NCBI GenBank assembly: GCA_964270895.1
Contig: OZ185435.1
Length of the DNA: 64,000 nt
Source of the DNA: Podarcis filfolensis
Lineage: Eukaryota
Reading direction: 5' to 3' (one strand)
Numbering within the stretch: the first letter of the stretch is position 1; each line of letters begins with the position of its first letter. The notes below the pieces were generated by a model. The model saw nothing but the letters and a program-made list of their open reading frames with translations, was not told the origin of the DNA and ran no database searches. Shown here piece by piece: positions 1 through 64,000 of this stretch. Both the position numbers and the translations under genes were made by a program.

Positions 1-418
1 ATTCTGGTCGCTTTAAACACTGTCTACAGCCACCCACAGCCCTTTTGCAAAATAAAGTGTTCAGATGCTTATCTTCTCACACCTTGTTAGTGGTACTTTA
101 TACTTTACTTTCATTCATGCAATGCAAGATGTTAAGTACACAACATACACACCCTTACAAGGAAGATCTCTGTTATTTTTGAAAGTCTGTGACTAAACAT
201 GAATGTGTACATAATTATAAGTATATAATCATATGAAATTAGGATCTTTTTGCATTTCAGACTTATGCATCAGTGGATGAGGATTTTTCTTGGAAGAGGG
301 GAGGATTTTCACCTTGATTTTGACGTAGAGCTGAATTATTTAGTGTTGTTGTAAATTGTGGTAATTGATCGCTACGGGTTATCATTGCAATTTGGGAATT
401 TATTGTGCTTTATAAATA

Positions 419-657
419 CAGTGGTACCTCGGGTTAAGAACTTAATTCGTTCTGGAGTTCCGTTCTTAACATGAAACGGTTCTTAACCTGAGGTATCACT
501 TTAGCTAATGGGGCCTCCCGCTGCTGCTGCGCTGCCACGTGATTTCTGTTCTCATCCTGAAGCAAAGTTCTTAAACTGAGGTACTATTTCTGGGTTAACA
601 GAGTCTGTAACCTGAAGCTCCTGTAACCTGAAGCGTCTATAACTCGAGGTACCACTG
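419..657 (+). mobile_element. Tc1/mariner (Tigger-type) MITE, 239 bp
   Basis: TIRs CAGTGGTACCTCG...CGAGGTACCACTG flanked by TA at 417-418 and 658-659. The same family recurs at 17452 and 32486. Confidence 0.9.
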
Positions 658-675
658 TACAGCATTAGTGGTAGT

Positions 676-890
676 GATTTAGATTTAGATTTAGATTTAG
701 ATAAATTTATTGTCATTGTCCGTATATACACAGTATACACAACAACGAAAATCAAACACCCCCCCAAAGACCGGGTTCACATACACATTTACACGTATCT
801 CCAACACTCTCATCCTATTCAGACATAATCTATAAAACATAACATAATCCAGAATATAACATAACCTATTTAAAGGCATAACATAACCTA
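676..890 (-). mobile_element. 3' end of a LINE (Rex1/Babar-like tail)
   Basis: (GATTTA)4 next to TTTATTGTCATT; on the minus strand this reads AATGACAATAAA plus a (TAAATC)n tail. The family call is from recalled tail structure. Confidence 0.4.
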
Positions 891-2562
891 AAACCTATCT
901 CATTCCTTCCTACTCCCTGCTTGCTATTTCTTGCAACTGAATTGAATTGAGTAAATGAAGCTTCTTGTCCCTCTCCCCATTAACAGTACTTTTTCTGGAA
1001 AATGCTCATCTCAGTCCTAGTCAGAATCTGAAACAAGGCTTACAAAATGGAAATAATATGCTCTGGAATCTGTTAGGTTCTATAACCAATATTCATCCCC
1101 AAATGAATTTACTGCTGCACAGTTATTGAAACCATTTCATTTTCTTAAATGAAAGTGCTGCTAAAGGTAGGGTTCAGAGTGGGGATATCTTGCCATCATG
1201 ATGTTTTTCATCTTGCATTATTGCATAAAGCCAAAATGCTGTACTGCTTGTGCAGCATGTACGTATGTGAGCTTGCTGAGATTTCTGTATAAAAAAGACG
1301 GTCTATCTACTCATTCTCCAGAATCATTTATATATTGTAGTAAAGTAATGCTACCAACAATGAAGGCTGAGCTTATAATTATAGTTTATAATTAAGGAGA
1401 CTAATGAATAAGGCTAGCTTTAATTGCTCCAAACCCAATAAGCCACAGAACAAAAGGATTCTGATGCCAGTCTGTGTTAAGCTTATCCAGGATGGAAATA
1501 GGCCCATCTAGAGAGCTATGTTTTCATGATGCAGCTTGATAAAATTTGAATTAATTTGAAACCTTCTCTTCCCCACTTTTATGGGGAGCTGTTCTTACTG
1601 TCCTTGCTTGGCTGAAAGTCACTTTGTGCAAGTGGTATGTTCTCACAGGAACTGGAAGCATAGCCATGGCTCTTGGCCAGGCTTTCTAAGAACTTTCTTT
1701 TGCAGAATTATTTGTTTGTGCAGTGCCGTTTCTCAAATATTTGTGCAAGATGACCTTTTAAAAAAAATAATTAATGTGGCAGCTTGTAGTGTAGGAAGGA
1801 TGGCTCGTGTTCTCTCCTCGTAGAGAATGGCCTTTAACATAGGGCTGCTGTTGTTCAGGGAAGTCTCCTTGCCTTTTTTGCACTGCATCCCAAACAAAGA
1901 GGAGTATGAAGAAGTTGCATAGCTGGCCCCATCTTCCCCACCACCCCTCACCCCACCTCAGAAACTGGAAGGCCTGGGAGTGCAGAAGGCCACTCAGACA
2001 TCAGAACAAATTGTTCTAGTGTACACCATTTCTCAACACTTCTGAGGAAACAAGCCCCATAAAGAGGCAGTAGTCACGTGAGTGTCTTAATGCCTGCAAA
2101 GAAGCTTTGTCTCCCATTCAAGGTTATAAACTTCTGTTCTTTTCCAATGATTTATCACTTTATTGGGGTTTTGTTTTTTGCTGCTGTTTTTCGGATTGAG
2201 GCAAGGCGTTCTAGGGTGGTGCAGTCTATTGACAACAACATTGCCAGCTGCCAACTTAAGAGATAATATCTGTCCTTGCTTTGTTTGTGCGGTTTTTTGT
2301 TTTTTTAAAAAAACAGACTGGAGCAGTAAAGGAAGATGCACCCTCTCCTACTGTGCTCCTCCACTAGTGCCTTTGCCCACCTTTCTTCCCACTTTGCCAC
2401 AGAAAGTGGGGCTCTCTGGCTCCACAGCAAGAAGGCTGAGCAGAAGAGCAGTGGAGGAGCAAGGCAGGAAGGGCACCTGCTGCAGCATCTTCCGAGGCTT
2501 CCAGGCTTTTAGAGGGCTGGTAGGCAGCCTTAGTTAACAGAGAAGGCAACAACTCAACAGCC

Positions 2563-2682
2563 GGGGAAGGGCTGTCGCTCAGAGATATAGCATCTGCTTT
2601 GCAGAAGGTCCCAGGTTCAATCCCTGACATCTCCAGGTGAAGCTGGGGAAGACCTTTTGCCTGAAACCCTGTGTTCCTATGT
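2563..2682 (+). mobile_element. tRNA-derived squamate SINE (Squam3-like), internally deleted
   Basis: Box A/B-like head (GCTCAG...GGTTCAATCCC), then CATCTCCAGGT...CTGAAACCCTG fused directly to the TGTTCCTATGT tail; compare the full copy at 47835. Confidence 0.75.
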
Positions 2683-3475
2683 GTGCAGAAAGCATTTCAT
2701 AATGGTCTAGAAGGCTAAACCGACTCATTGAGTTCTTTTCCCGAAACAAGCATCTTAAAAAGATACTGTGACTCACTTAGTAGATTGTAATTGGTGGGCA
2801 TCATTATGACAGTCCCCCTTTCCACAGTTTTTTTTTAGTTACAGAGGAACCTCTGTGCTTATTCCGTGGGTGATCCATAAAAAAAAAGAAGAGTCACTAT
2901 AAACCTGGACCAGTTGTTGCTGTGGTCGCCTGAGGGTTTTTGACAGATGTGCAAAAATTTGCCTCCCTTGAGATTCTAAGCTTACATTGTGAGAGATAGT
3001 TTCATGACTGCCGTATGTACATGGAGAAGGAACAAAGCGAGCAGGAGGAAGGGAGCTTAGTTGTTTATTGGGAAACCACAAAGTGTGTTTTCCTCGGCTG
3101 TTCATCTCAGCCCCACCCTCCACTGACTGGAGGTATACATGGTTGCTTCTTGTTGTGTACAATATAGTTGAAAACTTCTTCATTGGTGGTCTAAGGCAGC
3201 CTCTTCTGGTGCCTCTGTCAAACTTCCCCAAAGTTAGCAAATAAAATGAGGCAGGCATGGGATACTGCTGGACACTGGGACTGCTGAATTGGGAAAATTG
3301 AAACTTTGACAGGAAAGAAGCCCCTTCCCCAATTTCTGCTATGAGGAATCTATGATATGGTTGCTGACTGGAGAGTTGCTATCTTGGGTCTGACCACTGA
3401 ATACCTCTACCTTTAGTAAGTACCCCCAGCCTTAGCTGCAGGTAACTTAGCTGGCTTCCTGTCATTTGCAATACA

Positions 3476-3477
<2 letters not shown>

Positions 3478-3515
<38 letters not shown>

Positions 3516-3520
3516 TGTGT
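3478..3520. repeat. (TG)n microsatellite
   Basis: Direct inspection. Confidence 0.95.
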
Positions 3521-3689
3521 GAAGTACTGACTGGTGTTGCTGCCTTTTCTTCAGGGATGAAAAACAAATTGGCAAAAAGCAAAGCCTGCTGGAACAGATA
3601 TGGAATGTGTGAAAACAGGAAGGGTGTGATGTAAAGCAGAATGCCAAGTGGCGGAGAGAGAAAGAGCAACCAGTGTGTCATGGTAGCCT

Positions 3690-3910
3690 TGTAGGAAAAT
3701 CCAGGCAGCTGTCATGATCCTGGCTGGAATAAGATGATTTGCAACTGGGAAGAGGCAGAAGGATGCTTTGGAATCAGTGTTTGATAAATCTGTGCAGATC
3801 CTACACTGTTGGGAAGCAGCTCTTTTAATGAGGTTGATGCCCAGATGTATAGAGTAGAGTGACCTTGATAGATAAGGCCTATAGCATCTGTTCCAAAGAA
3901 CTCTTGAAGA
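3690..3910 (-). mobile_element. possible degraded DIRS-like tyrosine-recombinase remnant
   Basis: Across frameshifts the minus strand gives GHST, IKRAAS and FIKH*, in the order of the DIRS YR C-terminal motifs (HSTR, ICKAATW, F.KHY). Weak. Confidence 0.25.
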
Positions 3911-4267
3911 AAACAAGTTACATAGCTCTGGCTACTCCCATCACAATGTTACATTGGGGGTGGGGGATTGCATGTGCCTCATAGTTAGAAACAGTCTAGC
4001 CTGATTGCAGAGTGGCTGTTTCTGTCTGAAATGGTCCATCTCCCATCCCATCTCCTATATCATGTTGGGTCTCTTTGAGATGGTCTGTTTTTAAAATGTA
4101 GCTGGCATACCTTGGAGGTGGAAAGCTGACTACCGTATTTTTCGCTCGATAACACGCACCTGACCATAACACGCACATCGTTTTTAGAGGAGGAAAACAA
4201 GGGAAAAAACATTCTGAATGAAACAGTGGATGTATCATTTTTGTGCTTCATGCTGTGGCCACAGACA

Positions 4268-4640
4268 TGTGATCTGATGGTGAATTTGGGGTGACCCAAT
4301 GCAAAAATCCTGAGAATCCCTGTGGATCCATGCTTTGTAACCACGTTTTTGCACCATTGCAGCCCCAGGCAACAGTGGGTGTGTGATTTTGGGGGGGCAG
4401 GCTGTAGCCATGGACATGCTATGTGCTCTGATGGTGAATTTGGGGTGACCCAATGCAAAGATCCTGAGGATCCATGTTTTGTAACCACGTTTTTGCACCA
4501 TTGCAGCCCCAGGCAACAGTGGGTGCGTGATTTGGGGGGGGGGGCAGGCTGTAGCCATGGACATGCTATGTGATCTGATGGTGAATTTGGGGTGACCCAA
4601 TGCAAAGATCCTGAGGATCCATGTGGATCCATGCTTTTTA
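4268..4640. repeat. ~150-bp tandem repeat, about 2.5 copies, inside the Tc2 element
   Basis: GATGGTGAATTTGGGGTGACCCAATGCAAA begins at 4276, 4430 and 4577 (periods 154 and 147). Confidence 0.95.
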
Positions 4641-4802
4641 ACCACATTTTAAGTGGGGAAGAAAGGAAAAATACAGAATGGACAAGGAGCACGAGAGGGG
4701 TGTGCAGAGAAGCAGCTGGCTAAGAATGCAGGAGAGGGGTATAACGGGAGGGAGGAAAGGAAGGCAAAAGTTTTCCCTCACCTACCCACCCAAGCCAGCC
4801 AG

Positions 4803-4809
<7 letters not shown>

Positions 4810-4845
<36 letters not shown>

Positions 4846-4853
4846 CCTCCCTC
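4810..4853. repeat. (CT)n/(CCCT)n microsatellite
   Basis: Direct inspection. Confidence 0.9.
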
Positions 4854-5961
4854 CTGCATGTTTTCAGCAGCACCGGAGCACAGAGACCTCTGCTTGCCTG
4901 GAGGGGAGGGGCTTTCCCTGCTCTTTGTTCCGTTTGAGCAAACACAGCAAGGAAACAGAGGCTGGTGGGCAGTAAGACCCTGAGGCAGAATGCAGGAAAG
5001 CAGCCACTTCCTCTTTTCCGGTTTCCCTTCTCCGAGACGTGCGATTTGATTTTTGCCTGATTTTTTTTGCCATTTGGCTCCAGGGACCACACATTCGCTC
5101 AATAACACGCACAGACATTTCCCCTTCCTTTTTAGGAGAAAAAATCTGCGTGTTATAGAGGGAAAAATACGGTAAATGATAGCCCTTGCAACAGCGGCAG
5201 ACCTTGAGGTCTCCCATTTCATCAGCTCCCTATGCAACACCAAAATTCGGCACCCCACCCAATCGAGCCTCTCCCTTTCCATTCTACCTCATAGTCGTAG
5301 TGCCCCTGAGGCTCTGCACCCAGTGTGACAAGACCAGTTGTGCTTCCCTAAATCCGCCTCTGCTTGCAATTGTGCAATATCAGTATCAGTATCTGAAACC
5401 GCATGTTTTGAAAGGACAAACATTTGTTCTTTGCAGCTCCCCACCTCCAGAATCCCTCTGCTTGTTCCCCTTTCCTCATGCAACAGAGACAGCACCAACT
5501 TTCTCAATCAAGGTTTGCATTCTTCAGTCTTAAATTCAAAGTGTCTCCTTGCAGGTCACGCAAATCATATCCTTGGGCCCTTTCTGATGCCCTTGTGAGA
5601 CCATTTTGATGCCTTGGAATTTATTTAGTTATCCCTTCATCTGTAATCGTGGCTGTGCTCTCCCCCCCCCCCCCATACAAGTGGGTGTGTATTTTGGCCA
5701 GTATAGCTTTACTTTCCTCTTGGAATGCTTTTTAAGCCTCACATGTTAAAATGCCCTCTGTGTTGGTCTGTAATGGAATACCTAATGAAGCTGGAATGTT
5801 CCTGGCTTTAGCTAGTGCCCTTTGCTCTGAGATGGATCCTCCCCAAGAAGAACCGGGGCTTCCAGAATGACTGTCAGTAGCTATGCCATCTCTTGCTTGC
5901 AGATAAATCTTATTTGCCACTAATTTGAATTGCTTTGCTTTTGTGAGTTGAATATTTTTGC

Positions 5962-5976
5962 AGGTCAAATTGACCC
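5962..5976. promoter_or_regulatory. consensus oestrogen response element (AGGTCA-AAT-TGACCC)
   Basis: Perfect GGTCAnnnTGACC palindrome. Motif match only; function untested. Confidence 0.4.
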
Positions 5977-6611
5977 TTCCTGGGAAGAGAGCTGGTGGTG
6001 CTTCTAATTATTTTGTGTCTCTCTGTTGCTGTCGTGTGGGACCTCTGGCCTTCTAGATGTGGCTGAATTACAAGTCCTATCAACCCTGGGCACTAGCTAT
6101 GCTTGCTGGGAACTCTAGTTCAGCAACATCTGGAGGATCAAAGGTTCCCCACCTTGGTTCTGTTGGTTTAAGTATTGGGAGATTATGAGAAGGTACAGGG
6201 TTTCCCCAAATTAGAGCTTCTGGGCACCAGCAGGGAGGGCTTATGGAGATGGAGGAGGAAGAGGGGAGAAGAGTCTGGTGGGAACCAGGGCAGCTTGTAT
6301 GTGATGGTCATGTAGCAGCACCCCAAACAAACATGGCTATAAGCCCACACAATTTGAGGTTAGGTTGCCTGGAATAGGGCCTCCATCTGTACAGCCTTGC
6401 TTAATTCCTCTGTGGGAAGCTTATTATGCAGTGACACAAGGGGCAAGCCGTCTCTGGGTTGGTGCCCCAGCTTTGGAATCCCTCTGAGATGTGACTGGAG
6501 CTTACACCACTTGAGTTTCCTACGGTAATGTTGGGTTTTCTGGATTTCTTTTTCAAGAATCAAAATACAATTAGGGTAATTTCAATTGGGAAATTTTCTG
6601 ATGCCCTAAAG

Positions 6612-6747
6612 CAGACACCCCCAAACTCGGCCCTCCAGATGTTTTGGGACTACAATTCCCATCATCCCTGACCACTGGTCCTGTTAGCTAGGGATGATGG
6701 GAGTCGTAGTTCCAAAATATCTGGAGGGCCGAGTTTGGGGGTGCCTG
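6612..6747. mobile_element. palindromic hAT MITE
   Basis: Long inverted arms CAGACACCCCCAAACTCGGCCCTCCAGAT / ATCTGGAGGGCCGAGTTTGGGGGTGCCTG; 8-bp TSD CCCTAAAG/CCCTAGAG. Confidence 0.9.
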
Positions 6748-7140
6748 CCCTAGAGAGTGGTCTAATTTAGCATATTTGTTTTTCTTGTACTTAGTAAAGA
6801 AAGCTAACAAGCTTGCTTAATACTGTATTTGTAATTGGCATCTGTTCATTGTGAACTTAAGTATTTATGAAATGGAAAGTTTCCATAGAAAAATAAAGCC
6901 CCACTTCGTTAGTTTCCAGTGCTAGGTGAAAGCCTTTCTATTCACTCAGGACTTTGGTGGATATTAGTGTCAGGCTTGATGTGTTTTTTTATTATTTTTA
7001 TGCTTGTAATTAACTGCCTTGTTTTCTAAGGCACTGTAGTATAATGTAAATTTGTATATTATTTGTAACCCTCTCTGGAGCTGCATTGCAATGAAGAGCA
7101 TATTATAAACAATATTGAGATGGTTGACCAAAATATTGGA

Positions 7141-7258
7141 GGTTGTATTCAGCTAGGTTTTACTTAAAGAAGATTCACTGAAATTAATAAACATGATTAA
7201 GGTTGGGTCCATTAATTTAAGTAGATCTGCTCCAGTAAAGCCTAGCTGACTAGCACCC
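7141..7258. mobile_element. hairpin MITE-like element (family also at 21540, 24238, 43618)
   Basis: Imperfect palindrome GGTTGTATTCAGCTAGGTTTTACT...AGTAAAGCCTAGCTGACTAGCACCC. Confidence 0.65.
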
Positions 7259-10239
7259 TGGGTGAGGGATGAACAGAGATTGGGCATACACACAAATTGA
7301 GATCACCCATCTTTTATATCCTCTACCAGCCTTATGCTAGGAACTGGAGATAATATCTTAAGGATGTTTATTACTGTGATTCCTCAATAGGAGTCACCTT
7401 CCCTCTCCTTCAGCACTCTAGTGTGCGTTCTCTAATTCCCATTAATAATCCTCTCTAGCATTGCCAAAGCTCAGCTTGCTGGTGGCCTTCTTCTGTTAGT
7501 GTGTGAGTGTGTTCATAGCATTTCATAAGGTTATAGCACATGCTCAACTATCATCACTGCTGTCATCTACTTTGGAGTCTATCCAAATAAATCCACTCTC
7601 CTTTGGCAGTGCATCCAAGCTGAATCGCTCTTCTAGGAAGTCTGAAGTTCACTCTATCCATGTCCCCCTTAAAGGTTATTTGGCCCTTTCAAGGTACACA
7701 GCTATGTTCTTGCTTTTAAATAAGTAAAGGACACATTTTATGCATAAGAACTGTACTAATATGTTTGGTAAGGACCCCCTTCCAGAGGACTTAAAGGTCA
7801 GCTGAAGAGGAGCTATTCCTTTCGCTTCTGGCTTTCCCTAATTTTAGGGAAGGCTTGCCTCTCTCCAACTGCAACCCAGTGCTTAAGAGTGCAAAGTGTA
7901 CAAATAATTACAGTCCCACCCTCAGTGATGCCTTGCCATGTCAGTTTCCAAATGTTGCCCATGACCCTAGTAGCACTGCAAAATAAGAGTGTAGTCTGTT
8001 TTGTAGATTATTTTTTGTCTTTGTAGGTCCAGGGCAGCAAAGGCAAAGTAGCATCACAGCTTCTGTGCAGCCACTCTGAAGAAACTCATTAGGACTTACT
8101 TCATCTCTCCTTCTTTTGTACACAAAATTAGAAAACTAGTTTTAAAAGCAGCTTTCCTCTAGATATCTGCTAGTATTTCTGGTCAGTTTTCATGTAGTTG
8201 ATGGTGTGTGTGCAGTGCTCAATCCCACATATACTCACAGCATCCTCACTTCTCCAAGTTTGGATCCTTATGTAGCCAAAACATCACTAACCTTCCCTTG
8301 TGCAGGGGGTCAGCAGGCTTTGGGGAGCCTCAAGATTTTAAGAATTGCAAAAAATCTTCAGGAACCAAATCAACTCAGTGAACACCGTGCATTCTCAATG
8401 GCCATTAAATGCTGACTTTTTTGGGGGGGGGTAGTAGAATGGAATATTCTGGAACCTGCACCCATAAACAGAAGCACTGCACACTGTTAACATTTTGTTG
8501 CAGGTGCTACTCGCTTTGCATATTTGCTGGCAGCATTATGAAAAGCAGAGCACAATCTGCTGGTTTTTATGTGCTCTCGCTAGAAACCTAAGAAAGGATA
8601 TTGGGGCTGTCAGCACCAAAAACTGTGATTGTGAAAACAGTTGACATTTTCTGACTACATCTCTAATCTGCAATATCAGCACTCCTACACTGCAGTTCCT
8701 TGCTATTGTTTTGTTGTCGGTTGTCTTTGTGGTTCTTACTTTGTTTTTAATTGTGCAGCTGTACTTACCTTAATTATATATTCGTTAAGCTGCCCTGGGG
8801 CTATTTGGTGAAAAACAGGCTAGAAGTACAACTAATCTAAACATTAAAATAAATACGGTATATATATTAAAACCAGGAGATTTTTTTTTAGTGTATATTG
8901 CAAGGGCTTGGTTGTTCCCTAAAATCGGTCTCCTCCAGGAGGGATGCCAAGAGCACCTCTCTTTTGCAGGAATCCAAGGAGGAGCAGGCTATGGCTGCTA
9001 GTCATGGTGGCTGATGTACCTCCAGGGTCAGGGGCAATTTGGGGCTTTTTAGCTTAGAAAAATAATGGGTCAGACAGGGTATGATAGAGATATATAAAAT
9101 GATGTATGGTGTGTAGAAGGTAGACAGAAGTTTTTATTCCTTTCCAATAATACTGGAAGACATGGCAATCCATCAAAGCCAAATGGTGGGAGATACAGAA
9201 CTGACAAAAGAAAGAACTCCCGTACTTCATACAGTGCAGATAAACTAAGGAATTTGCTACCACAAGATATGAGGGTAGCAGATAGGTAAGCACAAGTCCT
9301 AACAAATCAGTCTAGGTTCATTGTGAGTTCTGGCAGTTTGAATCTGACAGCTTTTAGTCTCTCTGCCCACTGTCTCTCCCCTACCCCCTTTGCCTTTTGC
9401 AAGTTTTTCTGGCTGCCATGCCCTAGAGAGAAAGTGGGAAAATGGGAGTCTTTGTTTTTCTACTAAGTCAGCCTCTGACCCACTGCAGATCACTGGGACA
9501 GTTAAGAATGAAGCAGCTGGGCTTTTGTTCCCACAACTGTGGACTGTTTTGGAGCGACGTGATAGAGCAGTGGAACCGTCTCAATAGGGAAAGAATTGCT
9601 GGGTTGTTGTTGTTTTGCCCAGTTCACTCCTGTCCAACAGAACTCTGAAGACTGAATCAAAGCCTGTGTTGCTGCCAAGCTTAAGAAGTTCTCTTTGGGG
9701 AAATCAGTCCTCCTTTGTGGGGGTTTGTGTATCAAAGTTGGTGGCAGTATCTCACACAGTACTTCAGACAAGTTCGCTCTGAATCATGGAAGGATGCATT
9801 TAATCACTAATACCATGTATTTATTTATTACAGTGACTCACAAACTGATCAAATTATTATAGCAAAACATTTTGGCTTCCACTTCCTCAGCCGCTCCAAT
9901 GTGAGTCAAAGAGTGCTGTAGCCAGGTTGTCAGTTATAGAATGTGGAGGACTGAATATCCCAAAGCGTTGCATTTGCTGTAGCTGAGTGACGCTGCAGTA
10001 TCCTTTGATTGACATCAGAGCAGTAGAGGAATGTGGAAGTCAAAGCACTTGAAATTCAATTTATTGTGTGTATGTGTGTGTGTACTGGGGGAGTGTCTTT
10101 TAGGCCTGGTAGAACGAAGAATTATTGTGGACCAACACCCACTTAACAATCTTAGAATCTTTGCTCAGTGCAGGATCTGCAATGCAGGGTACAACTTCAG
10201 CATCCCTGACTGATCGTTATAGCTACTGGTCATGATAAC

Positions 10240-10415
10240 TGAGTTATGGGATAAGTCAGTATCAGAAGCAGTATGCCCTGGATACCAGTCACTGGGGGAA
10301 CACAAGTGTAGAGTGAGCACACATGTCTTGCATGTGGGTTTCCCATAAGCACCTGGTTGGCCACTGTGAGAGTGGGATGCTAGACTGGAATAGTCTGGTT
10401 TAATCCAATAGTGCT
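10240..10415 (+). mobile_element. CR1-type LINE 3' end fragment
   Basis: Shares CCTGGTTGGCCACTGTG...GGATGCT.GACT with the copy at 30110-30370. Confidence 0.55.
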
Positions 10416-11516
10416 CTTTTAAAAATCCACAATGGAGGCTTATTTCGACACTTAAATTTCATCTGCCAGTAAGGGATCATAGAAGTTTTATTATTTTTAC
10501 ACCTGGAATGCTGAGCTCCCCGAGATGCACTGGGCCAGCCCAGATGCTCTGAAATATTCCATGTGAGCACGCCACTGCATAGCAGAAGTAACAAATTATT
10601 CTCCAGTTAATGTTTATGATTTTCTGGTCGCAATTTGCATCAGTTTAAATGTTCCTTGACTAATATTTTGAGATAGTGAATATGGTACATTAGGGTTTTG
10701 TGGTGCAAGAACAAATATGCCAGATTGCTGCTGATTTCATGATGAGACCATGTTTCAAGAACTAAGACATAGTTAAGCTACATAATCCCTGCTGGCTGCT
10801 TTATTAGATGGTATCCTATAGATGTGCAGTATCCAAGTTTGAAAACCAGTGATCACGTAATAGAAGAAAAAATAGAATAGCCTATTATAACATGGTAGAT
10901 TTGTTTTATACTTAACCTTGAGTATATTTTTGTGGTTAGCAGGAGAAACTGCATGAGAAGGTAAACAACTCTGGATATGGGGGGCGGGGAATAAGGGAAG
11001 GGCTTATGGCAGTGAGGTCATTTCCCAATGAAGCTCTAGATTGACAAACAGAAGTTACTCACTATACTAAAATTACAACATTTGAAACATGGGTGCATGC
11101 TGCAACAAACTGCTTAGTGGCTGCGGCTTCTTGCAGTGTGCAACCTGTTTGGGGAACCATGTACTTCCTCCTCAGGACTATTTAATTGCATGATTTCTAT
11201 TACAAATGGCACAAAGGGCATTGCCATTCTGTAATTTTAAAACCACCATTAAAACAACAGTTTGCTGACAGAATATAGCAAGGCTGAAACTCAAATTCTA
11301 ACTGTTCTTTCAGTCACTGACAAGCCTTCCATGAGCTGTTTTGTCCGTTTCTCTTTCTCGGCAGTACCATAGTTTTGTGATTCTGAAACCACCAGTCATT
11401 GTGATGCCTGCATTTCAGAGATAACTGCTGTTTAGAGTGCCTTAACGTGTAAAGCCTGCTAGCTTAGTATCATGCAGCAGCGCCCTCCTAACGTCCGTTG
11501 TTCTCTTGTGCCTTAG

Positions 11517-11749
11517 GTGAGGCTGGTGCAAACATCATCCATGTCTCTAAGGAGGCTCGGAAGAGGTTTCTTGGCCCCTTGCACCCCTCCTTCAACTTAG
11601 TGAAAATCATCCGTACCTGCCTATACAAGACCCTGCCAGACAACGGGCATGAGGTGGCCAGTGGACGCTTGGGCATCTCGCTGACGCGGGTCTCAGATGG
11701 AGAGAATGTCATCTTATCGGAGTTCAGCTCCAAAGAGGAGCTTATCCAG
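11517..11749 (+). CDS. PNPLA2: PNPLA2 exon (human exon 3 equivalent), patatin domain: [33 protein letters not shown]...SKEELIQ
   Basis: Acceptor ccttag; 233 nt; ends at the non-canonical donor CAG|GCAAGT. Confidence 0.95.
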
Positions 11750-11972
11750 GCAAGTAATAACATGATGACTGCCTCGTTGCTTTAGATGTGAATCTGTAGG
11801 TTCCCAGCCACCAGGGACTGGGACACCTGACTTGACTATGCCTTCATGGTGAAAGGCTGTCTTGTAGCTATCACTTGTTCCATCAGATGATATTTACTTG
11901 GTGCTCTGGATACATAAATCCCCCCCCCGCATGTTATTTAGGTTTCATGTGGTGTTTTCCTGTCTCTCTCAG

Positions 11973-12038
11973 GCATGTGTTTGCAGCACTTTCATCCCAG
12001 TCTACTGTGGCCTCATCCCTCCCAGTCTTCAAGGAGTG
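11973..12038 (+). CDS. PNPLA2: PNPLA2 exon 4: [22 protein letters not shown]
   Basis: Acceptor ctctctcag, donor GTAAGT; 66 nt. Confidence 0.96.
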
Positions 12039-12932
12039 GTAAGTAAGCCATCGTGGACTTAGGCTTCCAAAATTGCTTGCATTGGTACGAGGTCATGCTG
12101 TGATCCTTGCAAGGTTGGCTGTTACTGTCTCCGTATTATACATAGAGGGCTAAAGCTGGAGAAGTGGCTTGCTACTGATTGTCTCGTTTTCATTCCTGTT
12201 GGAACTGACGGCCATAAGCCACAAGCTTTAGTCATCGTGTCATCATCCCAGGGACACATCAGGCAGGCTATTAAGTCAAAAGGAGCAGGGTTGAGGGGGA
12301 GTATCTTGCTTGATGCTGAAGCCACAAAGTCTGTATTAGTCATAATCTTCAGATTATAAAATGGGTATTTAATATGTGTCTGTCATGACTTACGTAAAGT
12401 GGTGAAACTCCCTGCTATATGCAGCTGTGTTTTATCCAGCGCCTGACAAGGGTGCCAACAATATTGCCTTAAGAAAATACATCTGTGTAGCACAGAGCAG
12501 TAGATGTTAGCAGTTTTTCCTCTTGTTTTTTTCCAAACTTGAGATTATTTGTTTTCATGCAGTCCTGTTTCAGGCATCAAGGGTGGTGTGTGTGTGTGTC
12601 TAGCAGCAAATAAGCCAGCATGTCAGCTAATTGCACTCTTGTTGAGGGCACAGCACACACAGCCTATCAGTGCAGCAGCACCCTTTCCTTGAACTCTTAG
12701 ACTTTAGTGCCATTGGAATTGGAGATTGCTCAGCACCACCCAGGCCAAAGGGCAATAAATCTGGGGAAGGCAGGAAAAACCCTCTGGCCCAGCTTTCTCT
12801 GAGAAGCCCCATGTGACTATTTCATATATAGCAGTAAACCACAACTTATGGCTCAGGGAAGTGAGGCAGAAGCTCCTGAAAAAAACCCTTTTTTCTCTGA
12901 CAGCATGGCTATGAGGAAGTGTTGTCTTAAAC

Positions 12933-13184
12933 CAGGGGCCAGCAACCTTTTCCAGCAGGGGGCCGGTCTACCGTCCCTCAGACCATGTGGTGGGCCAGAC
13001 TATATTTTTTTGGGGGGGGAATGTACGAATTCCTATGCCCCACAAATAACCCAGAGATGCATTTTAAATAAAAGGACACATTCTACTCATGTAAGAACAA
13101 GCTGATTCCCAGACTGTCTGTGGGCCGGATTTAGAAGGTGAGTGGGCCGCATCCAGCCCCCAGGCCTTAGGTTGCCTACCCCTG
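12933..13184. mobile_element. hAT (Charlie-like) MITE
   Basis: Ends CAGGGGCCAGCAACCT / AGGTTGCCTACCCCTG; 8-bp TSD TCTTAAAC/CCTTAAAC. Confidence 0.85.
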
Positions 13185-14699
13185 CCTTAAACTAACTGCA
13201 GTTAAACATAATGTCTGAACCCTGGTTAGGCTTGTTTACATACTTTTTAATGTTACTTATCTTTTCTATATTATTTTTTGGCCATTTTACTATTGAAAAT
13301 AAATAGTAAAATAAACAAACCATAATGTCTGAACCCTGACATGCTGTGGCTACCCTTTGTCAAAAGGAGCCAACTTCAAACCATAGTTTTATTACGGTGG
13401 CTTGTTTCAGTTGACCACAGTTCAGGGTTTTAATACTATGCTAAGCTGTTGTTAATTGAAATCGGAAGTTAAGGCTTCCAGTTTCCTTGCAGCTATGTTG
13501 GAGAATAAGAAGAGAAGGAAGATGGCGCAAGCCTGAAACACATCAGCTTATTCCTGCAGTAAGCCATGGTTTATTGTCATTTCAGAACAAGCCACAGTGA
13601 ACTGTTTAAAGGTAGCTGCACCAAAGGGTTTTGTTTTTCCTTTTCTCCTGATATCTGTTCCATTCTGGTCTGGCTGAGTGGTATTAAGAAAAGCCCATTT
13701 GCAACGGCACTAAATCAAATTGAGGTTGTGAACTCAAGGAGCGTCTGGTAGAAGCAGAGTTGTGGAGTTTGTGGAGAAGGTTGGCACGAACAGTTTGTTC
13801 CTAACTGGAATGTAGGCGGAAGGTCCCCGATAGACGGCTAGCTTTATTTATTTATTGCTATTGTTACATAATGTTGTTAACAATAACAGCTGGGGGGGGT
13901 GTATGTCTTGTTTGGAGATGTGCCTGCTTCATCACCTCTCCCTGGTCTTATTTTAGTTTGGCTCCAAACTCAAAGTATCCCTCTCCTCTAGATTAAACAT
14001 ATTTAGCCCTGTCTATGCATGCAGATAAGGCTAGAGCCAGCAGAGCCTTCACCTCTGTCTCTAGCCAGTCTCATTGCAACCCAAGAGTCTCCCAAATACC
14101 TCACAGCAAAAAGCCGGCTGTCTGAAGCAGGAAGCCCTGTTGGGCCAGATGCATCAAACAATTAATAAGTAAAGCAATAATTCAGAAGTGCTTGCCTTCC
14201 AGCTAATGTAGGTAGGCAGTGGGTATGTCAGTAGAAGGCCTAGGGATCTTCATTGATTGCTGTCACCCCATGGATCTCACTCATTTTATTTAGATATTTT
14301 GATACTACTCTTTATCATAAAGTCACAGGGGGATGCGCAACATATTAAAATGCACAAATGCATATTCCAAGGCCAATTAAAACACCTATATGAAATAAAC
14401 TCAGCACAAACTAAAATAACAGAGGATAATGTAAGGTGACAAGGGGTGCCATACACTGACCTCAGTGCATTATGCCTCCTAACCTCCAGAAACCTGGGGG
14501 TGTATTCACGTCCCTCTTGCATTGAGGCAAGACACTACAGTACTCAGGAGGGAGATAGTTCCATTGTTTTGGAGCTGCCACAGGAAAGGCTGTACTGTGG
14601 GTCCTCACACTACTGAATACCTCTGTTGTAGTGGCCATCAGGAGGTTCTCCTTAGCTGATCTTCAGGCCCAGGTGGTAGGTTGGTAAAAGAGAAGTTCT

Positions 14700-15030
14700 C
14701 TTATTTTAATGTCAACATAAGCACTTTGACTTAGGTTCGAAAGAGAATTGGCAAGCTGTGCAGCTGTTTTAGTACTCTGGACCCCTGCATTTTACACTAG
14801 TTGCAACTTCTGAACCATTTTGGAAGAGCAGTCCTACAAAGAGTACATGACAGTAGTGTAATCTGAAGGACAGTAGAGCATGGATAATAGTGGTCAGGCT
14901 ATCTCTATTCAGGAAAGGATGCAAACGAGTGCAACCCCTTCCAGAATAAGGGTGTTCTACTGATTCTCGGACTCTGTGCAACCACAGCACCTCTGCTTGT
15001 CTAGATTCAGCGTCTGTTTCTTGGCCCACA
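14700..15030 (-). mobile_element. L2-type LINE ORF2 remnant
   Basis: Minus-strand translation HPFLNRDSLTTIIHALLSFRLHYCHVLFVGL resembles the L2 motif HALITSRLDYCNALYVGL. Confidence 0.75.
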
Positions 15031-15064
15031 TCCAGCCCATTACTGCTTCCCCAGGCACCAATGA

Positions 15065-15529
<465 letters not shown>

Positions 15530-16439
15530 TGAGCTTCCATAGATGGTAAACATTGTTTATGGCTCTTCATTTGAAGGAACTTCAGGCAACCTGAATTTAT
15601 ATACTTTCTAAATACAAATTATGGTAGTCATTCCTCATCAGAGCACTTCATCTGTCTTAGCCCTTATGCTTCTAACACAAGACTGTGCATGTTTACTTGG
15701 AAGTGAGTCCCACTGAAGTTGGATGGAGCTTACAGACCTATAGAAACCAACCTGCCCTCCATAAAGCTTCAGTGGTGTTTATGCCACCCATTTCTGAGAG
15801 ACGGGCATATGGTGTTTCATGAACAGCTGCACATTTCCTTTTAGAAACAAGCAACAAAGTCACTGAAAGGCACGTGGGTGATCAGCCAATGCACTTCATG
15901 TAACTTGGGACTCCCACTCCCATTCTTTAGAGGGTGTTGACAGGTAGCCTAATTTGGAGTGGCAAATGCTCATTCTATGATTTAATCTGACTTGTTTTTT
16001 TAAAGTGATGGGACAAGAAGCCTTCAAAACTTTTGGAATGCACTGAATGCCTTTTTTTATCCCGTTGGAATAACATGAAGACACCTGAAAATACCTTCAA
16101 TTAGGCATTGTTTGAAAATGCATATGGGCTGTATTCAGTTGGTGTAGATTGACATTCCTTTGTTGGCCTTCTTTCTTCCCCCATGGGTCAGAGCCATTGC
16201 CCAGACCATAACATGTCTCCTCCGTGTTCCTGCCTCTTCCTTTAGTTAGCAACATAACAAATGCTGTTGGTCCGTTCTTGCTTTCTGCCCTTTCTCCCTC
16301 TTTTATTGCTGCAGTAGAAAACACTGTTGGGGTAGCAATGGTTGTAACCAGAAAAGAAGCACCTCTTGCCCTTCCAACTGGAATGTTTAGACACAGGCTT
16401 TCATCATCATAACTGGCTCTCCTTTATCTCTGTGTGCAG

Positions 16440-16500
16440 GTTCTGCGGGACATGTGCAAGCAAGGATACAGGGATGCACTGCACTTCTTGAAAAAGAATG
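16440..16500 (+). CDS. PNPLA2: PNPLA2 exon 6: VLRDMCKQGYRDALHFLKKN(G)
   Basis: Acceptor tgtgcag, donor GTAAGC; 61 nt. Confidence 0.96.
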
Positions 16501-17451
16501 GTAAGCACTTAGCAAAAGGTTTTGCCTTCCCTCCCCACCCAAATTTTCTAGCAAAAGTAAAACTGTGTAAAAACATTTTTCTTCTCTGCTTTATAAGTTT
16601 CTGTGTGTCCTGTTTGTGCGTAAAATCCATTGGCGGCCATGCTTAACCCTCAGTTGTTCCCTCTAACCAGTTGTTGCTATGCAGAAAACATTTTTAATAC
16701 TACCTATGCAGCAGCCAGCTTCATTATTACCAATTGTATTTCCACTTAGCTGAGGTTGAGCACCCTTTCCATTCTACATAATTAGAAAAGTTCTGAGTAA
16801 ATCAAGAGGTTTTACATACATCCCTTCACTACACAAATCGCTGAATGAAAGCAAAATGTTGGATATGACAAGAGAGTCTATTTTGTATTTGATCACATAG
16901 ATGCAAAATGGCACTGGGTATGATCCACTGGGGTCTTCTCCTGCACAAAATTCATTTAATGGAAGCTGTGCAAGAGCATAACAATGCTTCTCTAGCACTC
17001 TGCCTATTATTCTGGCATGAGCCGGTGCTGTGGCCAGAGCACACTGTTTGTGTCTATAGTGTCACCTTGTGGTGACTGTCTGTAGTGCAGCAATCTTGTG
17101 CACTGTATTTTTTGTCCTTACAGTTCATGAGTTAACTACTTACATTGATGCAGTTCAGGTCTTGCCTGTGTGCTTCCTACAAGCAACAGTTGGTCACTTG
17201 AGAACAGGATACTCAACCAACTGAGGCTTTGCTCTGATCCAGAAGGGCTCTTTTTATGTTCTTATATTACATGATTCAGCAACCCCACTGTGCTATCCCA
17301 GAGAAGGCAATTAGAGAGGAAATTGACTTGGTGACAGCCAGAGATTTCTTATGGTTGCAGGTGTGAAAGGGTCTACTTGGGACTTCTTATTGAAGCTATC
17401 TATAGTAGTTCTAGAATTCAAATGGTACTTTACAGAATGTGTAGGCATATA

Positions 17452-17675
17452 CATTGGTACCTCTGGTTACAAACTTAATTCATTCTAGAGGTCTGTTCTT
17501 AACCTAAAACCATTCTTAACCTGAGGTACCACTTTAGCTAATGGGGCTTCCTGCTGCTGCTGCGCTGCCGCCACGCGATTTCTGTTCTCATCCTGAGGTA
17601 AAGTTCTTAACCCGAGGTACTATTCCGGGTTAGCAGAGTCTGTAACCCAAAGTGTTTGTAACCCGAGGTACCACT
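17452..17675 (+). mobile_element. Tigger-type MITE (same family as 419-657)
   Basis: Shared core GAGGTACCACTTTAGCTAATGGGG...GATTTCTGTTCTCATCCTGA. The terminal bases of the right TIR are missing. Confidence 0.85.
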
Positions 17676-17676
17676 T

Positions 17677-17953
17677 CAGGCATGTCCAACAGGTAGATCG
17701 CAATCTACTGGTAGATTATGGGGTGTTCCTGGTAGATCCTGGTTGATCTCTGGCCCCTCAGCGATCTCCTTACGAAAAAGCAAAAAAACAAACAAAAAAA
17801 CCCAAAAAAACTCCCACCAACTCTGGCTTCCTAAAAAAAGCTCCACAACCTTTGGGTAGATCACTGCCAGTCTTTTTATGACAATGAGTAGATCACTGCC
17901 AGTTTTGTTATACTGTCAGCAGATCACAGATTATTGGGAGTTGGAGGTCCCTG
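17677..17953. mobile_element. hAT-like MITE abutting the Tigger MITE
   Basis: Ends CAGGCATGTCCAAC / GTTGGAGGTCCCTG; internal GTAGATCACTGCCAGT repeats. No clean TSD. Confidence 0.6.
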
Positions 17954-18239
17954 GATAGATAAACCACATGGTACTGAGTTCTTAGAACTACGTTGCTTCA
18001 GTCTGCAGAGGTGGGGTATATTGGTGGGCAGGATTTAACATTTGAATGTCCCTCTATGCACATGTTTTACAAAAAACAACATACTTCTGCTGCACGATAC
18101 TTCCAGGCATTAGACAGCACATAGTATGTACAACATATGTGTTACAATATTCTTTTAAAATAAACTAAACTTTATTCAAACAGATCCAATGGCAGTGTAC
18201 AGTTATAACAACAAAGAAAGGAAAACATAATCCACCATG

Positions 18240-18545
18240 GATCTATTGTTTTAAGATACCTGTGTGGTTTTTTTAAAAAAAATGTTACAAAGACAAATGT
18301 AGCACTTAAAAAAGGAAGTCTGAGTAAACAAATAAGTTTTAACCTGATGCCAAAAAGAGTGTAGCATTGATGCCCACTGAGTCTTTTCCCGAGGAGCTAT
18401 TTCTCTCTGCTTTGTAAACCCTCTTGCCTTGCACAGCTGTCTCACATGCCTTGGTGGCAATTTCATGTCCAGTGCTTATTGTACACGATATCCTCTGTGA
18501 CAGCAGGTGGCTTTTGGCTGTGACTGCCACTTTCTCCACTGTTAG
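18240..18545 (-). mobile_element. L2-type LINE 3' fragment
   Basis: Reverse complement resembles the L2 3' region (...AAGACTCAGTGGGCATC...AGGTTAAAACTTATTTGTTTACTCAG). Confidence 0.55.
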
Positions 18546-18615
18546 GAAAGATAATCTGCAAAGCACATTAATTTTTTGGTTGAAGCACAACAGTTCCTTC
18601 TCCCATCTTCCTCAG

Positions 18616-18798
18616 GTCTTCTCCATCGTCCAAGACCCACCAACCCTTTGCTGGCTATTGAAAATGGTGCTGGGGTGAGGAATGCTGAAGAAGAGGAGGA
18701 GGAGGAGGCAGGGGAAGAGGACCAGCTGAGAGAGAATGCTGCACTGGCAGAGGCTGAAGATCACATTCTTGAACACTTGCCTCCTAAACTGAACCAAG
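18616..18798 (+). CDS. PNPLA2: PNPLA2 exon 7: GLLHRPRPTNPLLAIENGAGVRNAEEEEEEEAGEEDQ...EDHILEHLPPKLNQ
   Basis: Acceptor cttcctcag, donor GTATGA; 183 nt; phase 1 to 1. Confidence 0.93.
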
Positions 18799-20295
18799 GT
18801 ATGATCTTGGGTTGGAGAGTCTGCAGTGTGTCTGTGTCTAACCCAAGGCTCTCCTCATTACACAGACTAGGCTGAGGCTTTTATAATGCTCTAGGGGTGA
18901 GGAACATGTAGTTCAGCAGCATCTGATGATGGGCCTCCGCCACGAGTTCCCCACTCTTGACTTATGTCCTGCTTTTTTCCTTTGTGGGAGAAAACAGGAG
19001 AAGCGGAGGAAAGAAGACTGCTGAGAGGCTAAAAGATAGACATTCCAATTCTGCACATATGCATACGTTTTATTTTGTTCTGTGCAGATGATTTGGTTTC
19101 CCTGGTACATAGTCGAACTACAAGTTCCAGGCTCTGCGGAGGAAGCCATGACGGTTAAATTGATTTCATTGTATAGTTGGCCATAATTGGCCATGTCCAA
19201 AGGTAAATTAGGAGACTGTGAATACATGAAATACACAGGGTGGGCAGTATGGCTAATGTAAGGGGATACAATTTGCTCCATGGCCCCCTGCAGACATATC
19301 ACAGGACTTCAGAAAATCTCTATTTCCCATTAATAACGCAAGTGTACTGAGCAATGTTTTGAAAGTGTGCATGTGTTCACATATGCATGTGGAAATTCTG
19401 AAGTTGGTGCACAGCATTGACTTGAAACTCTGGTTCCAATCTCCACTGCCCAGTAAAGTTGGTATCTGAGAAGAACAAGCTGCCTGCCTTGATTTAGGGT
19501 CTGGCTATAGTTTTTTATTTTCCTATTGGAACTTCTCTTAGGTGACTCATGAGATAACGCATAGTGGACACAGAAGCATAAAAACCAGCAAAATTGTCGG
19601 GAAATGCCTGTAGACAGATAAGATGGGGATCAGTGTTGAGGAGAGATGAATAAAGTGATTTGCTGCCAGCTCTAGAATTAACACAATCTTCCCCCCTAGA
19701 ACAAACCTCTTGGTCCCCCTGCTTAGTAGTAGATGCATGTTTATGGCTAGAGAGATTTTGTGGATCTTCAAAGTAGTCTGGACATCCAGTAATTGCTTTT
19801 AAAATGTTGATGACTTGTGTTTCCAATTCCCACTTCTGTTGTAGCATGTGAAGTCCCTCACTTCATTTCAAACCTACACCTGCAGTGGGAAATTACAAGT
19901 TAATGCTGGTTTTTTTTTGTTTTTTTTTGAACTGCGGGGCCTTCAGGGCCCTGGCAATAACATGTTGCTAACTCATACAGCCTAACAGAATTGAAGGTTT
20001 CAGAGGCATTCAAGTTCTATAGTGAATACTACCTTTTAAATGAGGCATGGGCCAAACAAAGCAGGCTTGGTCTCATTCTCTGGGGAAGAAGAGTAATAGA
20101 AATCCCTCTGGTTGCTTCTCATGAGCTGGGCAAAGTCTTATACTGTATTTTTATTCCTTGCCTTTTGGGCTGATGTTTGGAGCCACAAGCGGGCTAAATT
20201 TTGGACAGGTGTTTCTCCTCTAAAAATTGAGAGGGGCAGTTTCTGCTTTCCCCATTGAATTGGTGACTGGAATAACTCACTGTCTCCATCTCTAG

Positions 20296-20428
20296 CCCTC
20301 TTAGAAGCCTGTGCTGAGAGGAGGGGATTGTTCACCGGCATTGCCAACCTGTTGCCTGTGCGCCTGGCCTCTACCTTGATGCTCCCATACACTCTTCCTC
20401 TGGAGTCGGCTCTCTCCTTCACTGTTAG
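20296..20428 (+). CDS. PNPLA2: PNPLA2 exon 8, hydrophobic lipid-droplet-targeting region: [45 protein letters not shown]
   Basis: Acceptor catctctag, donor GTATGC; 133 nt. Confidence 0.96.
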
Positions 20429-20963
20429 GTATGCTCTAAATCCTGTTTCTGATATGCTTTTGGGAAATGCTTGTGATTGGGACCTAGATTGCTGTATCAT
20501 CTGCATCATTAAGAACTTGATATTCTGTGGGACTTGGTTCTAAATAAAACAAGGGTAAAATCCACTCCAAGGAAATTTATTGAAAGCCAAGAACCCTCTC
20601 CCATGTGGTTGTCAATGGCTACTAGCCATGAGGTCTATGTGCAGGGTCAGAGGTGGCTATCAGGAACAGGTAGCAGGAACAAACTCTTGCTCTCATGTGC
20701 TGCATCTGGGCTTCCCATAGACACCTAGTTAGCCACCATGGGAAATGGGATTCTGGACTAGAAAGCTCATTGGTCTACTCTAGGAAGGGGAGGCATGCTC
20801 TCTATGTGAATACTTGCCATTGTCACAAGAGGCGCCCTTGTGCAGGCTGTTTTTAAGAACACCTTTGCAAAGCTGCAACGTGGCTGGTGCTCCTTCGTGC
20901 TTGCAGTGTAGCAATGGCCTGCATTACGTAACAGCGTCCCTGTTGGTCACCTATCTCCTTCAG

Positions 20964-21086
20964 GTTGCTTGAATGGCTGCCAGATGTCCCTGAGGATATC
21001 AGGTGGATGAAGGAGCAGACGAGGAAAGTCTGCCACTATCTGATGAGGAAAGCCAAGAAGAAGCTGGGAAGCCATCTCTCAGCCAG
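20964..21086 (+). CDS. PNPLA2: PNPLA2 exon 9: [41 protein letters not shown]
   Basis: Acceptor ctccttcag, donor GTAGGA; 123 nt. Confidence 0.96.
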
Positions 21087-21539
21087 GTAGGATTATCTTG
21101 TTTGCTTTTCTAAGTATTGCGACACTGGGAGTTGCCATAGGACTGGCGCCATATAAATGGTAATCAGGGGGACTTTGGCCTCCAATCTGACCATGCTTAT
21201 TCAGAAATCAGCCCCTTTGTACTCTCCTCCAAGTTTGTGTGCTTAAGATGGCAGTTCTAGATGTGTCATCTTACTTTGCACAGCTCTCTATAAAATAAAG
21301 GTGCCTTACTCTTCAGGAAGGTTTAGTGTTACTGTGCCTAGGTAACCGAATACATGGTTATGAAACTACAGTCAATTCCAGCACTGTGCACTTCTTTTTC
21401 AAGAAACCAAATAACCAAAAACCCAGGCTTGACAGTCCCCAGTTTTGTTTTGATGGTGAAATAACATAACTAAGTGCCTGAAGTCCTTAGATATTGTACG
21501 TAATATATTTGAAAGGGCCTAATTTTCTTTCCAAAGAAA

Positions 21540-21655
21540 GGGTGGTGTTCAACTAAGTTTTACTCCAGAGTTAAACCCATTGAAATTAATGAACCTGTTA
21601 GGGTCTTTGATTTCATTAGATCTACTCTGAGTAAAACTTAGATATAGTAGCACCC
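21540..21655. mobile_element. hairpin MITE-like element
   Basis: CTAAGTTTTACTC...GAGTAAAACTTAG inverted arms; same family as 43618. Confidence 0.7.
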
Positions 21656-23193
21656 CATATACAGAGTGTTCTGAAGAGCTATCTTGGATTAAGTTTAAAA
21701 CCCAAGCAACCCTCTTCAAATGCATCTATTTGCTCACTCTTGGTTCAGTTTCTTTTCTGCGTGTGAACATGTACCCAGGGCAGTTCAGGACAGTGGGCAA
21801 AAATGTATTGTGTGTGAACTGCCAAAAAGTGATTGGATGCTATCTCAAAGGTAGGAGGGGGATGGAGATAGCCATGGATGCTGGAAAACTGGCTTTGGGC
21901 TGAACATTGATTCTTGGTATAATAGTCGGTGGTCAATAGCATTGGCAGAGAAACTAACATGTCAGGTCAGAACAACAAAGGGCAAACACAATCCCTATTC
22001 TTTTTATAATACATGGCAAAAAAATCATTGAATATATAAATTGTTTGGATAGTGGTAGGAATCCACCTAACACTCACAGGGAAATGTGGTGTGATCTTTT
22101 AGAGTAACCAAATGAGATGTTGTATAGCATGACAAATGTATATGATTATATTGGGACGAGTTGTTTGTTATTTTCTACTTTAGCAATTGTTTATATGCTA
22201 ATAATAATAATGATAATAATAATACAACTTTTTAAAATGTAAGGGGGAGAGAAAGCCACTATGTATATATTTTTCCAACCTAACAACAGGGACCCTATTT
22301 CCCTTTAGTTTCCATTGAATGACTTATAAAATCGTTCGTTCCTGCAATAGCAGATGATTTTTATATGATCTTCCAATTCACACATTAATTTCTCAGGACA
22401 GTTCTGTATGTCAACTGTCAACCTGCAAAAAATATCAGGATGGTTTGTGCAGACGAATGTGTTGTTTGAAACAGCTTTCAGTAACAAAGCTGTCATTTAA
22501 TGTTTTACAATATAACAAATAGATGGTTTTTCAAGTGATTTGTTTGCATTTATCGTGTGACAATAAACAGTTACCACTTCAACGGGTGGCTCGTGCATTA
22601 CATCTGGGTGTCGCACAGTCCACTTGCACTCGGCGGGGTGCGGGTTTTATTGAGAGATAATGGAGCCCATTCTGCCAGTGGAGAATCTCATTTTGCAGAA
22701 CAGCCCACTCTATGCAGCTTGTGTTCTCACTTGTACACCTGACTCACTTTCTCAGACCGAATGAAACTCAGCAGTGTGACGACCGTCAGCCTGGGGACTC
22801 TGGAGGCTCAAAGTTTCCCCTGGACCTCAGTCAGCTCACGTGGCACTTTCTGCTTATGGGCCAATGACGGGACTAGGAAGGGGCAGGACTAGGATAGCCA
22901 GGGTGTCAAAGGTCAGTATTGAGGCATGCAAGGAGAATCTGAGCACTGCTCACCTGCACCTTCCATGATCCTAGCCTGTGCTGCTGACTTTTTGTATGTG
23001 ACGGTAGCATCACACTGGCATCTTGTACTGTTAAGGGGAAATTGCAATGAGGAATGTGTGATCTTTTATCCACCACTCCTCTCTCTGTATCTCCATGTCT
23101 AGCCTGGAAGCTCCAGTGCAGCAAGCAGCGCTTGTGAGTACAGCATGACAAACAAACTAAACCTCTTCCTCTCTCTCTTTCTCTCTCTCTCAG

Positions 23194-23458
23194 GCTGTAC
23201 TACCACCTGGAACTCAGAAAAAGCCAAAGCTTGCCCCTCCCCTTGAGCATCGGCTATGGGGAGGCGCTGCCCAAGTGGCTGCGGAGTAACCTCTCCCTGA
23301 CGGACGTTATGACAAAATGGGAGGAGTACCAGCGCCAGCTGATGCTGGGGTTGTTCTGCATTAACGTGGACCTGCAGGCGTCCATCTTCCCATCAGAAGG
23401 GCTCCAGATGAGGCACCCGCCAGCAAGCTGCACACAAGAAAGCCTCCAGCTTTTCTGA
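23194..23458 (+). CDS. PNPLA2: PNPLA2 last coding exon: [55 protein letters not shown]...LQLF*
   Basis: Long CT tract plus cag acceptor; QSLP and NLSL phosphosite motifs; TGA at 23456-23458. Confidence 0.95.
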
Positions 23459-24237
23459 TCTCGTTGCCACACTTTGGGCAGGGGAGGGTAGACAGCCGCT
23501 GCCTCTCAACAGCGTCCTAATGGAGCTGTAACACCTGCTAAGAGACTTCTTATTTTCTCATTTGCAGAGTGAGAATTTACATCAATATAGCCATTGTGCA
23601 ACTGCTAATCTGGTGGCTGCACAGTGTTCAAACCCATAGCAATGTGTCGGGCGTTGCGTACACTCTTAGAGATGATGGTGTATAAATGCCCAGCACATGT
23701 GACAAAAGTGCTTGGTCTCTTGGTTGAACCGAAAAGAGTTTTGCTTGGGACACCTTTTCAGAGGCCTCATATCATGTTGAACTTGCTGTTTGTGATAAGA
23801 GGATTGGGACACAAATCAGTACTCTGGCATTTCTTTGCTTTTAACCTCCTTTGTTTTACATTAGTGTTGTAAAAGGGTCTTTGTTTTGAAGGAAGCTGAG
23901 TCCCTCATAGATCATCTTTGCCTGTGCTACACTGAATAGTGTAAAGCAGGCAGGCTACAACAACTGGCTGCCAGATTGGCTCTTGTTATCTAAGGCAGCC
24001 CTTGGTTTTCAACTCTCAGCTGATGCACCTTTTTAAATGCCTGTGCCCCACATTCTCTTTCAAATCTCTCTGGGTGCCACTGCTCTTAATATAGATGTTA
24101 GGAATGTAGACATGTAAAAATGAACTCTTAGAACACTAGAGTTCCTTGTTCCTCTCAGGATCACCCTCTTCTAAGGGACTTTTTTTTTTAAACTATGGAG
24201 AGAGAAAATATTAGAAGCTCTGAAACATGCTTCGTAA

Positions 24238-24341
24238 GGGTTGTACTAAAAGTAGGCCCATTGAAATTAATGGCCGTAACTAATTTAGATCCATTAATTT
24301 CAGTGGGTCTCATCTGAGTAAAATTGAATTGAATACAATCC
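24238..24341. mobile_element. hairpin MITE-like element (in the putative PNPLA2 3'UTR)
   Basis: CCCATTGAAATTAATGG...CCATTAATTTCAGTGGG inverted core. Confidence 0.6.
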
Positions 24342-27164
24342 TAAATGTATGCTTGAGCTATGCTGTTCTTTTCTTTTCGATGCTCCATGTTGTTTGGATG
24401 ATGCTATTTCCACCCACCCACCCAAAACAACACTACTACGTTATTCTTCAAATGTGCAGAAAGGATGTAAAGAAGGATAGAGGAAGAATGCAGGAGCTAA
24501 GAGAGCTTAGTGTATGTTTTTCAAATGGTTTGTGGCTCATCTGATGAGCTGGAGCTGAGCATGTGAGGAGAGAAGGGGTGTTTTGCCACTCACAAAATGA
24601 AAGTGAAGGTGGAGGCCAAAACTGATGCTGGCCAAACTGGATTTAACCTCGAGGAATCCATATGCACTTTGTGCCAGTGGTATATTTGATCACTTTTGAA
24701 AGGACCTGGCAACCCCAACAGAATTGTGACTGGTGTGGTGGTTAGTCAGGAGGGTCAGGAGCTGGAGGTCCTAAAAGGGATGGCAGTACAGTGTGAAAAG
24801 GATGAAAGAGTGCCAGAAGGTGTCAGAAGTGAATGCACATCCTTCTTTCTATCCACCTGTGTCAGAGGTGGGGAACCTTGCACTCTCCAGATGTTTTTGG
24901 ACTCCATCAGCTGCAGAAAGCATGACCAATGGTCAGGGAAAGTGGGAGGCGTTGTCCAACATCTGGTGGACCACAGGTTCCCCTCCACTGTACCACAGGC
25001 TAGTTCAGTGGATCTTGGTTCCTGTTCTGCAAATGAAACAGGGATTCATGTCTTAGGTTAACCTGGAGGGCTTCCCCCCTATAGTTCATAGAGCCAGAAG
25101 GACATTTAGTTACTTGCCAGGTTCTCAAGTTTTCTGAGCCAAAGATCTGGTATGTGTTCCCAATGCTTTTGCAAAGTTCCCCAGTTGCTGGAATTGTTCA
25201 CTGCAGTGTGTGTTAAAGGTTAAGCACTCCATGTAGCAGTACATGTCCTGTCTGCTATATAGAATCCCTCTCCCTACAGATGCCTTTCAGATGTGATGTA
25301 CAGACTACTAATTGTCTCAGCACTAAACTGTTATCTCACATTTCACTGCTGTTGCCTTGTTCATGCTACTGCGTAGCCTAGCAGAGATTTGCTGTGGCAG
25401 CAAAGCAGCAGCATCCCTTATCATATAGCAATACTATTTTCTGTGGCTTGCTTTTCCATTGGCTTTGGGGCATATCTATATATCTGTATATATAATATAA
25501 ATATATATTTCTTCCCTGTTGTGATTTGTACCATGAAAGCACAAATAGGTTTGTGCTACAGGGAGAAACAAGTCTTTGTATTTGTACTGCGCAGAGGTTG
25601 ACTTCCTTTGCACACTAACCTACCATCTTCGATCCTCTCACAACGCAGTCAGTCAGTTGAATGCCAAAGAGAACCCAAGGGGTATTCAGGGGCAGGGGGA
25701 GCTGACACAGTACATATCAGTTAAGCAGTGTTAACAGAGATGCAATTCAGAGTGCCACTGCAGAACAAAGGGGTGGGTATTCTTTGTAGGCATACCTCAC
25801 TACTCAGTGTACATTGAATAGGCTTGTGTTTTTGTTCATTCCAAAGCATCTGAGTAGTGGTGTGTTGCACTGCTGAGCTTTATGAGACTCTTTGAGCCCC
25901 ATGAGGTACATCCTTGGGGCGTTGTTTTTTTTTAAAAAGAAAATTCAGAGTATAATGATTTGAAATGGGCTCAAGTCAGGACATTATGACTTCGTAGTGC
26001 TTTTTTTTATGGTGGCCAATACTAGGATTTCTAGAAATGCTTTCATTTGCAGAGCTTCTGGAGTGACACAGCTGCTAAACAGATTTTGAGAATGAGTAGC
26101 GTTATGAAAACCACCTTGATGCTAAAAGAAAAATATTCCAATTCATAATTGACTGCTCATGTAGCATAAGTGCCTGCCTTAACAATTTTGTAAGTAGTTT
26201 AGAAACGTGTAATTATTCAAGTCTGAAGCCTTTGTGACTAGGCAGGATGGGAGTGGTGAGCATTTGGCAGTAGCCCATGCAATAGTCCCTCTTCTATAAC
26301 TTTATGTAAACACACAGGGTGGCAAGGAATTTACTGTTCTCTCTACAAACATTTGCCTTGGAGCTCTAGCTGCGGACTTAACTTTGGAGATGTTGCATGT
26401 GTGTTTAGTTTTATGTTGGTTAAGAAAACAATGCAGCCAGCAGCTATTTGTGCAGAGGAAAAATTAGAGGTCCTCTGCATTTTAACTGAAATATAGTCTC
26501 TGGTGCCGTTTCTGTGGAAGGCCTTACCTAGAAATGGAACTCCTTATTTGGAGGAAGACATGCCGTTAAATTGTTGCTACCTGTTTCATGCAAAGATTTG
26601 TATGATCCCCTGTATTCTCGTTGGGAGGGAGGAAATGCTCATGAAGAGTGCATCATAGTAAACATCTATCTCACCCTTCTTCCATGAAATAATAGCAAGC
26701 ATCTCTAAGCAGGGCTCTTGGAGTCAACCTATTGAAATACTGTAAGTCCATGGATTTCAGTGGGTCTGCTCTGAGTGTGAGTAGCATGAAATAGCACCCA
26801 GAATCTTTTTTCTCTTAAGGAGTGCTTGTATATCAAAAAGTCTTTTCTCTCCTATATAAAGATAATAGCTAGAGACTTGTAATTCATGTGAACTACCATT
26901 TGGTCTGCTCCAAGTAATTTTTTTTCCGGGGGGGGGGGTGTTTCTTGTATTTTGAAATATTCAGAAAAAAGACATTGCCTTCGTCATCCCAAGTTCTGCG
27001 ATGTGCTAATTTCCCCCTTTTGTTTTATCATAATGTAAATGTGAACTTCTTTCCTGTAAGAAAACAGTAAACATGTTTGTATGTGTACATATATAGTCAA
27101 CCACTAACTTATTCAACACTGTATCTTATGTTGTTGTTTTTTTAATGTCTTGCACAATTTAAAT

Positions 27165-27438
27165 CAGGGGTTCCCAGACTGTGATTTGTGGACCACCAGT
27201 AGTCTGCTAGCTTCATCTAGGTGGTCTGTGACATGTATGCAAAGAACACTTACAATTTGAATTCTAGGGGATTCAAATTGTAATACATTAAAATACAAGA
27301 AATAAAAGAAGCAATAGAAATGAAATTAAAAATCATACAGCATCTAGCGCAGCACATTGCAGTTGCTAGAACAGGCGGGGGGGATCATTTTAGTCACTCA
27401 GCAATTTTTGAGTGGGAAATAAAGTGTGGGAACCACTG
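27165..27438. mobile_element. hAT MITE
   Basis: Ends CAGGGGTTCCCAGAC / GTGTGGGAACCACTG; degenerate 8-bp TSD ATTTAAAT/ATTTAGGT. Confidence 0.75.
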
Positions 27439-28697
27439 ATTTAGGTTTTTCTAGTAAGTTGCTGCTTAAGGCAGAATGATTATACTGCTGTGTTTGTTTT
27501 GCTGCTAATATGTTATAATTTATATGGCCTCTTCTGTACCAACCCATCTGGTCAGATGGGAAAATAACCAGGGTTATAAATGCTTGTTTCATCAAGTAAA
27601 ATTCAGTATTTTTTTTCTGCTTTAATTTTTAATTGCTTTAGTTGGACGAAATCCAGATTTTATTGCCAAAACCTAGTATTTTGACATGCATTGGGTGTTT
27701 GAAAGGAAAAGAGATCCGTGATGTTCTTTAACCCTAACTTCTTTAAAAAAACAAAAACATGTTAAAATGCTATGGTCTAGGTTAGTCTCAGCTCTAATAA
27801 CCACCAACCTATAAATTAAGCACAAGTAGTAAGAAGCTATGCACCATAGATGTGTGCCAGCTGGGGGAAGCCAACCTCTCCCACTTTTTGTCTTGGAAAA
27901 GGCTTTGTAATGCCAAATTTTGAGTCTTTTGGATAAAGGCTGAAATAGGGTGACGCAGGTGCGAGCTTTTGCGTGACTTGGCACTTAATATGGTTTCCTC
28001 AGACTAAAGAATGGCATCTGATTACACCAGAAGCCAATGGAACAATAGCTTGCCTTAATGGCTTGCCTGTATCTTGCTAGTGTAGCATTGTTCTCAAGTT
28101 TTCACAGTGCCTTTTCTTCCTTTTTTTAATGCCACTTGCTGCTGCTGTCCTTACAGCACCCATTCCTCTCCTGTTCTCTCTATATCCAGTTTCCTTGCAA
28201 CCAGTAGCAGCTTGTGGATTGGTAATGTTGCCACAGATGCTGTGGTTGCTGTGACAAGGGACTGGTGTCCTCTTGTTCCACTGATGCACACCAGCCTGAC
28301 CTGCAATCTGCAGAAAATCCAAAGTGCCAAATAGAGAATAAGACCCAGCCTTTAGAAGTAATTTTATTTTGTATTAGTCTTACTTGAGACCAGAAATCTC
28401 TGGGCTGATTTGGGGGGGGGGACGGTACCCTGATGTGATTGTGCACTTGTGGGACAGCCTGTCATAGATCAATGTTAGCACTTGCTCACGAGTAACATGT
28501 TTTGTCTGAAGTCAGAGCAGCAACAAGATTAGTGAGGAAACAATTTTATTTTACATGGCGATTATCATTAAGGGAGCATTTTAGTAGTCATTGCTTGAAT
28601 AGTTCCATGTTTGATATTGTTATGCTTTGCTTCCCCCCCTTCCCCATGTTTTATTGGAAATGTGTTAAGTATTTATTTTGAAACAATATACCTCCCT

Positions 28698-28745
28698 AAT
28701 AAAATAATTCCTAAAAATGTGAACTGGGCTGTGTGTGTTTTAATT
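28698..28745 (+). terminator. PNPLA2: candidate PNPLA2 polyadenylation site
   Basis: AATAAA at 28698-28703, U-rich sequence upstream, and GU-rich TGTGTGTGTTTTAATTTGT about 25 nt downstream. Confidence 0.5.
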
Positions 28746-29406
28746 TGTACCTCCTGGGCTTGGCAGCTGTAATCACATGGTGCTTTCTATTGAAAGCTGA
28801 ACTTGTTTGATGCAGTCAGCTTGGGGGGAGAGGTGGAGAGAGATGCCTGGCCATCCAAAGATGGAAGGCAGACCCCGAGGTATCCTAAGCTTGGTGACAC
28901 CAAGGTGCCTCGTGTGACCCTACCCTGACATCCCATTCTCACAACTACTCCTTTGGAAGCCACCAATTATTCTCAGGAGCCCATTAGGAATTGGAGCCAT
29001 AGCTTGTTACTCACCCAGCCCAGCTAGACTCCTCATCAACCCTTTGCCTCAGTTTTCTACCCCCTGTCTGTCATGAAACCAGGTGATCCAGGAGAACCAC
29101 CATGTATTTTGCACTGAGATCCTTTGCTGATTTAACAGACATCCAGAAAACCTTTCATTCTGGCCTCTCGTTTAGAGCAGCTATCAACCAGTTGTGAATT
29201 CTGAAAGTGCAGGGACTTGTTGGTCCCATCTGACTCTCCTGTGTTTGTGTTGGCCAAGTTGATACTCGTGGGTTTGTTAGTGCTTCATCTGGGACAGATG
29301 CAAAATCTATGCACCCCTTATTTATTCCAGCCTCACCATTTTGTGCATATATCGGCCAGATATGCTTATTGTAGCTTAGTGGTACGGACACACATTTCAC
29401 TTATAT

Positions 29407-29552
29407 AGGTCCCAGATTCAATCCCTGACATCTCCAGGTAGGGCTGGAGATAGGTAGACCCCCATCTGAAACCTTGGACAGCCACTACCTTGCAGTACAG
29501 ACAACAGTCAGCTTAGATGGTCTGACTCGACATAAAAGACTTTCCTGTGCTG
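29407..29552 (+). mobile_element. 5'-truncated tRNA-derived SINE (Squam3-like)
   Basis: GGTCCCAGATTCAATCCCTGACATCTCCAGGTAGGGCTGG is shared with the copies at 2563 and 47835. Confidence 0.75.
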
Positions 29553-29628
29553 TTAACCAAAGCCACAACACCCAAGATTATGTAAAGGGGAAACGGGGGG
29601 GGGGGGGCTTAATAAAAGCACCGTAAAA

Positions 29629-29943
29629 GTACCTGAAGGAGCGTCTCCACCCCCATCATTCAGCCCAGACACTGAGGTCCAGCTCCGAGAGCATTCTGGC
29701 GGTTCCCTCACTACAAGAAGTGAGGTTACAGGGTACTAGGCAGAGGGCCTTTTTGGTAGTGGTGCCCGCCCTGTGGAACGCCCTCCCACCAGATGTCAAG
29801 GAAATAAACAACTATCTGACTTTTAGAAGACATCTGAAGGCAGCCCTGTTTAAGGAAGTCTTTAATGTTTTATCGTGCTTTTAATATTCTGTTGAGAGTG
29901 ACCCAGAGTGGCTGAGGAAACCCAGCCAGAAGAGTGCAGTATA

Positions 29944-29990
<47 letters not shown>
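29629..29990 (+). mobile_element. L2-type LINE 3' end with (AAT)n tail
   Basis: GGCAGAGGGCCTTT...CCCTGTGGAACGCCCTCCC...GAAGACATCTGAAGGCAGCCCTGTTT, followed by about 15 AAT units. Confidence 0.8.
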
Positions 29991-30109
29991 CAACCATGGA
30001 TGGTAGCATTAAAAAGTAACATGCTTCTATGATATCCTGACCTAGATACTAACAACAGTCAAAGAAATGTAAGCCAGATTCCCATGGATTCCCCAGATTC
30101 CCTTAAGCT

Positions 30110-30370
30110 AAGGAAATGATTCTCAAAGGAGGCAGTGACAGCCACCAACATGGACGGAATTTAGACAAATTCATGGGGGATATCAATGGCTATTAACCTT
30201 GATGGTTATGCTCTGTCTCTACAGAGGCAATAAGGCTTCTGAATATCAGCAGCAGGAGCGGAGAGCGCGCTTGTGTTCAGGTCCCGCATGCGAGTTTGTA
30301 TCAGGCGCCTGGTTGGCCACTGTGCGAACAGGATGCTGGACTAGATCGCCGTATGTTCAAAGAAAGAACA
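30110..30370 (+). mobile_element. CR1-type LINE 3' end
   Basis: GGCAGTGACAGCCACCAAC...TTAGACAAATTCATGG...ATCAATGGCTATTA...CCTGGTTGGCCACTGTG. Confidence 0.65.
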
Positions 30371-30399
30371 AAAAGTCCTCATGGATGGCGGCCAATCCA

Positions 30400-31800
30400 C
30401 GACAGGTTATGCCGCTGCACCATGCGTTAGTCTTCAGGTGCCGCAGGATCGCTGCTGCTGCTGCTGCTCTGGGAGCTGCCACGAATCTAGGAAGAAGCAA
30501 GCCATAGTAAGTCCCTTTTAACTTATCTGCCCCTTCACTGCTTCCGCATACCGTCCGCGTCACTTTCAGACGTGCGCCGGACAGGGAGGGCAGCAGCTCC
30601 TGGCGCGGCGAGCGGTTTCCAAGCGCTGCCTTTCCTCCGCCTGGAATCCCTCTGGATCTGTTCTGTTCGATCGAGCCAGGCATTTCGCCACCGGCGCGGC
30701 TATATCTGTGCCCGCCTCCCAACCTCCCCCCCGCTTCCACCTCGGCCTTGGAAAAAGCAATACATTGACGCGGACGGGGCTGCTGGTACGTCAAGGTTAA
30801 TTCGCGCGCTCGGCCAACGGCTTCGCTGCGAGCATTCCCCGCCCGCGGCCCTTGGAGCCTCCCCGCTTCACAATTAGCTGGTCCCGAGGAGGAGGAGGAG
30901 AGCGGGGACCCGCCTGCAAACTTTTCGCGCGGCCCTGCACGTGCGCGCCCCCCAAAAGTGGGGCCCGCCTTGCGCGATAGCGCCTCATCCCAGCCACGCG
31001 CTACTCAGAAGGAAGCGCCGTCCAAGTTCAGCGGGGCTTCCTCGCGGGTAGCCGCTTATAGGGCGGCAAGCCCGGCTTCGACGCCTCGAGGCAGGGCCCG
31101 GGGCAGCTGCTGCAGCAGCAGGAAGAGGTTTGGACGCGGCTCTAACTGGCCACGAGGCGAGCTTCCTTTCCCCTCAAGCAGCCCCAGGGAAGCTGGCCCT
31201 GCCCCGCCGCACCTGCTGCGAACACGCTGTGCGCCAGGGAGAGAGAAAAAGTTCAAGCAACGACCGAAGGGTTTCCCTTCTTTCTTTTCCTCCCTCCTCA
31301 TCTGGCGAGTCCGGCTTCTCCAGGCATTTCCGGGTTGGGGGGGGGGAAAGAAAAGCCTCTCTCTGTTATTTTTCTGTTTGCACATCGATCCCAACTCTTT
31401 GGACTGCTGGGCTTTTGTTTAAGATCAGCGAAGGAAAAGAAATTTCCCTCCCCCTTCTGCGTCTCTTCTCCGGTGCCTTCAGGATCAGGGGTATAAGGTA
31501 ACGCCGGGAGCGATCGGAAACTTTGGGTCCCTCCCCCTTTCTGAGAAGATATCTATTAGAGGGTCTTGGGGGCCGTTTCTCTCGACCTACGTCTCACACG
31601 CATATCCAGGTGAGTTTGTGCGGCACCTCACCTGGCTAACGCCGCGGCTTCCCCTCGGAAAGGAACCACTCTTCCCACCTGCAGCCCCATCTGTGGTCTG
31701 CCTTGACCTGCGGACAGGTAGCTGGGAGGCGACGCCCCCGAAAGGCTTGCCGATAATGGCCATTGGAAGGAATGCGTCGGTATTACTTGCGAAAGGATGT
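30400..31800 (+). promoter_or_regulatory. CRACR2B: CpG island; probable CRACR2B promoter and non-coding first exon(s)
   Basis: Abrupt rise in CpG and GC content; GC boxes; E2F-like TTTCGCGC at 30923-30930; E-box CACGTG at 30938-30943; plus-strand donors AAG|GTAACG (31498) and CAG|GTGAGT (31610). Assignment to CRACR2B is an inference. Confidence 0.8.
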
Positions 31801-32485
31801 GATTATTGAGCTGTAGAAAGCTTCCTTTTGAGGTATCCGGAGCCTTCAGTGCCTCGAATGCGTCCTAATCGGCTGACAGAAAATTCCACGAAAGCTTATG
31901 GTGCTGGGCCACCCACCTCACTTACTTACGTGGCTCCTCTCCCCGATGAGATTTCTAGAGAGTCAGCTGTTTTCATTCTCTTTTAGCAAACACGTTAAAG
32001 ATTCTTGTGGCATCTTAGGTGTGTTAATAAACGCTAACAAACTGATAATGAGGTTTTGTGAACACAGAGCCACTTCTTCAGTGCAATCTTAGACGATAAG
32101 ATGGTGACTTTATTTAGTTATTTTGTTTATAACCACATTTTAAAAACTAAAATGCGTAATGTGGTTCTTTAGCAAAGCACTCCTGAACCTGCTATCTGAA
32201 AAAATCCTCTGGGTTAGTTCTTGTGCAGTGACAGGAAGAATTTCATCAGGTGAAGCTGAAATGGATGCGGTTCAGTACTGAGAAAACTGCAGGTGTCAAA
32301 CTCTTGCATTGTTCTTCACTGCAGTTCTTGCCACTCAAGAGTTGCCTGAGACACTGAAGTTTGGCAGGTGGTGCTTTTCCTGGTGTGGAAAGAAACATGA
32401 TGGGAAATGTGTCGCCTGCTAAAGTTAAGCGTAAAGGCATATGAGCAAGACCACAAAGGTGTTTGTGTGTGTGTGTTTAAGATTA

Positions 32486-32718
32486 CAGCGGTACCTCGGG
32501 TTACATACACCTCAGGTTACAAACACTTCAGATTACAGACTCTGCTAACCTGGAAGTAGTACCTCGGGTTAATAACTTTGCCCCAGGATGAAAACAGAAA
32601 TCGTGTGGCAGCAGTGGCGGGAGGCCCCATTAGCTAAAGTGGTACCTCAGGTTAAGAACGGTTTCAGGTTAAGTACGGACCTCCGGAACGAATTAAGTTC
32701 GTAACCAGAGGTAGCACT
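32486..32718 (-). mobile_element. Tigger-type MITE (same family as 419-657, opposite orientation)
   Basis: TA|CAGCGGTACCTCGGG start; CCCCATTAGCTAAAGTGGTACCTCAGGTTAAGAACGG core. Confidence 0.85.
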
Positions 32719-34399
32719 AAGAGTATTGTCATGTGTGCTAGCATGTGTCCCCATAGTGTTGCTACATCTTCCTATAAGAGAATCTGCAACCCTTAGTGCA
32801 TTGCAGACAGAAATGTAACAGGTACAGTTTCCCCCATCACTGTAGTGTTTAATTTCTGCTGCTTATGTCACTGTTATGGGCACAGAACCTTAACAATGAC
32901 CCAGTTAATGACCTCTGATGCAACCACTCTTATCAGTAATAACTTATGACTCATTTCAATGAGGAATTAGAAATTCTTGTCTTGGCATCTTAAGCACCGT
33001 AGGAGTAATTATCAGTTGTCGTAACAGCTGTGGTGATTGATTGTGATTGGATATCTGACACAAGGTGCTCACAGGCTTCTCTGTTGCTCTCCTGTAGAGG
33101 TAGAAAAGTGGAGCCTTTCACAAATTCTGCTCTTCGAGTTGAGATTTGAACCAGGGCTCAAGGTGGTAAGTCCCACGTAACTTTTACACAGATCTGCTCT
33201 TAGTATTATATAGTTGCCTATGGGTAGGTTCAATTTTCTTGTAGGTGTGTTATTGCTGCAGCTGTAGAAACTCAACTGCTGCATGCTTGGTGTCTGGAAC
33301 AAGGGCAGTTTTAGGCCCTTAAGGAATGAGGGTAATTAGGAATTGGGATTGCAGATAGATGGAGCAGTCTATACGGACCAAAGGAGTAGCAGAATGAACA
33401 GCCACTTGGGGTATAGAAAGAAACTCCAAATTTCAATGAGCCATCTTTCTTCTCTCTGCTACCACATGGAATGGGGATTCTTAGCAATTGAAAAGAGGAC
33501 AATGTAATTTTGAGACCAAAGGATGGAAAAATCAGGGTATCAATTAAGACAGGTTCCTATTTGCGTAAGACCTATTATCAAGAACAGAAACTTTGTGCTG
33601 TTTAAATTGTCTTGTATAGCAGGAGACATTGTTTTGTTGGCACAGTATTTCCCTCTCCCCCCCCCCCCCCATTGCAAATTTTAAGCATTTTTGTAAGAAG
33701 TGTCCCATCAGGTTGAGTACTTGGGTGTGGAAGTTGAAGAATGGGATAGAGATAATAAATTATTGTTTCATTTATTTAGTGGCATTTGCTTCCTGGAAAG
33801 TGTGCCCTGGTTGCAGCTTTAACTGAACTGTAAATAACATGTAGGAACCAATCCAACTCAATCATACTTAAAAGCATTGACTTCAATGGGATAGAGCATG
33901 ATTAACTTTATCTTGAATTATGGTGGTGTTGATGTGGAGTTTGTTTTGCTGACATTCCATGGTTTGGTGAAAGCTCTTCAAGGCCATTGTCACAGGTGTG
34001 GATTGTTAGTTTACCTGCGAATCCCAGCTCCTTTAAAGTAAATTTATTTGAACTGATAAGCACTTCCAGAAGAAAACTTGGGAAGCATATGAGTGTAATG
34101 CTCACATGGAGTGGATGAGGCCTTGCACTTGCAATATTTTTTCTTTCTCTTATTCCTCTTCTATGTCCTTGCTCTGGATAACTGGCTGGATATGCTGAGA
34201 AGAATGTCAGCATCCTCACCTGTATGCAATAGTATTTCTGCTGTGAAGTTCATTGGCTCAAATAAGCCAAGACTGAGTGTTATGTACAAATACTATATCT
34301 CCTCCATAGGTTAAAAAATAGGAAAGAATGAATAATGTATATAGTGTGGCAAAGGGAAACAAAGCCTATTATTACTCAATTAGTTGTAAATTAACACAG

Positions 34400-34513
34400 T
34401 GTATCTGTGTATCTGTGTATCTGAAGAAGTGTGTATCTGAAGAAGTGTGCATGCACACGAAAGCTCATACCAAGAACTAACTTAGTTGGTCTTTAAGGTG
34501 CTACTGGAAGGAA
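34400..34513. mobile_element. Penelope-like element terminal fragment
   Basis: GTATCTGAAGAAGTGTGCATGCACACGAAAGCTCATACCAAG...CTTAGTTGGTCTTTAAGGTGCTAC, with a stuttered 5' edge. Recalled as a squamate Penelope end. Confidence 0.6.
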
Positions 34514-34699
34514 AAAAAATTTTTGTATTAACACAGTGGTCAGATGTGCTCCATTGTTAAGAAAATATATGCCAAAGTATCAGTTAAATAAAAGCTAACT
34601 TTTATCAGCCTTTTTCTTGATGATTTAAATCACTACAGCCTGGTTGGGCTTTAGATATTGTTAAGGGGGAGAGAGAGAAAATGGCTGAGCTGTCAGAGC

Positions 34700-35090
34700 A
34701 TTCAGGTATGAGCTTGACACACCCAACTGGATGACCAACTTCAAAGACCTGTAGTGAGTGTTTGACGCTGTTTTTTTCTGCCCCATTAAGCACTCCATAT
34801 CTTGTCATGGCATCAGTCCTGTGAGTTCTTGGTGACATTTTCATTCTGTGTGCTACACATTTTGACTGCCTGATCCTCTGCACCAAATATAAAGTCCGCC
34901 AATCACTGAGGTCACACAACCCCCAAATGACATCACTTGAACTTGTGTAATAACAGTTCTCAGTAGCTGCCACTCTGTTGCATCAATTCTTTGCAAGTGC
35001 GCCTGCTTCCATTGTGCACGTGGCACTCCTATACCCTCTTTCATTACGTTGCCCATTCCAGTGAAGTAAATGGGAAGATGTATTGACACT
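34700..35090 (-). mobile_element. possible ancient RTE-clade LINE remnant
   Basis: Translation LQRIDATEWQLLR resembles the RTE motif R.IDA.E.W..RR. Heavily degraded. Confidence 0.3.
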
Positions 35091-36771
35091 GGGAGTTGTG
35101 TTCATTGGAGCCCAAATGGCCCCTGGACTGGTGCTCATGTGTTTTTGATAGCAGTTGTCTTGGGTTACTGATATAATAAAGCTTGACTTTTTACTGTTAG
35201 ATCTGGGTTCTCCTGCTGCCCAGCCTGCCTAGCGTGATGAGTTTTCACTCTAGCCAGGTGTGGAGTGTTTGACAGCAGCTCTCCCTTCGTAACCCATTAT
35301 AGCGGTTCATTCCAAAGTGCCTGACATGACTCATGGGCGGTGGAGAACTGTGCAACAGAACGCTTTAATGGATGCTCTGGGGGAAGGGTGTGGCTATGTT
35401 GAGCTAGAAGAAGTGCAATGGTTTTGTTGGTTCTCTGCTAGATAGATTCATGGTTTAACTTGCTATAATGCAGCTTTGTATATGTGTCCCCATATTGCAG
35501 CTTTTGTTAGTGCTTGTTCCTTTTTAAAGGATAAAAGCCACTTCTCCATGACCATATTAAAGACTTCTTCTTACAGAAAACTGAGAATTTTTAGATTTGT
35601 GAGAGTGCTGAGAACGCGATTGGGGATCAGAGCCCTACATTCATATGCTTCCAAACGGAACATGGATATAGGGGGTAAATATTGTCTTTGAGGACTGTTT
35701 TGCAGACCCATCAGCTGACCAGTCAGGAAATTGAAGGGATTAATCCTGTATATCTATTATTTGAAGTTTAAAGGGAGCATCAAAGTGCAGATAATTTAAT
35801 TTCCTTCCAGAGACCCTTTTCATGTCACTGGATGATTCTCTGCCCCCATGTTACATTAATAAAATGGACAAAGGGTGAGAGCATATTCTTTTCAACATTA
35901 AATGGAAGCAAATGAGCTCCTTGATGAAGAGAAGAGAGAAACAAGCACTTGTTATTTTTCAAGGAAAACCGACCAAAATCCATTTGCCGAAGAGATTATA
36001 TTTGCATGTGTGGCCTGTTTTGAGTTCCTGAGATTCATATATTTGCATGCATCTCATTGAACTCATATTTCCTGCTTGGTTTTCTTTTTCTGTTCTACCC
36101 CCCCCCCCATGCTCCCCATGCTCTCAATAAAACCATTTCTTTTCAGCTGTACATGAGGGAGAGTAATGACATTGCAGCTTGGATTAACTTTGAATAGTGA
36201 CCTAAGAATCTTGAGTACAAGCCCCATGCCCAAGTATGCTTACAACACAGTTGCCCACCAGGACTTGATTCTCCCTACAGAGGAACATTCTGAGCAGGCT
36301 GCCACAAGAAGTCCAAAAGTATATGAGGCAGAAATTATAGGACTTGAGATATCAGAGTTGTTTCAGGAAATACTGCCTTGGGGCAGGAAGTTCAATTAAA
36401 GGACCACTAGGTATCCTACCAATTCCATGCTCTTGGAGACAACGAGGGTATGTGTGATGTTCGAAACCTAGGCCTAGCTCACACAAACAGTGGTGGTAAA
36501 ATGATTCCTAGACTGCATCCTAGACTCCTGGGGCTCTCATGCAATCCTTGGCATTTACACGTTAGTCCACCTCCTCAGACACTTAACTGTAAGAGAAATC
36601 TTCTTGCAGCAGCTAATAGTCTAGCTTTACAGCAGGTGCTACTGAAGGATGCAAATCTGGCCAGAACATGATGTCAAGTGGTGTGTTTTGCATATTGTAT
36701 ACCTCCCAATGGATAGTTTGGATTCATGCAAAACCAAGATAAAGCATTAATTCTATGATCCTTGGAAACAA

Positions 36772-36792
36772 GTGTTTGTGTGTGTGTGTATG

Positions 36793-36820
<28 letters not shown>
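36772..36820. repeat. (TG)n(TATG)n microsatellite
   Basis: Direct inspection. Confidence 0.9.
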
Positions 36821-36825
<5 letters not shown>

Positions 36826-39800
36826 ATACAGTGCTTTTTTCTGGGGGGACACAGCATACCCCTAAACATTTTGTGAATCTAAATTTGGCCTCATTGAAGG
36901 GCAGTATTTTAATATGAGCAGGAAAATGAGAGTCCCCTTAAACTATTTTTTTTTAAAGAAAAAAAGCACTGCACACACAGAGATAGAGATGTGGATGCAT
37001 TTTATAGTTCTATATATCTGCATGCAATCCAAAGGGGATTGAGAAAAGCTTGTTCTTCTCAGCTTTTTCAAGATCACCAGCTCCCATTTGACTTAGCAAT
37101 GTACGGTTTTACCTTTGCTCTTCCTGCGTGATCTTTGATTCTTAGAAGGCATTTCTGCAATGATTTGTGTTCTGTAAATGGCCTTGTTTCAGTCACCTCC
37201 ATGACCCTAAAAGTGTTTTTAAAAATCCATTCAGGCTCCAGTTAAAATCTTGAAGCAGCTAATAAGGAAAGAGGAAATAAAATCCACAGGCAGCCAAGGC
37301 ACTCCTACCTGAACTCATATATTTCTCCTGGTATTGGTATGTCAAAGTTTGTTTTTGCTGGGTAAATATTATCTTTGAGGGCTGCTTTGCAGGCCCATCG
37401 GGTGACCAGTTGAGGAGGAGGTAAAGGGCATTAAACAATGCTGCTTAGAACTCTCAGGGATCCTGTCAAGTGGCTCCGGTGCTGTGTCCTTTCTCATGGC
37501 CCTGTGATAAAGCCTTGTGCTCCTTGATAGTTGCTGCTGTGGCCAAGGCCAGCTTTGCCTTGGCTTGCAGCCCTGAACGGCTGCTTTTCAAAACAAACAG
37601 CATCCTACCATGACATTTCCAACAGGCTGGGGTGGCTTTTTGTTTCCTCTGTTTCTGTGCAGTTGAAAACAAGCATATGGCAACAGGCAATTACAGGACA
37701 CTAAAAAGGGGAGGGGGTGCTTGTAGTTGTTGATCCACACTGCTGCAAGAATATGTGCAACTTTATCATTATCAAATGCAAAATGAATAAGTTCCTAAAG
37801 CAAGCATAATTGGTACTCCTTCCCTCCCCCTGCTTCCTTGTCCCTCTGGTCTTGCCTACTTATCACATAATAAATGGCCATCACCAATGCCAGTCTGAGG
37901 GCTGCAGCAATTTGTTCAGCCCAAGTGAAAGTTGAAATTTAACTATTGTTTAAATCCCTCCATTCCTAGGCTATCTGACCTGACCTAGAATAAAGCAACA
38001 AGGAACAACAAGTAATAGTTCTCCAGGATGCTGTCATTTATCTACAAAGAACAGTTGCCTTCGTGAAACAATTCACTCCTTTCCTTTTATCCCTGATATT
38101 ATTCATGCTTAGATCCTTGTACCTGCTGCTGCTATTAGTATAGCTGTCACCAATGTGTTACGCGGGTTGGTATGCAGGTCTTCTAGTCATGTTATGATTA
38201 GTTGGTGGCTCCATGTTGCCCTCAGCAATAGGCATGCCACAGGTTCAAAAACCCTACACCAAAAACCCTTGAGCTTGTTCTCACTGCCAGTTGCACTGCA
38301 GTTTCCCGCGGACTGCTGTTTGCTCCGATTCAGCGGTAAAGGATGGGTTTCCCAGACAAAGCTCTGGGACAAAAGAAAACAACCAGCCTTATTCAGACAT
38401 GGAGCTTTAAAGCACAGGACCTGTCCCTTGAAAGCATAACACGAAAGGAAGTCTGGATGAGCCCATAGTGCTGCAGGGATTTTGGGATTGCCATATCTGT
38501 CCGTATTTTTAAGAAGCAGTGAGGAATGATGTGCGGAGATGGTTAACTAGCAGATACAGGCTGCTCTTGCCCAATCTGAACACATTTCGCCTTAGACCAC
38601 ATGCTATACTGGGCATGTGTATATATTCCAAGCTGTTTTGTCCGCATGACGTGTTAAAAAGTGTCAGGCAGAAATGCTTACAGGCTCTGCATTTGTTTTG
38701 ATGAGGCAGAGAGCCAGGAAAGTATGAAGATATTCCAGAGATCCTGAAGGAGATTCCAACAGCACACGGAGGGCACTGGGCCACAGTCTCGCTTCCCTCT
38801 TCCCACCAGTGGGAAAGCAAGTACATTGGGTTATGATGTGCTAAGCGTGCAGACTTGGGAGTGAGGTCAGTGGTAATCTATAACATATGTGCTTGAGAAC
38901 GAAGAAAACGGCTCTCAAGAAGGATAGACTCCTTCCAGAAACAGAGTGCTCTAGTTTCTAATGTTAAAACGTTAATCCTCTGAGGTGGGGAAGGGGCATT
39001 GGAAAAGCAGGCCTCACCTGGGCACCCCTGCTTGTGTTTTGTTATTGAATTATGTTAAAAGGTTAATCTTTTCAGAAGCCTTATAATCCCCTGAAAGGGT
39101 GAGGCTAATACAGCAATAAGCACAGCTTGAGAGAGAGGGTGTGTTGTTTGGAAACCCTCCCTCCTGCTTTTAATTTCCACAAACTATTCATGACCTTTTG
39201 AAATCCATCTTAACAGGAGGTTATGAATAGCAAGCAAAAGATTCTCTAAGCAGTGGTCCGCTCCCCCCCCCTTTTCCACCTACACACAGAAACAAAGGCC
39301 AGAAAACTGTCCATTCTGAAAATGGCTTTGAAATACAAATTTGATGTGATCAGGGAACATCCACCTCAATGGGTCTTAGTTTTCATCTTCCCCCACAGCT
39401 CCTCCAGCCTCATGTGACTCATGGTGGATGTTGTGGATGTTTCATGGGGTCTTTTGACAGGGAAACTCTCTGCAAAGCAGATGTGATTAATTATGGTGCT
39501 GATAAGCATATAGAGTGCCTAGTACAAAACATCTCCCCCTTTTTCCAGTGTCGGATTAGGAGTCTCTGTAGAGGCAGTAAACACACCATGCATGTTGCAA
39601 TTCTTTGTTACTGGGCACCAATCCTTGGATGTTTCTTAATTATGTAGCTACTAAACTCTCAGTTTAGATCGCTTGCCTATGATTATCCTTAGAAATAGAT
39701 CTAGAAATGTTAAAAAATGTTTATCCCACCGTTTTGTTAGGCTGCAGTACACAAGGTAGCTTATCAACATATAGGTATGTTGATTTACCATCTCTTCAAG

Positions 39801-41744
39801 AGGCTGTTCTAAACACTAGGTGCTAGCACTGAAAAGGCCTTCTCTCTGGTTCACATCTACTTTATTTTAGATGGCAGAGGGGTCCTAAAAGAGAACCTCA
39901 GCTGTTGATTAAAGGTGCTGAGCAGATTCATCGTCATGAAGCAACCACAAGGGAAGGGAACAGCTTGTACTCATTAAAAGAATGAGCTGTGAGCTTGGAT
40001 GTTTGATCCTCAGTTCAAACCTCACCACATGAACTCACTGGATGGCCTTGCGCAAGTCACTATTCCTCCAGCGTCAGTCCTTATCTCTGTTACATGAAGC
40101 CAAGAATATTGGCCTGGCTTTCAAGGGGCATTGCATGAACGTTCTGCTGGACTTCAGCAAATGTGCTTATGCTTGGTACTTTAATGTGTGCCTTGGGACA
40201 TACCAAGTAAACATAGATGAAGGTAAGGAAGTACAGATTATTTTCACCCACCACTGAGGAACTACAAAGTCTCTGCACACCAGGGATTAGGTCAAAGAAT
40301 GCTATAACCAGATCATCTTGAGCCCTGGTATCTCCCACTCTTCCCCCAAAAGTTATTTAAAACTGCAATTTTCTGGTGAGGGAGCAGGTTGTGTCAGTTC
40401 TTTGACATAATACCAGTGTGTGGAAGGTCTCATTTTGGTTCACCCTGGTATGTTTCTACATTTGTTTCTACAATGTCTGTGTCTGTTCAAGCTGCCAAGT
40501 AATAGGAATGAAGCGGCTCTATCTTTCTCAGTTAATAATGATCTCTACAGTCACTCCTCTCGATAAGATATTATTCCAACTGTTGCACAATAAACTGAGC
40601 AAACAATCTCCTTGATATCTATTAAAAACTCCCCAAGTATATGCTGACTTTCCTGCCTTTGGGTTAGGTCAGATAGTTTGGCCTTCCAGAGGTTTGCTGA
40701 ACTGCAACTCCCATAATCCCTGCCCATTGTCCATGCTTGCTTGGCCTGATGGGAGTTGTAGTTCAGCAACATCCAAAGGTCCTCTGGGTTAAGTCCTGTG
40801 CAGGTGCAGGTGCAGGTGTCTGTGTGAACTGGCCACCAGCTTTAATTATATCCATTTGTTCAGAATCAGAGCATCTCAAGCTTTGTTGTCATAACCTGGG
40901 GGAAGTCTTGTTTTTCCTGCGAGCTCCAAAATTCTGGTTGCTACTGCCAAAAGAAAAGTGTTACTTTCTTTAAAATTCTGACAGAACACCACTGCATGAA
41001 TTTGGTCCAGAAGTATGTCGATAAATCTGGCATTCTTTCTTGCTTTCCCTTATTCCTCAAACTTCTCCCTGGAACAACTATGAAGTAAAACTTCTCTTCC
41101 CTTACTCTTTCCCTACTACTTCAAAGGCCCTTAAAAAATTCACCAGGTTTGCTGATGATTGTACCAAATGATATAGGTTATTAAAAACAAAAGGGGGGAG
41201 CCAAGAGCTCCAAAAGCAGTGGGGTGATTATTATTATTTTGGTCACATTGATAAATAAGGACTATTTTAATTCTGTCTGGACATGGCAGGTTATATTTCT
41301 GGTTTGTTCCACTGATTGATCATCAGTAAACATTGTTGTGGGTAGTATGAGCACAGTCTGTTACCTTCTGTACTAATCCTCTTCTGCTGAGCATACACCA
41401 CTAAAACTTCAGACAGATCTTTCCTGTTTTCTTTAAAAGGGATGTTAAAAATAAACTTAATGGGCTAGAAGCAGAAACAACAGGCTTGAGTATTACACCT
41501 GCCTGTAGCACCTCTGGGCAATTTTGTACAGCCTGCGACTTTCCTATCCCCCCCCCTTTTTTAAAAAAATCTTAATAAAAATACTGGTGGCGGTTCTACA
41601 TAAAGTATTGGCAAAAACTTCCTTCTAGCTGGCTTCCTTGAACTTTGACTGCATATGATTTATGATCTGATATTCTAAGCCACATGACATGGACATAAAA
41701 AAATACATAGAGAGAGGCTTTGATAGTTTTGAGGGTTGTCTTCA

Positions 41745-42102
41745 CACACACTTCATGCACAGCGGCTCCCAGACTTTGGAACTCCCTCCCTAGAGAAGTC
41801 AGACTGGCTCCCTTCTTGCTGTCTTTCTGCCAGCAGGTAAAGACTTTCTTGTTCCAACAGGCTTTTGGGAATTAACTGATTTTAATGAAAGGGTTACTGC
41901 CATGCTGTTTTTATTGTGATTATTGCAGTGTTTTAAACAGTTTTTTAAAAATATGCATATAGTTTTAATTCTTTCATTACTTAATTGTATTTTAATGATG
42001 GATTTTTCTATGTTTTAGCAGTTCTTGTTTTTATCTGTAAGTCACCTTGAGTCCCATCTAAGAAAAAAGGCAGGGAATGAATGACTGAATGAATGAATGA
42101 TG
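41745..42102 (+). mobile_element. L2-type LINE 3' end with (GAAT)n tail
   Basis: GGAACTCCCTCCCTAGAGAAGTCAGACTGGCTCCC...GCAGGTAAAGACTTT...GTAAGTCACCTTGAG, followed by GAAT repeats. Confidence 0.65.
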
Positions 42103-43070
42103 CATTTTATTTCTACGCAAGATGGAAACCCCAACCCTGTGTGTCTTTGTGCCCATGGAAGCCTAATCAAGAAAAAGCTGCTTTCCTAGAAGATTACTTA
42201 ATTGCTCCCAGTCTTCCCAATGTAATTGACATTCCTGTTTTAATAGGAATTACTTTTGGCTATATGGATCAGGAAAGTTTCCAGACTGCACAATTATTTG
42301 GGTAACCAATAAACTGGGGCTGCCTCTGGGCTTCATTTGGAAGTTGCAGCTCATGCAGAATGCAGCAGGTAGGGTGCTGAGCAGAGTCCCTGGCTGTACA
42401 CACATTACTCCTCCGTTTAAAAAATTGCAGTGGCTGTTCATTGGCAACCAAGCCGTGTTCAAGGTTTTTAATATTGCCATTTAAAGCCTTAAAAAACTTG
42501 GGACCACTAACAGATCACTTTCCCCAGTTCAGACTCAGTGGACCCTGAGAATCATTGTAGGAGGCCTTGCTGACTATGCTGTGGCCTTCCCTTGTGTCAT
42601 TTGGGAGGCATCAACAATGGCATTTTCAGATGCTTTTAAAAAATGTATTTGTCTTCCCTGATTGCACTGCTTAACATTATGATTTCGTATATATCACCTA
42701 GATTTTATTGGTGATCTGACAATTATATTCTTTCTTGTTAACTGTTTGGAGATTTAGTTTATTTTTAGGTTAAGCGGTTGTATAAATAAAAGTTAGAACT
42801 GTTGGCAGCAATGCTTAACGCCTTACCCTTTTTCGTCTTCGCGCAGAATTTGTGGACATGCTGTTAATCTACATTTAGGCAGAGGAGCCTGCAAAACAGA
42901 TGCGCCACAGAATGTGTGTGTAAGTAGCTCATTTACTAGAGTGATCAGAAAGCAGTGCGTTTCTACAGTTTGGGACAAGCATACAAAATATCCTGTGGAG
43001 GGGGCATTATCTATAGTGAATAAACAATGGGATAAATATTCTAGTATGAGTAGAAATTAATGTACAGTAC

Positions 43071-43198
43071 ATGCTGGCCACATAACCCGAAAAGCTGTCT
43101 GTGGACAACCGCTGGCTCCTTCGGCCTGAAGTGAGATGAGCACCGCACCCCATAGTTGCCTTTGACTGGACTTACCGTCTAGGGGTCCTTTACCTTTA
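43071..43198 (+). mobile_element. Sauria SINE 3' portion
   Basis: CTGGCCACATAACCCG..AAGCTGTCTGTGGACAA...GAGATGAGCACCGCACCCC...GGGGTCCTTTACCTTTA. Confidence 0.75.
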
Positions 43199-43617
43199 TG
43201 TATAAGGGATAACTGGGAAATAATTTATTTGCATCCCTCCCCTAATTGACTTGCACACAGTGCAATCCTTTGCATGTCTGCTCAGAAGTACATTCCAGCT
43301 AAATATGTGTAGGATTGCAGCCTTAGAGTGTGTTGCTATGTTGGAGCATCCTAAGAAGTGGTCCAAAGAGCAAACTTTCTATGCATACAAAAGTGCCGCT
43401 TAAGTTGTCTTCATTTCCTTTCAAACAGTTATATGGATTTTAGTTTGGTGAGGGTGCTGAGAATTTTTTTGAACATGCTAAACTACCCTTGTAGGATTAC
43501 AATTACCTAAGGAAAGGAGACAGTTGTTAAAATTGTTTTAAGGATGTGGCGTTGTTAGAAAGTGCTTCATGGAAATAAATAATAAGCAGCTTTCAACTGG
43601 ACATATCAGGACCCCAA

Positions 43618-43736
43618 GGGTTGCATTCCGCTAAGTTTTACTTAGAGTAGAACCATTGAAATTTATGTACCAAAGTTAGTCTTTGTCATTAATTTCAATG
43701 GCTCTGCTCTCAGTAGACGTTAATTGAATGCAACCC
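43618..43736. mobile_element. hairpin MITE-like element
   Basis: Perfect 11-bp terminal inverted repeat GGGTTGCATTC/GAATGCAACCC, with internal CCATTGAAAT/ATTTCAATGG arms. Confidence 0.75.
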
Positions 43737-43801
43737 TTGGTAGCAACTTCAGGAATTTCGCTTGTGTTTCTCTGAATCTGAACCAGTGGTGTCTTGAACA
43801 C

Positions 43802-43802
<1 letters not shown>

Positions 43803-43841
<39 letters not shown>

Positions 43842-43970
43842 TAATTAATTGCTTATACCTCGCCCATCTGACCGGGCCTCCCCAGCCACTCTGGCCGGCT
43901 CCCAACAGAATCTTAAAAACATGATAAAACATCAAATATTAACAACTTCCCTAAACAAAAGACTGGCTAA
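43803..43970 (-). mobile_element. L2-type LINE 3' end; the tail appears as (AAT)n
   Basis: (AAT)n followed by the reverse complement of the element end seen at 29880-29945. Confidence 0.65.
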
Positions 43971-45143
43971 TCTAAAAGTCCAAAAATGTGTGCTTATTCC
44001 AGGGGCGACTAAGCATGTTTGGCCTGGGAGCTGCATGACAGCAATGGGTGCAGCCACCAGCACATTATTGAGTACATACAGCGGGAGCCAATCAACCCCT
44101 CCTTTCTCACCAAGTGACAAATCTGATGACCCAAGAGGGGACCAGTCTGCATCCCTGTCAGGGTTCTGGGCTGGACAGGGAGGATTCAACCTTTGTGCTC
44201 ATCCCAACATGGCTGCCTACTTTATATTCCAATTGCCAATTGGGAGGGTCTTGGCTCTTCCCTGTCCTATCTTCTCCTAATTAGATTCTGTGGTGATCTC
44301 TTGCTTAATGCTTTTCTTCTCTTGGCAGCCCACAGCTGCTGACGGAGAATTTTCATTTTACAGAAATATAGAGCAAGTGTAAAAAGAGGGGATGTGGGTA
44401 GGCCTCTACCCATAATGCTCAGGGGCACTCAGTCCTGTTCTTTCAAGAAAGCTGTCAGCTGCCCTTTGCTTTTGAAATGCAGGCTTCTGTGAGAAAATCG
44501 CAAGTTAATCCCATTGTTACTAGACGTCAATTTCCCTTCTCTTTATTGTCTTTCAGTAATAGGAATGGGGTAATCCCAGTCCTTTGTTTCATATTCAACA
44601 AGGCATATTACTTGGGAGCATGATGATGGCCTTTCACTCAATCAGCTGGTTCCCACTTAATAAATACAAGTGAGCAAGGTGAGCTGGTGGGTGCAGCTAA
44701 TACAGTGCTTATTTCATTCCTCCCTGCTCCTCTTGCTGCTACTGCCATGCTACAGACAGAACAAGCCAGAGTCCAGCTTATTGTGACCTCTGAACCCAGG
44801 CTCATCACTTGTTTCTCTTGATATAAACCATGAGTGTTAAGTCAAGAACAAATTTTGGCTTCTATGGAAACATCACCACGAGTTGGACTCTGGCTTATTT
44901 CTTGGTGGCAGGGAAACAATGGAGGGTTGAAGGAAGCATTGCATTGGCTGCACCTACCAGCACATTCCTCCTTTGTGTTAAGCCATAGTTGATTTTAAAC
45001 TATGGTTTAATGTTACTTGCGAATCAGGCCAGTGTTTTGAGGAGTCTAAACAATTCAATCCAACATTGCTTTTTGAAGAAGAATGCCTTATATTTGCAGT
45101 TAGATGCACTCCAGTCCATGCGAATAAATGGTCATTTGAAGCA

Positions 45144-45344
45144 ATGGAAAGACCTGGGGAAGAACTCTCTGAAAGTTCCCATGCGGAGGACAAGGAAGAG
45201 GATGGAGCAGCCTCAGGCATCTCTTCTTCTCTCTGCTTGAATGATGTGGGAAACATGCAGGTGGAGATGCTGGAGAAGGCCAGGGAGCTCTTCAGGCTCT
45301 GTGACAAGGAGGAGAAGGGCTTTATCACCAAGCTGGACATGCAG
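45144..45344 (+). CDS. CRACR2B: CRACR2B first coding exon: MERPGEEL...MLEKARELFRLCDKEEKGFITKLDMQ (EF-hand 1)
   Basis: ATG in strong context gcaATGg; acceptor tatttgcag ending at 45099; donor CAG|GTAAGC; 201 coding nt. The start codon choice is inferred. Confidence 0.9.
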
Positions 45345-47630
45345 GTAAGCAGGAAAATTGACCGTTGCCACCTCCTTTGCAGAGGAAAAGCTCTTGCTTT
45401 CCTGAACTGCCACCTATGAGCAATGTACTGCCATGTGTAGATTTTATTTGCCATTGTGCTGGAGAGTGATTTCATCAACACCCCACTGATATCAGAAGTC
45501 TATAATGTGTGTGTGTTAAGGGGTGTGTGTGTAAGACTTGAAAACTCCTGTTGACACATCAGGGGCTGCTGTTGCTGCTGCTGTGAAATTTGCTCTGTCT
45601 GTACTTCCATTCCTTCTCTATCTTAGGGTGATGAAATGCCAGGGAGGACAAGGGATCCTGTATCTTTCACAGCAGTGTGGAATTTCTGGCAGGTGCAACC
45701 TGTCATGAAAGCTCCTGCCCAAAAGTTCCTTCGTCCACACAGCTATTAGAAATGTAGAGGCCCCTTTGCTCTCATGCCCCTGATCTACTGTTTCTCCTTC
45801 AAAGGCTATGCTGAATGACCGGTGCTTGAGCAAAGCACTAAGCACCTATCACCCAGACACAAAATTCCCCACTCTATGCTCAACAGGTTGATAGTGACCC
45901 AGCCTCAGACCTGCTCTCATTTCAGTATGGCTTCAGGCCTGGACATCAGGGCCGGCACAGCCGTTAGGTGAGGTGAGGCTGCCAGCAGAGAAGCAGCACC
46001 GGCAACGATTTTGGGTAAGATTGCACCAATTTCTGGCAAGATCTCACCGAAATCATGTAAGATCTTGCAGAGCACATGAGCTCTTGTGCAATTTCAGCGA
46101 GATTTCTCTAGAAATTGTCAGAATCTCACCCGAAATCTGTGCCAACAGTAAAGGCGGCAGGGCAGTACTTCCTGTTTCACCTGAAGTGGCAAGTGTGCTG
46201 GACATGGTACCGAAACTGCGTTGGTCCCCTTGGCTGATGACTTCTGGATGAGGGAGTTCAACCCTGTGCTTGAATTATTGTTATGGGTGGTTGCTTATGT
46301 TATGTTTGTTGCTGTTTTGATTGTATTGTGCGTGTTTTCTGTTGTTACATGCTGCGACTCACCCTGCAACCTTCTGATTGAAAGGCAGGGAATATGTATT
46401 AGAAAGAAATCATATCATTAGGCTGAGTGAGGGAGCTAGTGAGTGCACCATTTGCCCTCTATTGGAGGGCAGAGCTTGTCCTGTTCCTCCCAAATTGGTC
46501 TGCTTCCCTCAGGTGACACGGAGGACACTATCCGCTTGTTGGCGTTGGAGTAACTTTCACCTGCCAGTCCACTTGGCTTCTGGAATGGGGGGTAGCTTGT
46601 CCTTGTCTGAGACTGCAAAATATATTGGGCTGGCCCTGGGCCATTTTATTGCTTTTGTTAAAAACAAAACTAAACTGTAAATCACTCGGGCATCTACCAC
46701 CAGATCCAGATCTCACTCTGTGCCCATCTTTGGTTTAGGGTAGCAAGGTGAAAAAGGAGGGCAGGTTTCTTGCACCTTTGCAAGAGTTCTGTAGAAGAAA
46801 GAATGTCTGCAGGTGGAGTTTGACCTGCAAACTTCCACCTGCTGAATTCCCTTCTTTTGTACAACTGTTAAAGCTCCCAGAGCTCCTGAGGTCACTCGGG
46901 GAATTTATCCTGTTTCACGCTTATTAAGCAAGAGCTGGTTTCCCCAGTGAGTTGTGCAATAAATTATGTAATGCCAGATTTTGTACACACACCTGTTAAC
47001 AGAAGCACTTGCAGTATCTGTCCTGATGGAGTTGCAGTTTTGGTCCTCTTGTACCAAAACATCGTCTTTGCACCACCCCTTTCCTTATTATGAGATTGGA
47101 CTTCATAGACTTCTGTTGCCTTCTTTTGGAGAACGGCATGAGCTCTCAACAAGCTCCAGTGCTCATTGACTTGAGTTTGGCAAGGGTGAAAAATAAATGT
47201 AGTGAGGGGGGTATAGCAACCTCTGGCCCAATCTGTATGTTCAGTAGAAGCTTTCCCTCCTATCATGCATGCAAGCCATGAGCTAGAATGTTTTTGTTTG
47301 TTTGTGGAGGTGGAGCAGGAGCAGGAGCAGTCATGCAGCAGGAGGAGAATGGCAGGGGGATGCAGGAGGGACAGTCGAGGAATGGCACTGCTGTCCCCCA
47401 GCATTTGCTCCTTGAGGCAGCTGCCCCATCCTGCCTAACAGTAGGGCTGCCTCCTTTCCTCAGGTCACCTTTTTCTGGGTTTGGGCTCAGATTAAGAATT
47501 TGCAGCTTGCACACTTTGAATTTGGGCACTTGTGGCAGTAACAGTGAAGGGAGCTGGGAAAATAGGACGAATGGAAGTTTTTTCTTGTGGTTATAATGGT
47601 CTGTCCTTTCTTTTTCCTCCTCCTTCACAG

Positions 47631-47742
47631 CGGCTACAAAGTGAACTTCCTCTCACTCCTGAACAACTAGAATCTGTTTTTGACAGCCTAGAACAAGACA
47701 ATAATGGGTATCTCACGCCAGTTGAATTCAGTATGGGACTAG
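47631..47742 (+). CDS. CRACR2B: CRACR2B exon: RLQSELPLTPEQLESVFDSLEQDNNGYLTPVEFSMGL(G) (EF-hand 2)
   Basis: Long pyrimidine tract plus cag; donor GTAAGA; 112 nt. Confidence 0.96.
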
Positions 47743-47834
47743 GTAAGAGGAATGAGGGAGTGTGAAGCTCAGTGGCTATATGGAGAAAATGACAACTACT
47801 GTTGCTTAGCATGTATGTGGGCAGTGGACAGAAT

Positions 47835-48036
47835 GGGAAGAAATGGCCTTAGCTCAGTGGTAGAGTTTCTGCCTTGCATGCAGAGGGCCACAAATTCAAT
47901 CCCCAGCATCTCCAGGTAGGACTGGGAGAGGTTTCTTGCTGAAAACCCTGGAGAGCTGCTGCCAGTCAGTGTGGACAGTACTGACCTAGATGGACCAGTG
48001 AGTCTGATACAGTATAAGGCAGCTTCCTGTGTTCTT
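47835..48036 (+). mobile_element. near full-length tRNA-derived SINE (Squam3-like)
   Basis: tRNA-like head TAGCTCAGTGGTAGAG...TTCAATCCC, a body, and the tail ATAAGGCAGCTTCCTGTGTTC. Confidence 0.85.
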
Positions 48037-48198
48037 AACATAAATATTTTCCTTCCTTGGAATACTGGCAGTTTACCGTATATTAGGCAGCCAAGGCAAC
48101 TGCAGAGAATTAAGGAACTGTGGTATTGAGATAGAAACCCAGGGACCAGATTCAATACTCCTACATGGCAAATGTTATTTTTGCTAAATATAAAGCAG

Positions 48199-48209
48199 GC
48201 GTGCGCGCA

Positions 48210-48250
<41 letters not shown>
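48199..48250. repeat. compound (CG)n(CA)n alternating purine-pyrimidine tract
   Basis: GCGTGCGCGCATGCGCGCGCGC(AC)n ATATAT. Similar tracts at 52826-52850 and 58852-58896. Confidence 0.9.
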
Positions 48251-49780
48251 GAGAATGATGTGCAGCTTCTGGGGCTGTCTTTGCCATACATGCTTTCAAA
48301 CTTATCTCCAAAAGTGCAGTTCTTGGAGTAGTGAATTCCTGTATATTGCACCAGATTTCATGCTTGCACAGCATGATTGTGGAACGTGCACCCACCCTAC
48401 TGGTGAGCAATGCTGAGGTGGGGCTATATCATGCCATACACTCACTGTTTCTGCTGAGAAGGCTCTTTCCAATGCTTCCAGTTCAGCGCTCAAGCACGCA
48501 GCTCCTGTGGAGACATTGTGCAGCAGCCACCGCAGAGAGATCCACCTGCAGCAAAGTGCAGCCGAAGCTTTTTTGCCAAGTATGAGCTGCATGAGGGAGG
48601 GTTTTTCTTTCTTTCTATGGCCCTGTGCTGATTAGAAGAAGCCAAGTTCCTTTTTTCTCCTTAAGAAAACAGCTTTAAGTCAACAGTTCCAGGAATCTGA
48701 CGAAGATTCCAGGAAGAGTGCTGATCAAAGCTATCAGGAGTGGGGAGTTAGGCAAGAAGGTAACGGCAGGCTCTAATTTGAACTAGAACACAGTCATGTT
48801 CGTAGTGTGTTTTGCACAAGCCATAAATGTCGTGGTGTCCTAAAGCTCAGTGGGTAACATCTGGAATTGGACCGACCTGTATTGACATTGTGCAATTGTG
48901 CCAGTCCCCAGTCTCTAAGGCCAGAGTGGTTAACTCTTAAAACAACCATACTTTAATGGATCAAACCAATGATGGGTTGGGGAGGGCTGTGTATCAGGCT
49001 GTATTGCCTTTTTCATTTAGTAAGTTCTAAAGTGTGACAGATATTGTGCTGCTGTGCATTAAAAGTCTTCATATGGGCAAAGTAAGAAACCATAAGGCAT
49101 TTTAATTTAAAGGTGTTTTCTATAAAGAGAAGCTTATTGCAATATATGTTTTAGTCAGATGGTTATTTTTTAGTTTTACCCTCCCCTATGTACCAGTCCG
49201 TATGCAAAGATAAAACTTTAATTTTTATTTCTGTTTTTATTGTCCTTTCTGTTAGAAGTTACACATTTTGGGGGGGGGGGTAACACTATGGAAGTCTCTC
49301 AAACTTGGCATTGTTTAGAGCCTCAGCATGTATTAATCTGGCCCTGATCACTTACCTGGAAGTAAGACCCATTGAATTCAAGTGGGGCTCATTTCTGAGT
49401 AGACATGTATAGAACTCCATGGTAAATGCGTTGTTTAAAGTCCAGGACGCAGTCCTTGAACCTGTTTTGAGTGGAACGGCTTACCCTTGGAACATTTGGA
49501 ATAACAAAAGTGATATGGAGTAATGCAGAGTGCCTTTGAGCATGTGAAGAGCTTCCTTCCTTCATTACAGAAGTGAACCATGGTTCTGTGTTTGAAGTGG
49601 ACCAGTTCCAGTTCTTTTAATTTTTACTGTTGCCCTGATTTGGCTAAAAGAGGAAGGAGTCTGATATGGAGCTTGTGGATTTCACAAGCTCTCTCCCCTC
49701 ATAATTCAAACACTGATGCAAGCCATACCTGGGATTAGAGAGATCTTATAGTCCTTTGTTTTTCTCATTCCACTGACTAG

Positions 49781-49937
49781 GCAAATTCATAGGGATTGAG
49801 CAGTATGAGAGCTCTGGAAGCACCAGGCACGAGGAGACTTTTGAGTCAGGCTGGTCAGATGACTTGGACCAGGAAGAGGAAGAGAAGAGGTTTTGCTCCA
49901 TGTTGGAGCAGCTCGAAGCATCCCAGGTCTTTGAAGA
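49781..49937 (+). CDS. CRACR2B: CRACR2B exon: (G)KFIGIEQYESSGSTRHEETFESGWSDDLDQEEEEKRFCSMLEQLEASQVFE(D)
   Basis: Acceptor gactag, donor GTAAGT; 157 nt; phase 1 to 2. The ORF track shows a different frame here. Confidence 0.93.
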
Positions 49938-49973
49938 GTAAGTTGGAACTTTCCAACCTGTGCATGTTTATTA

Positions 49974-50196
49974 CAGTGGTACTTTGGTTTAAGAACAGCT
50001 TAGTTTATGAACAACTTGGATTAAGAACACTGCAAACCCAGAAGTAGGTGTTTTGGTTTGTGAATTTTGCCTTGGAAGTAGAACATGTTCTGCTTCCTGT
50101 TGAGTGTGTTCCATTTGTAAATTGAGTCCCACGCTGCTAGGGGAAAGCACGCCTTGGTTTAAGAACGGGTTAAGTTCGTAAACCAAGGTACCACTG
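49974..50196. mobile_element. Tigger-type MITE (second family)
   Basis: TIRs CAGTGGTACTTTGGTTTA / TAAACCAAGGTACCACTG, TA on both sides. Confidence 0.88.
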
Positions 50197-50668
50197 TATT
50201 ACGATTGCTGTTGCTATCTTTAGGAATCTTGTTTTGCAGAAGCATTGCTTTGACCCTTTCTATCTATCATGTCCTCTTCATTAATATGCATGTGCTATGT
50301 TTTCCTGGGTTGCATTGCTACAACAGGAATGGGGAACCTGTGGTCTTCCAGATGATGTTGGGACTAGCATGGGTAGCAGTGGACTAGTAGAAAGGGATGG
50401 GTGTATTAGGAGCATAATAAGGCTCGGACAAAATCACATAGGGGAAGAGATTCTCCAACAGTGTATACATGTTCAGATGCATCTTTACTTTTTAAGATGA
50501 GGACTTTTGACCTCTTATTTCCTGGATTTTCTCATCTCAGGGAGGGATGACTAGGAGGCTTAACTATAAAGTACTTTAGAATAAGTTCTTTATAGCCTGT
50601 TTGGTGCAAGGACTATGCTTATCTATTACTCTCAAGCTAATAAACTTTACTGTTTGTCTTTGCTCCAG

Positions 50669-50815
50669 TCAGAACGAGGTTCAGGAGCTCTGGGCTCAAC
50701 TCCGGAAAGAAAAGCCAGAACTCCTAACCAGTTTTGAAGAATTTCTCTTCCACATTTCCTCATATGTCAGGGACATACATCACGAGAAGGAATCAATTGA
50801 GCAGGCGTTGAAACG
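50669..50815 (+). CDS. CRACR2B: CRACR2B exon: QNEVQELWAQLRKEKPELLTSFEEFLFHISSYVRDIHHEKESIEQALK(R)
   Basis: Acceptor tgctccag, donor GTAAGC; 147 nt. Confidence 0.95.
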
Positions 50816-51370
50816 GTAAGCAGTTTCTGGACATCATGTGACTACGCCATAGAAAGTGCAATGCAGTCTTAGGATGCTGTAAGTGGGAGGGAAAGTTTCA
50901 CTCAGCATCCACAAGAGGATTCGTGAATGCCAAAGAAGGAGGTGGAAGTGTCCAAATGCCTTCAGCGGGACCTATTGCTCTATGAATATTTTCTTCCTCT
51001 ATAACCCAATCACACCTGCAGCAAACAGGCTGTGCACACACTAAAATTTTGTCTGTATCCAGTGTGCTTCCACCACTAGTTTAGGAAGCGGTGTACACAC
51101 AGTGTTAGCCACGATCCACTTCCATCTGGTACTTATCCTGTCATTGCTTTTGAAATACTGTTTTGATATATTTTCCCACAACGCTCCCCTTCCAAAAAAA
51201 CGCAAAAACCTTCCCCAGCTTCAACCCAGATTGGGAAAAAGAACAGACTAGCTGTTTTTTAAGCTAGTAATGTGTACACAGCCTTAGTCTAACCTTAAAC
51301 AGCATAAGCAGTCGGGTTACAAAAGTTTCCTGAGAAAATCTTCTCAATGTGTAGCTTTTTAAGCCTTTCT

Positions 51371-51387
51371 GGCGCCCCCTAGTGCCA
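51371..51387 (-). promoter_or_regulatory. CTCF core motif
   Basis: Minus strand TGGCACTAGGGGGCGCC, one mismatch from the core CCACTAGGGGGCGC. Confidence 0.55.
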
Positions 51388-51579
51388 GAGGATTTCCATA
51401 TCAATACTCAAGTTCCTGAAAAGTGAGACAGCACATCTTATGTTAGCTGAGATGTATTTATTTTCTTTCAAAGTGGAGAGGCAATTCTCTCTCTTCCCCA
51501 CCCCCAAATCCCATCTCCCACTTTGTCTTTACGCTGTATCTGTTCCTTGCATTTCATCCCTCTTGCTCTGTGCTTTTAG

Positions 51580-51670
51580 GAGGGAGGTAGACCATGACCG
51601 CGAAATCAGGTGCCTTTATGAAGAAATGGAGCAACAAATCAAAGCAGAAAGGGAGCGGCTGCTGAGCCAG
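51580..51670 (+). CDS. CRACR2B: CRACR2B exon: REVDHDREIRCLYEEMEQQIKAERERLLSQ (coiled coil)
   Basis: Acceptor cttttag, donor GTAAAC; 91 nt. The LYEEMEQQI motif is typical of the large-Rab coiled coil. Confidence 0.96.
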
Positions 51671-51833
51671 GTAAACACCTCATTCCTTCACTCTCAGGAT
51701 GCCTGAGCTAGACACTGAGCTCAGTTGCTAAATCAATGAGCCACATCCTTCCAAAGTGCCTGAGATTTATTTTTATGCTGAACGTTGGAGTGAAGAAAAA
51801 AACGAAAAGCACCAATTTATCTGCTTTTTGCAG

Positions 51834-51926
51834 GGATCAATGAAGCATGAGAAGAGCAGCTTGCTTCAGAAAGAGCTGCAGAGCAAAGAACAAGAATTTG
51901 AGAAGATGTTGTACCACCAGAAAAAG
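51834..51926 (+). CDS. CRACR2B: CRACR2B exon: GSMKHEKSSLLQKELQSKEQEFEKMLYHQKK
   Basis: Acceptor tttttgcag, donor GTGACT; 93 nt. Confidence 0.93.
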
Positions 51927-52686
51927 GTGACTTGGAGGGGGTGACCCTTGTTTCTTTTGCTTGGATTTGGATTTTACCCTCCACATTGTCTACACAGGTC
52001 CCGTTGAACTGGCTGGCAGTGTCTTTTGACACCAAAGTCATCGCTTCTTACACATGTACAGGGCTAGAGCTGGATTTGGGCTCTTGTGCCTGAGATGCCA
52101 CCTTCGCCCCAGCTCCTGCTGGTTCCTGTTGGTGTTACAAGAAAAACCAGTGCCAAAAGCCTTCATTGTAGGGAAACAGACAGCATTGCATACTCTGCTG
52201 TGACCAGCTGTTTCACTTCTGCAAGTCATGGGAAGCCCTGAAGTGATGAGTAGACATATGTGAGTGCCCCCCAGTATATAAGATACTTTAGGGAAGGGAA
52301 ATTCTTCTCACTGTTCTCCTCCCCACCCTCCATCAGCACCAGACAGACTAGGTGTGCTAAAGGAGGAAAAACTCTCAAATCCTCAAATGCATCAGCTGTC
52401 GGAGAATCAGTGCCCTGTAAGGTGGGGAGCAAGTAATTTTTTGGAGGGGCTCCTTGGCCCAGTGTAGGAGCTGCCTGTGATTATTTTATCTCTCCAGCCT
52501 TATTCTTCAGTGGCTTAAGGGACTTGTAGGAATACAATAAGAGCCCCTGCCAGATCAGGCCAAAGGCCTCTCCAGTCCAGTATGGGAAGCCCACAAGCAG
52601 GATAGGAGTGTAACACTCTCCTTCGCATGTATTCCCCAGCAACCGGCGTACAGAGACACATACTGCCTCTAATACATGCTCTACAC

Positions 52687-52822
52687 TAGTGTTTCCCAAA
52701 CTTGGGTCTCTGGCTGGTTTTGGACTACAATTCCCATCATCCCTATCTAGCAGGACCAGTAGTCAGGGTTGATGGGAATTGTAGTCCAAAAACAGCTGGA
52801 GACCCAAATTTGGGAAACACTG
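52687..52822. mobile_element. palindromic hAT MITE
   Basis: AGTGTTTCCCAAACTTGGGTCTC / GAGACCCAAATTTGGGAAACACT; degenerate TSD CTCTACAC/CTCTGCGC. Confidence 0.85.
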
Positions 52823-52852
52823 CTCTGCGCGCGCACACACACACACACACCC

Positions 52853-53210
52853 GGCCTTCATGTCCAGTAGCCATTAGCCATTTATAGCTTTATCCTCCAG
52901 GAGTTTGTCGAATTCCCTTTTAATGGTCACCACCACCACTTCTTGTAGGAGTGAATTCCATAGTTCAATCTTGCACTTGGTGAAGAACTTCTTTTCTGGC
53001 TGCCTTGACTCTCCCACCCTTCAGCTTCCCTGAATGATGTTGGATTCTGGTAATCTATAAGGGAGGGAAAAATTATATTCTCTTTCTCCGTGCTTTGCAT
53101 TATATGAAACATCTTGCGTCATGACCCCACCACAACCACTGTCCTTTCCCTGACAAGCTAAAAAACCCTGAGCATTGTAACCTCTTCTCATAGAGGAGTT
53201 GCTCCAGTTC
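52853..53210 (-). mobile_element. CR1-type LINE 3' fragment
   Basis: Reverse complement of the CR1 end (TAGCCATT...CCTCCAGGAGTTTGTC...GAATTCCATAGTT). Confidence 0.6.
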
Positions 53211-53799
53211 ACCAATAATTTGGCTTGTCCTTTTCTGCACCTTTAGATTCATCTGTACACTTGCATAAGACACAGTGTCCTCCTTTAACCTCCAAGGCCC
53301 ACAACTTTAGTATGTGATGCCAGCCCCATTCATATTTTAGCTCCAAACAGGTGACTCCACCTCCACCAACCCAAGGAAGGCCATCTGCTCTGTTTGCACA
53401 TGACGTTATCATCGTGCCATAATATCCTCTTAAAGGAATGCGGCTGAGAGATAACACTGTGTAATTTGCGTTATTGGTGCAGTTTGGGTAAGTCCAGTGT
53501 CAGTATTTGCTCTGGGTTGTTTAAAAACTAAAGAGCAGTTACGTTGGGGCAAAACAACAGAGAGGAGATTAAGAATTCCCCCATCTGGGTTTTCTCAGTT
53601 CAGGGTCCCTTCCAACTCTTCAATTCTATGACTCTGAGGTTACCCACTCATGTGACCAACAGACATATAGATTAGGACCACAAAAGACAACTTCACAATA
53701 GGGAATGAAAATGCAGCTAAAAGGTCTTTGGGGTATTGGTACAATGGTAATTACTGTACCCCTGCAGTGCAGGAATCTCAGCTACAGCATCCATGACAG

Positions 53800-53950
53800 A
53801 TGGCCCCCCAACCTCTGCTTATAAACCTCCAGTTCACCACCTTCCAAGGGAATCGCTTCCACGGTCAAACAGTCCTTACTGTGAGAAAGGTCTTCCTGAT
53901 GTTTAGTTGGACTTTCCTTTCTAGTAACTTAAATCCATTGGTTCAGGTCC
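53800..53950 (-). mobile_element. CR1 ORF2 C-terminal remnant
   Basis: Minus strand reads as RTNGFKL...LNIRKTFLTVRTV.PW, like the CR1 ORF2 C-terminus. Confidence 0.6.
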
Positions 53951-54159
53951 TTAACATGTTATCATTATTACTTGAATGCATTGCATCTTAAAAAAAACCA
54001 CAGATGTATTGCTCTGCTTTCTGTTTTCCATTGTGCAACTTTTTTTTTAATTTAACATATTCCCCTACAGCTCAAAGCTGCTTGCAGACACTGGCTACTG
54101 ATGCCTTTGTACTTTTGGTTTTTCAGAACTGTTCATCTTGATTTCTTACATATTTTTAG

Positions 54160-54347
54160 CTGGAACATCAGTTACAATCCCAGAGCTCAGAGCAGCTGGA
54201 AATGCGGGTGCAAAATGAGAGGTTGAAAATCTTGAACGACAATCTCCTGGACCAACTGGAGAGAAGCAAATGGGAGCTGGAGGTAGCCCGAGGTCACCTG
54301 CAACAGCTGCAGAAAGAAGCCCAGCTAGAGCAGGAACAGAAAAACAG
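54160..54347 (+). CDS. CRACR2B: CRACR2B exon: LEHQLQSQSSEQLEMRVQNERLKILNDNLLDQLERSKWELEVARGHLQQLQKEAQLEQEQKN(R)
   Basis: Acceptor tatttttag, donor AG|GTGTGT; 188 nt; heptad pattern. Confidence 0.94.
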
Positions 54348-54890
54348 GTGTGTTGGGGTGGGGCTGTAGAACATGCAATGAAAAGTGCCAGTTGCTTTTG
54401 CTGTGTGATGCTGGTTTACGCTAATTAGTTAATCAGTGGGACTACAGAATGTAGAAATGAATAGCAATAATATGTGGCTACTGCAAACTGCAGTACTGGC
54501 AGTATTTTCAGGTGCCACATAATACCTGGTCTGCATTTGTAAAAAATTGATCTTTTGGTGTGGCAGCACCTACATTTTTGAACTCTCTGACTATTGACAT
54601 CAGACAGGTCCCTTCACTGTACTCTTTTCAGTGCCTGCTAAAAGTGTTTTTGTTTAGGCAAGCCTTACCCAGATATGTAGACAACCACCTTGAGGTTGTT
54701 GTTGTTGTTGTTTTACAGTCAAGTGTTACATTATTTTTATGAAATAAAATTAAAGGGGGTCTGTAAGTACGTACACTTTCTAGCTTCCAGGACTGAGTTA
54801 AAGGATTAGAACATGCATGATGTTTTTATTCTCTTCCACAAATCTACTTCCTATGTGGCCTTGAGATAGTAACATTTCTTTTCTCTCTGT

Positions 54891-55018
54891 CAGGGGTAGC
54901 TAACGTTGTGCCATTTAGATGTTCTTAGACTCCAGTTCCCATCGGCCCCAGTCAGCATGGACAATGATGGGAGATGGAGTCCAACGATATCTGGAAGGTA
55001 GCGCATTGGCTATCCCGG
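54891..55018. mobile_element. degenerate hAT MITE
   Basis: CAGGGGTAGC...GCTATCCCGG ends, and an inner AGATG...ATCTGGA hairpin like that of 6612-6747. Confidence 0.55.
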
Positions 55019-55908
55019 CTCTGTATAAACTAGAGATAAAAATAATAATTTTTATATAAATATAAATATTTCCTGGTTACATTTCCTAGAAGACCATGAT
55101 AGAAATGGCTCGGAAAGCAAGCCCCACAGCAATTCACCATAAAAGGTCAATCCAAATCTTGTATTGTCGAAACCACGGCTCCTACCAGTCTGAGAACAAA
55201 CAATGTGGCAAACAATAACACTGATCTCCACAGCAATCAGTCAGATTACTGTTCAGAATGTATGATGTCACTGCAAATTGGGCAACCTTTTGCTTTATTG
55301 AAGAGTAAATCTACTTTCTAATACTGAATTGGCCAAAACATGACTTGAGTTATAAACCGGGATAAGAATTTGGACGCAACGTCTGCAGAACAATTAGATC
55401 CCAGTAGGTAGATCTTCAGCCACCTTTTCTTCTCAGATACAAAGTCCCAAATGGTACAGTGGTGTTGTTTTTAGTAATAATAATTTAAAAAATCTAGAGC
55501 TGATGTAGGCATTTTAACTTAAATGCAGTATGCACAGTTGACATTCTTTTTCTTATTTTGAACTGTATGCAAACATAGACTAATGGATCATTTTTAACAG
55601 GAAAGGCTGCTTTGGGAGGTGGAGTGATTGGGGAGCAGAGCAGTGTGGTGGGTGCAAAAAGGGTGCGTGTAAATTTGGTCCTCAGCTGGAATTTCTCTTG
55701 GAAACCAAGAGAATGATATTTTGCATCAGCAAGTCATGGAGAGCAAGAATGGGAGTCAGCTCCTAACCCAGTGTTAATTTAATTAGTCCACCCTCTGCCC
55801 TTGATTGCTGCCAGCAGCTTTGGCATTTGGGTCATATTATCAACGTTTGCACAGGACAAAACTTGTAGCCCTTAAAACATTAACCCTCCCTTCCCCTTTT
55901 AAATGTAG

Positions 55909-55980
55909 GGATGTATTCAGAGTCTCTAAGAATATGCAGAAAGAAAAGAAAAGCCTCCTGCGACAACTGGAACTGCTCAG
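55909..55980 (+). CDS. CRACR2B: CRACR2B exon: DVFRVSKNMQKEKKSLLRQLELL(R)
   Basis: Acceptor aatgtag, donor GTAAAG; 72 nt. Confidence 0.96.
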
Positions 55981-56214
55981 GTAAAGGTGGGGGCATCTTG
56001 ACATCTGCTCTTCACCATCTGCCTTGAGGGCTTGTTCACATGTATAGGGAGGTATAGAATAAAAAAGCTCCTTGGTGTTATGTCAGCTATTCAAACAAAA
56101 CCAGCAGAATTGGCGAGACCCACAGGGCTGCCACTTGACCTAAGCAGCAAGCTGTACAGGGGCCAGTGCTTTGGGTGATTCAGGTCCCCAGTGGCAATAG
56201 ATGGTGCTAAAGTA

Positions 56215-56455
56215 CAGTCATACCTCAGGTTGAATGTGCTTCAGGTTGAGCGCATTCGAGTTGTGCTCCACGGCAACCCAGAAGTAATGGAGCACGTTAC
56301 TTCCAGGTTTTGCCGCTCGCACATGCGCAGACGCTCAAAATGACGTCATGCGCGGAAGCGGCAACATGCGCAGACGCGCCGTCGCATCTTATGCTGTGTT
56401 CAGGATGCAAACAGGGCTCTGGAATGGATCCCGTTCACATCCCGAGGTTCTACTG
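56215..56455. mobile_element. Tigger-type MITE (third family, CpG-rich)
   Basis: TA|CAGTCATACCTC...GAGGTTCTACTG|TA. Confidence 0.8.
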
Positions 56456-56668
56456 TAATGTCTGAGAGCAGCACCAAAGCAATTTCTGCAGTGAAGATTT
56501 AGGCCACATGATGCTTCTGTGAAAACTGAATGGGGATTTGTGGTTGCGAAAAGGAGTGGTGTCTTCCCCTTTCTCACTTCTCTTTGAGGATTGTTAGTTC
56601 CCTACCGTAGTATGTGTAGAGCAACAGCTACTGCTTACCTCTGTGTGTCTTTCTTTCCTTTGGAGCAG

Positions 56669-56825
56669 AGAGATGAACAAGAAGCTGCGAGACGAGAGAG
56701 ATGCCTTTGAAGCCAAGAAGCTGGTTAGTCTGAGAAAGAAAATTCTAATCCCCCGTCGCCTCCCCTTTGCAGCTTGCTGTTGTTGCCATCACTTGGGGTC
56801 ATTTCATTTACAGGGGGGGCATTGA
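56669..56825 (+). CDS. CRACR2B: CRACR2B composite exon. 56669-56723 is shared (EMNKKLRDERDAFEAKKL); read-through to the stop gives the short-isoform tail VSLRKKILIPRRLPFAACCCCHHLGSFHLQGGH*
   Basis: Acceptor ggagcag; internal donor CTG|GTTAGT at 56724; TGA at 56823-56825. Short CDS totals 1218 nt = 405 aa. Confidence 0.9.
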
Positions 56826-58851
56826 CTGAGAAACCCTGTAGTGCCTGCATGTGGACTTATTATTATTATTTTTAAGAGAGAGCTGCACATTTTTAAACCA
56901 GGCAATTACAAAGGGGGCAATAAGGACTGCTGGCTCCTGACTCTACAAGAAAGCGTTTACAGTTGGGTGTCCCTCCAACCTGGAGGGGGAGAAAATCTTT
57001 TGCACATCTTGAACTTTGTACACTAAGGCTTCCATTCAGAGGAACCGTAGCTGAACCTCCATGTTTTAAGGCTGAGCCATTGCCACCTAGCTTGGAGAAG
57101 GCCCAGTTACGTTCTTTCTCTTCCCACCACCACCATTCTGCAGAGTAGTCTGGAATTCATCTCTGGAACCACCTTGCCTCATTCCAGCCTATAGTTCTTC
57201 TGTTATATCACCTTGTGCCTATATCCTTCTAGGCTTCCATTGTCATGCAGCCCACAATTAAGAGACTGAAAACAAGATGTCTTTTTGTCTGTTTCTGCCT
57301 CTTAGTTTGGCCTGCTCCTGGAATGGGCCTTTTCCATCCCTGGGCAGTTTGTTTTTGGTAGGAGAGATGTAATGTCCACAAAACATACCACTTAGTAGAT
57401 TTGATCGTAGACCAATGAGGCAGACAACCAAAATGTGAAGATGAGCCAAAAGACCTCTTGCTGCTGATTTCCCTGCTCCACAAATGCAGGGCAGGAATGA
57501 AGTATAAAGGGGGGGGGGTGTATGCTGATCAGCTATCTAGTCTTTAGTGTTGTACAAGCGTAGGGTGGATGTTTTTATTGAAGCTGCTATGTATGTTTTT
57601 GTGTAAAAAGGAGAGGGAAGTTTCCAGTGCAATGTTCTAGTCTTTGGGTATGATTGTGCAAACATATGTGCACCTGTCTGTCCATGGGTGGCCCATCCTG
57701 TTTTGTCCCTCCCCAACACACACTGCTGCTGCCTCCCCACTGAAGCCTTGCTTACCTAGGAGTGGAGAGAGAGAAACTCCAAAGCTGAGCAAGTGTGAGC
57801 TGTTCTACAAAGCTTTGCTGCAGGCCTCTCCTACTCGCCTAGAAGGGAGCGTTCCAGCTGCAGTGGAAGTGGTGGGGCAGGCGGAGAGCCGGTGGGGCAC
57901 CGCCTTTTGTGTTTCCACCACCAGAGGTGGCTTCTTTACCTTGCCTTATGAGTGGGCTGGCTCTCTGGCTGTCCCATGACTCATCTTTCTGATTACTAGG
58001 CCTGTGGCTGCATCTCCAGATAAATCTGGGGGCATGTGATCTCCATAGTCTCAATGATATCATTAAATGTAGCAGAAGCAATAGGGAGAAACTGTCTTCT
58101 GCTGTTGCAGTTCAGAGAGAGCAATGCAGGGAGTTCTCAGATCCTATTTGGCACTTTAATGTCTTTTTTGAAGAGCATCCCTTTCATGCTGTACCGTGGG
58201 ATACGTTTTAGAACTCTTGAGTGGGGTCGCATTGAAAGCAATTTACAGTATGGCATGGAGGGACGTGGAGAGACTTCATATGGACATAAATTGGTTTTTC
58301 TTCACATGTCGAAGTAGTCGCTGGATGGTCCCTTTGGCAGTCTGCTATCTCTGTTCTCTAGTGGAATATGGGCTCCAGGCAAGCTACAATGGCTTTTGTT
58401 GTCTGATCCTCTTTGAAAAGTAAATATTAATGAGATGGAGGTTCTGTTGGATACTGGGAAGAAAGGCACCCACCACTCTTCATGCAGATTGCATCTGATG
58501 TGGGAATTCAAAAAGAGCAAGCTTTTGATCTGCATACAGTCATTCTGCAGATTTAAAGAACTGATATAGTGCAGAAACAAATAATATAACACTGTGGACT
58601 GTGCTTGCATAAAGGCAGGTTGCATGGGTTAGAGTTAGCACATCAGACTCTTGAAGTAAAATGTAAACCTTCAGTTAATGGAAAAAAGGATCCTTATTTG
58701 TTTCTATTTTTTAAACATCCCCCCTTTTTTCTGAACCTCAGTCTTGTATCAAGATGTACCAACTACAGCTATGCTGGATGAACTGGAATGAAGGAAGTTG
58801 AGTTCTAATTTTTCTAGGGGGGGGAAATATGTTGCATTATCTTCCTGTCAA

Positions 58852-58862
58852 CTATATATGCG

Positions 58863-58895
<33 letters not shown>

Positions 58896-58896
58896 G
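58852..58896. repeat. (TA)n(GC)n(AC)n compound microsatellite
   Basis: Direct inspection. Confidence 0.9.
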
Positions 58897-60532
58897 ATAT
58901 CTGCTCATGCTAACTGCAATTTGCAGCAATCTATCCATTGCAAGAGTGCGCAGTAGAATAGGAAAAAACAAAAGATGTCTGTTTGCCTTAGTTAAAAAAA
59001 GTATGGTGTTTCTAGAAAGCTTTTTCTACCATCAAAGAGAATTATCAAGGAGAAAAGAAGTCTGCTGATGCAGCAGCAACTTCCTGTCTTGAAGCCTCTT
59101 GATGATGGGCCCTTTGTATATTTCTCTTTTGTCCAAGACTGCAGTGCTTGTGTCTGTCTGTTGGAGCATCTGCAGGCTGTTGCTTTTCTAAGATAGAGAA
59201 GAGCACAAACTCCAGTGCACACGTGGGGTATACTGGCATAATGTGGATCTAGTGAGGTTTTTGGTTTTAAAGCCTGAAGGGCCTTCCTAGCCTGATGTTT
59301 CTGTTGCTGTTAGATTTGCAACTGTACTGTTTTTAGCTAGAGATTACTGGTTGGTAGTCAATACCAGTCTTCATTCACTGTGACGTAATGATGGACCAGT
59401 CAGGTTGCCAGAGTTTAACAGTGCATCATTCTTTAGGAGAGATATCTGGCTTGTTCTTGCCTGCACGTTTATGGCAGTTTGCCAGCGCTGCAAGACATAT
59501 TTCCAAGTCTGCTTCAACATATAACAGGGAGACCTTGCAATAGTGAAATATTAAAATCTTCTAAATACGCCAAGACTGTTTATGCATAAATGCCAGCACT
59601 GGAAATCATTTGGCACTGTGAGGGAGAAGGCCAAACTGGACGAAAGAGATCTGAGTGGATCCATGCACACTTAAATGGGAGGAAATGTCCTGCTGGATGA
59701 AGAGCTTGAACTTTGATTTCGGTTTCTGCCAAAATCTTTAATGCTTCAGTCAGCACAGTACATAGGCAAGACAAGAGTTAAAAGGCACAGCAGGTGCCTT
59801 GCATGGCGAAGTGCAGCTAAGACATTGATCCAGCAGGTGATTTGCCCCCTGCTTCATCCTTTTGAAGAGATTGCAGTGGGCACATCTGAGTTCTCAGATT
59901 GGACCAAGCAATCAGGCACTCCAGTCCTAGTCTAATTTGCTCACAGATGCTTCTAAAAGCATTTCGAAAGAGTTTTCCAACGTTTACTCTAGTAAGGCCC
60001 TGAGATACTGTGCAAAACTAGGACAGTTGAAGCACAGTGTGGAAACTCTGCTGATACCTTTACAAGTTCCAAGGCTGCAGAGGACTACTCGGCTCCTTGC
60101 ATCTTCTTTTCCTCTGCCAATCCCTTCAGGTCCCCAGTTGTTCATTAATCCGGATTACCACCCTAAACATTCTGAAGTTTTGAAATTGATATTTGGAAAC
60201 ATCGTGCCTTGAGCTTCTGCATTTTGTACTGCGCTTTGTTGTACCGCTGTGTGTTATGAATGGAAACTGAGTTTCCCCAAGTCCATACATCCACAAGTTT
60301 TGGAGGGAGTTGCGTGCCATGTACAATCTGGTCCTTTGTGTGTCCCTTAATGAGAAACCTGCATGCACCTTCCAGAAGTCTAGGAACCGGTCTCCAGGTA
60401 CAACCCATTCATTCACAGGTCTAGTTACAGTATATGTGTCTTTGGTATGTGTTTATGACAAATATGATGATGGCAAAATACTGCAAAATTCATGCTGTTG
60501 TTGGAATGTGAGCCTGTGATCCAGACTTCCAT

Positions 60533-60901
60533 AATAAAATGCCATGCACCCTGTTATCGTTCTCATCAAATATTTCATGCTTGTGTGTTCTGTCATTGCA
60601 ATGCAATATTCCTTTATCGTCTGTTTTTAAATGCTAATGTTACACTGAGCCAATAAAAGCTGGCAAGAGCTAGAGAAACAGCCAGGAAACAATTGTCTCT
60701 TTCGTGCTCATGTTCCATTGCGTAAAGTGTTTCTTTTGTATGACTGTATTATGACAGACCATTTAGAGGTCCAATGAGATGGTTAAGACTGGGTTCTGAG
60801 TCTGCCCAAAGCACACAATAAAACCCACTTGAATGAAACAACTAATATATTTATGAATAATCTTTCCATTCATCATTCTAAACCGTATTCAGCACAATAA
60901 A
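60533..60901 (+). terminator. CRACR2B: candidate intronic poly(A) signal cluster for the short CRACR2B isoform
   Basis: AATAAA at 60533, 60652, 60817 and 60896; GU-rich TGTGTGTTCTGT about 45 nt after the first. Confidence 0.45.
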
Positions 60902-61272
60902 TGTCCCATTATGATTAATCTGTTGTGAGCGATCCACACAACTTTGGAAGCAGGGTGCAGAACTGTTACATCTCTGGGATGCATTTTAAAGCTGGGAAAT
61001 TGTACTTTCACCCTGAGAATGCATTCTTTGCTATTGGAATTTAAATTTTAAATATAAATAACAAGTGGGGTACTGAAGTACCGTAAGTTGAGTACTTTCT
61101 GTATGCCAAACCCAAAACTGAAAAACCTTTTAATGTCTCATCAGCCACAAAATGGCAGCTCCTGGGGTAATCTTGACTAACTATTGGAGAGCCTCTCCCA
61201 AAGTGACATGGTGGTTGTTTTTTCTTAATTTACTTAGATGACAGATTCCAAATTGCTCTCTCTAATTTTCAG

Positions 61273-61352
61273 GCACTTGAAAGCAAAAGACCCCTCTTGA
61301 AGAAGGGGTCAGCGATAGGCAAATACCTAGTGGAGGAGAAGCCAGTCAAACG
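61273..61352 (+). CDS. CRACR2B: CRACR2B long-isoform exon: ALESKRPLLKKGSAIGKYLVEEKPVK(R)
   Basis: Acceptor aattttcag; phase 0 matches the 56724 donor. KKGSAIGKY resembles KKRSGSVIGKY in CRACR2A (recalled). Donor CG|GTCAGA; 80 nt. Confidence 0.88.
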
Positions 61353-62167
61353 GTCAGAGCTCAATATGTTGTGTTGTGTCCCGCTGCATGCTGTCGGTCT
61401 GTAGTCACCACAGTCGGTCTGTTGGGTCACACTGTTCTCTCCCTTTCTCCTCTTCAGCTGAACTAAGGTTGAGGCAATGGGTGTCCTTGGGGAATTGCCC
61501 TTTGATGAACTTGGGACTGTGGGGCACTGGTGACTGAATGAGACTGTGTAGGTGGGTAGGAGGGGGTGAGTCTAATTTTGATAACAAGGAGATTCAACAT
61601 ATACACACCCTCAAGTTTCCTACATTGCATGCATTTAGAGAGGAGGGGCAGAACACCATAAGCAAAGTTATTTAACACATTTCTGAACTATGTGAGCAGC
61701 CCTGGCCTCCTTTGGGATGGTAATATGTAAATATAGAGCACAGATAGGCATATTGGATAATCAAGGCAGTTTGCCAAAAATTATGAACCTCTGGCCCTGT
61801 CCACACCTCCACATGTTAATTGTTCATTTGTTTTGTTCATGCATTCATTTCTGTGGGTGTTGACACTTCTTGGAGCTCATCCAAAAGTACAATTCTCAGT
61901 GTCCCATCTAGTGGAGCCCCAAGAGGCAAAACCAATTTAAAAACCAGCATACATTTGTAGTGTGGATATGCCTTAGGGATTCTGGAACCCATTGATATAC
62001 CTGCTGCTGCTCCTCTCCTCCCTCCTCACATTTTAAGATTGTTGGTTTCCTGTCCTCATCAGTGCTGACGTTACATGAAAGTATGGGTAAGTTTTCTGTA
62101 AATGCTGATGTTGTTTGTGCTGATGCTTTTGGACATTTCTTCCCATCGTTTGTGTGCCTTGGCACAG

Positions 62168-62459
62168 GCAGCTTGCTCCAGGAAGTACTCCCCTTGTCCT
62201 GCCAAAAGATTTTTATTTGGAAGAGAAAAACTGTAAACTCTTCCTGACCAACACTGCCAGTTTGAAGCAGGGAAGAGGAATCAATTCATCTGTGGAGGAC
62301 TATGCGGTTCTTAGGAAAACAGAGAGGCAGGAAACAGCAGGAAATGTTGGGAAGCCAAAGTCTCTGATGAAGACCAGCACATTCCAGAGAGAAAAGACCA
62401 ACAGACCTAATTATCTTCATTTATCGCCAAGAAGGCTGCCCATTGGTAATGAAACTGTG
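62168..62459 (+). CDS. CRACR2B: CRACR2B long-isoform linker exon: QLAPGSTPLVLPKDFY...LHLSPRRLPIGNETV
   Basis: Acceptor ggcacag, phase 2 in and phase 0 out; 292 nt open; donor GTG|GTGAGT. SPRRLPIGNE resembles SPRGQPVGKE in CRACR2A (recalled). Confidence 0.82.
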
Positions 62460-63678
62460 GTGAGTCTAGCTGGCGGGGGGTGGGGAATACTAACCTTATG
62501 TATTGTCTTTTTGTTATTGAATCTTGAATCATTTGTGGGCTTTTTTGTGTATACTAAATGGCCCATCCTGACTTTAAGTTGGAGTCCACAGGTCACGCTG
62601 GGGTATAGGAAGGAAGAGTGGCATTTCAGTACTTTGGAGAGCTCCAAGTGAGCAACTTGCTCAGGAAAAAGCTGAAGCTTGACTGCAACCTTATAACTCC
62701 TATAGTCCAGGTTACCTATATCTCCTGTCTACTTCCCTGCCTGTAACTTTTTAAAACGAGGACCTCCTGGCCTGGAGGTGAGTCCTTCTGCATCTGACAG
62801 TTGCAGGCATTGTGGAATGGGATGTACTTGGTTCCTTGCATGAATCAGGCTCATGGGAGTGGCCATGAAGTTCCCTATGTTTAGGGTCCACAGGTTGACA
62901 ACCATCACCCCGGGTTCAGAATTGTAGCCTCGTTCTGTTCTTCAGCCAGCAGTATAGCAGCCACAGCCTCAATTGATTCAGTCTTCCAAGAATCGTTTAG
63001 GGCCAGGGACATGACAATTAGCTTCCTGCACTAATATGCATATTATATTCCTAGTAGCAATTATATTTTCTAATTTTGAAGTGACATTGAACAGAAATGC
63101 TAAGGAGAAAAACAAGAAAATCCATCAGCAAAACCTTTGGAATTTTTTTGTTTACCTCCTGTATCTATTCAGGGCCAAATGTTGCAAAGCAGGTGGATAT
63201 TTTTAAAATTGCTCTTCAGTCTTTGCTTCCTCCCATATGGTATAGTCTGAAAACTGTTTCAGCTAGGTGAATATTAACAGGCTCTGTACAGATATTTTGT
63301 ACTCCAGGTGAGTTGGGGAAAAGGCCATCACTTCACTATAGGGGTGACATGAATGACTGGATCAGGAGATCCCACATTTATTTAAACACATTATCTCCCT
63401 GATAGTGTGAGGTTAAAATTGCTGGACCATGTGAGCTTGAGTGTTACACCTGATCTTTATGCAGATGCTTTCTAGGCAGTGAGAAGTGGGGATAATATCT
63501 GAACATAGCCTCAGTCTATGCAACTGGTTGTGCAGATATGAACATGGGTATAAATTTGCTCATATTAGTGTTCCCACTGTCCGTTCCTTGCAATGTTTTA
63601 AATGCAATTTGTACCCTAGCTCTATAAACTTTTCTTCTTCCTTTTCATTCTTACCTTGATAATGGCTTTTACATCCAG

Positions 63679-63814
63679 GTATTGGAGCCAGCTAGTTCTT
63701 CTCCTGACCGTGTCTTCAAAGTAGTGTTTCTTGGTAATTCCGGAGTTGGCAAGAGCACCTTCATCCATCGCTTCTGCTACAATAGATTCCTGGCTGGGAT
63801 CAGCTCAACTATTG
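63679..63814 (+). CDS. CRACR2B: CRACR2B long-isoform exon, start of the Rab GTPase domain: VLEPASSSPDRVFKVVFLGNSGVGKSTFIHRFCYNRFLAGISSTI(G)
   Basis: Acceptor acatccag, donor G|GTAACT; 136 nt. Contains G1 GxxxxGKS/T and the switch-I Thr in STIG. Confidence 0.95.
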
Positions 63815-64000
63815 GTAACTGAGGCTCCCAAACTGCAGAAAGGAGAGGCATAAGGGAATTTAAGAAGTGCTTAAGTGAGGCTTGTGCCATGTGCTCAACA
63901 ACTTCTGCAGCAGAAATATTTGTGAACTACACCCCCCCCTTTTCAGTTCTACTGTAAACATGGCAATATTCCCCATGGACATGCCACACTATGTATTCCT

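Follow-up and report, generated by a model that had tools for sequence, protein, structure and literature searches.

A CRACR2B gene in the lizard Podarcis filfolensis with an open spliced frame from EF-hand exons into a Rab GTPase exon

Three large Rabs are recognised in reviews: Rab44, Rab45 (RASEF) and Rab46 (CRACR2A). CRACR2a and Rab45 are dynein adaptors; the activity of CRACR2a requires its EF-hands, Ca2+ and a prenylated tail, and the binding of Rab45 to dynein is independent of Ca2+ (PMC6504896). The linker of CRACR2A has been reported to be proline-rich and to bind Vav1 (PMC8303950, review), and short forms devoid of EF-hands exist for both Rab44 and Rab45 (PMC8303950). In the literature, no paper was found that names the related protein CRACR2B (EFCAB4A) as a large Rab. 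Here, we describe a CRACR2B gene in a window of 64,000 nucleotides of Podarcis filfolensis DNA and compare it with these systems.

A model of the entire gene, built by homology, begins with an ATG at 45144 on the plus strand and comprises 12 coding exons and 541 residues within the window. Coding exon 1 (45144-45344) contains the start codon, an acidic N-terminus and the first EF-hand, and was placed by tblastn with the Elgaria orthologue, by the splice model (donor GTAAGC) and by a weak Pfam match to EF-hand_6. The second EF-hand, with the sequence DNNGYLTPVEF, is encoded by exon 2 (47631-47742; tblastn, Pfam and splice model), which shows 76-100% identity among gnathostome 4A proteins. The following six exons were placed by tblastn and the splice model: exon 3 (49781-49937), exon 4 (50669-50815), in which the helical/coiled-coil region begins (annotated in orthologues as PF27574, EFCAB4A_helical), exon 5 (51580-51670), exon 6 (51834-51926), the coiled-coil exon 7 (54160-54347) and exon 8 (55909-55980). 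Exon 9 (56669-56723), 50-100% identical among gnathostome 4A proteins, is the last one common to short and long forms and ends at the phase-0 donor CTG/GTTAGT at 56724. The sizes of exons 1-12 are 201, 112, 157, 147, 91, 93, 188, 72, 55, 80, 292 and 136 nucleotides, and all of them equal those of exons 1-12 (of 17) of Podarcis muralis EFCAB4A (XP_077787784.1). Identity to this gene is 98.5% in protein over all 541 residues and 94.5% in DNA; judged by sequence, such a match to the RefSeq protein of a related lacertid is far beyond chance.

A preliminary description of this DNA had joined the donor at 56724 to three downstream exons without stop or phase conflict, and this open frame is confirmed. 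The intervals 56669-56723, 61273-61352, 62168-62459 and 63679-63814 have AG/GT borders, form one open spliced frame of 187 codons in the frame originally read, and are coding exons 9-12 of the gene starting at 45144. The phase is 0 at donor 56724, 2 at the end of exon 10, 0 at the end of exon 11 and 1 at the end of exon 12. Translated in order, the joined frame yields EMNKKLRDERDAFEAKKL, ALESKRPLLKKGSAIGKYLVEEKPVK, a linker of 97 residues and VLEPASSSPDRVFKVVFLGNSGVGKSTFIHRFCYNRFLAGISSTI(G). Exon 10 (61273-61352) is specific to the long form, contains no Met and carries a conserved KKGSxIGKYL...EKPVK motif, while exon 11 (62168-62459) encodes a poorly conserved linker with a conserved LSPRxxPIGxE motif at its end.

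The Rab domain begins in exon 12 (63679-63814), which the model places at residues 497-541, in agreement with the earlier estimate of about 500-541 for the P-loop and switch I. This exon matches Pfam Ras with 27.4 bits (cutoff 21.6) and also Rab structures in the PDB; its 45 amino acids alone give generic Rab matches only, and paralogues are therefore not told apart by them. The G1 P-loop consensus GxxxxGK[ST] is present as GNSGVGKS, and the switch-I (G2) Thr lies in the terminal ISSTIG, which relatives continue as IGVDY or IGIDY. Overall, exon 12 shares 93% identity with Elgaria and 98% with Podarcis muralis. Only 186 bases of the window remain beyond the P-loop exon, so that G3, G4, G5 and the C-terminal Cys motif are out of view: in relatives, five further Rab exons follow exon 12, and those of this gene fall past base 64000. 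Going by Podarcis muralis, they are predicted to measure 82, 115, 108, 77 and 85 nucleotides and to begin about 1.0, 3.7, 4.6, 5.4 and 6.8 kb beyond exon 12. The complete Rab domain is thus a feature of the relatives' sequences, this genome having been read to base 64000 only. The orthologues of Podarcis muralis, Lacerta, P. raffonei, Zootoca and Elgaria all contain WDTAGQERF, GNKMD, ECSAR, YFRRV and MYDVT. Orthologue C-termini, including those of Podarcis muralis and Elgaria, terminate with ...NKRKGCCL, in which CCx comes after a polybasic stretch, and the proteins of these two species have the full set of G1-G5 motifs and score 164 bits against Pfam Ras.

Exon structure and open frame, together with orthology, conservation and the purifying selection seen on the Rab module of relatives, support a reading that we hold with considerable confidence: the window contains the first 12 of the 17 coding exons of a lacertid CRACR2B with two C-termini, the long one bearing a complete Rab domain. 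A single gene would thereby make two alternative ends, depending on the donor at 56724. If this weak phase-0 donor (GTTAGT) is left unused, 33 more codons would be read (56724-56825, plus strand, stop codon at 56823-56825), giving a protein of ~405 amino acids with the poly-Cys tail VSLRKKILIPRRLPFAACCCCHHLGSFHLQGGH, of the pattern ...PFAACCCCHH...GGH before the stop. The same tail terminates short forms annotated for Zootoca, Varanus, Rhineura, snakes, a turtle, coelacanth, frogs and placentals, and in zebra and frog DNA it follows exon 9 without a gap; this short poly-Cys form is the mammalian one. With the donor in use, exon 9 would be joined to exons 10-12 and to the five exons past base 64000, and the predicted product of ~696 amino acids would start with two EF-hands and a long helical/coiled-coil region, pass through a variable linker into a complete Rab GTPase domain, and end in a polybasic tail with a double-Cys prenylation signal.

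In the window, a continuous open frame runs from the EF-hand exons into the Rab P-loop exon, and some annotations split the locus. The Rab exons could accordingly be a separate unit, driven by a promoter inside intron 10 or exon 11 and with a first Met at MKTSTF (about 62367), the ~700-amino-acid fusion being an artefact of prediction. RefSeq divides the Zootoca locus in just this manner, into an EFCAB4A of 405 aa and a distinct 'EFCAB4B-like' gene of 231 aa that lies 5.6 kb downstream and starts at the MKTSTF Met, and a short EFCAB4A with a Rab-only fragment is likewise annotated in Latimeria, Rhincodon and many B10K birds. In addition, a passerine transcript contig (Logan) starts inside intron 10, retains 2.1 kb of this intron unspliced and continues into spliced exons 11-15, and the short forms of Rab44 and Rab45 provide a precedent for products without EF-hands (PMC8303950). 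However, exon 10 is Met-less and in phase with exon 9, yet its identity across species from eel to lizards amounts to 58-96%, with 31% for the coelacanth model and a partial match still visible in CRACR2A; it therefore makes sense only if spliced to exon 9. The frame of exons 10-11 is open in all species compared, the exon 9-exon 10 join is present in Ensembl-derived models of Podarcis and Corvus, both halves are fused by RefSeq in more than 100 species, and the fused layout recurs in CRACR2A and in invertebrate homologues. The passerine contig neither proves nor excludes an internal start and says nothing on the join of exons 9 and 10; moreover, a Rab-only isoform could coexist with the long form rather than replace it. 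We therefore regard a wholly separate Rab unit as unlikely, and continue with a single gene that has two C-termini.

Substitution rates bear on whether the long C-terminus is in use. When Podarcis is compared with Elgaria, the N-terminus has a dN/dS of 0.11, the linker one of 0.53 (0.53-0.8 across comparisons) and the Rab domain one of 0.13; with Zootoca included, the Rab domain stays at 0.12-0.13, as low as the EF-hand/coiled-coil part. The Rab module is under purifying selection in squamates. Exons 10-12 might nevertheless be decaying remnants of an ancestral Rab, unused here in a gene heading towards the mammalian state, which would accord with the weakness of the exon 9 donor, with the intact and conserved short poly-Cys form, and with the short-form-only state of snakes as fellow squamates. 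We consider this very improbable in view of these dN/dS values, the lack of any stop or frameshift in exons 10-12, the retention of all G motifs in three lacertid relatives, and the Rab-encoding part of exon 12 (36 codons), which is the same as in Podarcis muralis in both protein and DNA.

The identity of the gene as CRACR2B/EFCAB4A, proposed in the preliminary description, is supported at the sequence level by a tree, a patatin neighbour and the shared poly-Cys read-through tail, a homologue of which closes the placental, frog and coelacanth proteins. In a tree of the N-terminal region, the gene adjoins Podarcis within the squamates, inside a gnathostome 4A clade (SH-aLRT 99) that includes mammalian and frog 4A proteins, and CRACR2A/4B, represented by Corvus and Heptranchias 4B, forms a separate clade (SH-aLRT 100). 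A Rab-only tree neither supports nor contradicts monophyly of the 4A Rab domains, which is not rejected by an AU test (p = 0.34); the sequence set comprised neither true RAB44 nor vertebrate RASEF Rab domains, and 4A is not placed relative to those. As to gene neighbourhood, a PNPLA2-like patatin phospholipase exon (11492-11782, plus strand; used for context only) lies upstream of and on the same strand as CRACR2B, and is 80% identical over 84 amino acids to the patatin gene that immediately precedes EFCAB4A in the zebra. The search with this exon alone resolved to family level only, and the zebra locus, with the order patatin, EFCAB4A, tetraspanin, was used for synteny; the neighbourhood match is one-sided, the downstream neighbour, expected to be a CD151-like tetraspanin gene, lying outside the window. 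That the gene is instead CRACR2A or another large-Rab paralogue, such that nothing was lost in mammals, is scarcely credible: several database names for the Rab half do read 'EFCAB4B-like' or 'RAB44', but the misnamed Rab fragments cluster with 4A Rab domains, the N-terminal tree separates the gene from 4B, the patatin neighbour and the tail agree with mammalian CRACR2B, and one shark, Heptranchias, carries a 4A long form of 695 aa alongside a 4B of 724 aa.

Among public protein models, 'EFCAB4A' proteins of ~700 amino acids with PF00071 form more than 100 clusters from sharks to birds. Annotated long forms that include a Ras domain come from lizards, turtles, crocodilians, birds, sharks, rays, lungfish, coelacanth and ray-finned fish; for mammals, frogs and snakes, annotation gives only short forms of ~400 amino acids. 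The proposal that reptiles keep the large Rab does not extend to snakes as annotated. Placental and marsupial proteins have 385-403 amino acids and no Ras domain, the marsupial state being taken from protein models only and monotremes lying outside the sample. In the zebra, the 3.4 kb between the CRACR2B stop codon and the tetraspanin gene, an interval in which the preliminary description had advised a search in mammals, contain no recognisable Rab relic. Downstream flanks of up to 10 kb of snake and frog genes showed no Rab exons, a result that is only suggestive because lizard exon 10 sits 4.6-9.9 kb from exon 9. Long forms from sharks to birds, set beside the Ras-less placental and marsupial proteins, make an ancestral long CRACR2B cut down to the short form in mammals the simplest reading of these sequences, and lend support to the earlier suggestion of an ancestral large Rab of ~700 amino acids of which the human-type gene uses the short form only. 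On this reading the long form is ancestral to jawed vertebrates; it appears to have been dropped in mammals, and was probably dropped in frogs and snakes as well.

Public gene models already show a Rab-bearing CRACR2B in more than 100 non-mammalian vertebrates, and automated annotations do contain the present exons, as had been anticipated, including RefSeq for the sister species. The annotation itself is ordinary, and its only new side is the evolutionary one; no long-standing question is opened by the finding, and the gene models are public already. On balance, we lean slightly towards regarding CRACR2B-L as a genuine fourth vertebrate large Rab, a sister paralogue of CRACR2A/Rab46 from early vertebrate history that was overlooked by the Rab literature because mammals lack the Rab module; the module would have been discarded repeatedly (in mammals, frogs and snakes) and the short poly-Cys isoform always kept. 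If so, most jawed vertebrates would possess a fourth large Rab, and human CRACR2B would represent the short isoform left over from a one-time Rab-fused adaptor rather than a protein without a GTPase at any time in its past. The gene would then offer a natural experiment on what a built-in Rab adds to an EF-hand/coiled-coil adaptor, for which chicken, Anolis and spotted gar are tractable models. It also explains a frequent annotation error, the naming of the Rab half of the locus as 'RAB44' or 'EFCAB4B-like'.

By analogy with CRACR2A/Rab46 and RASEF/Rab45, the long form may act as a membrane-anchored, GTP-regulated and possibly Ca2+-regulated adaptor that uses its own Rab as cargo anchor, with dynein-dynactin as the most likely partner; the short form would reach membranes via its Cys cluster instead. 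For the CRACR2B long form, the binding of dynein, a response to Ca2+, GTPase activity and lipidation are putative properties.

Four known systems come closest to the gene. Podarcis muralis EFCAB4A (696 aa, annotated with a Ras domain) can in effect be taken as this gene in a sister species; 8 of 541 residues differ, seven of which fall in exons 10-12 and mostly in the linker. Mammalian CRACR2B (EFCAB4A; ~394-403 aa) is the orthologue: it has exons 1-9, the patatin neighbour and the Cys-rich tail read through the exon 9 donor in common with the lizard gene, but lacks exons 10-17. CRACR2A (EFCAB4B), in its long isoform Rab46, is the nearest paralogue in both trees: it has the same EF-hand pair, coiled coil, linker and Rab domain with a polybasic prenylated tail, shares parts of the exon 10 motif and of the motif immediately preceding the Rab domain, and also makes a short isoform of ~395 amino acids without the Rab domain. 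However, it belongs to a separate gnathostome clade, its Rab domain is only ~50% identical to that of CRACR2B and is retained in mammals, where CRACR2B has none, and CRACR2B differs from it in a linker that is not proline-rich and in the poly-Cys read-through tail of the short form. RASEF (Rab45), finally, is more distantly paralogous, has an N-terminal region of its own and binds dynein independently of Ca2+ (PMC6504896), yet it too is a large Rab that combines EF-hands and a coiled coil and serves as a dynein adaptor (PMC6504896), and its Rab domain is the solved structure closest to that of the CRACR2B long form (2p5s, 176 bits; ordinary Rabs at most 139).

The segments 56669-56723, 61273-61352, 62168-62459 and 63679-63814 of the window, which the preliminary description had read as one open spliced frame, are all bounded by AG and GT and join into an open frame of 187 codons, in agreement with that reading. 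The last of them, proposed as the start of a Rab domain, encodes VLEPASSSPDRVFKVVFLGNSGVGKSTFIHRFCYNRFLAGISSTI, which scores higher than the curated cutoff for Pfam Ras and also matches Rab structures in the PDB, RASEF (Rab45) among them. Queried with the 45 amino acids of this exon, a set of 1.84 billion representative proteins yielded a 702-amino-acid protein of the lizard Elgaria multicarinata (P0002; XP_062973172.1, 'EF-hand calcium-binding domain-containing protein 4A'), with 93% identity at residues 505-547. With this protein as tblastn query, followed by a splice-site search, 12 coding exons were modelled from an ATG at 45144 to 63814; every border is canonical, and the product comprises 541 residues, with one base left over. 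Nearest to it is Podarcis muralis EFCAB4A (P0163, XP_077787784.1, 696 amino acids), which is 98.5% identical across all 541 residues. DNA identity between its locus and the window is 94.5%, which places the window in a different lacertid species. Exact models of the Podarcis and Elgaria genes have 17 coding exons, and the exon sizes in the window are those of Podarcis exons 1-12. The last five exons in these two lizards finish the Rab domain (WDTAGQERF, GNKMD, ECSAR and a terminal KRKGCCL); they sit 1.0-6.9 kb past exon 12 in Podarcis, and the equivalent positions here lie beyond base 64000.

Two further features of the locus were recorded. At 30001-32000, 13 kb upstream of the ATG, the GC content rises to 0.56 from the roughly 0.43 seen elsewhere; this GC-rich stretch is a possible CpG-island promoter or 5′ UTR exon of CRACR2B, or may belong to another gene. 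Intron 9 carries a (GC)n(AC)n microsatellite (58862-58896) of ordinary appearance.

The identification of the gene as CRACR2B (EFCAB4A, hereafter 4A) is backed by an N-terminal tree, a paralogue pair in a shark, a patatin neighbour and a shared read-through tail. In the tree for the region that holds the EF-hands and the coiled coil, a single clade (SH-aLRT 99) unites all gnathostome 4A proteins, including those of about 400 amino acids from placentals, marsupials and frogs; the CRACR2A (EFCAB4B, 4B) proteins of a bird and a shark fall outside it (SH-aLRT 100), and the window protein adjoins Podarcis within the squamates. The shark Heptranchias carries both a 695-amino-acid 4A and a 724-amino-acid 4B gene product, and 4A and 4B are therefore paralogues, not naming variants. 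A single strand of the zebra locus bears genes for patatin (491 amino acids), EFCAB4A (398) and a tetraspanin (253), in that order, and a patatin open reading frame at 11492-11782 of the window is 80% identical to the zebra patatin gene upstream of EFCAB4A. Within the tree, mammalian and frog 4A proteins cluster together (SH-aLRT 97), contrary to the species tree; their branches are long and their amino-acid composition is unusual. The N-terminal part may have evolved faster once the Rab module was gone, or the grouping may be a long-branch artefact.

The gene encodes two C-termini, the choice being made at the exon 9 donor (CTG/GTTAGT, 56724), and this switch is conserved. Read-through of this donor gives the tail of the short form (56724-56825), VSLRKKILIPRRLPFAACCCCHHLGSFHLQGGH, followed by a stop. 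The short forms annotated in squamates, a turtle, coelacanth, frogs and placentals end in tails with the same position and the same cysteine cluster, and the tail runs on directly from exon 9 in the DNA of zebra and frog. The protein of mammals thus corresponds to the short isoform of CRACR2B. Across the short forms compared (P0311, P0316-P0322, P0338-P0372 and P0256-P0279), a run of 3-8 cysteines holds its place in coelacanth, frogs, squamates, a turtle and placentals; it is missing from the tails of marsupials (LLAQEATALLVPSKTA) and of some birds. Such a cluster suggests palmitoylation as a membrane anchor in place of the prenylated Rab.

Splicing at the same donor would lead to the Rab module of the long form. 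When Podarcis is compared with Elgaria, exons 1-9 have a dN/dS of 0.11, the linker 0.53 and the Rab domain 0.13, and comparison with Zootoca gives 0.12 for the Rab domain; the Rab exons are thus constrained equally to the remaining protein. The linker is otherwise variable, with a conserved motif KKGSxIGKYL...EDKPVKRQL in exon 10 (61273-61352) and LSPRGQPIGTE (62410-62450) directly before the Rab domain, both found in jawed vertebrates and partly in CRACR2A. The Rab half could also be made as a separate Rab-only isoform from an internal start, alongside the long form. In a passerine transcript contig (L004), exons 11-15 are joined and intron 10 is retained upstream, the Zootoca annotation (L003 10001-20600) has a separate 231-amino-acid 'EFCAB4B-like' gene with its start methionine in exon 11, and the locus is split in the Latimeria and Rhincodon annotations and, as 'EFC4A partial' and 'RAB44 partial' entries, in many B10K birds. 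Exon 10 (ALESKRPLLKKGSAIGKYLVEEKPVK), however, has no methionine and lies in phase with exon 9, which ends in phase 0; its identity is 58-96% across the range from eel to lizards. Because this conservation is otherwise hard to explain, exon 10 is taken to be translated as a continuation of exon 9. The exon 9-10 join is moreover present in two Ensembl-derived models (P0286 and P0270), of Podarcis (415 amino acids) and Corvus (469 amino acids), in which intron 10 is then retained. Intron 10 (61353-62167) is thus kept in these two models and in the passerine contig, whose later introns are gone; its splicing may be slow or regulated, or it may contain an internal start. The Rab half often goes under a wrong name, either 'EFCAB4B-like' (Zootoca, Latimeria, Rhincodon) or 'RAB44 protein, partial' (Pelodiscus and dozens of B10K birds). 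In a Rab-domain tree against CRACR2A, a comparison already envisaged for this gene, such misnamed halves (P0406, P0411-P0433, P0020, P0431) group with 4A Rab domains.

Long forms are widely annotated. With P0002 as query, over 100 clusters were retrieved whose proteins are named 'EFCAB4A' or 'CRACR2B', measure 660-830 amino acids and carry PF00071, spanning lizards, turtles, crocodilians, birds, sharks, rays, lungfish, coelacanth, paddlefish, gar, bowfin and eels. In a length-restricted search, mammalian (385-403 amino acids) and anuran (398-403) proteins had EF-hand and PF27574 domains only. A search with the Rab domain alone gave identities of 74-97% in sauropsids, 65-66% in sharks and 63% in coelacanth, with no hit of orthologue-level identity among mammals or amphibians; the best mammalian matches (45-52%) group with 4B. 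When Rab exons were sought beyond a mammalian CRACR2B by tblastn, no trace of exons 10-17 was detected in the 3.4 kb between the zebra EFCAB4A stop and the tetraspanin gene. The preliminary description's ancestral large Rab of about 700 amino acids, reduced to a short form in mammals, accordingly agrees with long forms from sharks to birds and mammalian proteins without Ras. Its statement that reptiles keep the long form holds for lizards, turtles and crocodilians, but not for snakes as annotated: at least 14 species have EFCAB4A forms of about 413 amino acids only, with no long form or Rab fragment among the search matches. Exons 10-13 were not detected in the 10 kb that follow the gene of the pit viper Protobothrops (L006 24201-34201); snakes may represent a third loss of the Rab module, internal to squamates, or the exons may lie further off. 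Four anurans (P0316, P0317, P0320 and P0322) have short forms only, of 398-403 amino acids, and exons 10-13 were not seen in 10 kb downstream in the frog Mixophyes (L007 32761-42761), a flank that is perhaps too short. The simplest reading is that the long form (CRACR2B-L) was an ancestral fourth large Rab, which mammals have lost and which frogs and snakes have apparently lost as well.

As an annotation, long-form CRACR2B is already known and ordinary: as anticipated, automated models are public, for the sister species and more than 100 others, and Pfam includes a family named EFCAB4A_helical. No paper tying CRACR2B or EFCAB4A to a Rab domain or to large Rabs was found in a literature search whose coverage excludes most subscription journals, so that silence is not proof. 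A 2021 review gives the large Rabs as Rab44, Rab45 and Rab46 only, CRACR2B being unmentioned (PMC8303950), and a 2012 Rab phylogeny lists Rab44 and Rab45 as the only EF-hand Rabs. Because the gene models are public and the literature is silent, CRACR2B-L is considered a candidate, so far unrecognised large Rab; its loss makes a tidy yet minor evolutionary point.

CRACR2a and Rab45 are coiled-coil dynein adaptors, each fused to its own Rab, and CRACR2a requires Ca2+, intact EF-hands and a polybasic prenylated tail (PMC6504896). By analogy with these paralogues, the long form of CRACR2B would act as they do, as an adaptor, probably for dynein-dynactin, that would be anchored to membranes and regulated by GTP and possibly by Ca2+. 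Lizard CRACR2B-L has kept the pair of EF-hands, the helical region (PF27574), the Rab domain and the KRK-GCCL tail; its linker is not proline-rich, and the nearest solved structure to its Rab domain is that of RASEF.

Follow-up and report, generated by a model that had tools for sequence, protein, structure and literature searches.

The C-terminus of CRACR2B in the lizard Podarcis filfolensis is most likely determined by a choice between splicing and intronic polyadenylation. In the window, the whole 64,000-nucleotide stretch of DNA that was analysed, the sequence from 56669 to about 60685 or 60839 is read as a composite terminal exon, a reading given a probability of roughly 0.85. If the 5′ splice site at 56723/56724 is left unused, 33 more codons would be read to the TGA at 56823–25, and the unspliced transcript would be cleaved after the AATAAA at 60652 or 60817. 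The short product would be a protein of 405 residues (372 + 33) that contains EF-hands, a coiled coil, and a tail consisting of a basic patch plus CCCC. If the site is used instead, exon 9 would be joined to exon 10 at 61273 to yield a large Rab GTPase of ~700 residues with a CCX prenylation motif at its end. Splicing and intronic polyadenylation would compete for the outcome, with the hexamer GTTAGT doubling as donor and as Val-Ser codons. Read-through transcripts appear to end at poly(A) signals within the intron, and the decision is therefore one of splicing against polyadenylation, as opposed to simple intron retention.

The window gene is, by identity and synteny, the orthologue of CRACR2B (EFCAB4A). 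The window sequence is free of any N. Among its open frames on the + strand, those at 45.1 and 47.6 kb are EF-hand exons, those from 50.7 to 56.7 kb encode the coiled coil, and one at 63.7 kb holds the Ras/Roc P-loop. When exon 4 was searched against the full library, EFCAB4A (= CRACR2B) proteins were returned, with 82% identity to that of Elgaria. Comparison of the Podarcis muralis EFCAB4A protein (P0207) with the window by tblastn gave 97–98% identity over exons 1–12, and the splice-refined window model equals the Podarcis protein exactly at each junction (Table 1). Exons 2–8 encode the second EF-hand and the coiled coil, and the Rab domain past exon 12 extends beyond the window end. The EF-hand Pfam scores of single-exon fragments lie below the cut-offs; for the full Podarcis protein, EF-hand_6 is above its cut-off and two other EF-hand models are just under theirs. 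The EFCAB4A helical family was not reported by the copy of Pfam used, even for the full Podarcis protein.

Table 1. Features of the CRACR2B locus in the window
Feature	Position	Strand	Basis
Exon 1, coding part (start codon, first EF-hand)	45144..45344	+	tblastn with P0207 residues 1-67, 98.5% identity; weak EF-hand Pfam matches
Exons 2-5 (of the exons 2-8 block, 47631..55980)	47631-47742, 49781-49937, 50669-50815, 51580-51670	+	Splice-refined model
Exons 6-8 (of the exons 2-8 block)	51834-51926, 54160-54347, 55909-55980	+	Splice-refined model
Exon 9, coding, common to both isoforms, ..REMNKKLRDERDAFEAKKL	56669..56723	+	Sequence; RNA contigs join 55980/81 to 56669/70
5′ splice site CTG/GTTAGT, also Leu-Val-Ser codons of the putative short isoform	56721..56729	+	GT at 56724-25
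Read-through coding extension, 33 codons + TGA	56724..56825	+	Frame, conservation, unbroken cover by spliced contigs (X1 record 1, X5 record 22)
Short-isoform 3′ UTR, ~3.9-4.0 kb; also most of the long-isoform intron 9	56826..60839	+	RNA contigs
AATAAA, proximal poly(A) signal	60652..60657	+	X1 and X5 contigs end at 60683 and 60685; same spacing kept in Podarcis
AATAAA, distal poly(A) signal	60817..60822	+	X13 and X18 contigs end at 60834 and 60839; same spacing kept in Podarcis
Exon 10, first long-isoform-specific exon, ALESKRPLLKKGSAIGKYLVEEKPVK	61273..61352	+	tblastn with P0207, 96% identity; phase 0 acceptor fits phase 0 end of exon 9
Exon 11, linker between coiled coil and Rab domain	62168..62459	+	tblastn with P0207, splice-refined model
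Exon 12, start of Rab GTPase domain, P-loop GNSGVGKS (G1 motif)	63679..63816	+	Pfam Ras and Roc matches; 98% identity to P0207

Upstream of CRACR2B lies a gene of the patatin family (PNPLA2-like; window 11492–23470, + strand), whose terminal exons (20271–20429, 20965–21087, and 23198–23469) match the gene found upstream of CRACR2B in possum and sandgrouse. Pfam left the single-exon patatin fragments unscored. Mammals are known to have the same PNPLA2-CRACR2B neighbourhood. A GC-rich island (30001–32000; GC 0.56 against ~0.43 around it) lies in the interval that separates the patatin-like gene from the start codon of CRACR2B (45144) and may represent the CRACR2B promoter and a non-coding first exon. 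In a transcript contig from RNA run X1, ~450 nt of the upstream sequence is not explained by coding exons.

Exon 9 is 55 bases long, the acceptor AG before it ends at 56668, and the exon closes on the donor CTG/GTTAGT. The original prediction had placed this exon, its donor, and the open frame correctly, and the 33-residue extension that it described is exact, with the frame at 56724–56822 and the codons of CCCC at 56775–56786. The tail begins with a basic patch (LRKK..), continues with CCCC and HH, and ends in ..GGH. The donor matches U1 at seven of nine positions, with mismatches at −2 and +3, and its score is the second lowest among the 11 donors of the gene by an approximate weight matrix. 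The lowest belongs to exon 10 (ACG/GTCAGA, 61350–61358), which has a C at +3. The exon 9 donor is thus suboptimal, as had been proposed, but to call it the single weak donor of the gene is too strong, since the exon 10 donor scores lower, and that description is rejected. The suboptimal donor of exon 9 may control the isoform choice, and the donor of exon 10 may form a second regulatable step toward the long form.

An open frame past a donor is not rare by itself. The chance that 33 codons remain open is (61/64)^33, or ~0.2, and the weight of the finding therefore lies on comparison and on RNA. As chance alone would open such a frame in about 1 of 5 cases, one could suppose that the frame is a chance opening in an intron, seen through ordinary retention or pre-mRNA, or that the region is conserved as a non-coding intronic splicing element. 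Comparison among sauropsids opposes this. The genomes of eight sauropsids (the window, Podarcis, Elgaria, Anolis, Paroedura, Alligator, Chelonia, and Pterocles) all have the 33-codon frame after exon 9, with the stop in the same place, even though six of the seven comparison genomes are annotated with the long Rab form only and the tail frame opens what is there called an intron. Pairwise dN/dS of the tail is 0.09–0.66 in the 25 of 28 pairs for which it could be computed; the pairs are non-independent and the figures descriptive. Variable sites by codon position number 17, 17, and 27 of 33 among the eight sequences, so that third positions vary most, and, with one exception, stops interrupt the other two frames of the region. 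The tail is 59–98% identical at the nucleotide level across the eight, and between families the flanks (300 bases past the stop and the upstream intron) reach only ~60–72% identity or align over a few bases. The pattern is that of translated sequence under purifying selection, which is the outcome for the codon-level conservation across 56724–56825 that the original prediction had put forward as a check.

The same peptide is the accepted C-terminus of the mammalian protein, which also speaks against a chance frame. A homologous tail directly follows the same exon in short EFCAB4A proteins of echidna (P0006) and possum (P0043) and in isoform X2 of a turtle (P0084). It is further present in short proteins of sandgrouse, songbirds, snakes, geckos, a caecilian, a newt, many frogs, and ~100 placentals, and it occurs in every mammal among the matches listed. 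Every short-form tail has a short basic stretch followed by 3–7 Cys, and all except that of possum have G-(S)-G-H or a similar motif near the end. Comparisons with mammals were made with non-human proteins and with the echidna and possum loci. The mammalian-type tail cited in the original prediction is matched by database proteins, for example that of horse (P0121), and the proposed homology between the lizard tail and the mammalian CRACR2B C-terminus holds across tetrapods, as seen in the eight of eight genomes, the dN/dS values, and the database proteins. A word search with exon 9 plus the tail (51 residues), run against proteins of 29–89 residues only, returned no match, and Pfam gave nothing useful on the tail. 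In the gar Atractosteus spatula, the EFC4A model P0072 reads through the same junction into VSFRQRLL.P.., like the start of the tetrapod tail, with no Cys run after it in the part seen. The start of the tail may predate tetrapods, or the gar model may be wrong.

Transcripts that carry the tail are found in assembled RNA. Logan contigs of four runs from four organisms were aligned to 55800–61799 and are ~97% identical to the window; they derive from close relatives, which are not demonstrably the window's own species. The run type was guessed as RNA, and the contigs show splice joints, so the runs are RNA. Record 1 of X1 (3776 nt) and record 22 of X5 lack intron 8 (688 bases) and join 55907–55981 to 56670, and the loose end that precedes 55907 in X1 record 1 corresponds to the end of exon 7. 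Record 8 of X13 has the intron 8 junction only. After the removal of intron 8, X1 record 1 is unbroken over 56670–58849, through the donor, the tail, and 2.1 kb further, and X5 record 22 is unbroken over 56670–57901. Since upstream introns are removed in contigs that continue unbroken past the donor, the read-through product is a spliced mRNA, and the read-through that had been predicted is seen in spliced RNA. No differences are listed within 56670–56885 of the relatives' contigs, against ~2.7% just downstream. The one-base offset of the joint probably arises because the relatives carry G in place of the window's A at 56669, as Elgaria does, which would be a synonymous change in an Arg codon.

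The contigs also outline the end of the short mRNA. They break at a CA/TG microsatellite (58850–58904) in the short-isoform 3′ UTR, a stretch that was skipped in the alignment. Past it, cover runs from 58905 to 60683/60685 in X1 and X5 or to 60834/60839 in X13 and X18. In the four runs the contig ends fall 16–30 nt past the AATAAA signals, although a contig does not strictly fix a 3′ end and none of these contigs showed a poly(A) tail. X1 and X5 have zero depth over 60800–61799. X18 has lower-depth cover over 60820–61786, from either pre-mRNA or transcripts that extend beyond the poly(A) sites. The last exon of the short mRNA would be exon 9 plus ~4 kb, ending ~430–590 bases before exon 10. 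An incidental feature of the same alignments is a repeat in intron 8 (56213–56477), which has very high summed depth and many loose ends in all four runs; in a contig of organism C, precisely this 265-base stretch is missing. The repeat looks like a recently inserted, widely transcribed SINE-like element.

These data bear on the supposition of a chance or non-coding frame from both sides. Contigs give neither levels nor strict ends, which leaves it some room. Against it, the upstream introns are fully removed in the very contigs that contain the tail, and cover stops just past the AATAAA signals. Taken with the identical frame length and stop in the eight sauropsids and a dN/dS well under 1, this makes such an explanation very improbable, and a chance frame, plain intron retention, and non-coding conservation are all rejected.

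The alternative outcome, the long Rab form, is best documented in annotated proteins. Exons 10–12 of the window are intact, in phase, and 96–98% identical to Podarcis P0207, and the Elgaria and Podarcis proteins continue after exon 9 into exons 10, 11, and 12. Judging from annotated long forms such as P0207, the exon 9–10 junction is probably used in the window species. A CCX prenylation motif (..GCCL) closes the orthologues P0001 and P0207; the corresponding last exon of the window gene lies beyond the window end. Annotated long EFCAB4A proteins, with the Rab domain complete, come from lizards, turtles, crocodilians, birds, sharks, rays, and lungfish, and also from bichir, sturgeon, bowfin, and teleosts. 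This wide occurrence outside mammals indicates that the Rab module is ancestral for CRACR2B. No long EFCAB4A of a mammal or an amphibian is found among the best 120 matches.

It could be argued that the short Cys-tailed form is the only real product, with the Rab exons little used or transcribed from a promoter of their own, so that no switch exists. The RNA lends this some weight: no exon 9–10 joint occurs in contigs of the four runs, which by their nature cannot show absence, and the read-through form is assembled in three (X13 with just the intron 8 junction). Snakes and geckos, moreover, are annotated with short forms only. What counts against a short-only gene is the preservation of the Rab exons described above, together with long models that join exactly exons 9–12 in lizards, turtles, crocodilians, birds, and fish. 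In addition, every genome with Rab exons retains the donor GT, and echidna, most placentals, and frogs have lost it. A gene with only the short output is accordingly considered unlikely, and the competition between splicing and polyadenylation is retained as the preferred reading.

The fate of the donor differs among lineages. GTTAGT (GTTAGC in the bird) is invariant in the eight sauropsid genomes and in possum. At the donor position the sequence is ATGAAT in echidna and GATACA in Hyla, and most placental tails begin with Gly, the GT being lost. Survival of the GT in mammals, raised as a question by the original prediction, therefore has a mixed answer, as possum keeps it and echidna and most placentals do not. 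The tail adjoins the same exon without a break in both echidna and possum. No Rab-like exon is present in possum between CRACR2B and the next gene, a tetraspanin; within 10 kb downstream, no Rab exons were found in echidna, sandgrouse, or Hyla, the next gene being reached in possum only. Because the tail is contiguous in echidna and possum and the Rab exons are absent in possum, mammalian CRACR2B looks like the read-through form made permanent, as had been suggested for the human protein. Decay of the GT would fit a constraint that was lost once the Rab exons were gone. Anuran tails, as seen in Hyla sarda (L009, 50788–50802) and in frog proteins, start with Asp (GAT/GAC) and are without the GT. 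Frogs may, with low confidence, have lost the Rab module independently, since they have no GT, no Rab exon in 10 kb, and no long form listed.

The Val codon of the hexamer has T at its third base in all nine GT-bearing sequences, and GTA or GTG there would be synonymous and would also make a consensus donor. That this base is held at T to keep the donor weak is suggestive only, because six of the 33 third positions are invariant anyway. These observations can be joined into one evolutionary scheme, for which the odds appear about even. CRACR2B would ancestrally be a gene of two outputs, in which splicing or polyadenylation at the dual-coding GTTAGT picks either an S-acylated, Cys-cluster, Ca2+-sensing coiled-coil adaptor or a large Rab that is geranylgeranylated and GTP-switched. 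In mammals, and probably in a separate event in frogs, the polyadenylated form would have become fixed and the Rab exons lost, with decay of the GT following; the T of the Val codon may keep the donor weak.

The closest known system is the paralogue CRACR2A, a single gene that gives the short CRACR2A-S/c (395 aa) and the long CRACR2A-L/a, or Rab46 (731 aa) (PMC8303950, PMC6504896). Like CRACR2B, it encodes EF-hands, a coiled coil, and an optional linker and Rab domain with a CCX prenyl motif, so that CRACR2A and lizard CRACR2B would be alike in deriving a Rab-less Ca2+ adaptor and a large Rab from one gene. The short ends differ, as CRACR2A-like short forms (P0040 and the partial model P0055) diverge one exon earlier, after ..LDFLR, and are without the Cys cluster. 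Among mammals, both forms persist for CRACR2A but only the short form for CRACR2B. Mammalian CRACR2B (~395–400 aa) resembles the lizard gene in its synteny with a patatin-family gene, in its exon structure, and in a C-terminal basic patch, poly-Cys run, and G-S-G-H that are homologous to the lizard tail. It differs in the absence of the Rab exons, which is shown for possum up to the next gene, and placental tails are a few residues longer than that of the lizard (..LPSAR).

A second parallel concerns the mechanism. The secreted/membrane switch of immunoglobulin mu, like other composite terminal exons, sets a suboptimal 5′ splice site, placed within a coding exon or at its end, against a downstream intronic poly(A) site and changes both the C-terminus and the membrane attachment of the product. 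Lizard CRACR2B would be similar in that splicing competes with intronic polyadenylation. Unlike immunoglobulin mu, both outcomes of CRACR2B would be cytosolic proteins anchored by lipid, either S-acyl or geranylgeranyl.

The role of the tail is most likely S-palmitoylation, as the original prediction had proposed, and the Cys run is regarded, with somewhat better than even confidence, as a candidate membrane anchor. It stands beside a basic patch (LRKK.., then CCCC) in a soluble coiled-coil protein, and 3–7 Cys are kept across tetrapods. S-acylated clusters, such as those of cysteine-string protein, SNAP-25, and phospholipid scramblase 1, typically consist of adjacent Cys by a basic patch. The likeness to these proteins, in adjacent Cys by basic or hydrophobic residues and no transmembrane segment, is one of resemblance only. 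The searched literature held nothing linking CRACR2B or EFCAB4A to palmitoylation.

The same residues could also be read as a Cys-His cluster (CCCC-HH ... H ... GGH) that binds metal or forms redox-sensitive disulfides, in which case the tail would be a sensor or interaction module and not a lipid anchor. His residues flank the Cys run in sauropsids, a monotreme, and amphibians, and lizard through placentals retain the G-(S)-G-H motif near the end, both of which such a role would accommodate. However, four to seven adjacent Cys by a basic patch are characteristic of S-acylated clusters, and a variable Cys number (3–7) is easier to reconcile with a lipid cluster than with a fixed coordination geometry. 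A metal or redox role is for these reasons considered rather unlikely, and S-palmitoylation is preferred.

CRACR2B is almost unstudied. Short and long models from various non-mammals are already in public databases, and the searched literature is silent on a Rab domain in CRACR2B, on two outputs, and on a Cys tail; reviews of large Rab GTPases name only Rab44, Rab45, and Rab46. The Rab-less mammalian CRACR2B would be one of two ancient outputs of a large-Rab gene, and its Cys-rich end, kept for >300 million years, points to a membrane-anchoring or sensing role. In non-mammalian vertebrates, the choice at one splice site between a Rab-less adaptor and a Rab would be available as a natural system. 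The results also correct annotation, as lacertid models list the long form only and RNA assemblies show the short form. A codon repeat of human CRACR2B has been used as a reporter for codon-repeat-associated ribosomal frameshifting, with ~3% efficiency (PMC12809536); the lizard Cys run is encoded by mixed TGC and TGT codons.
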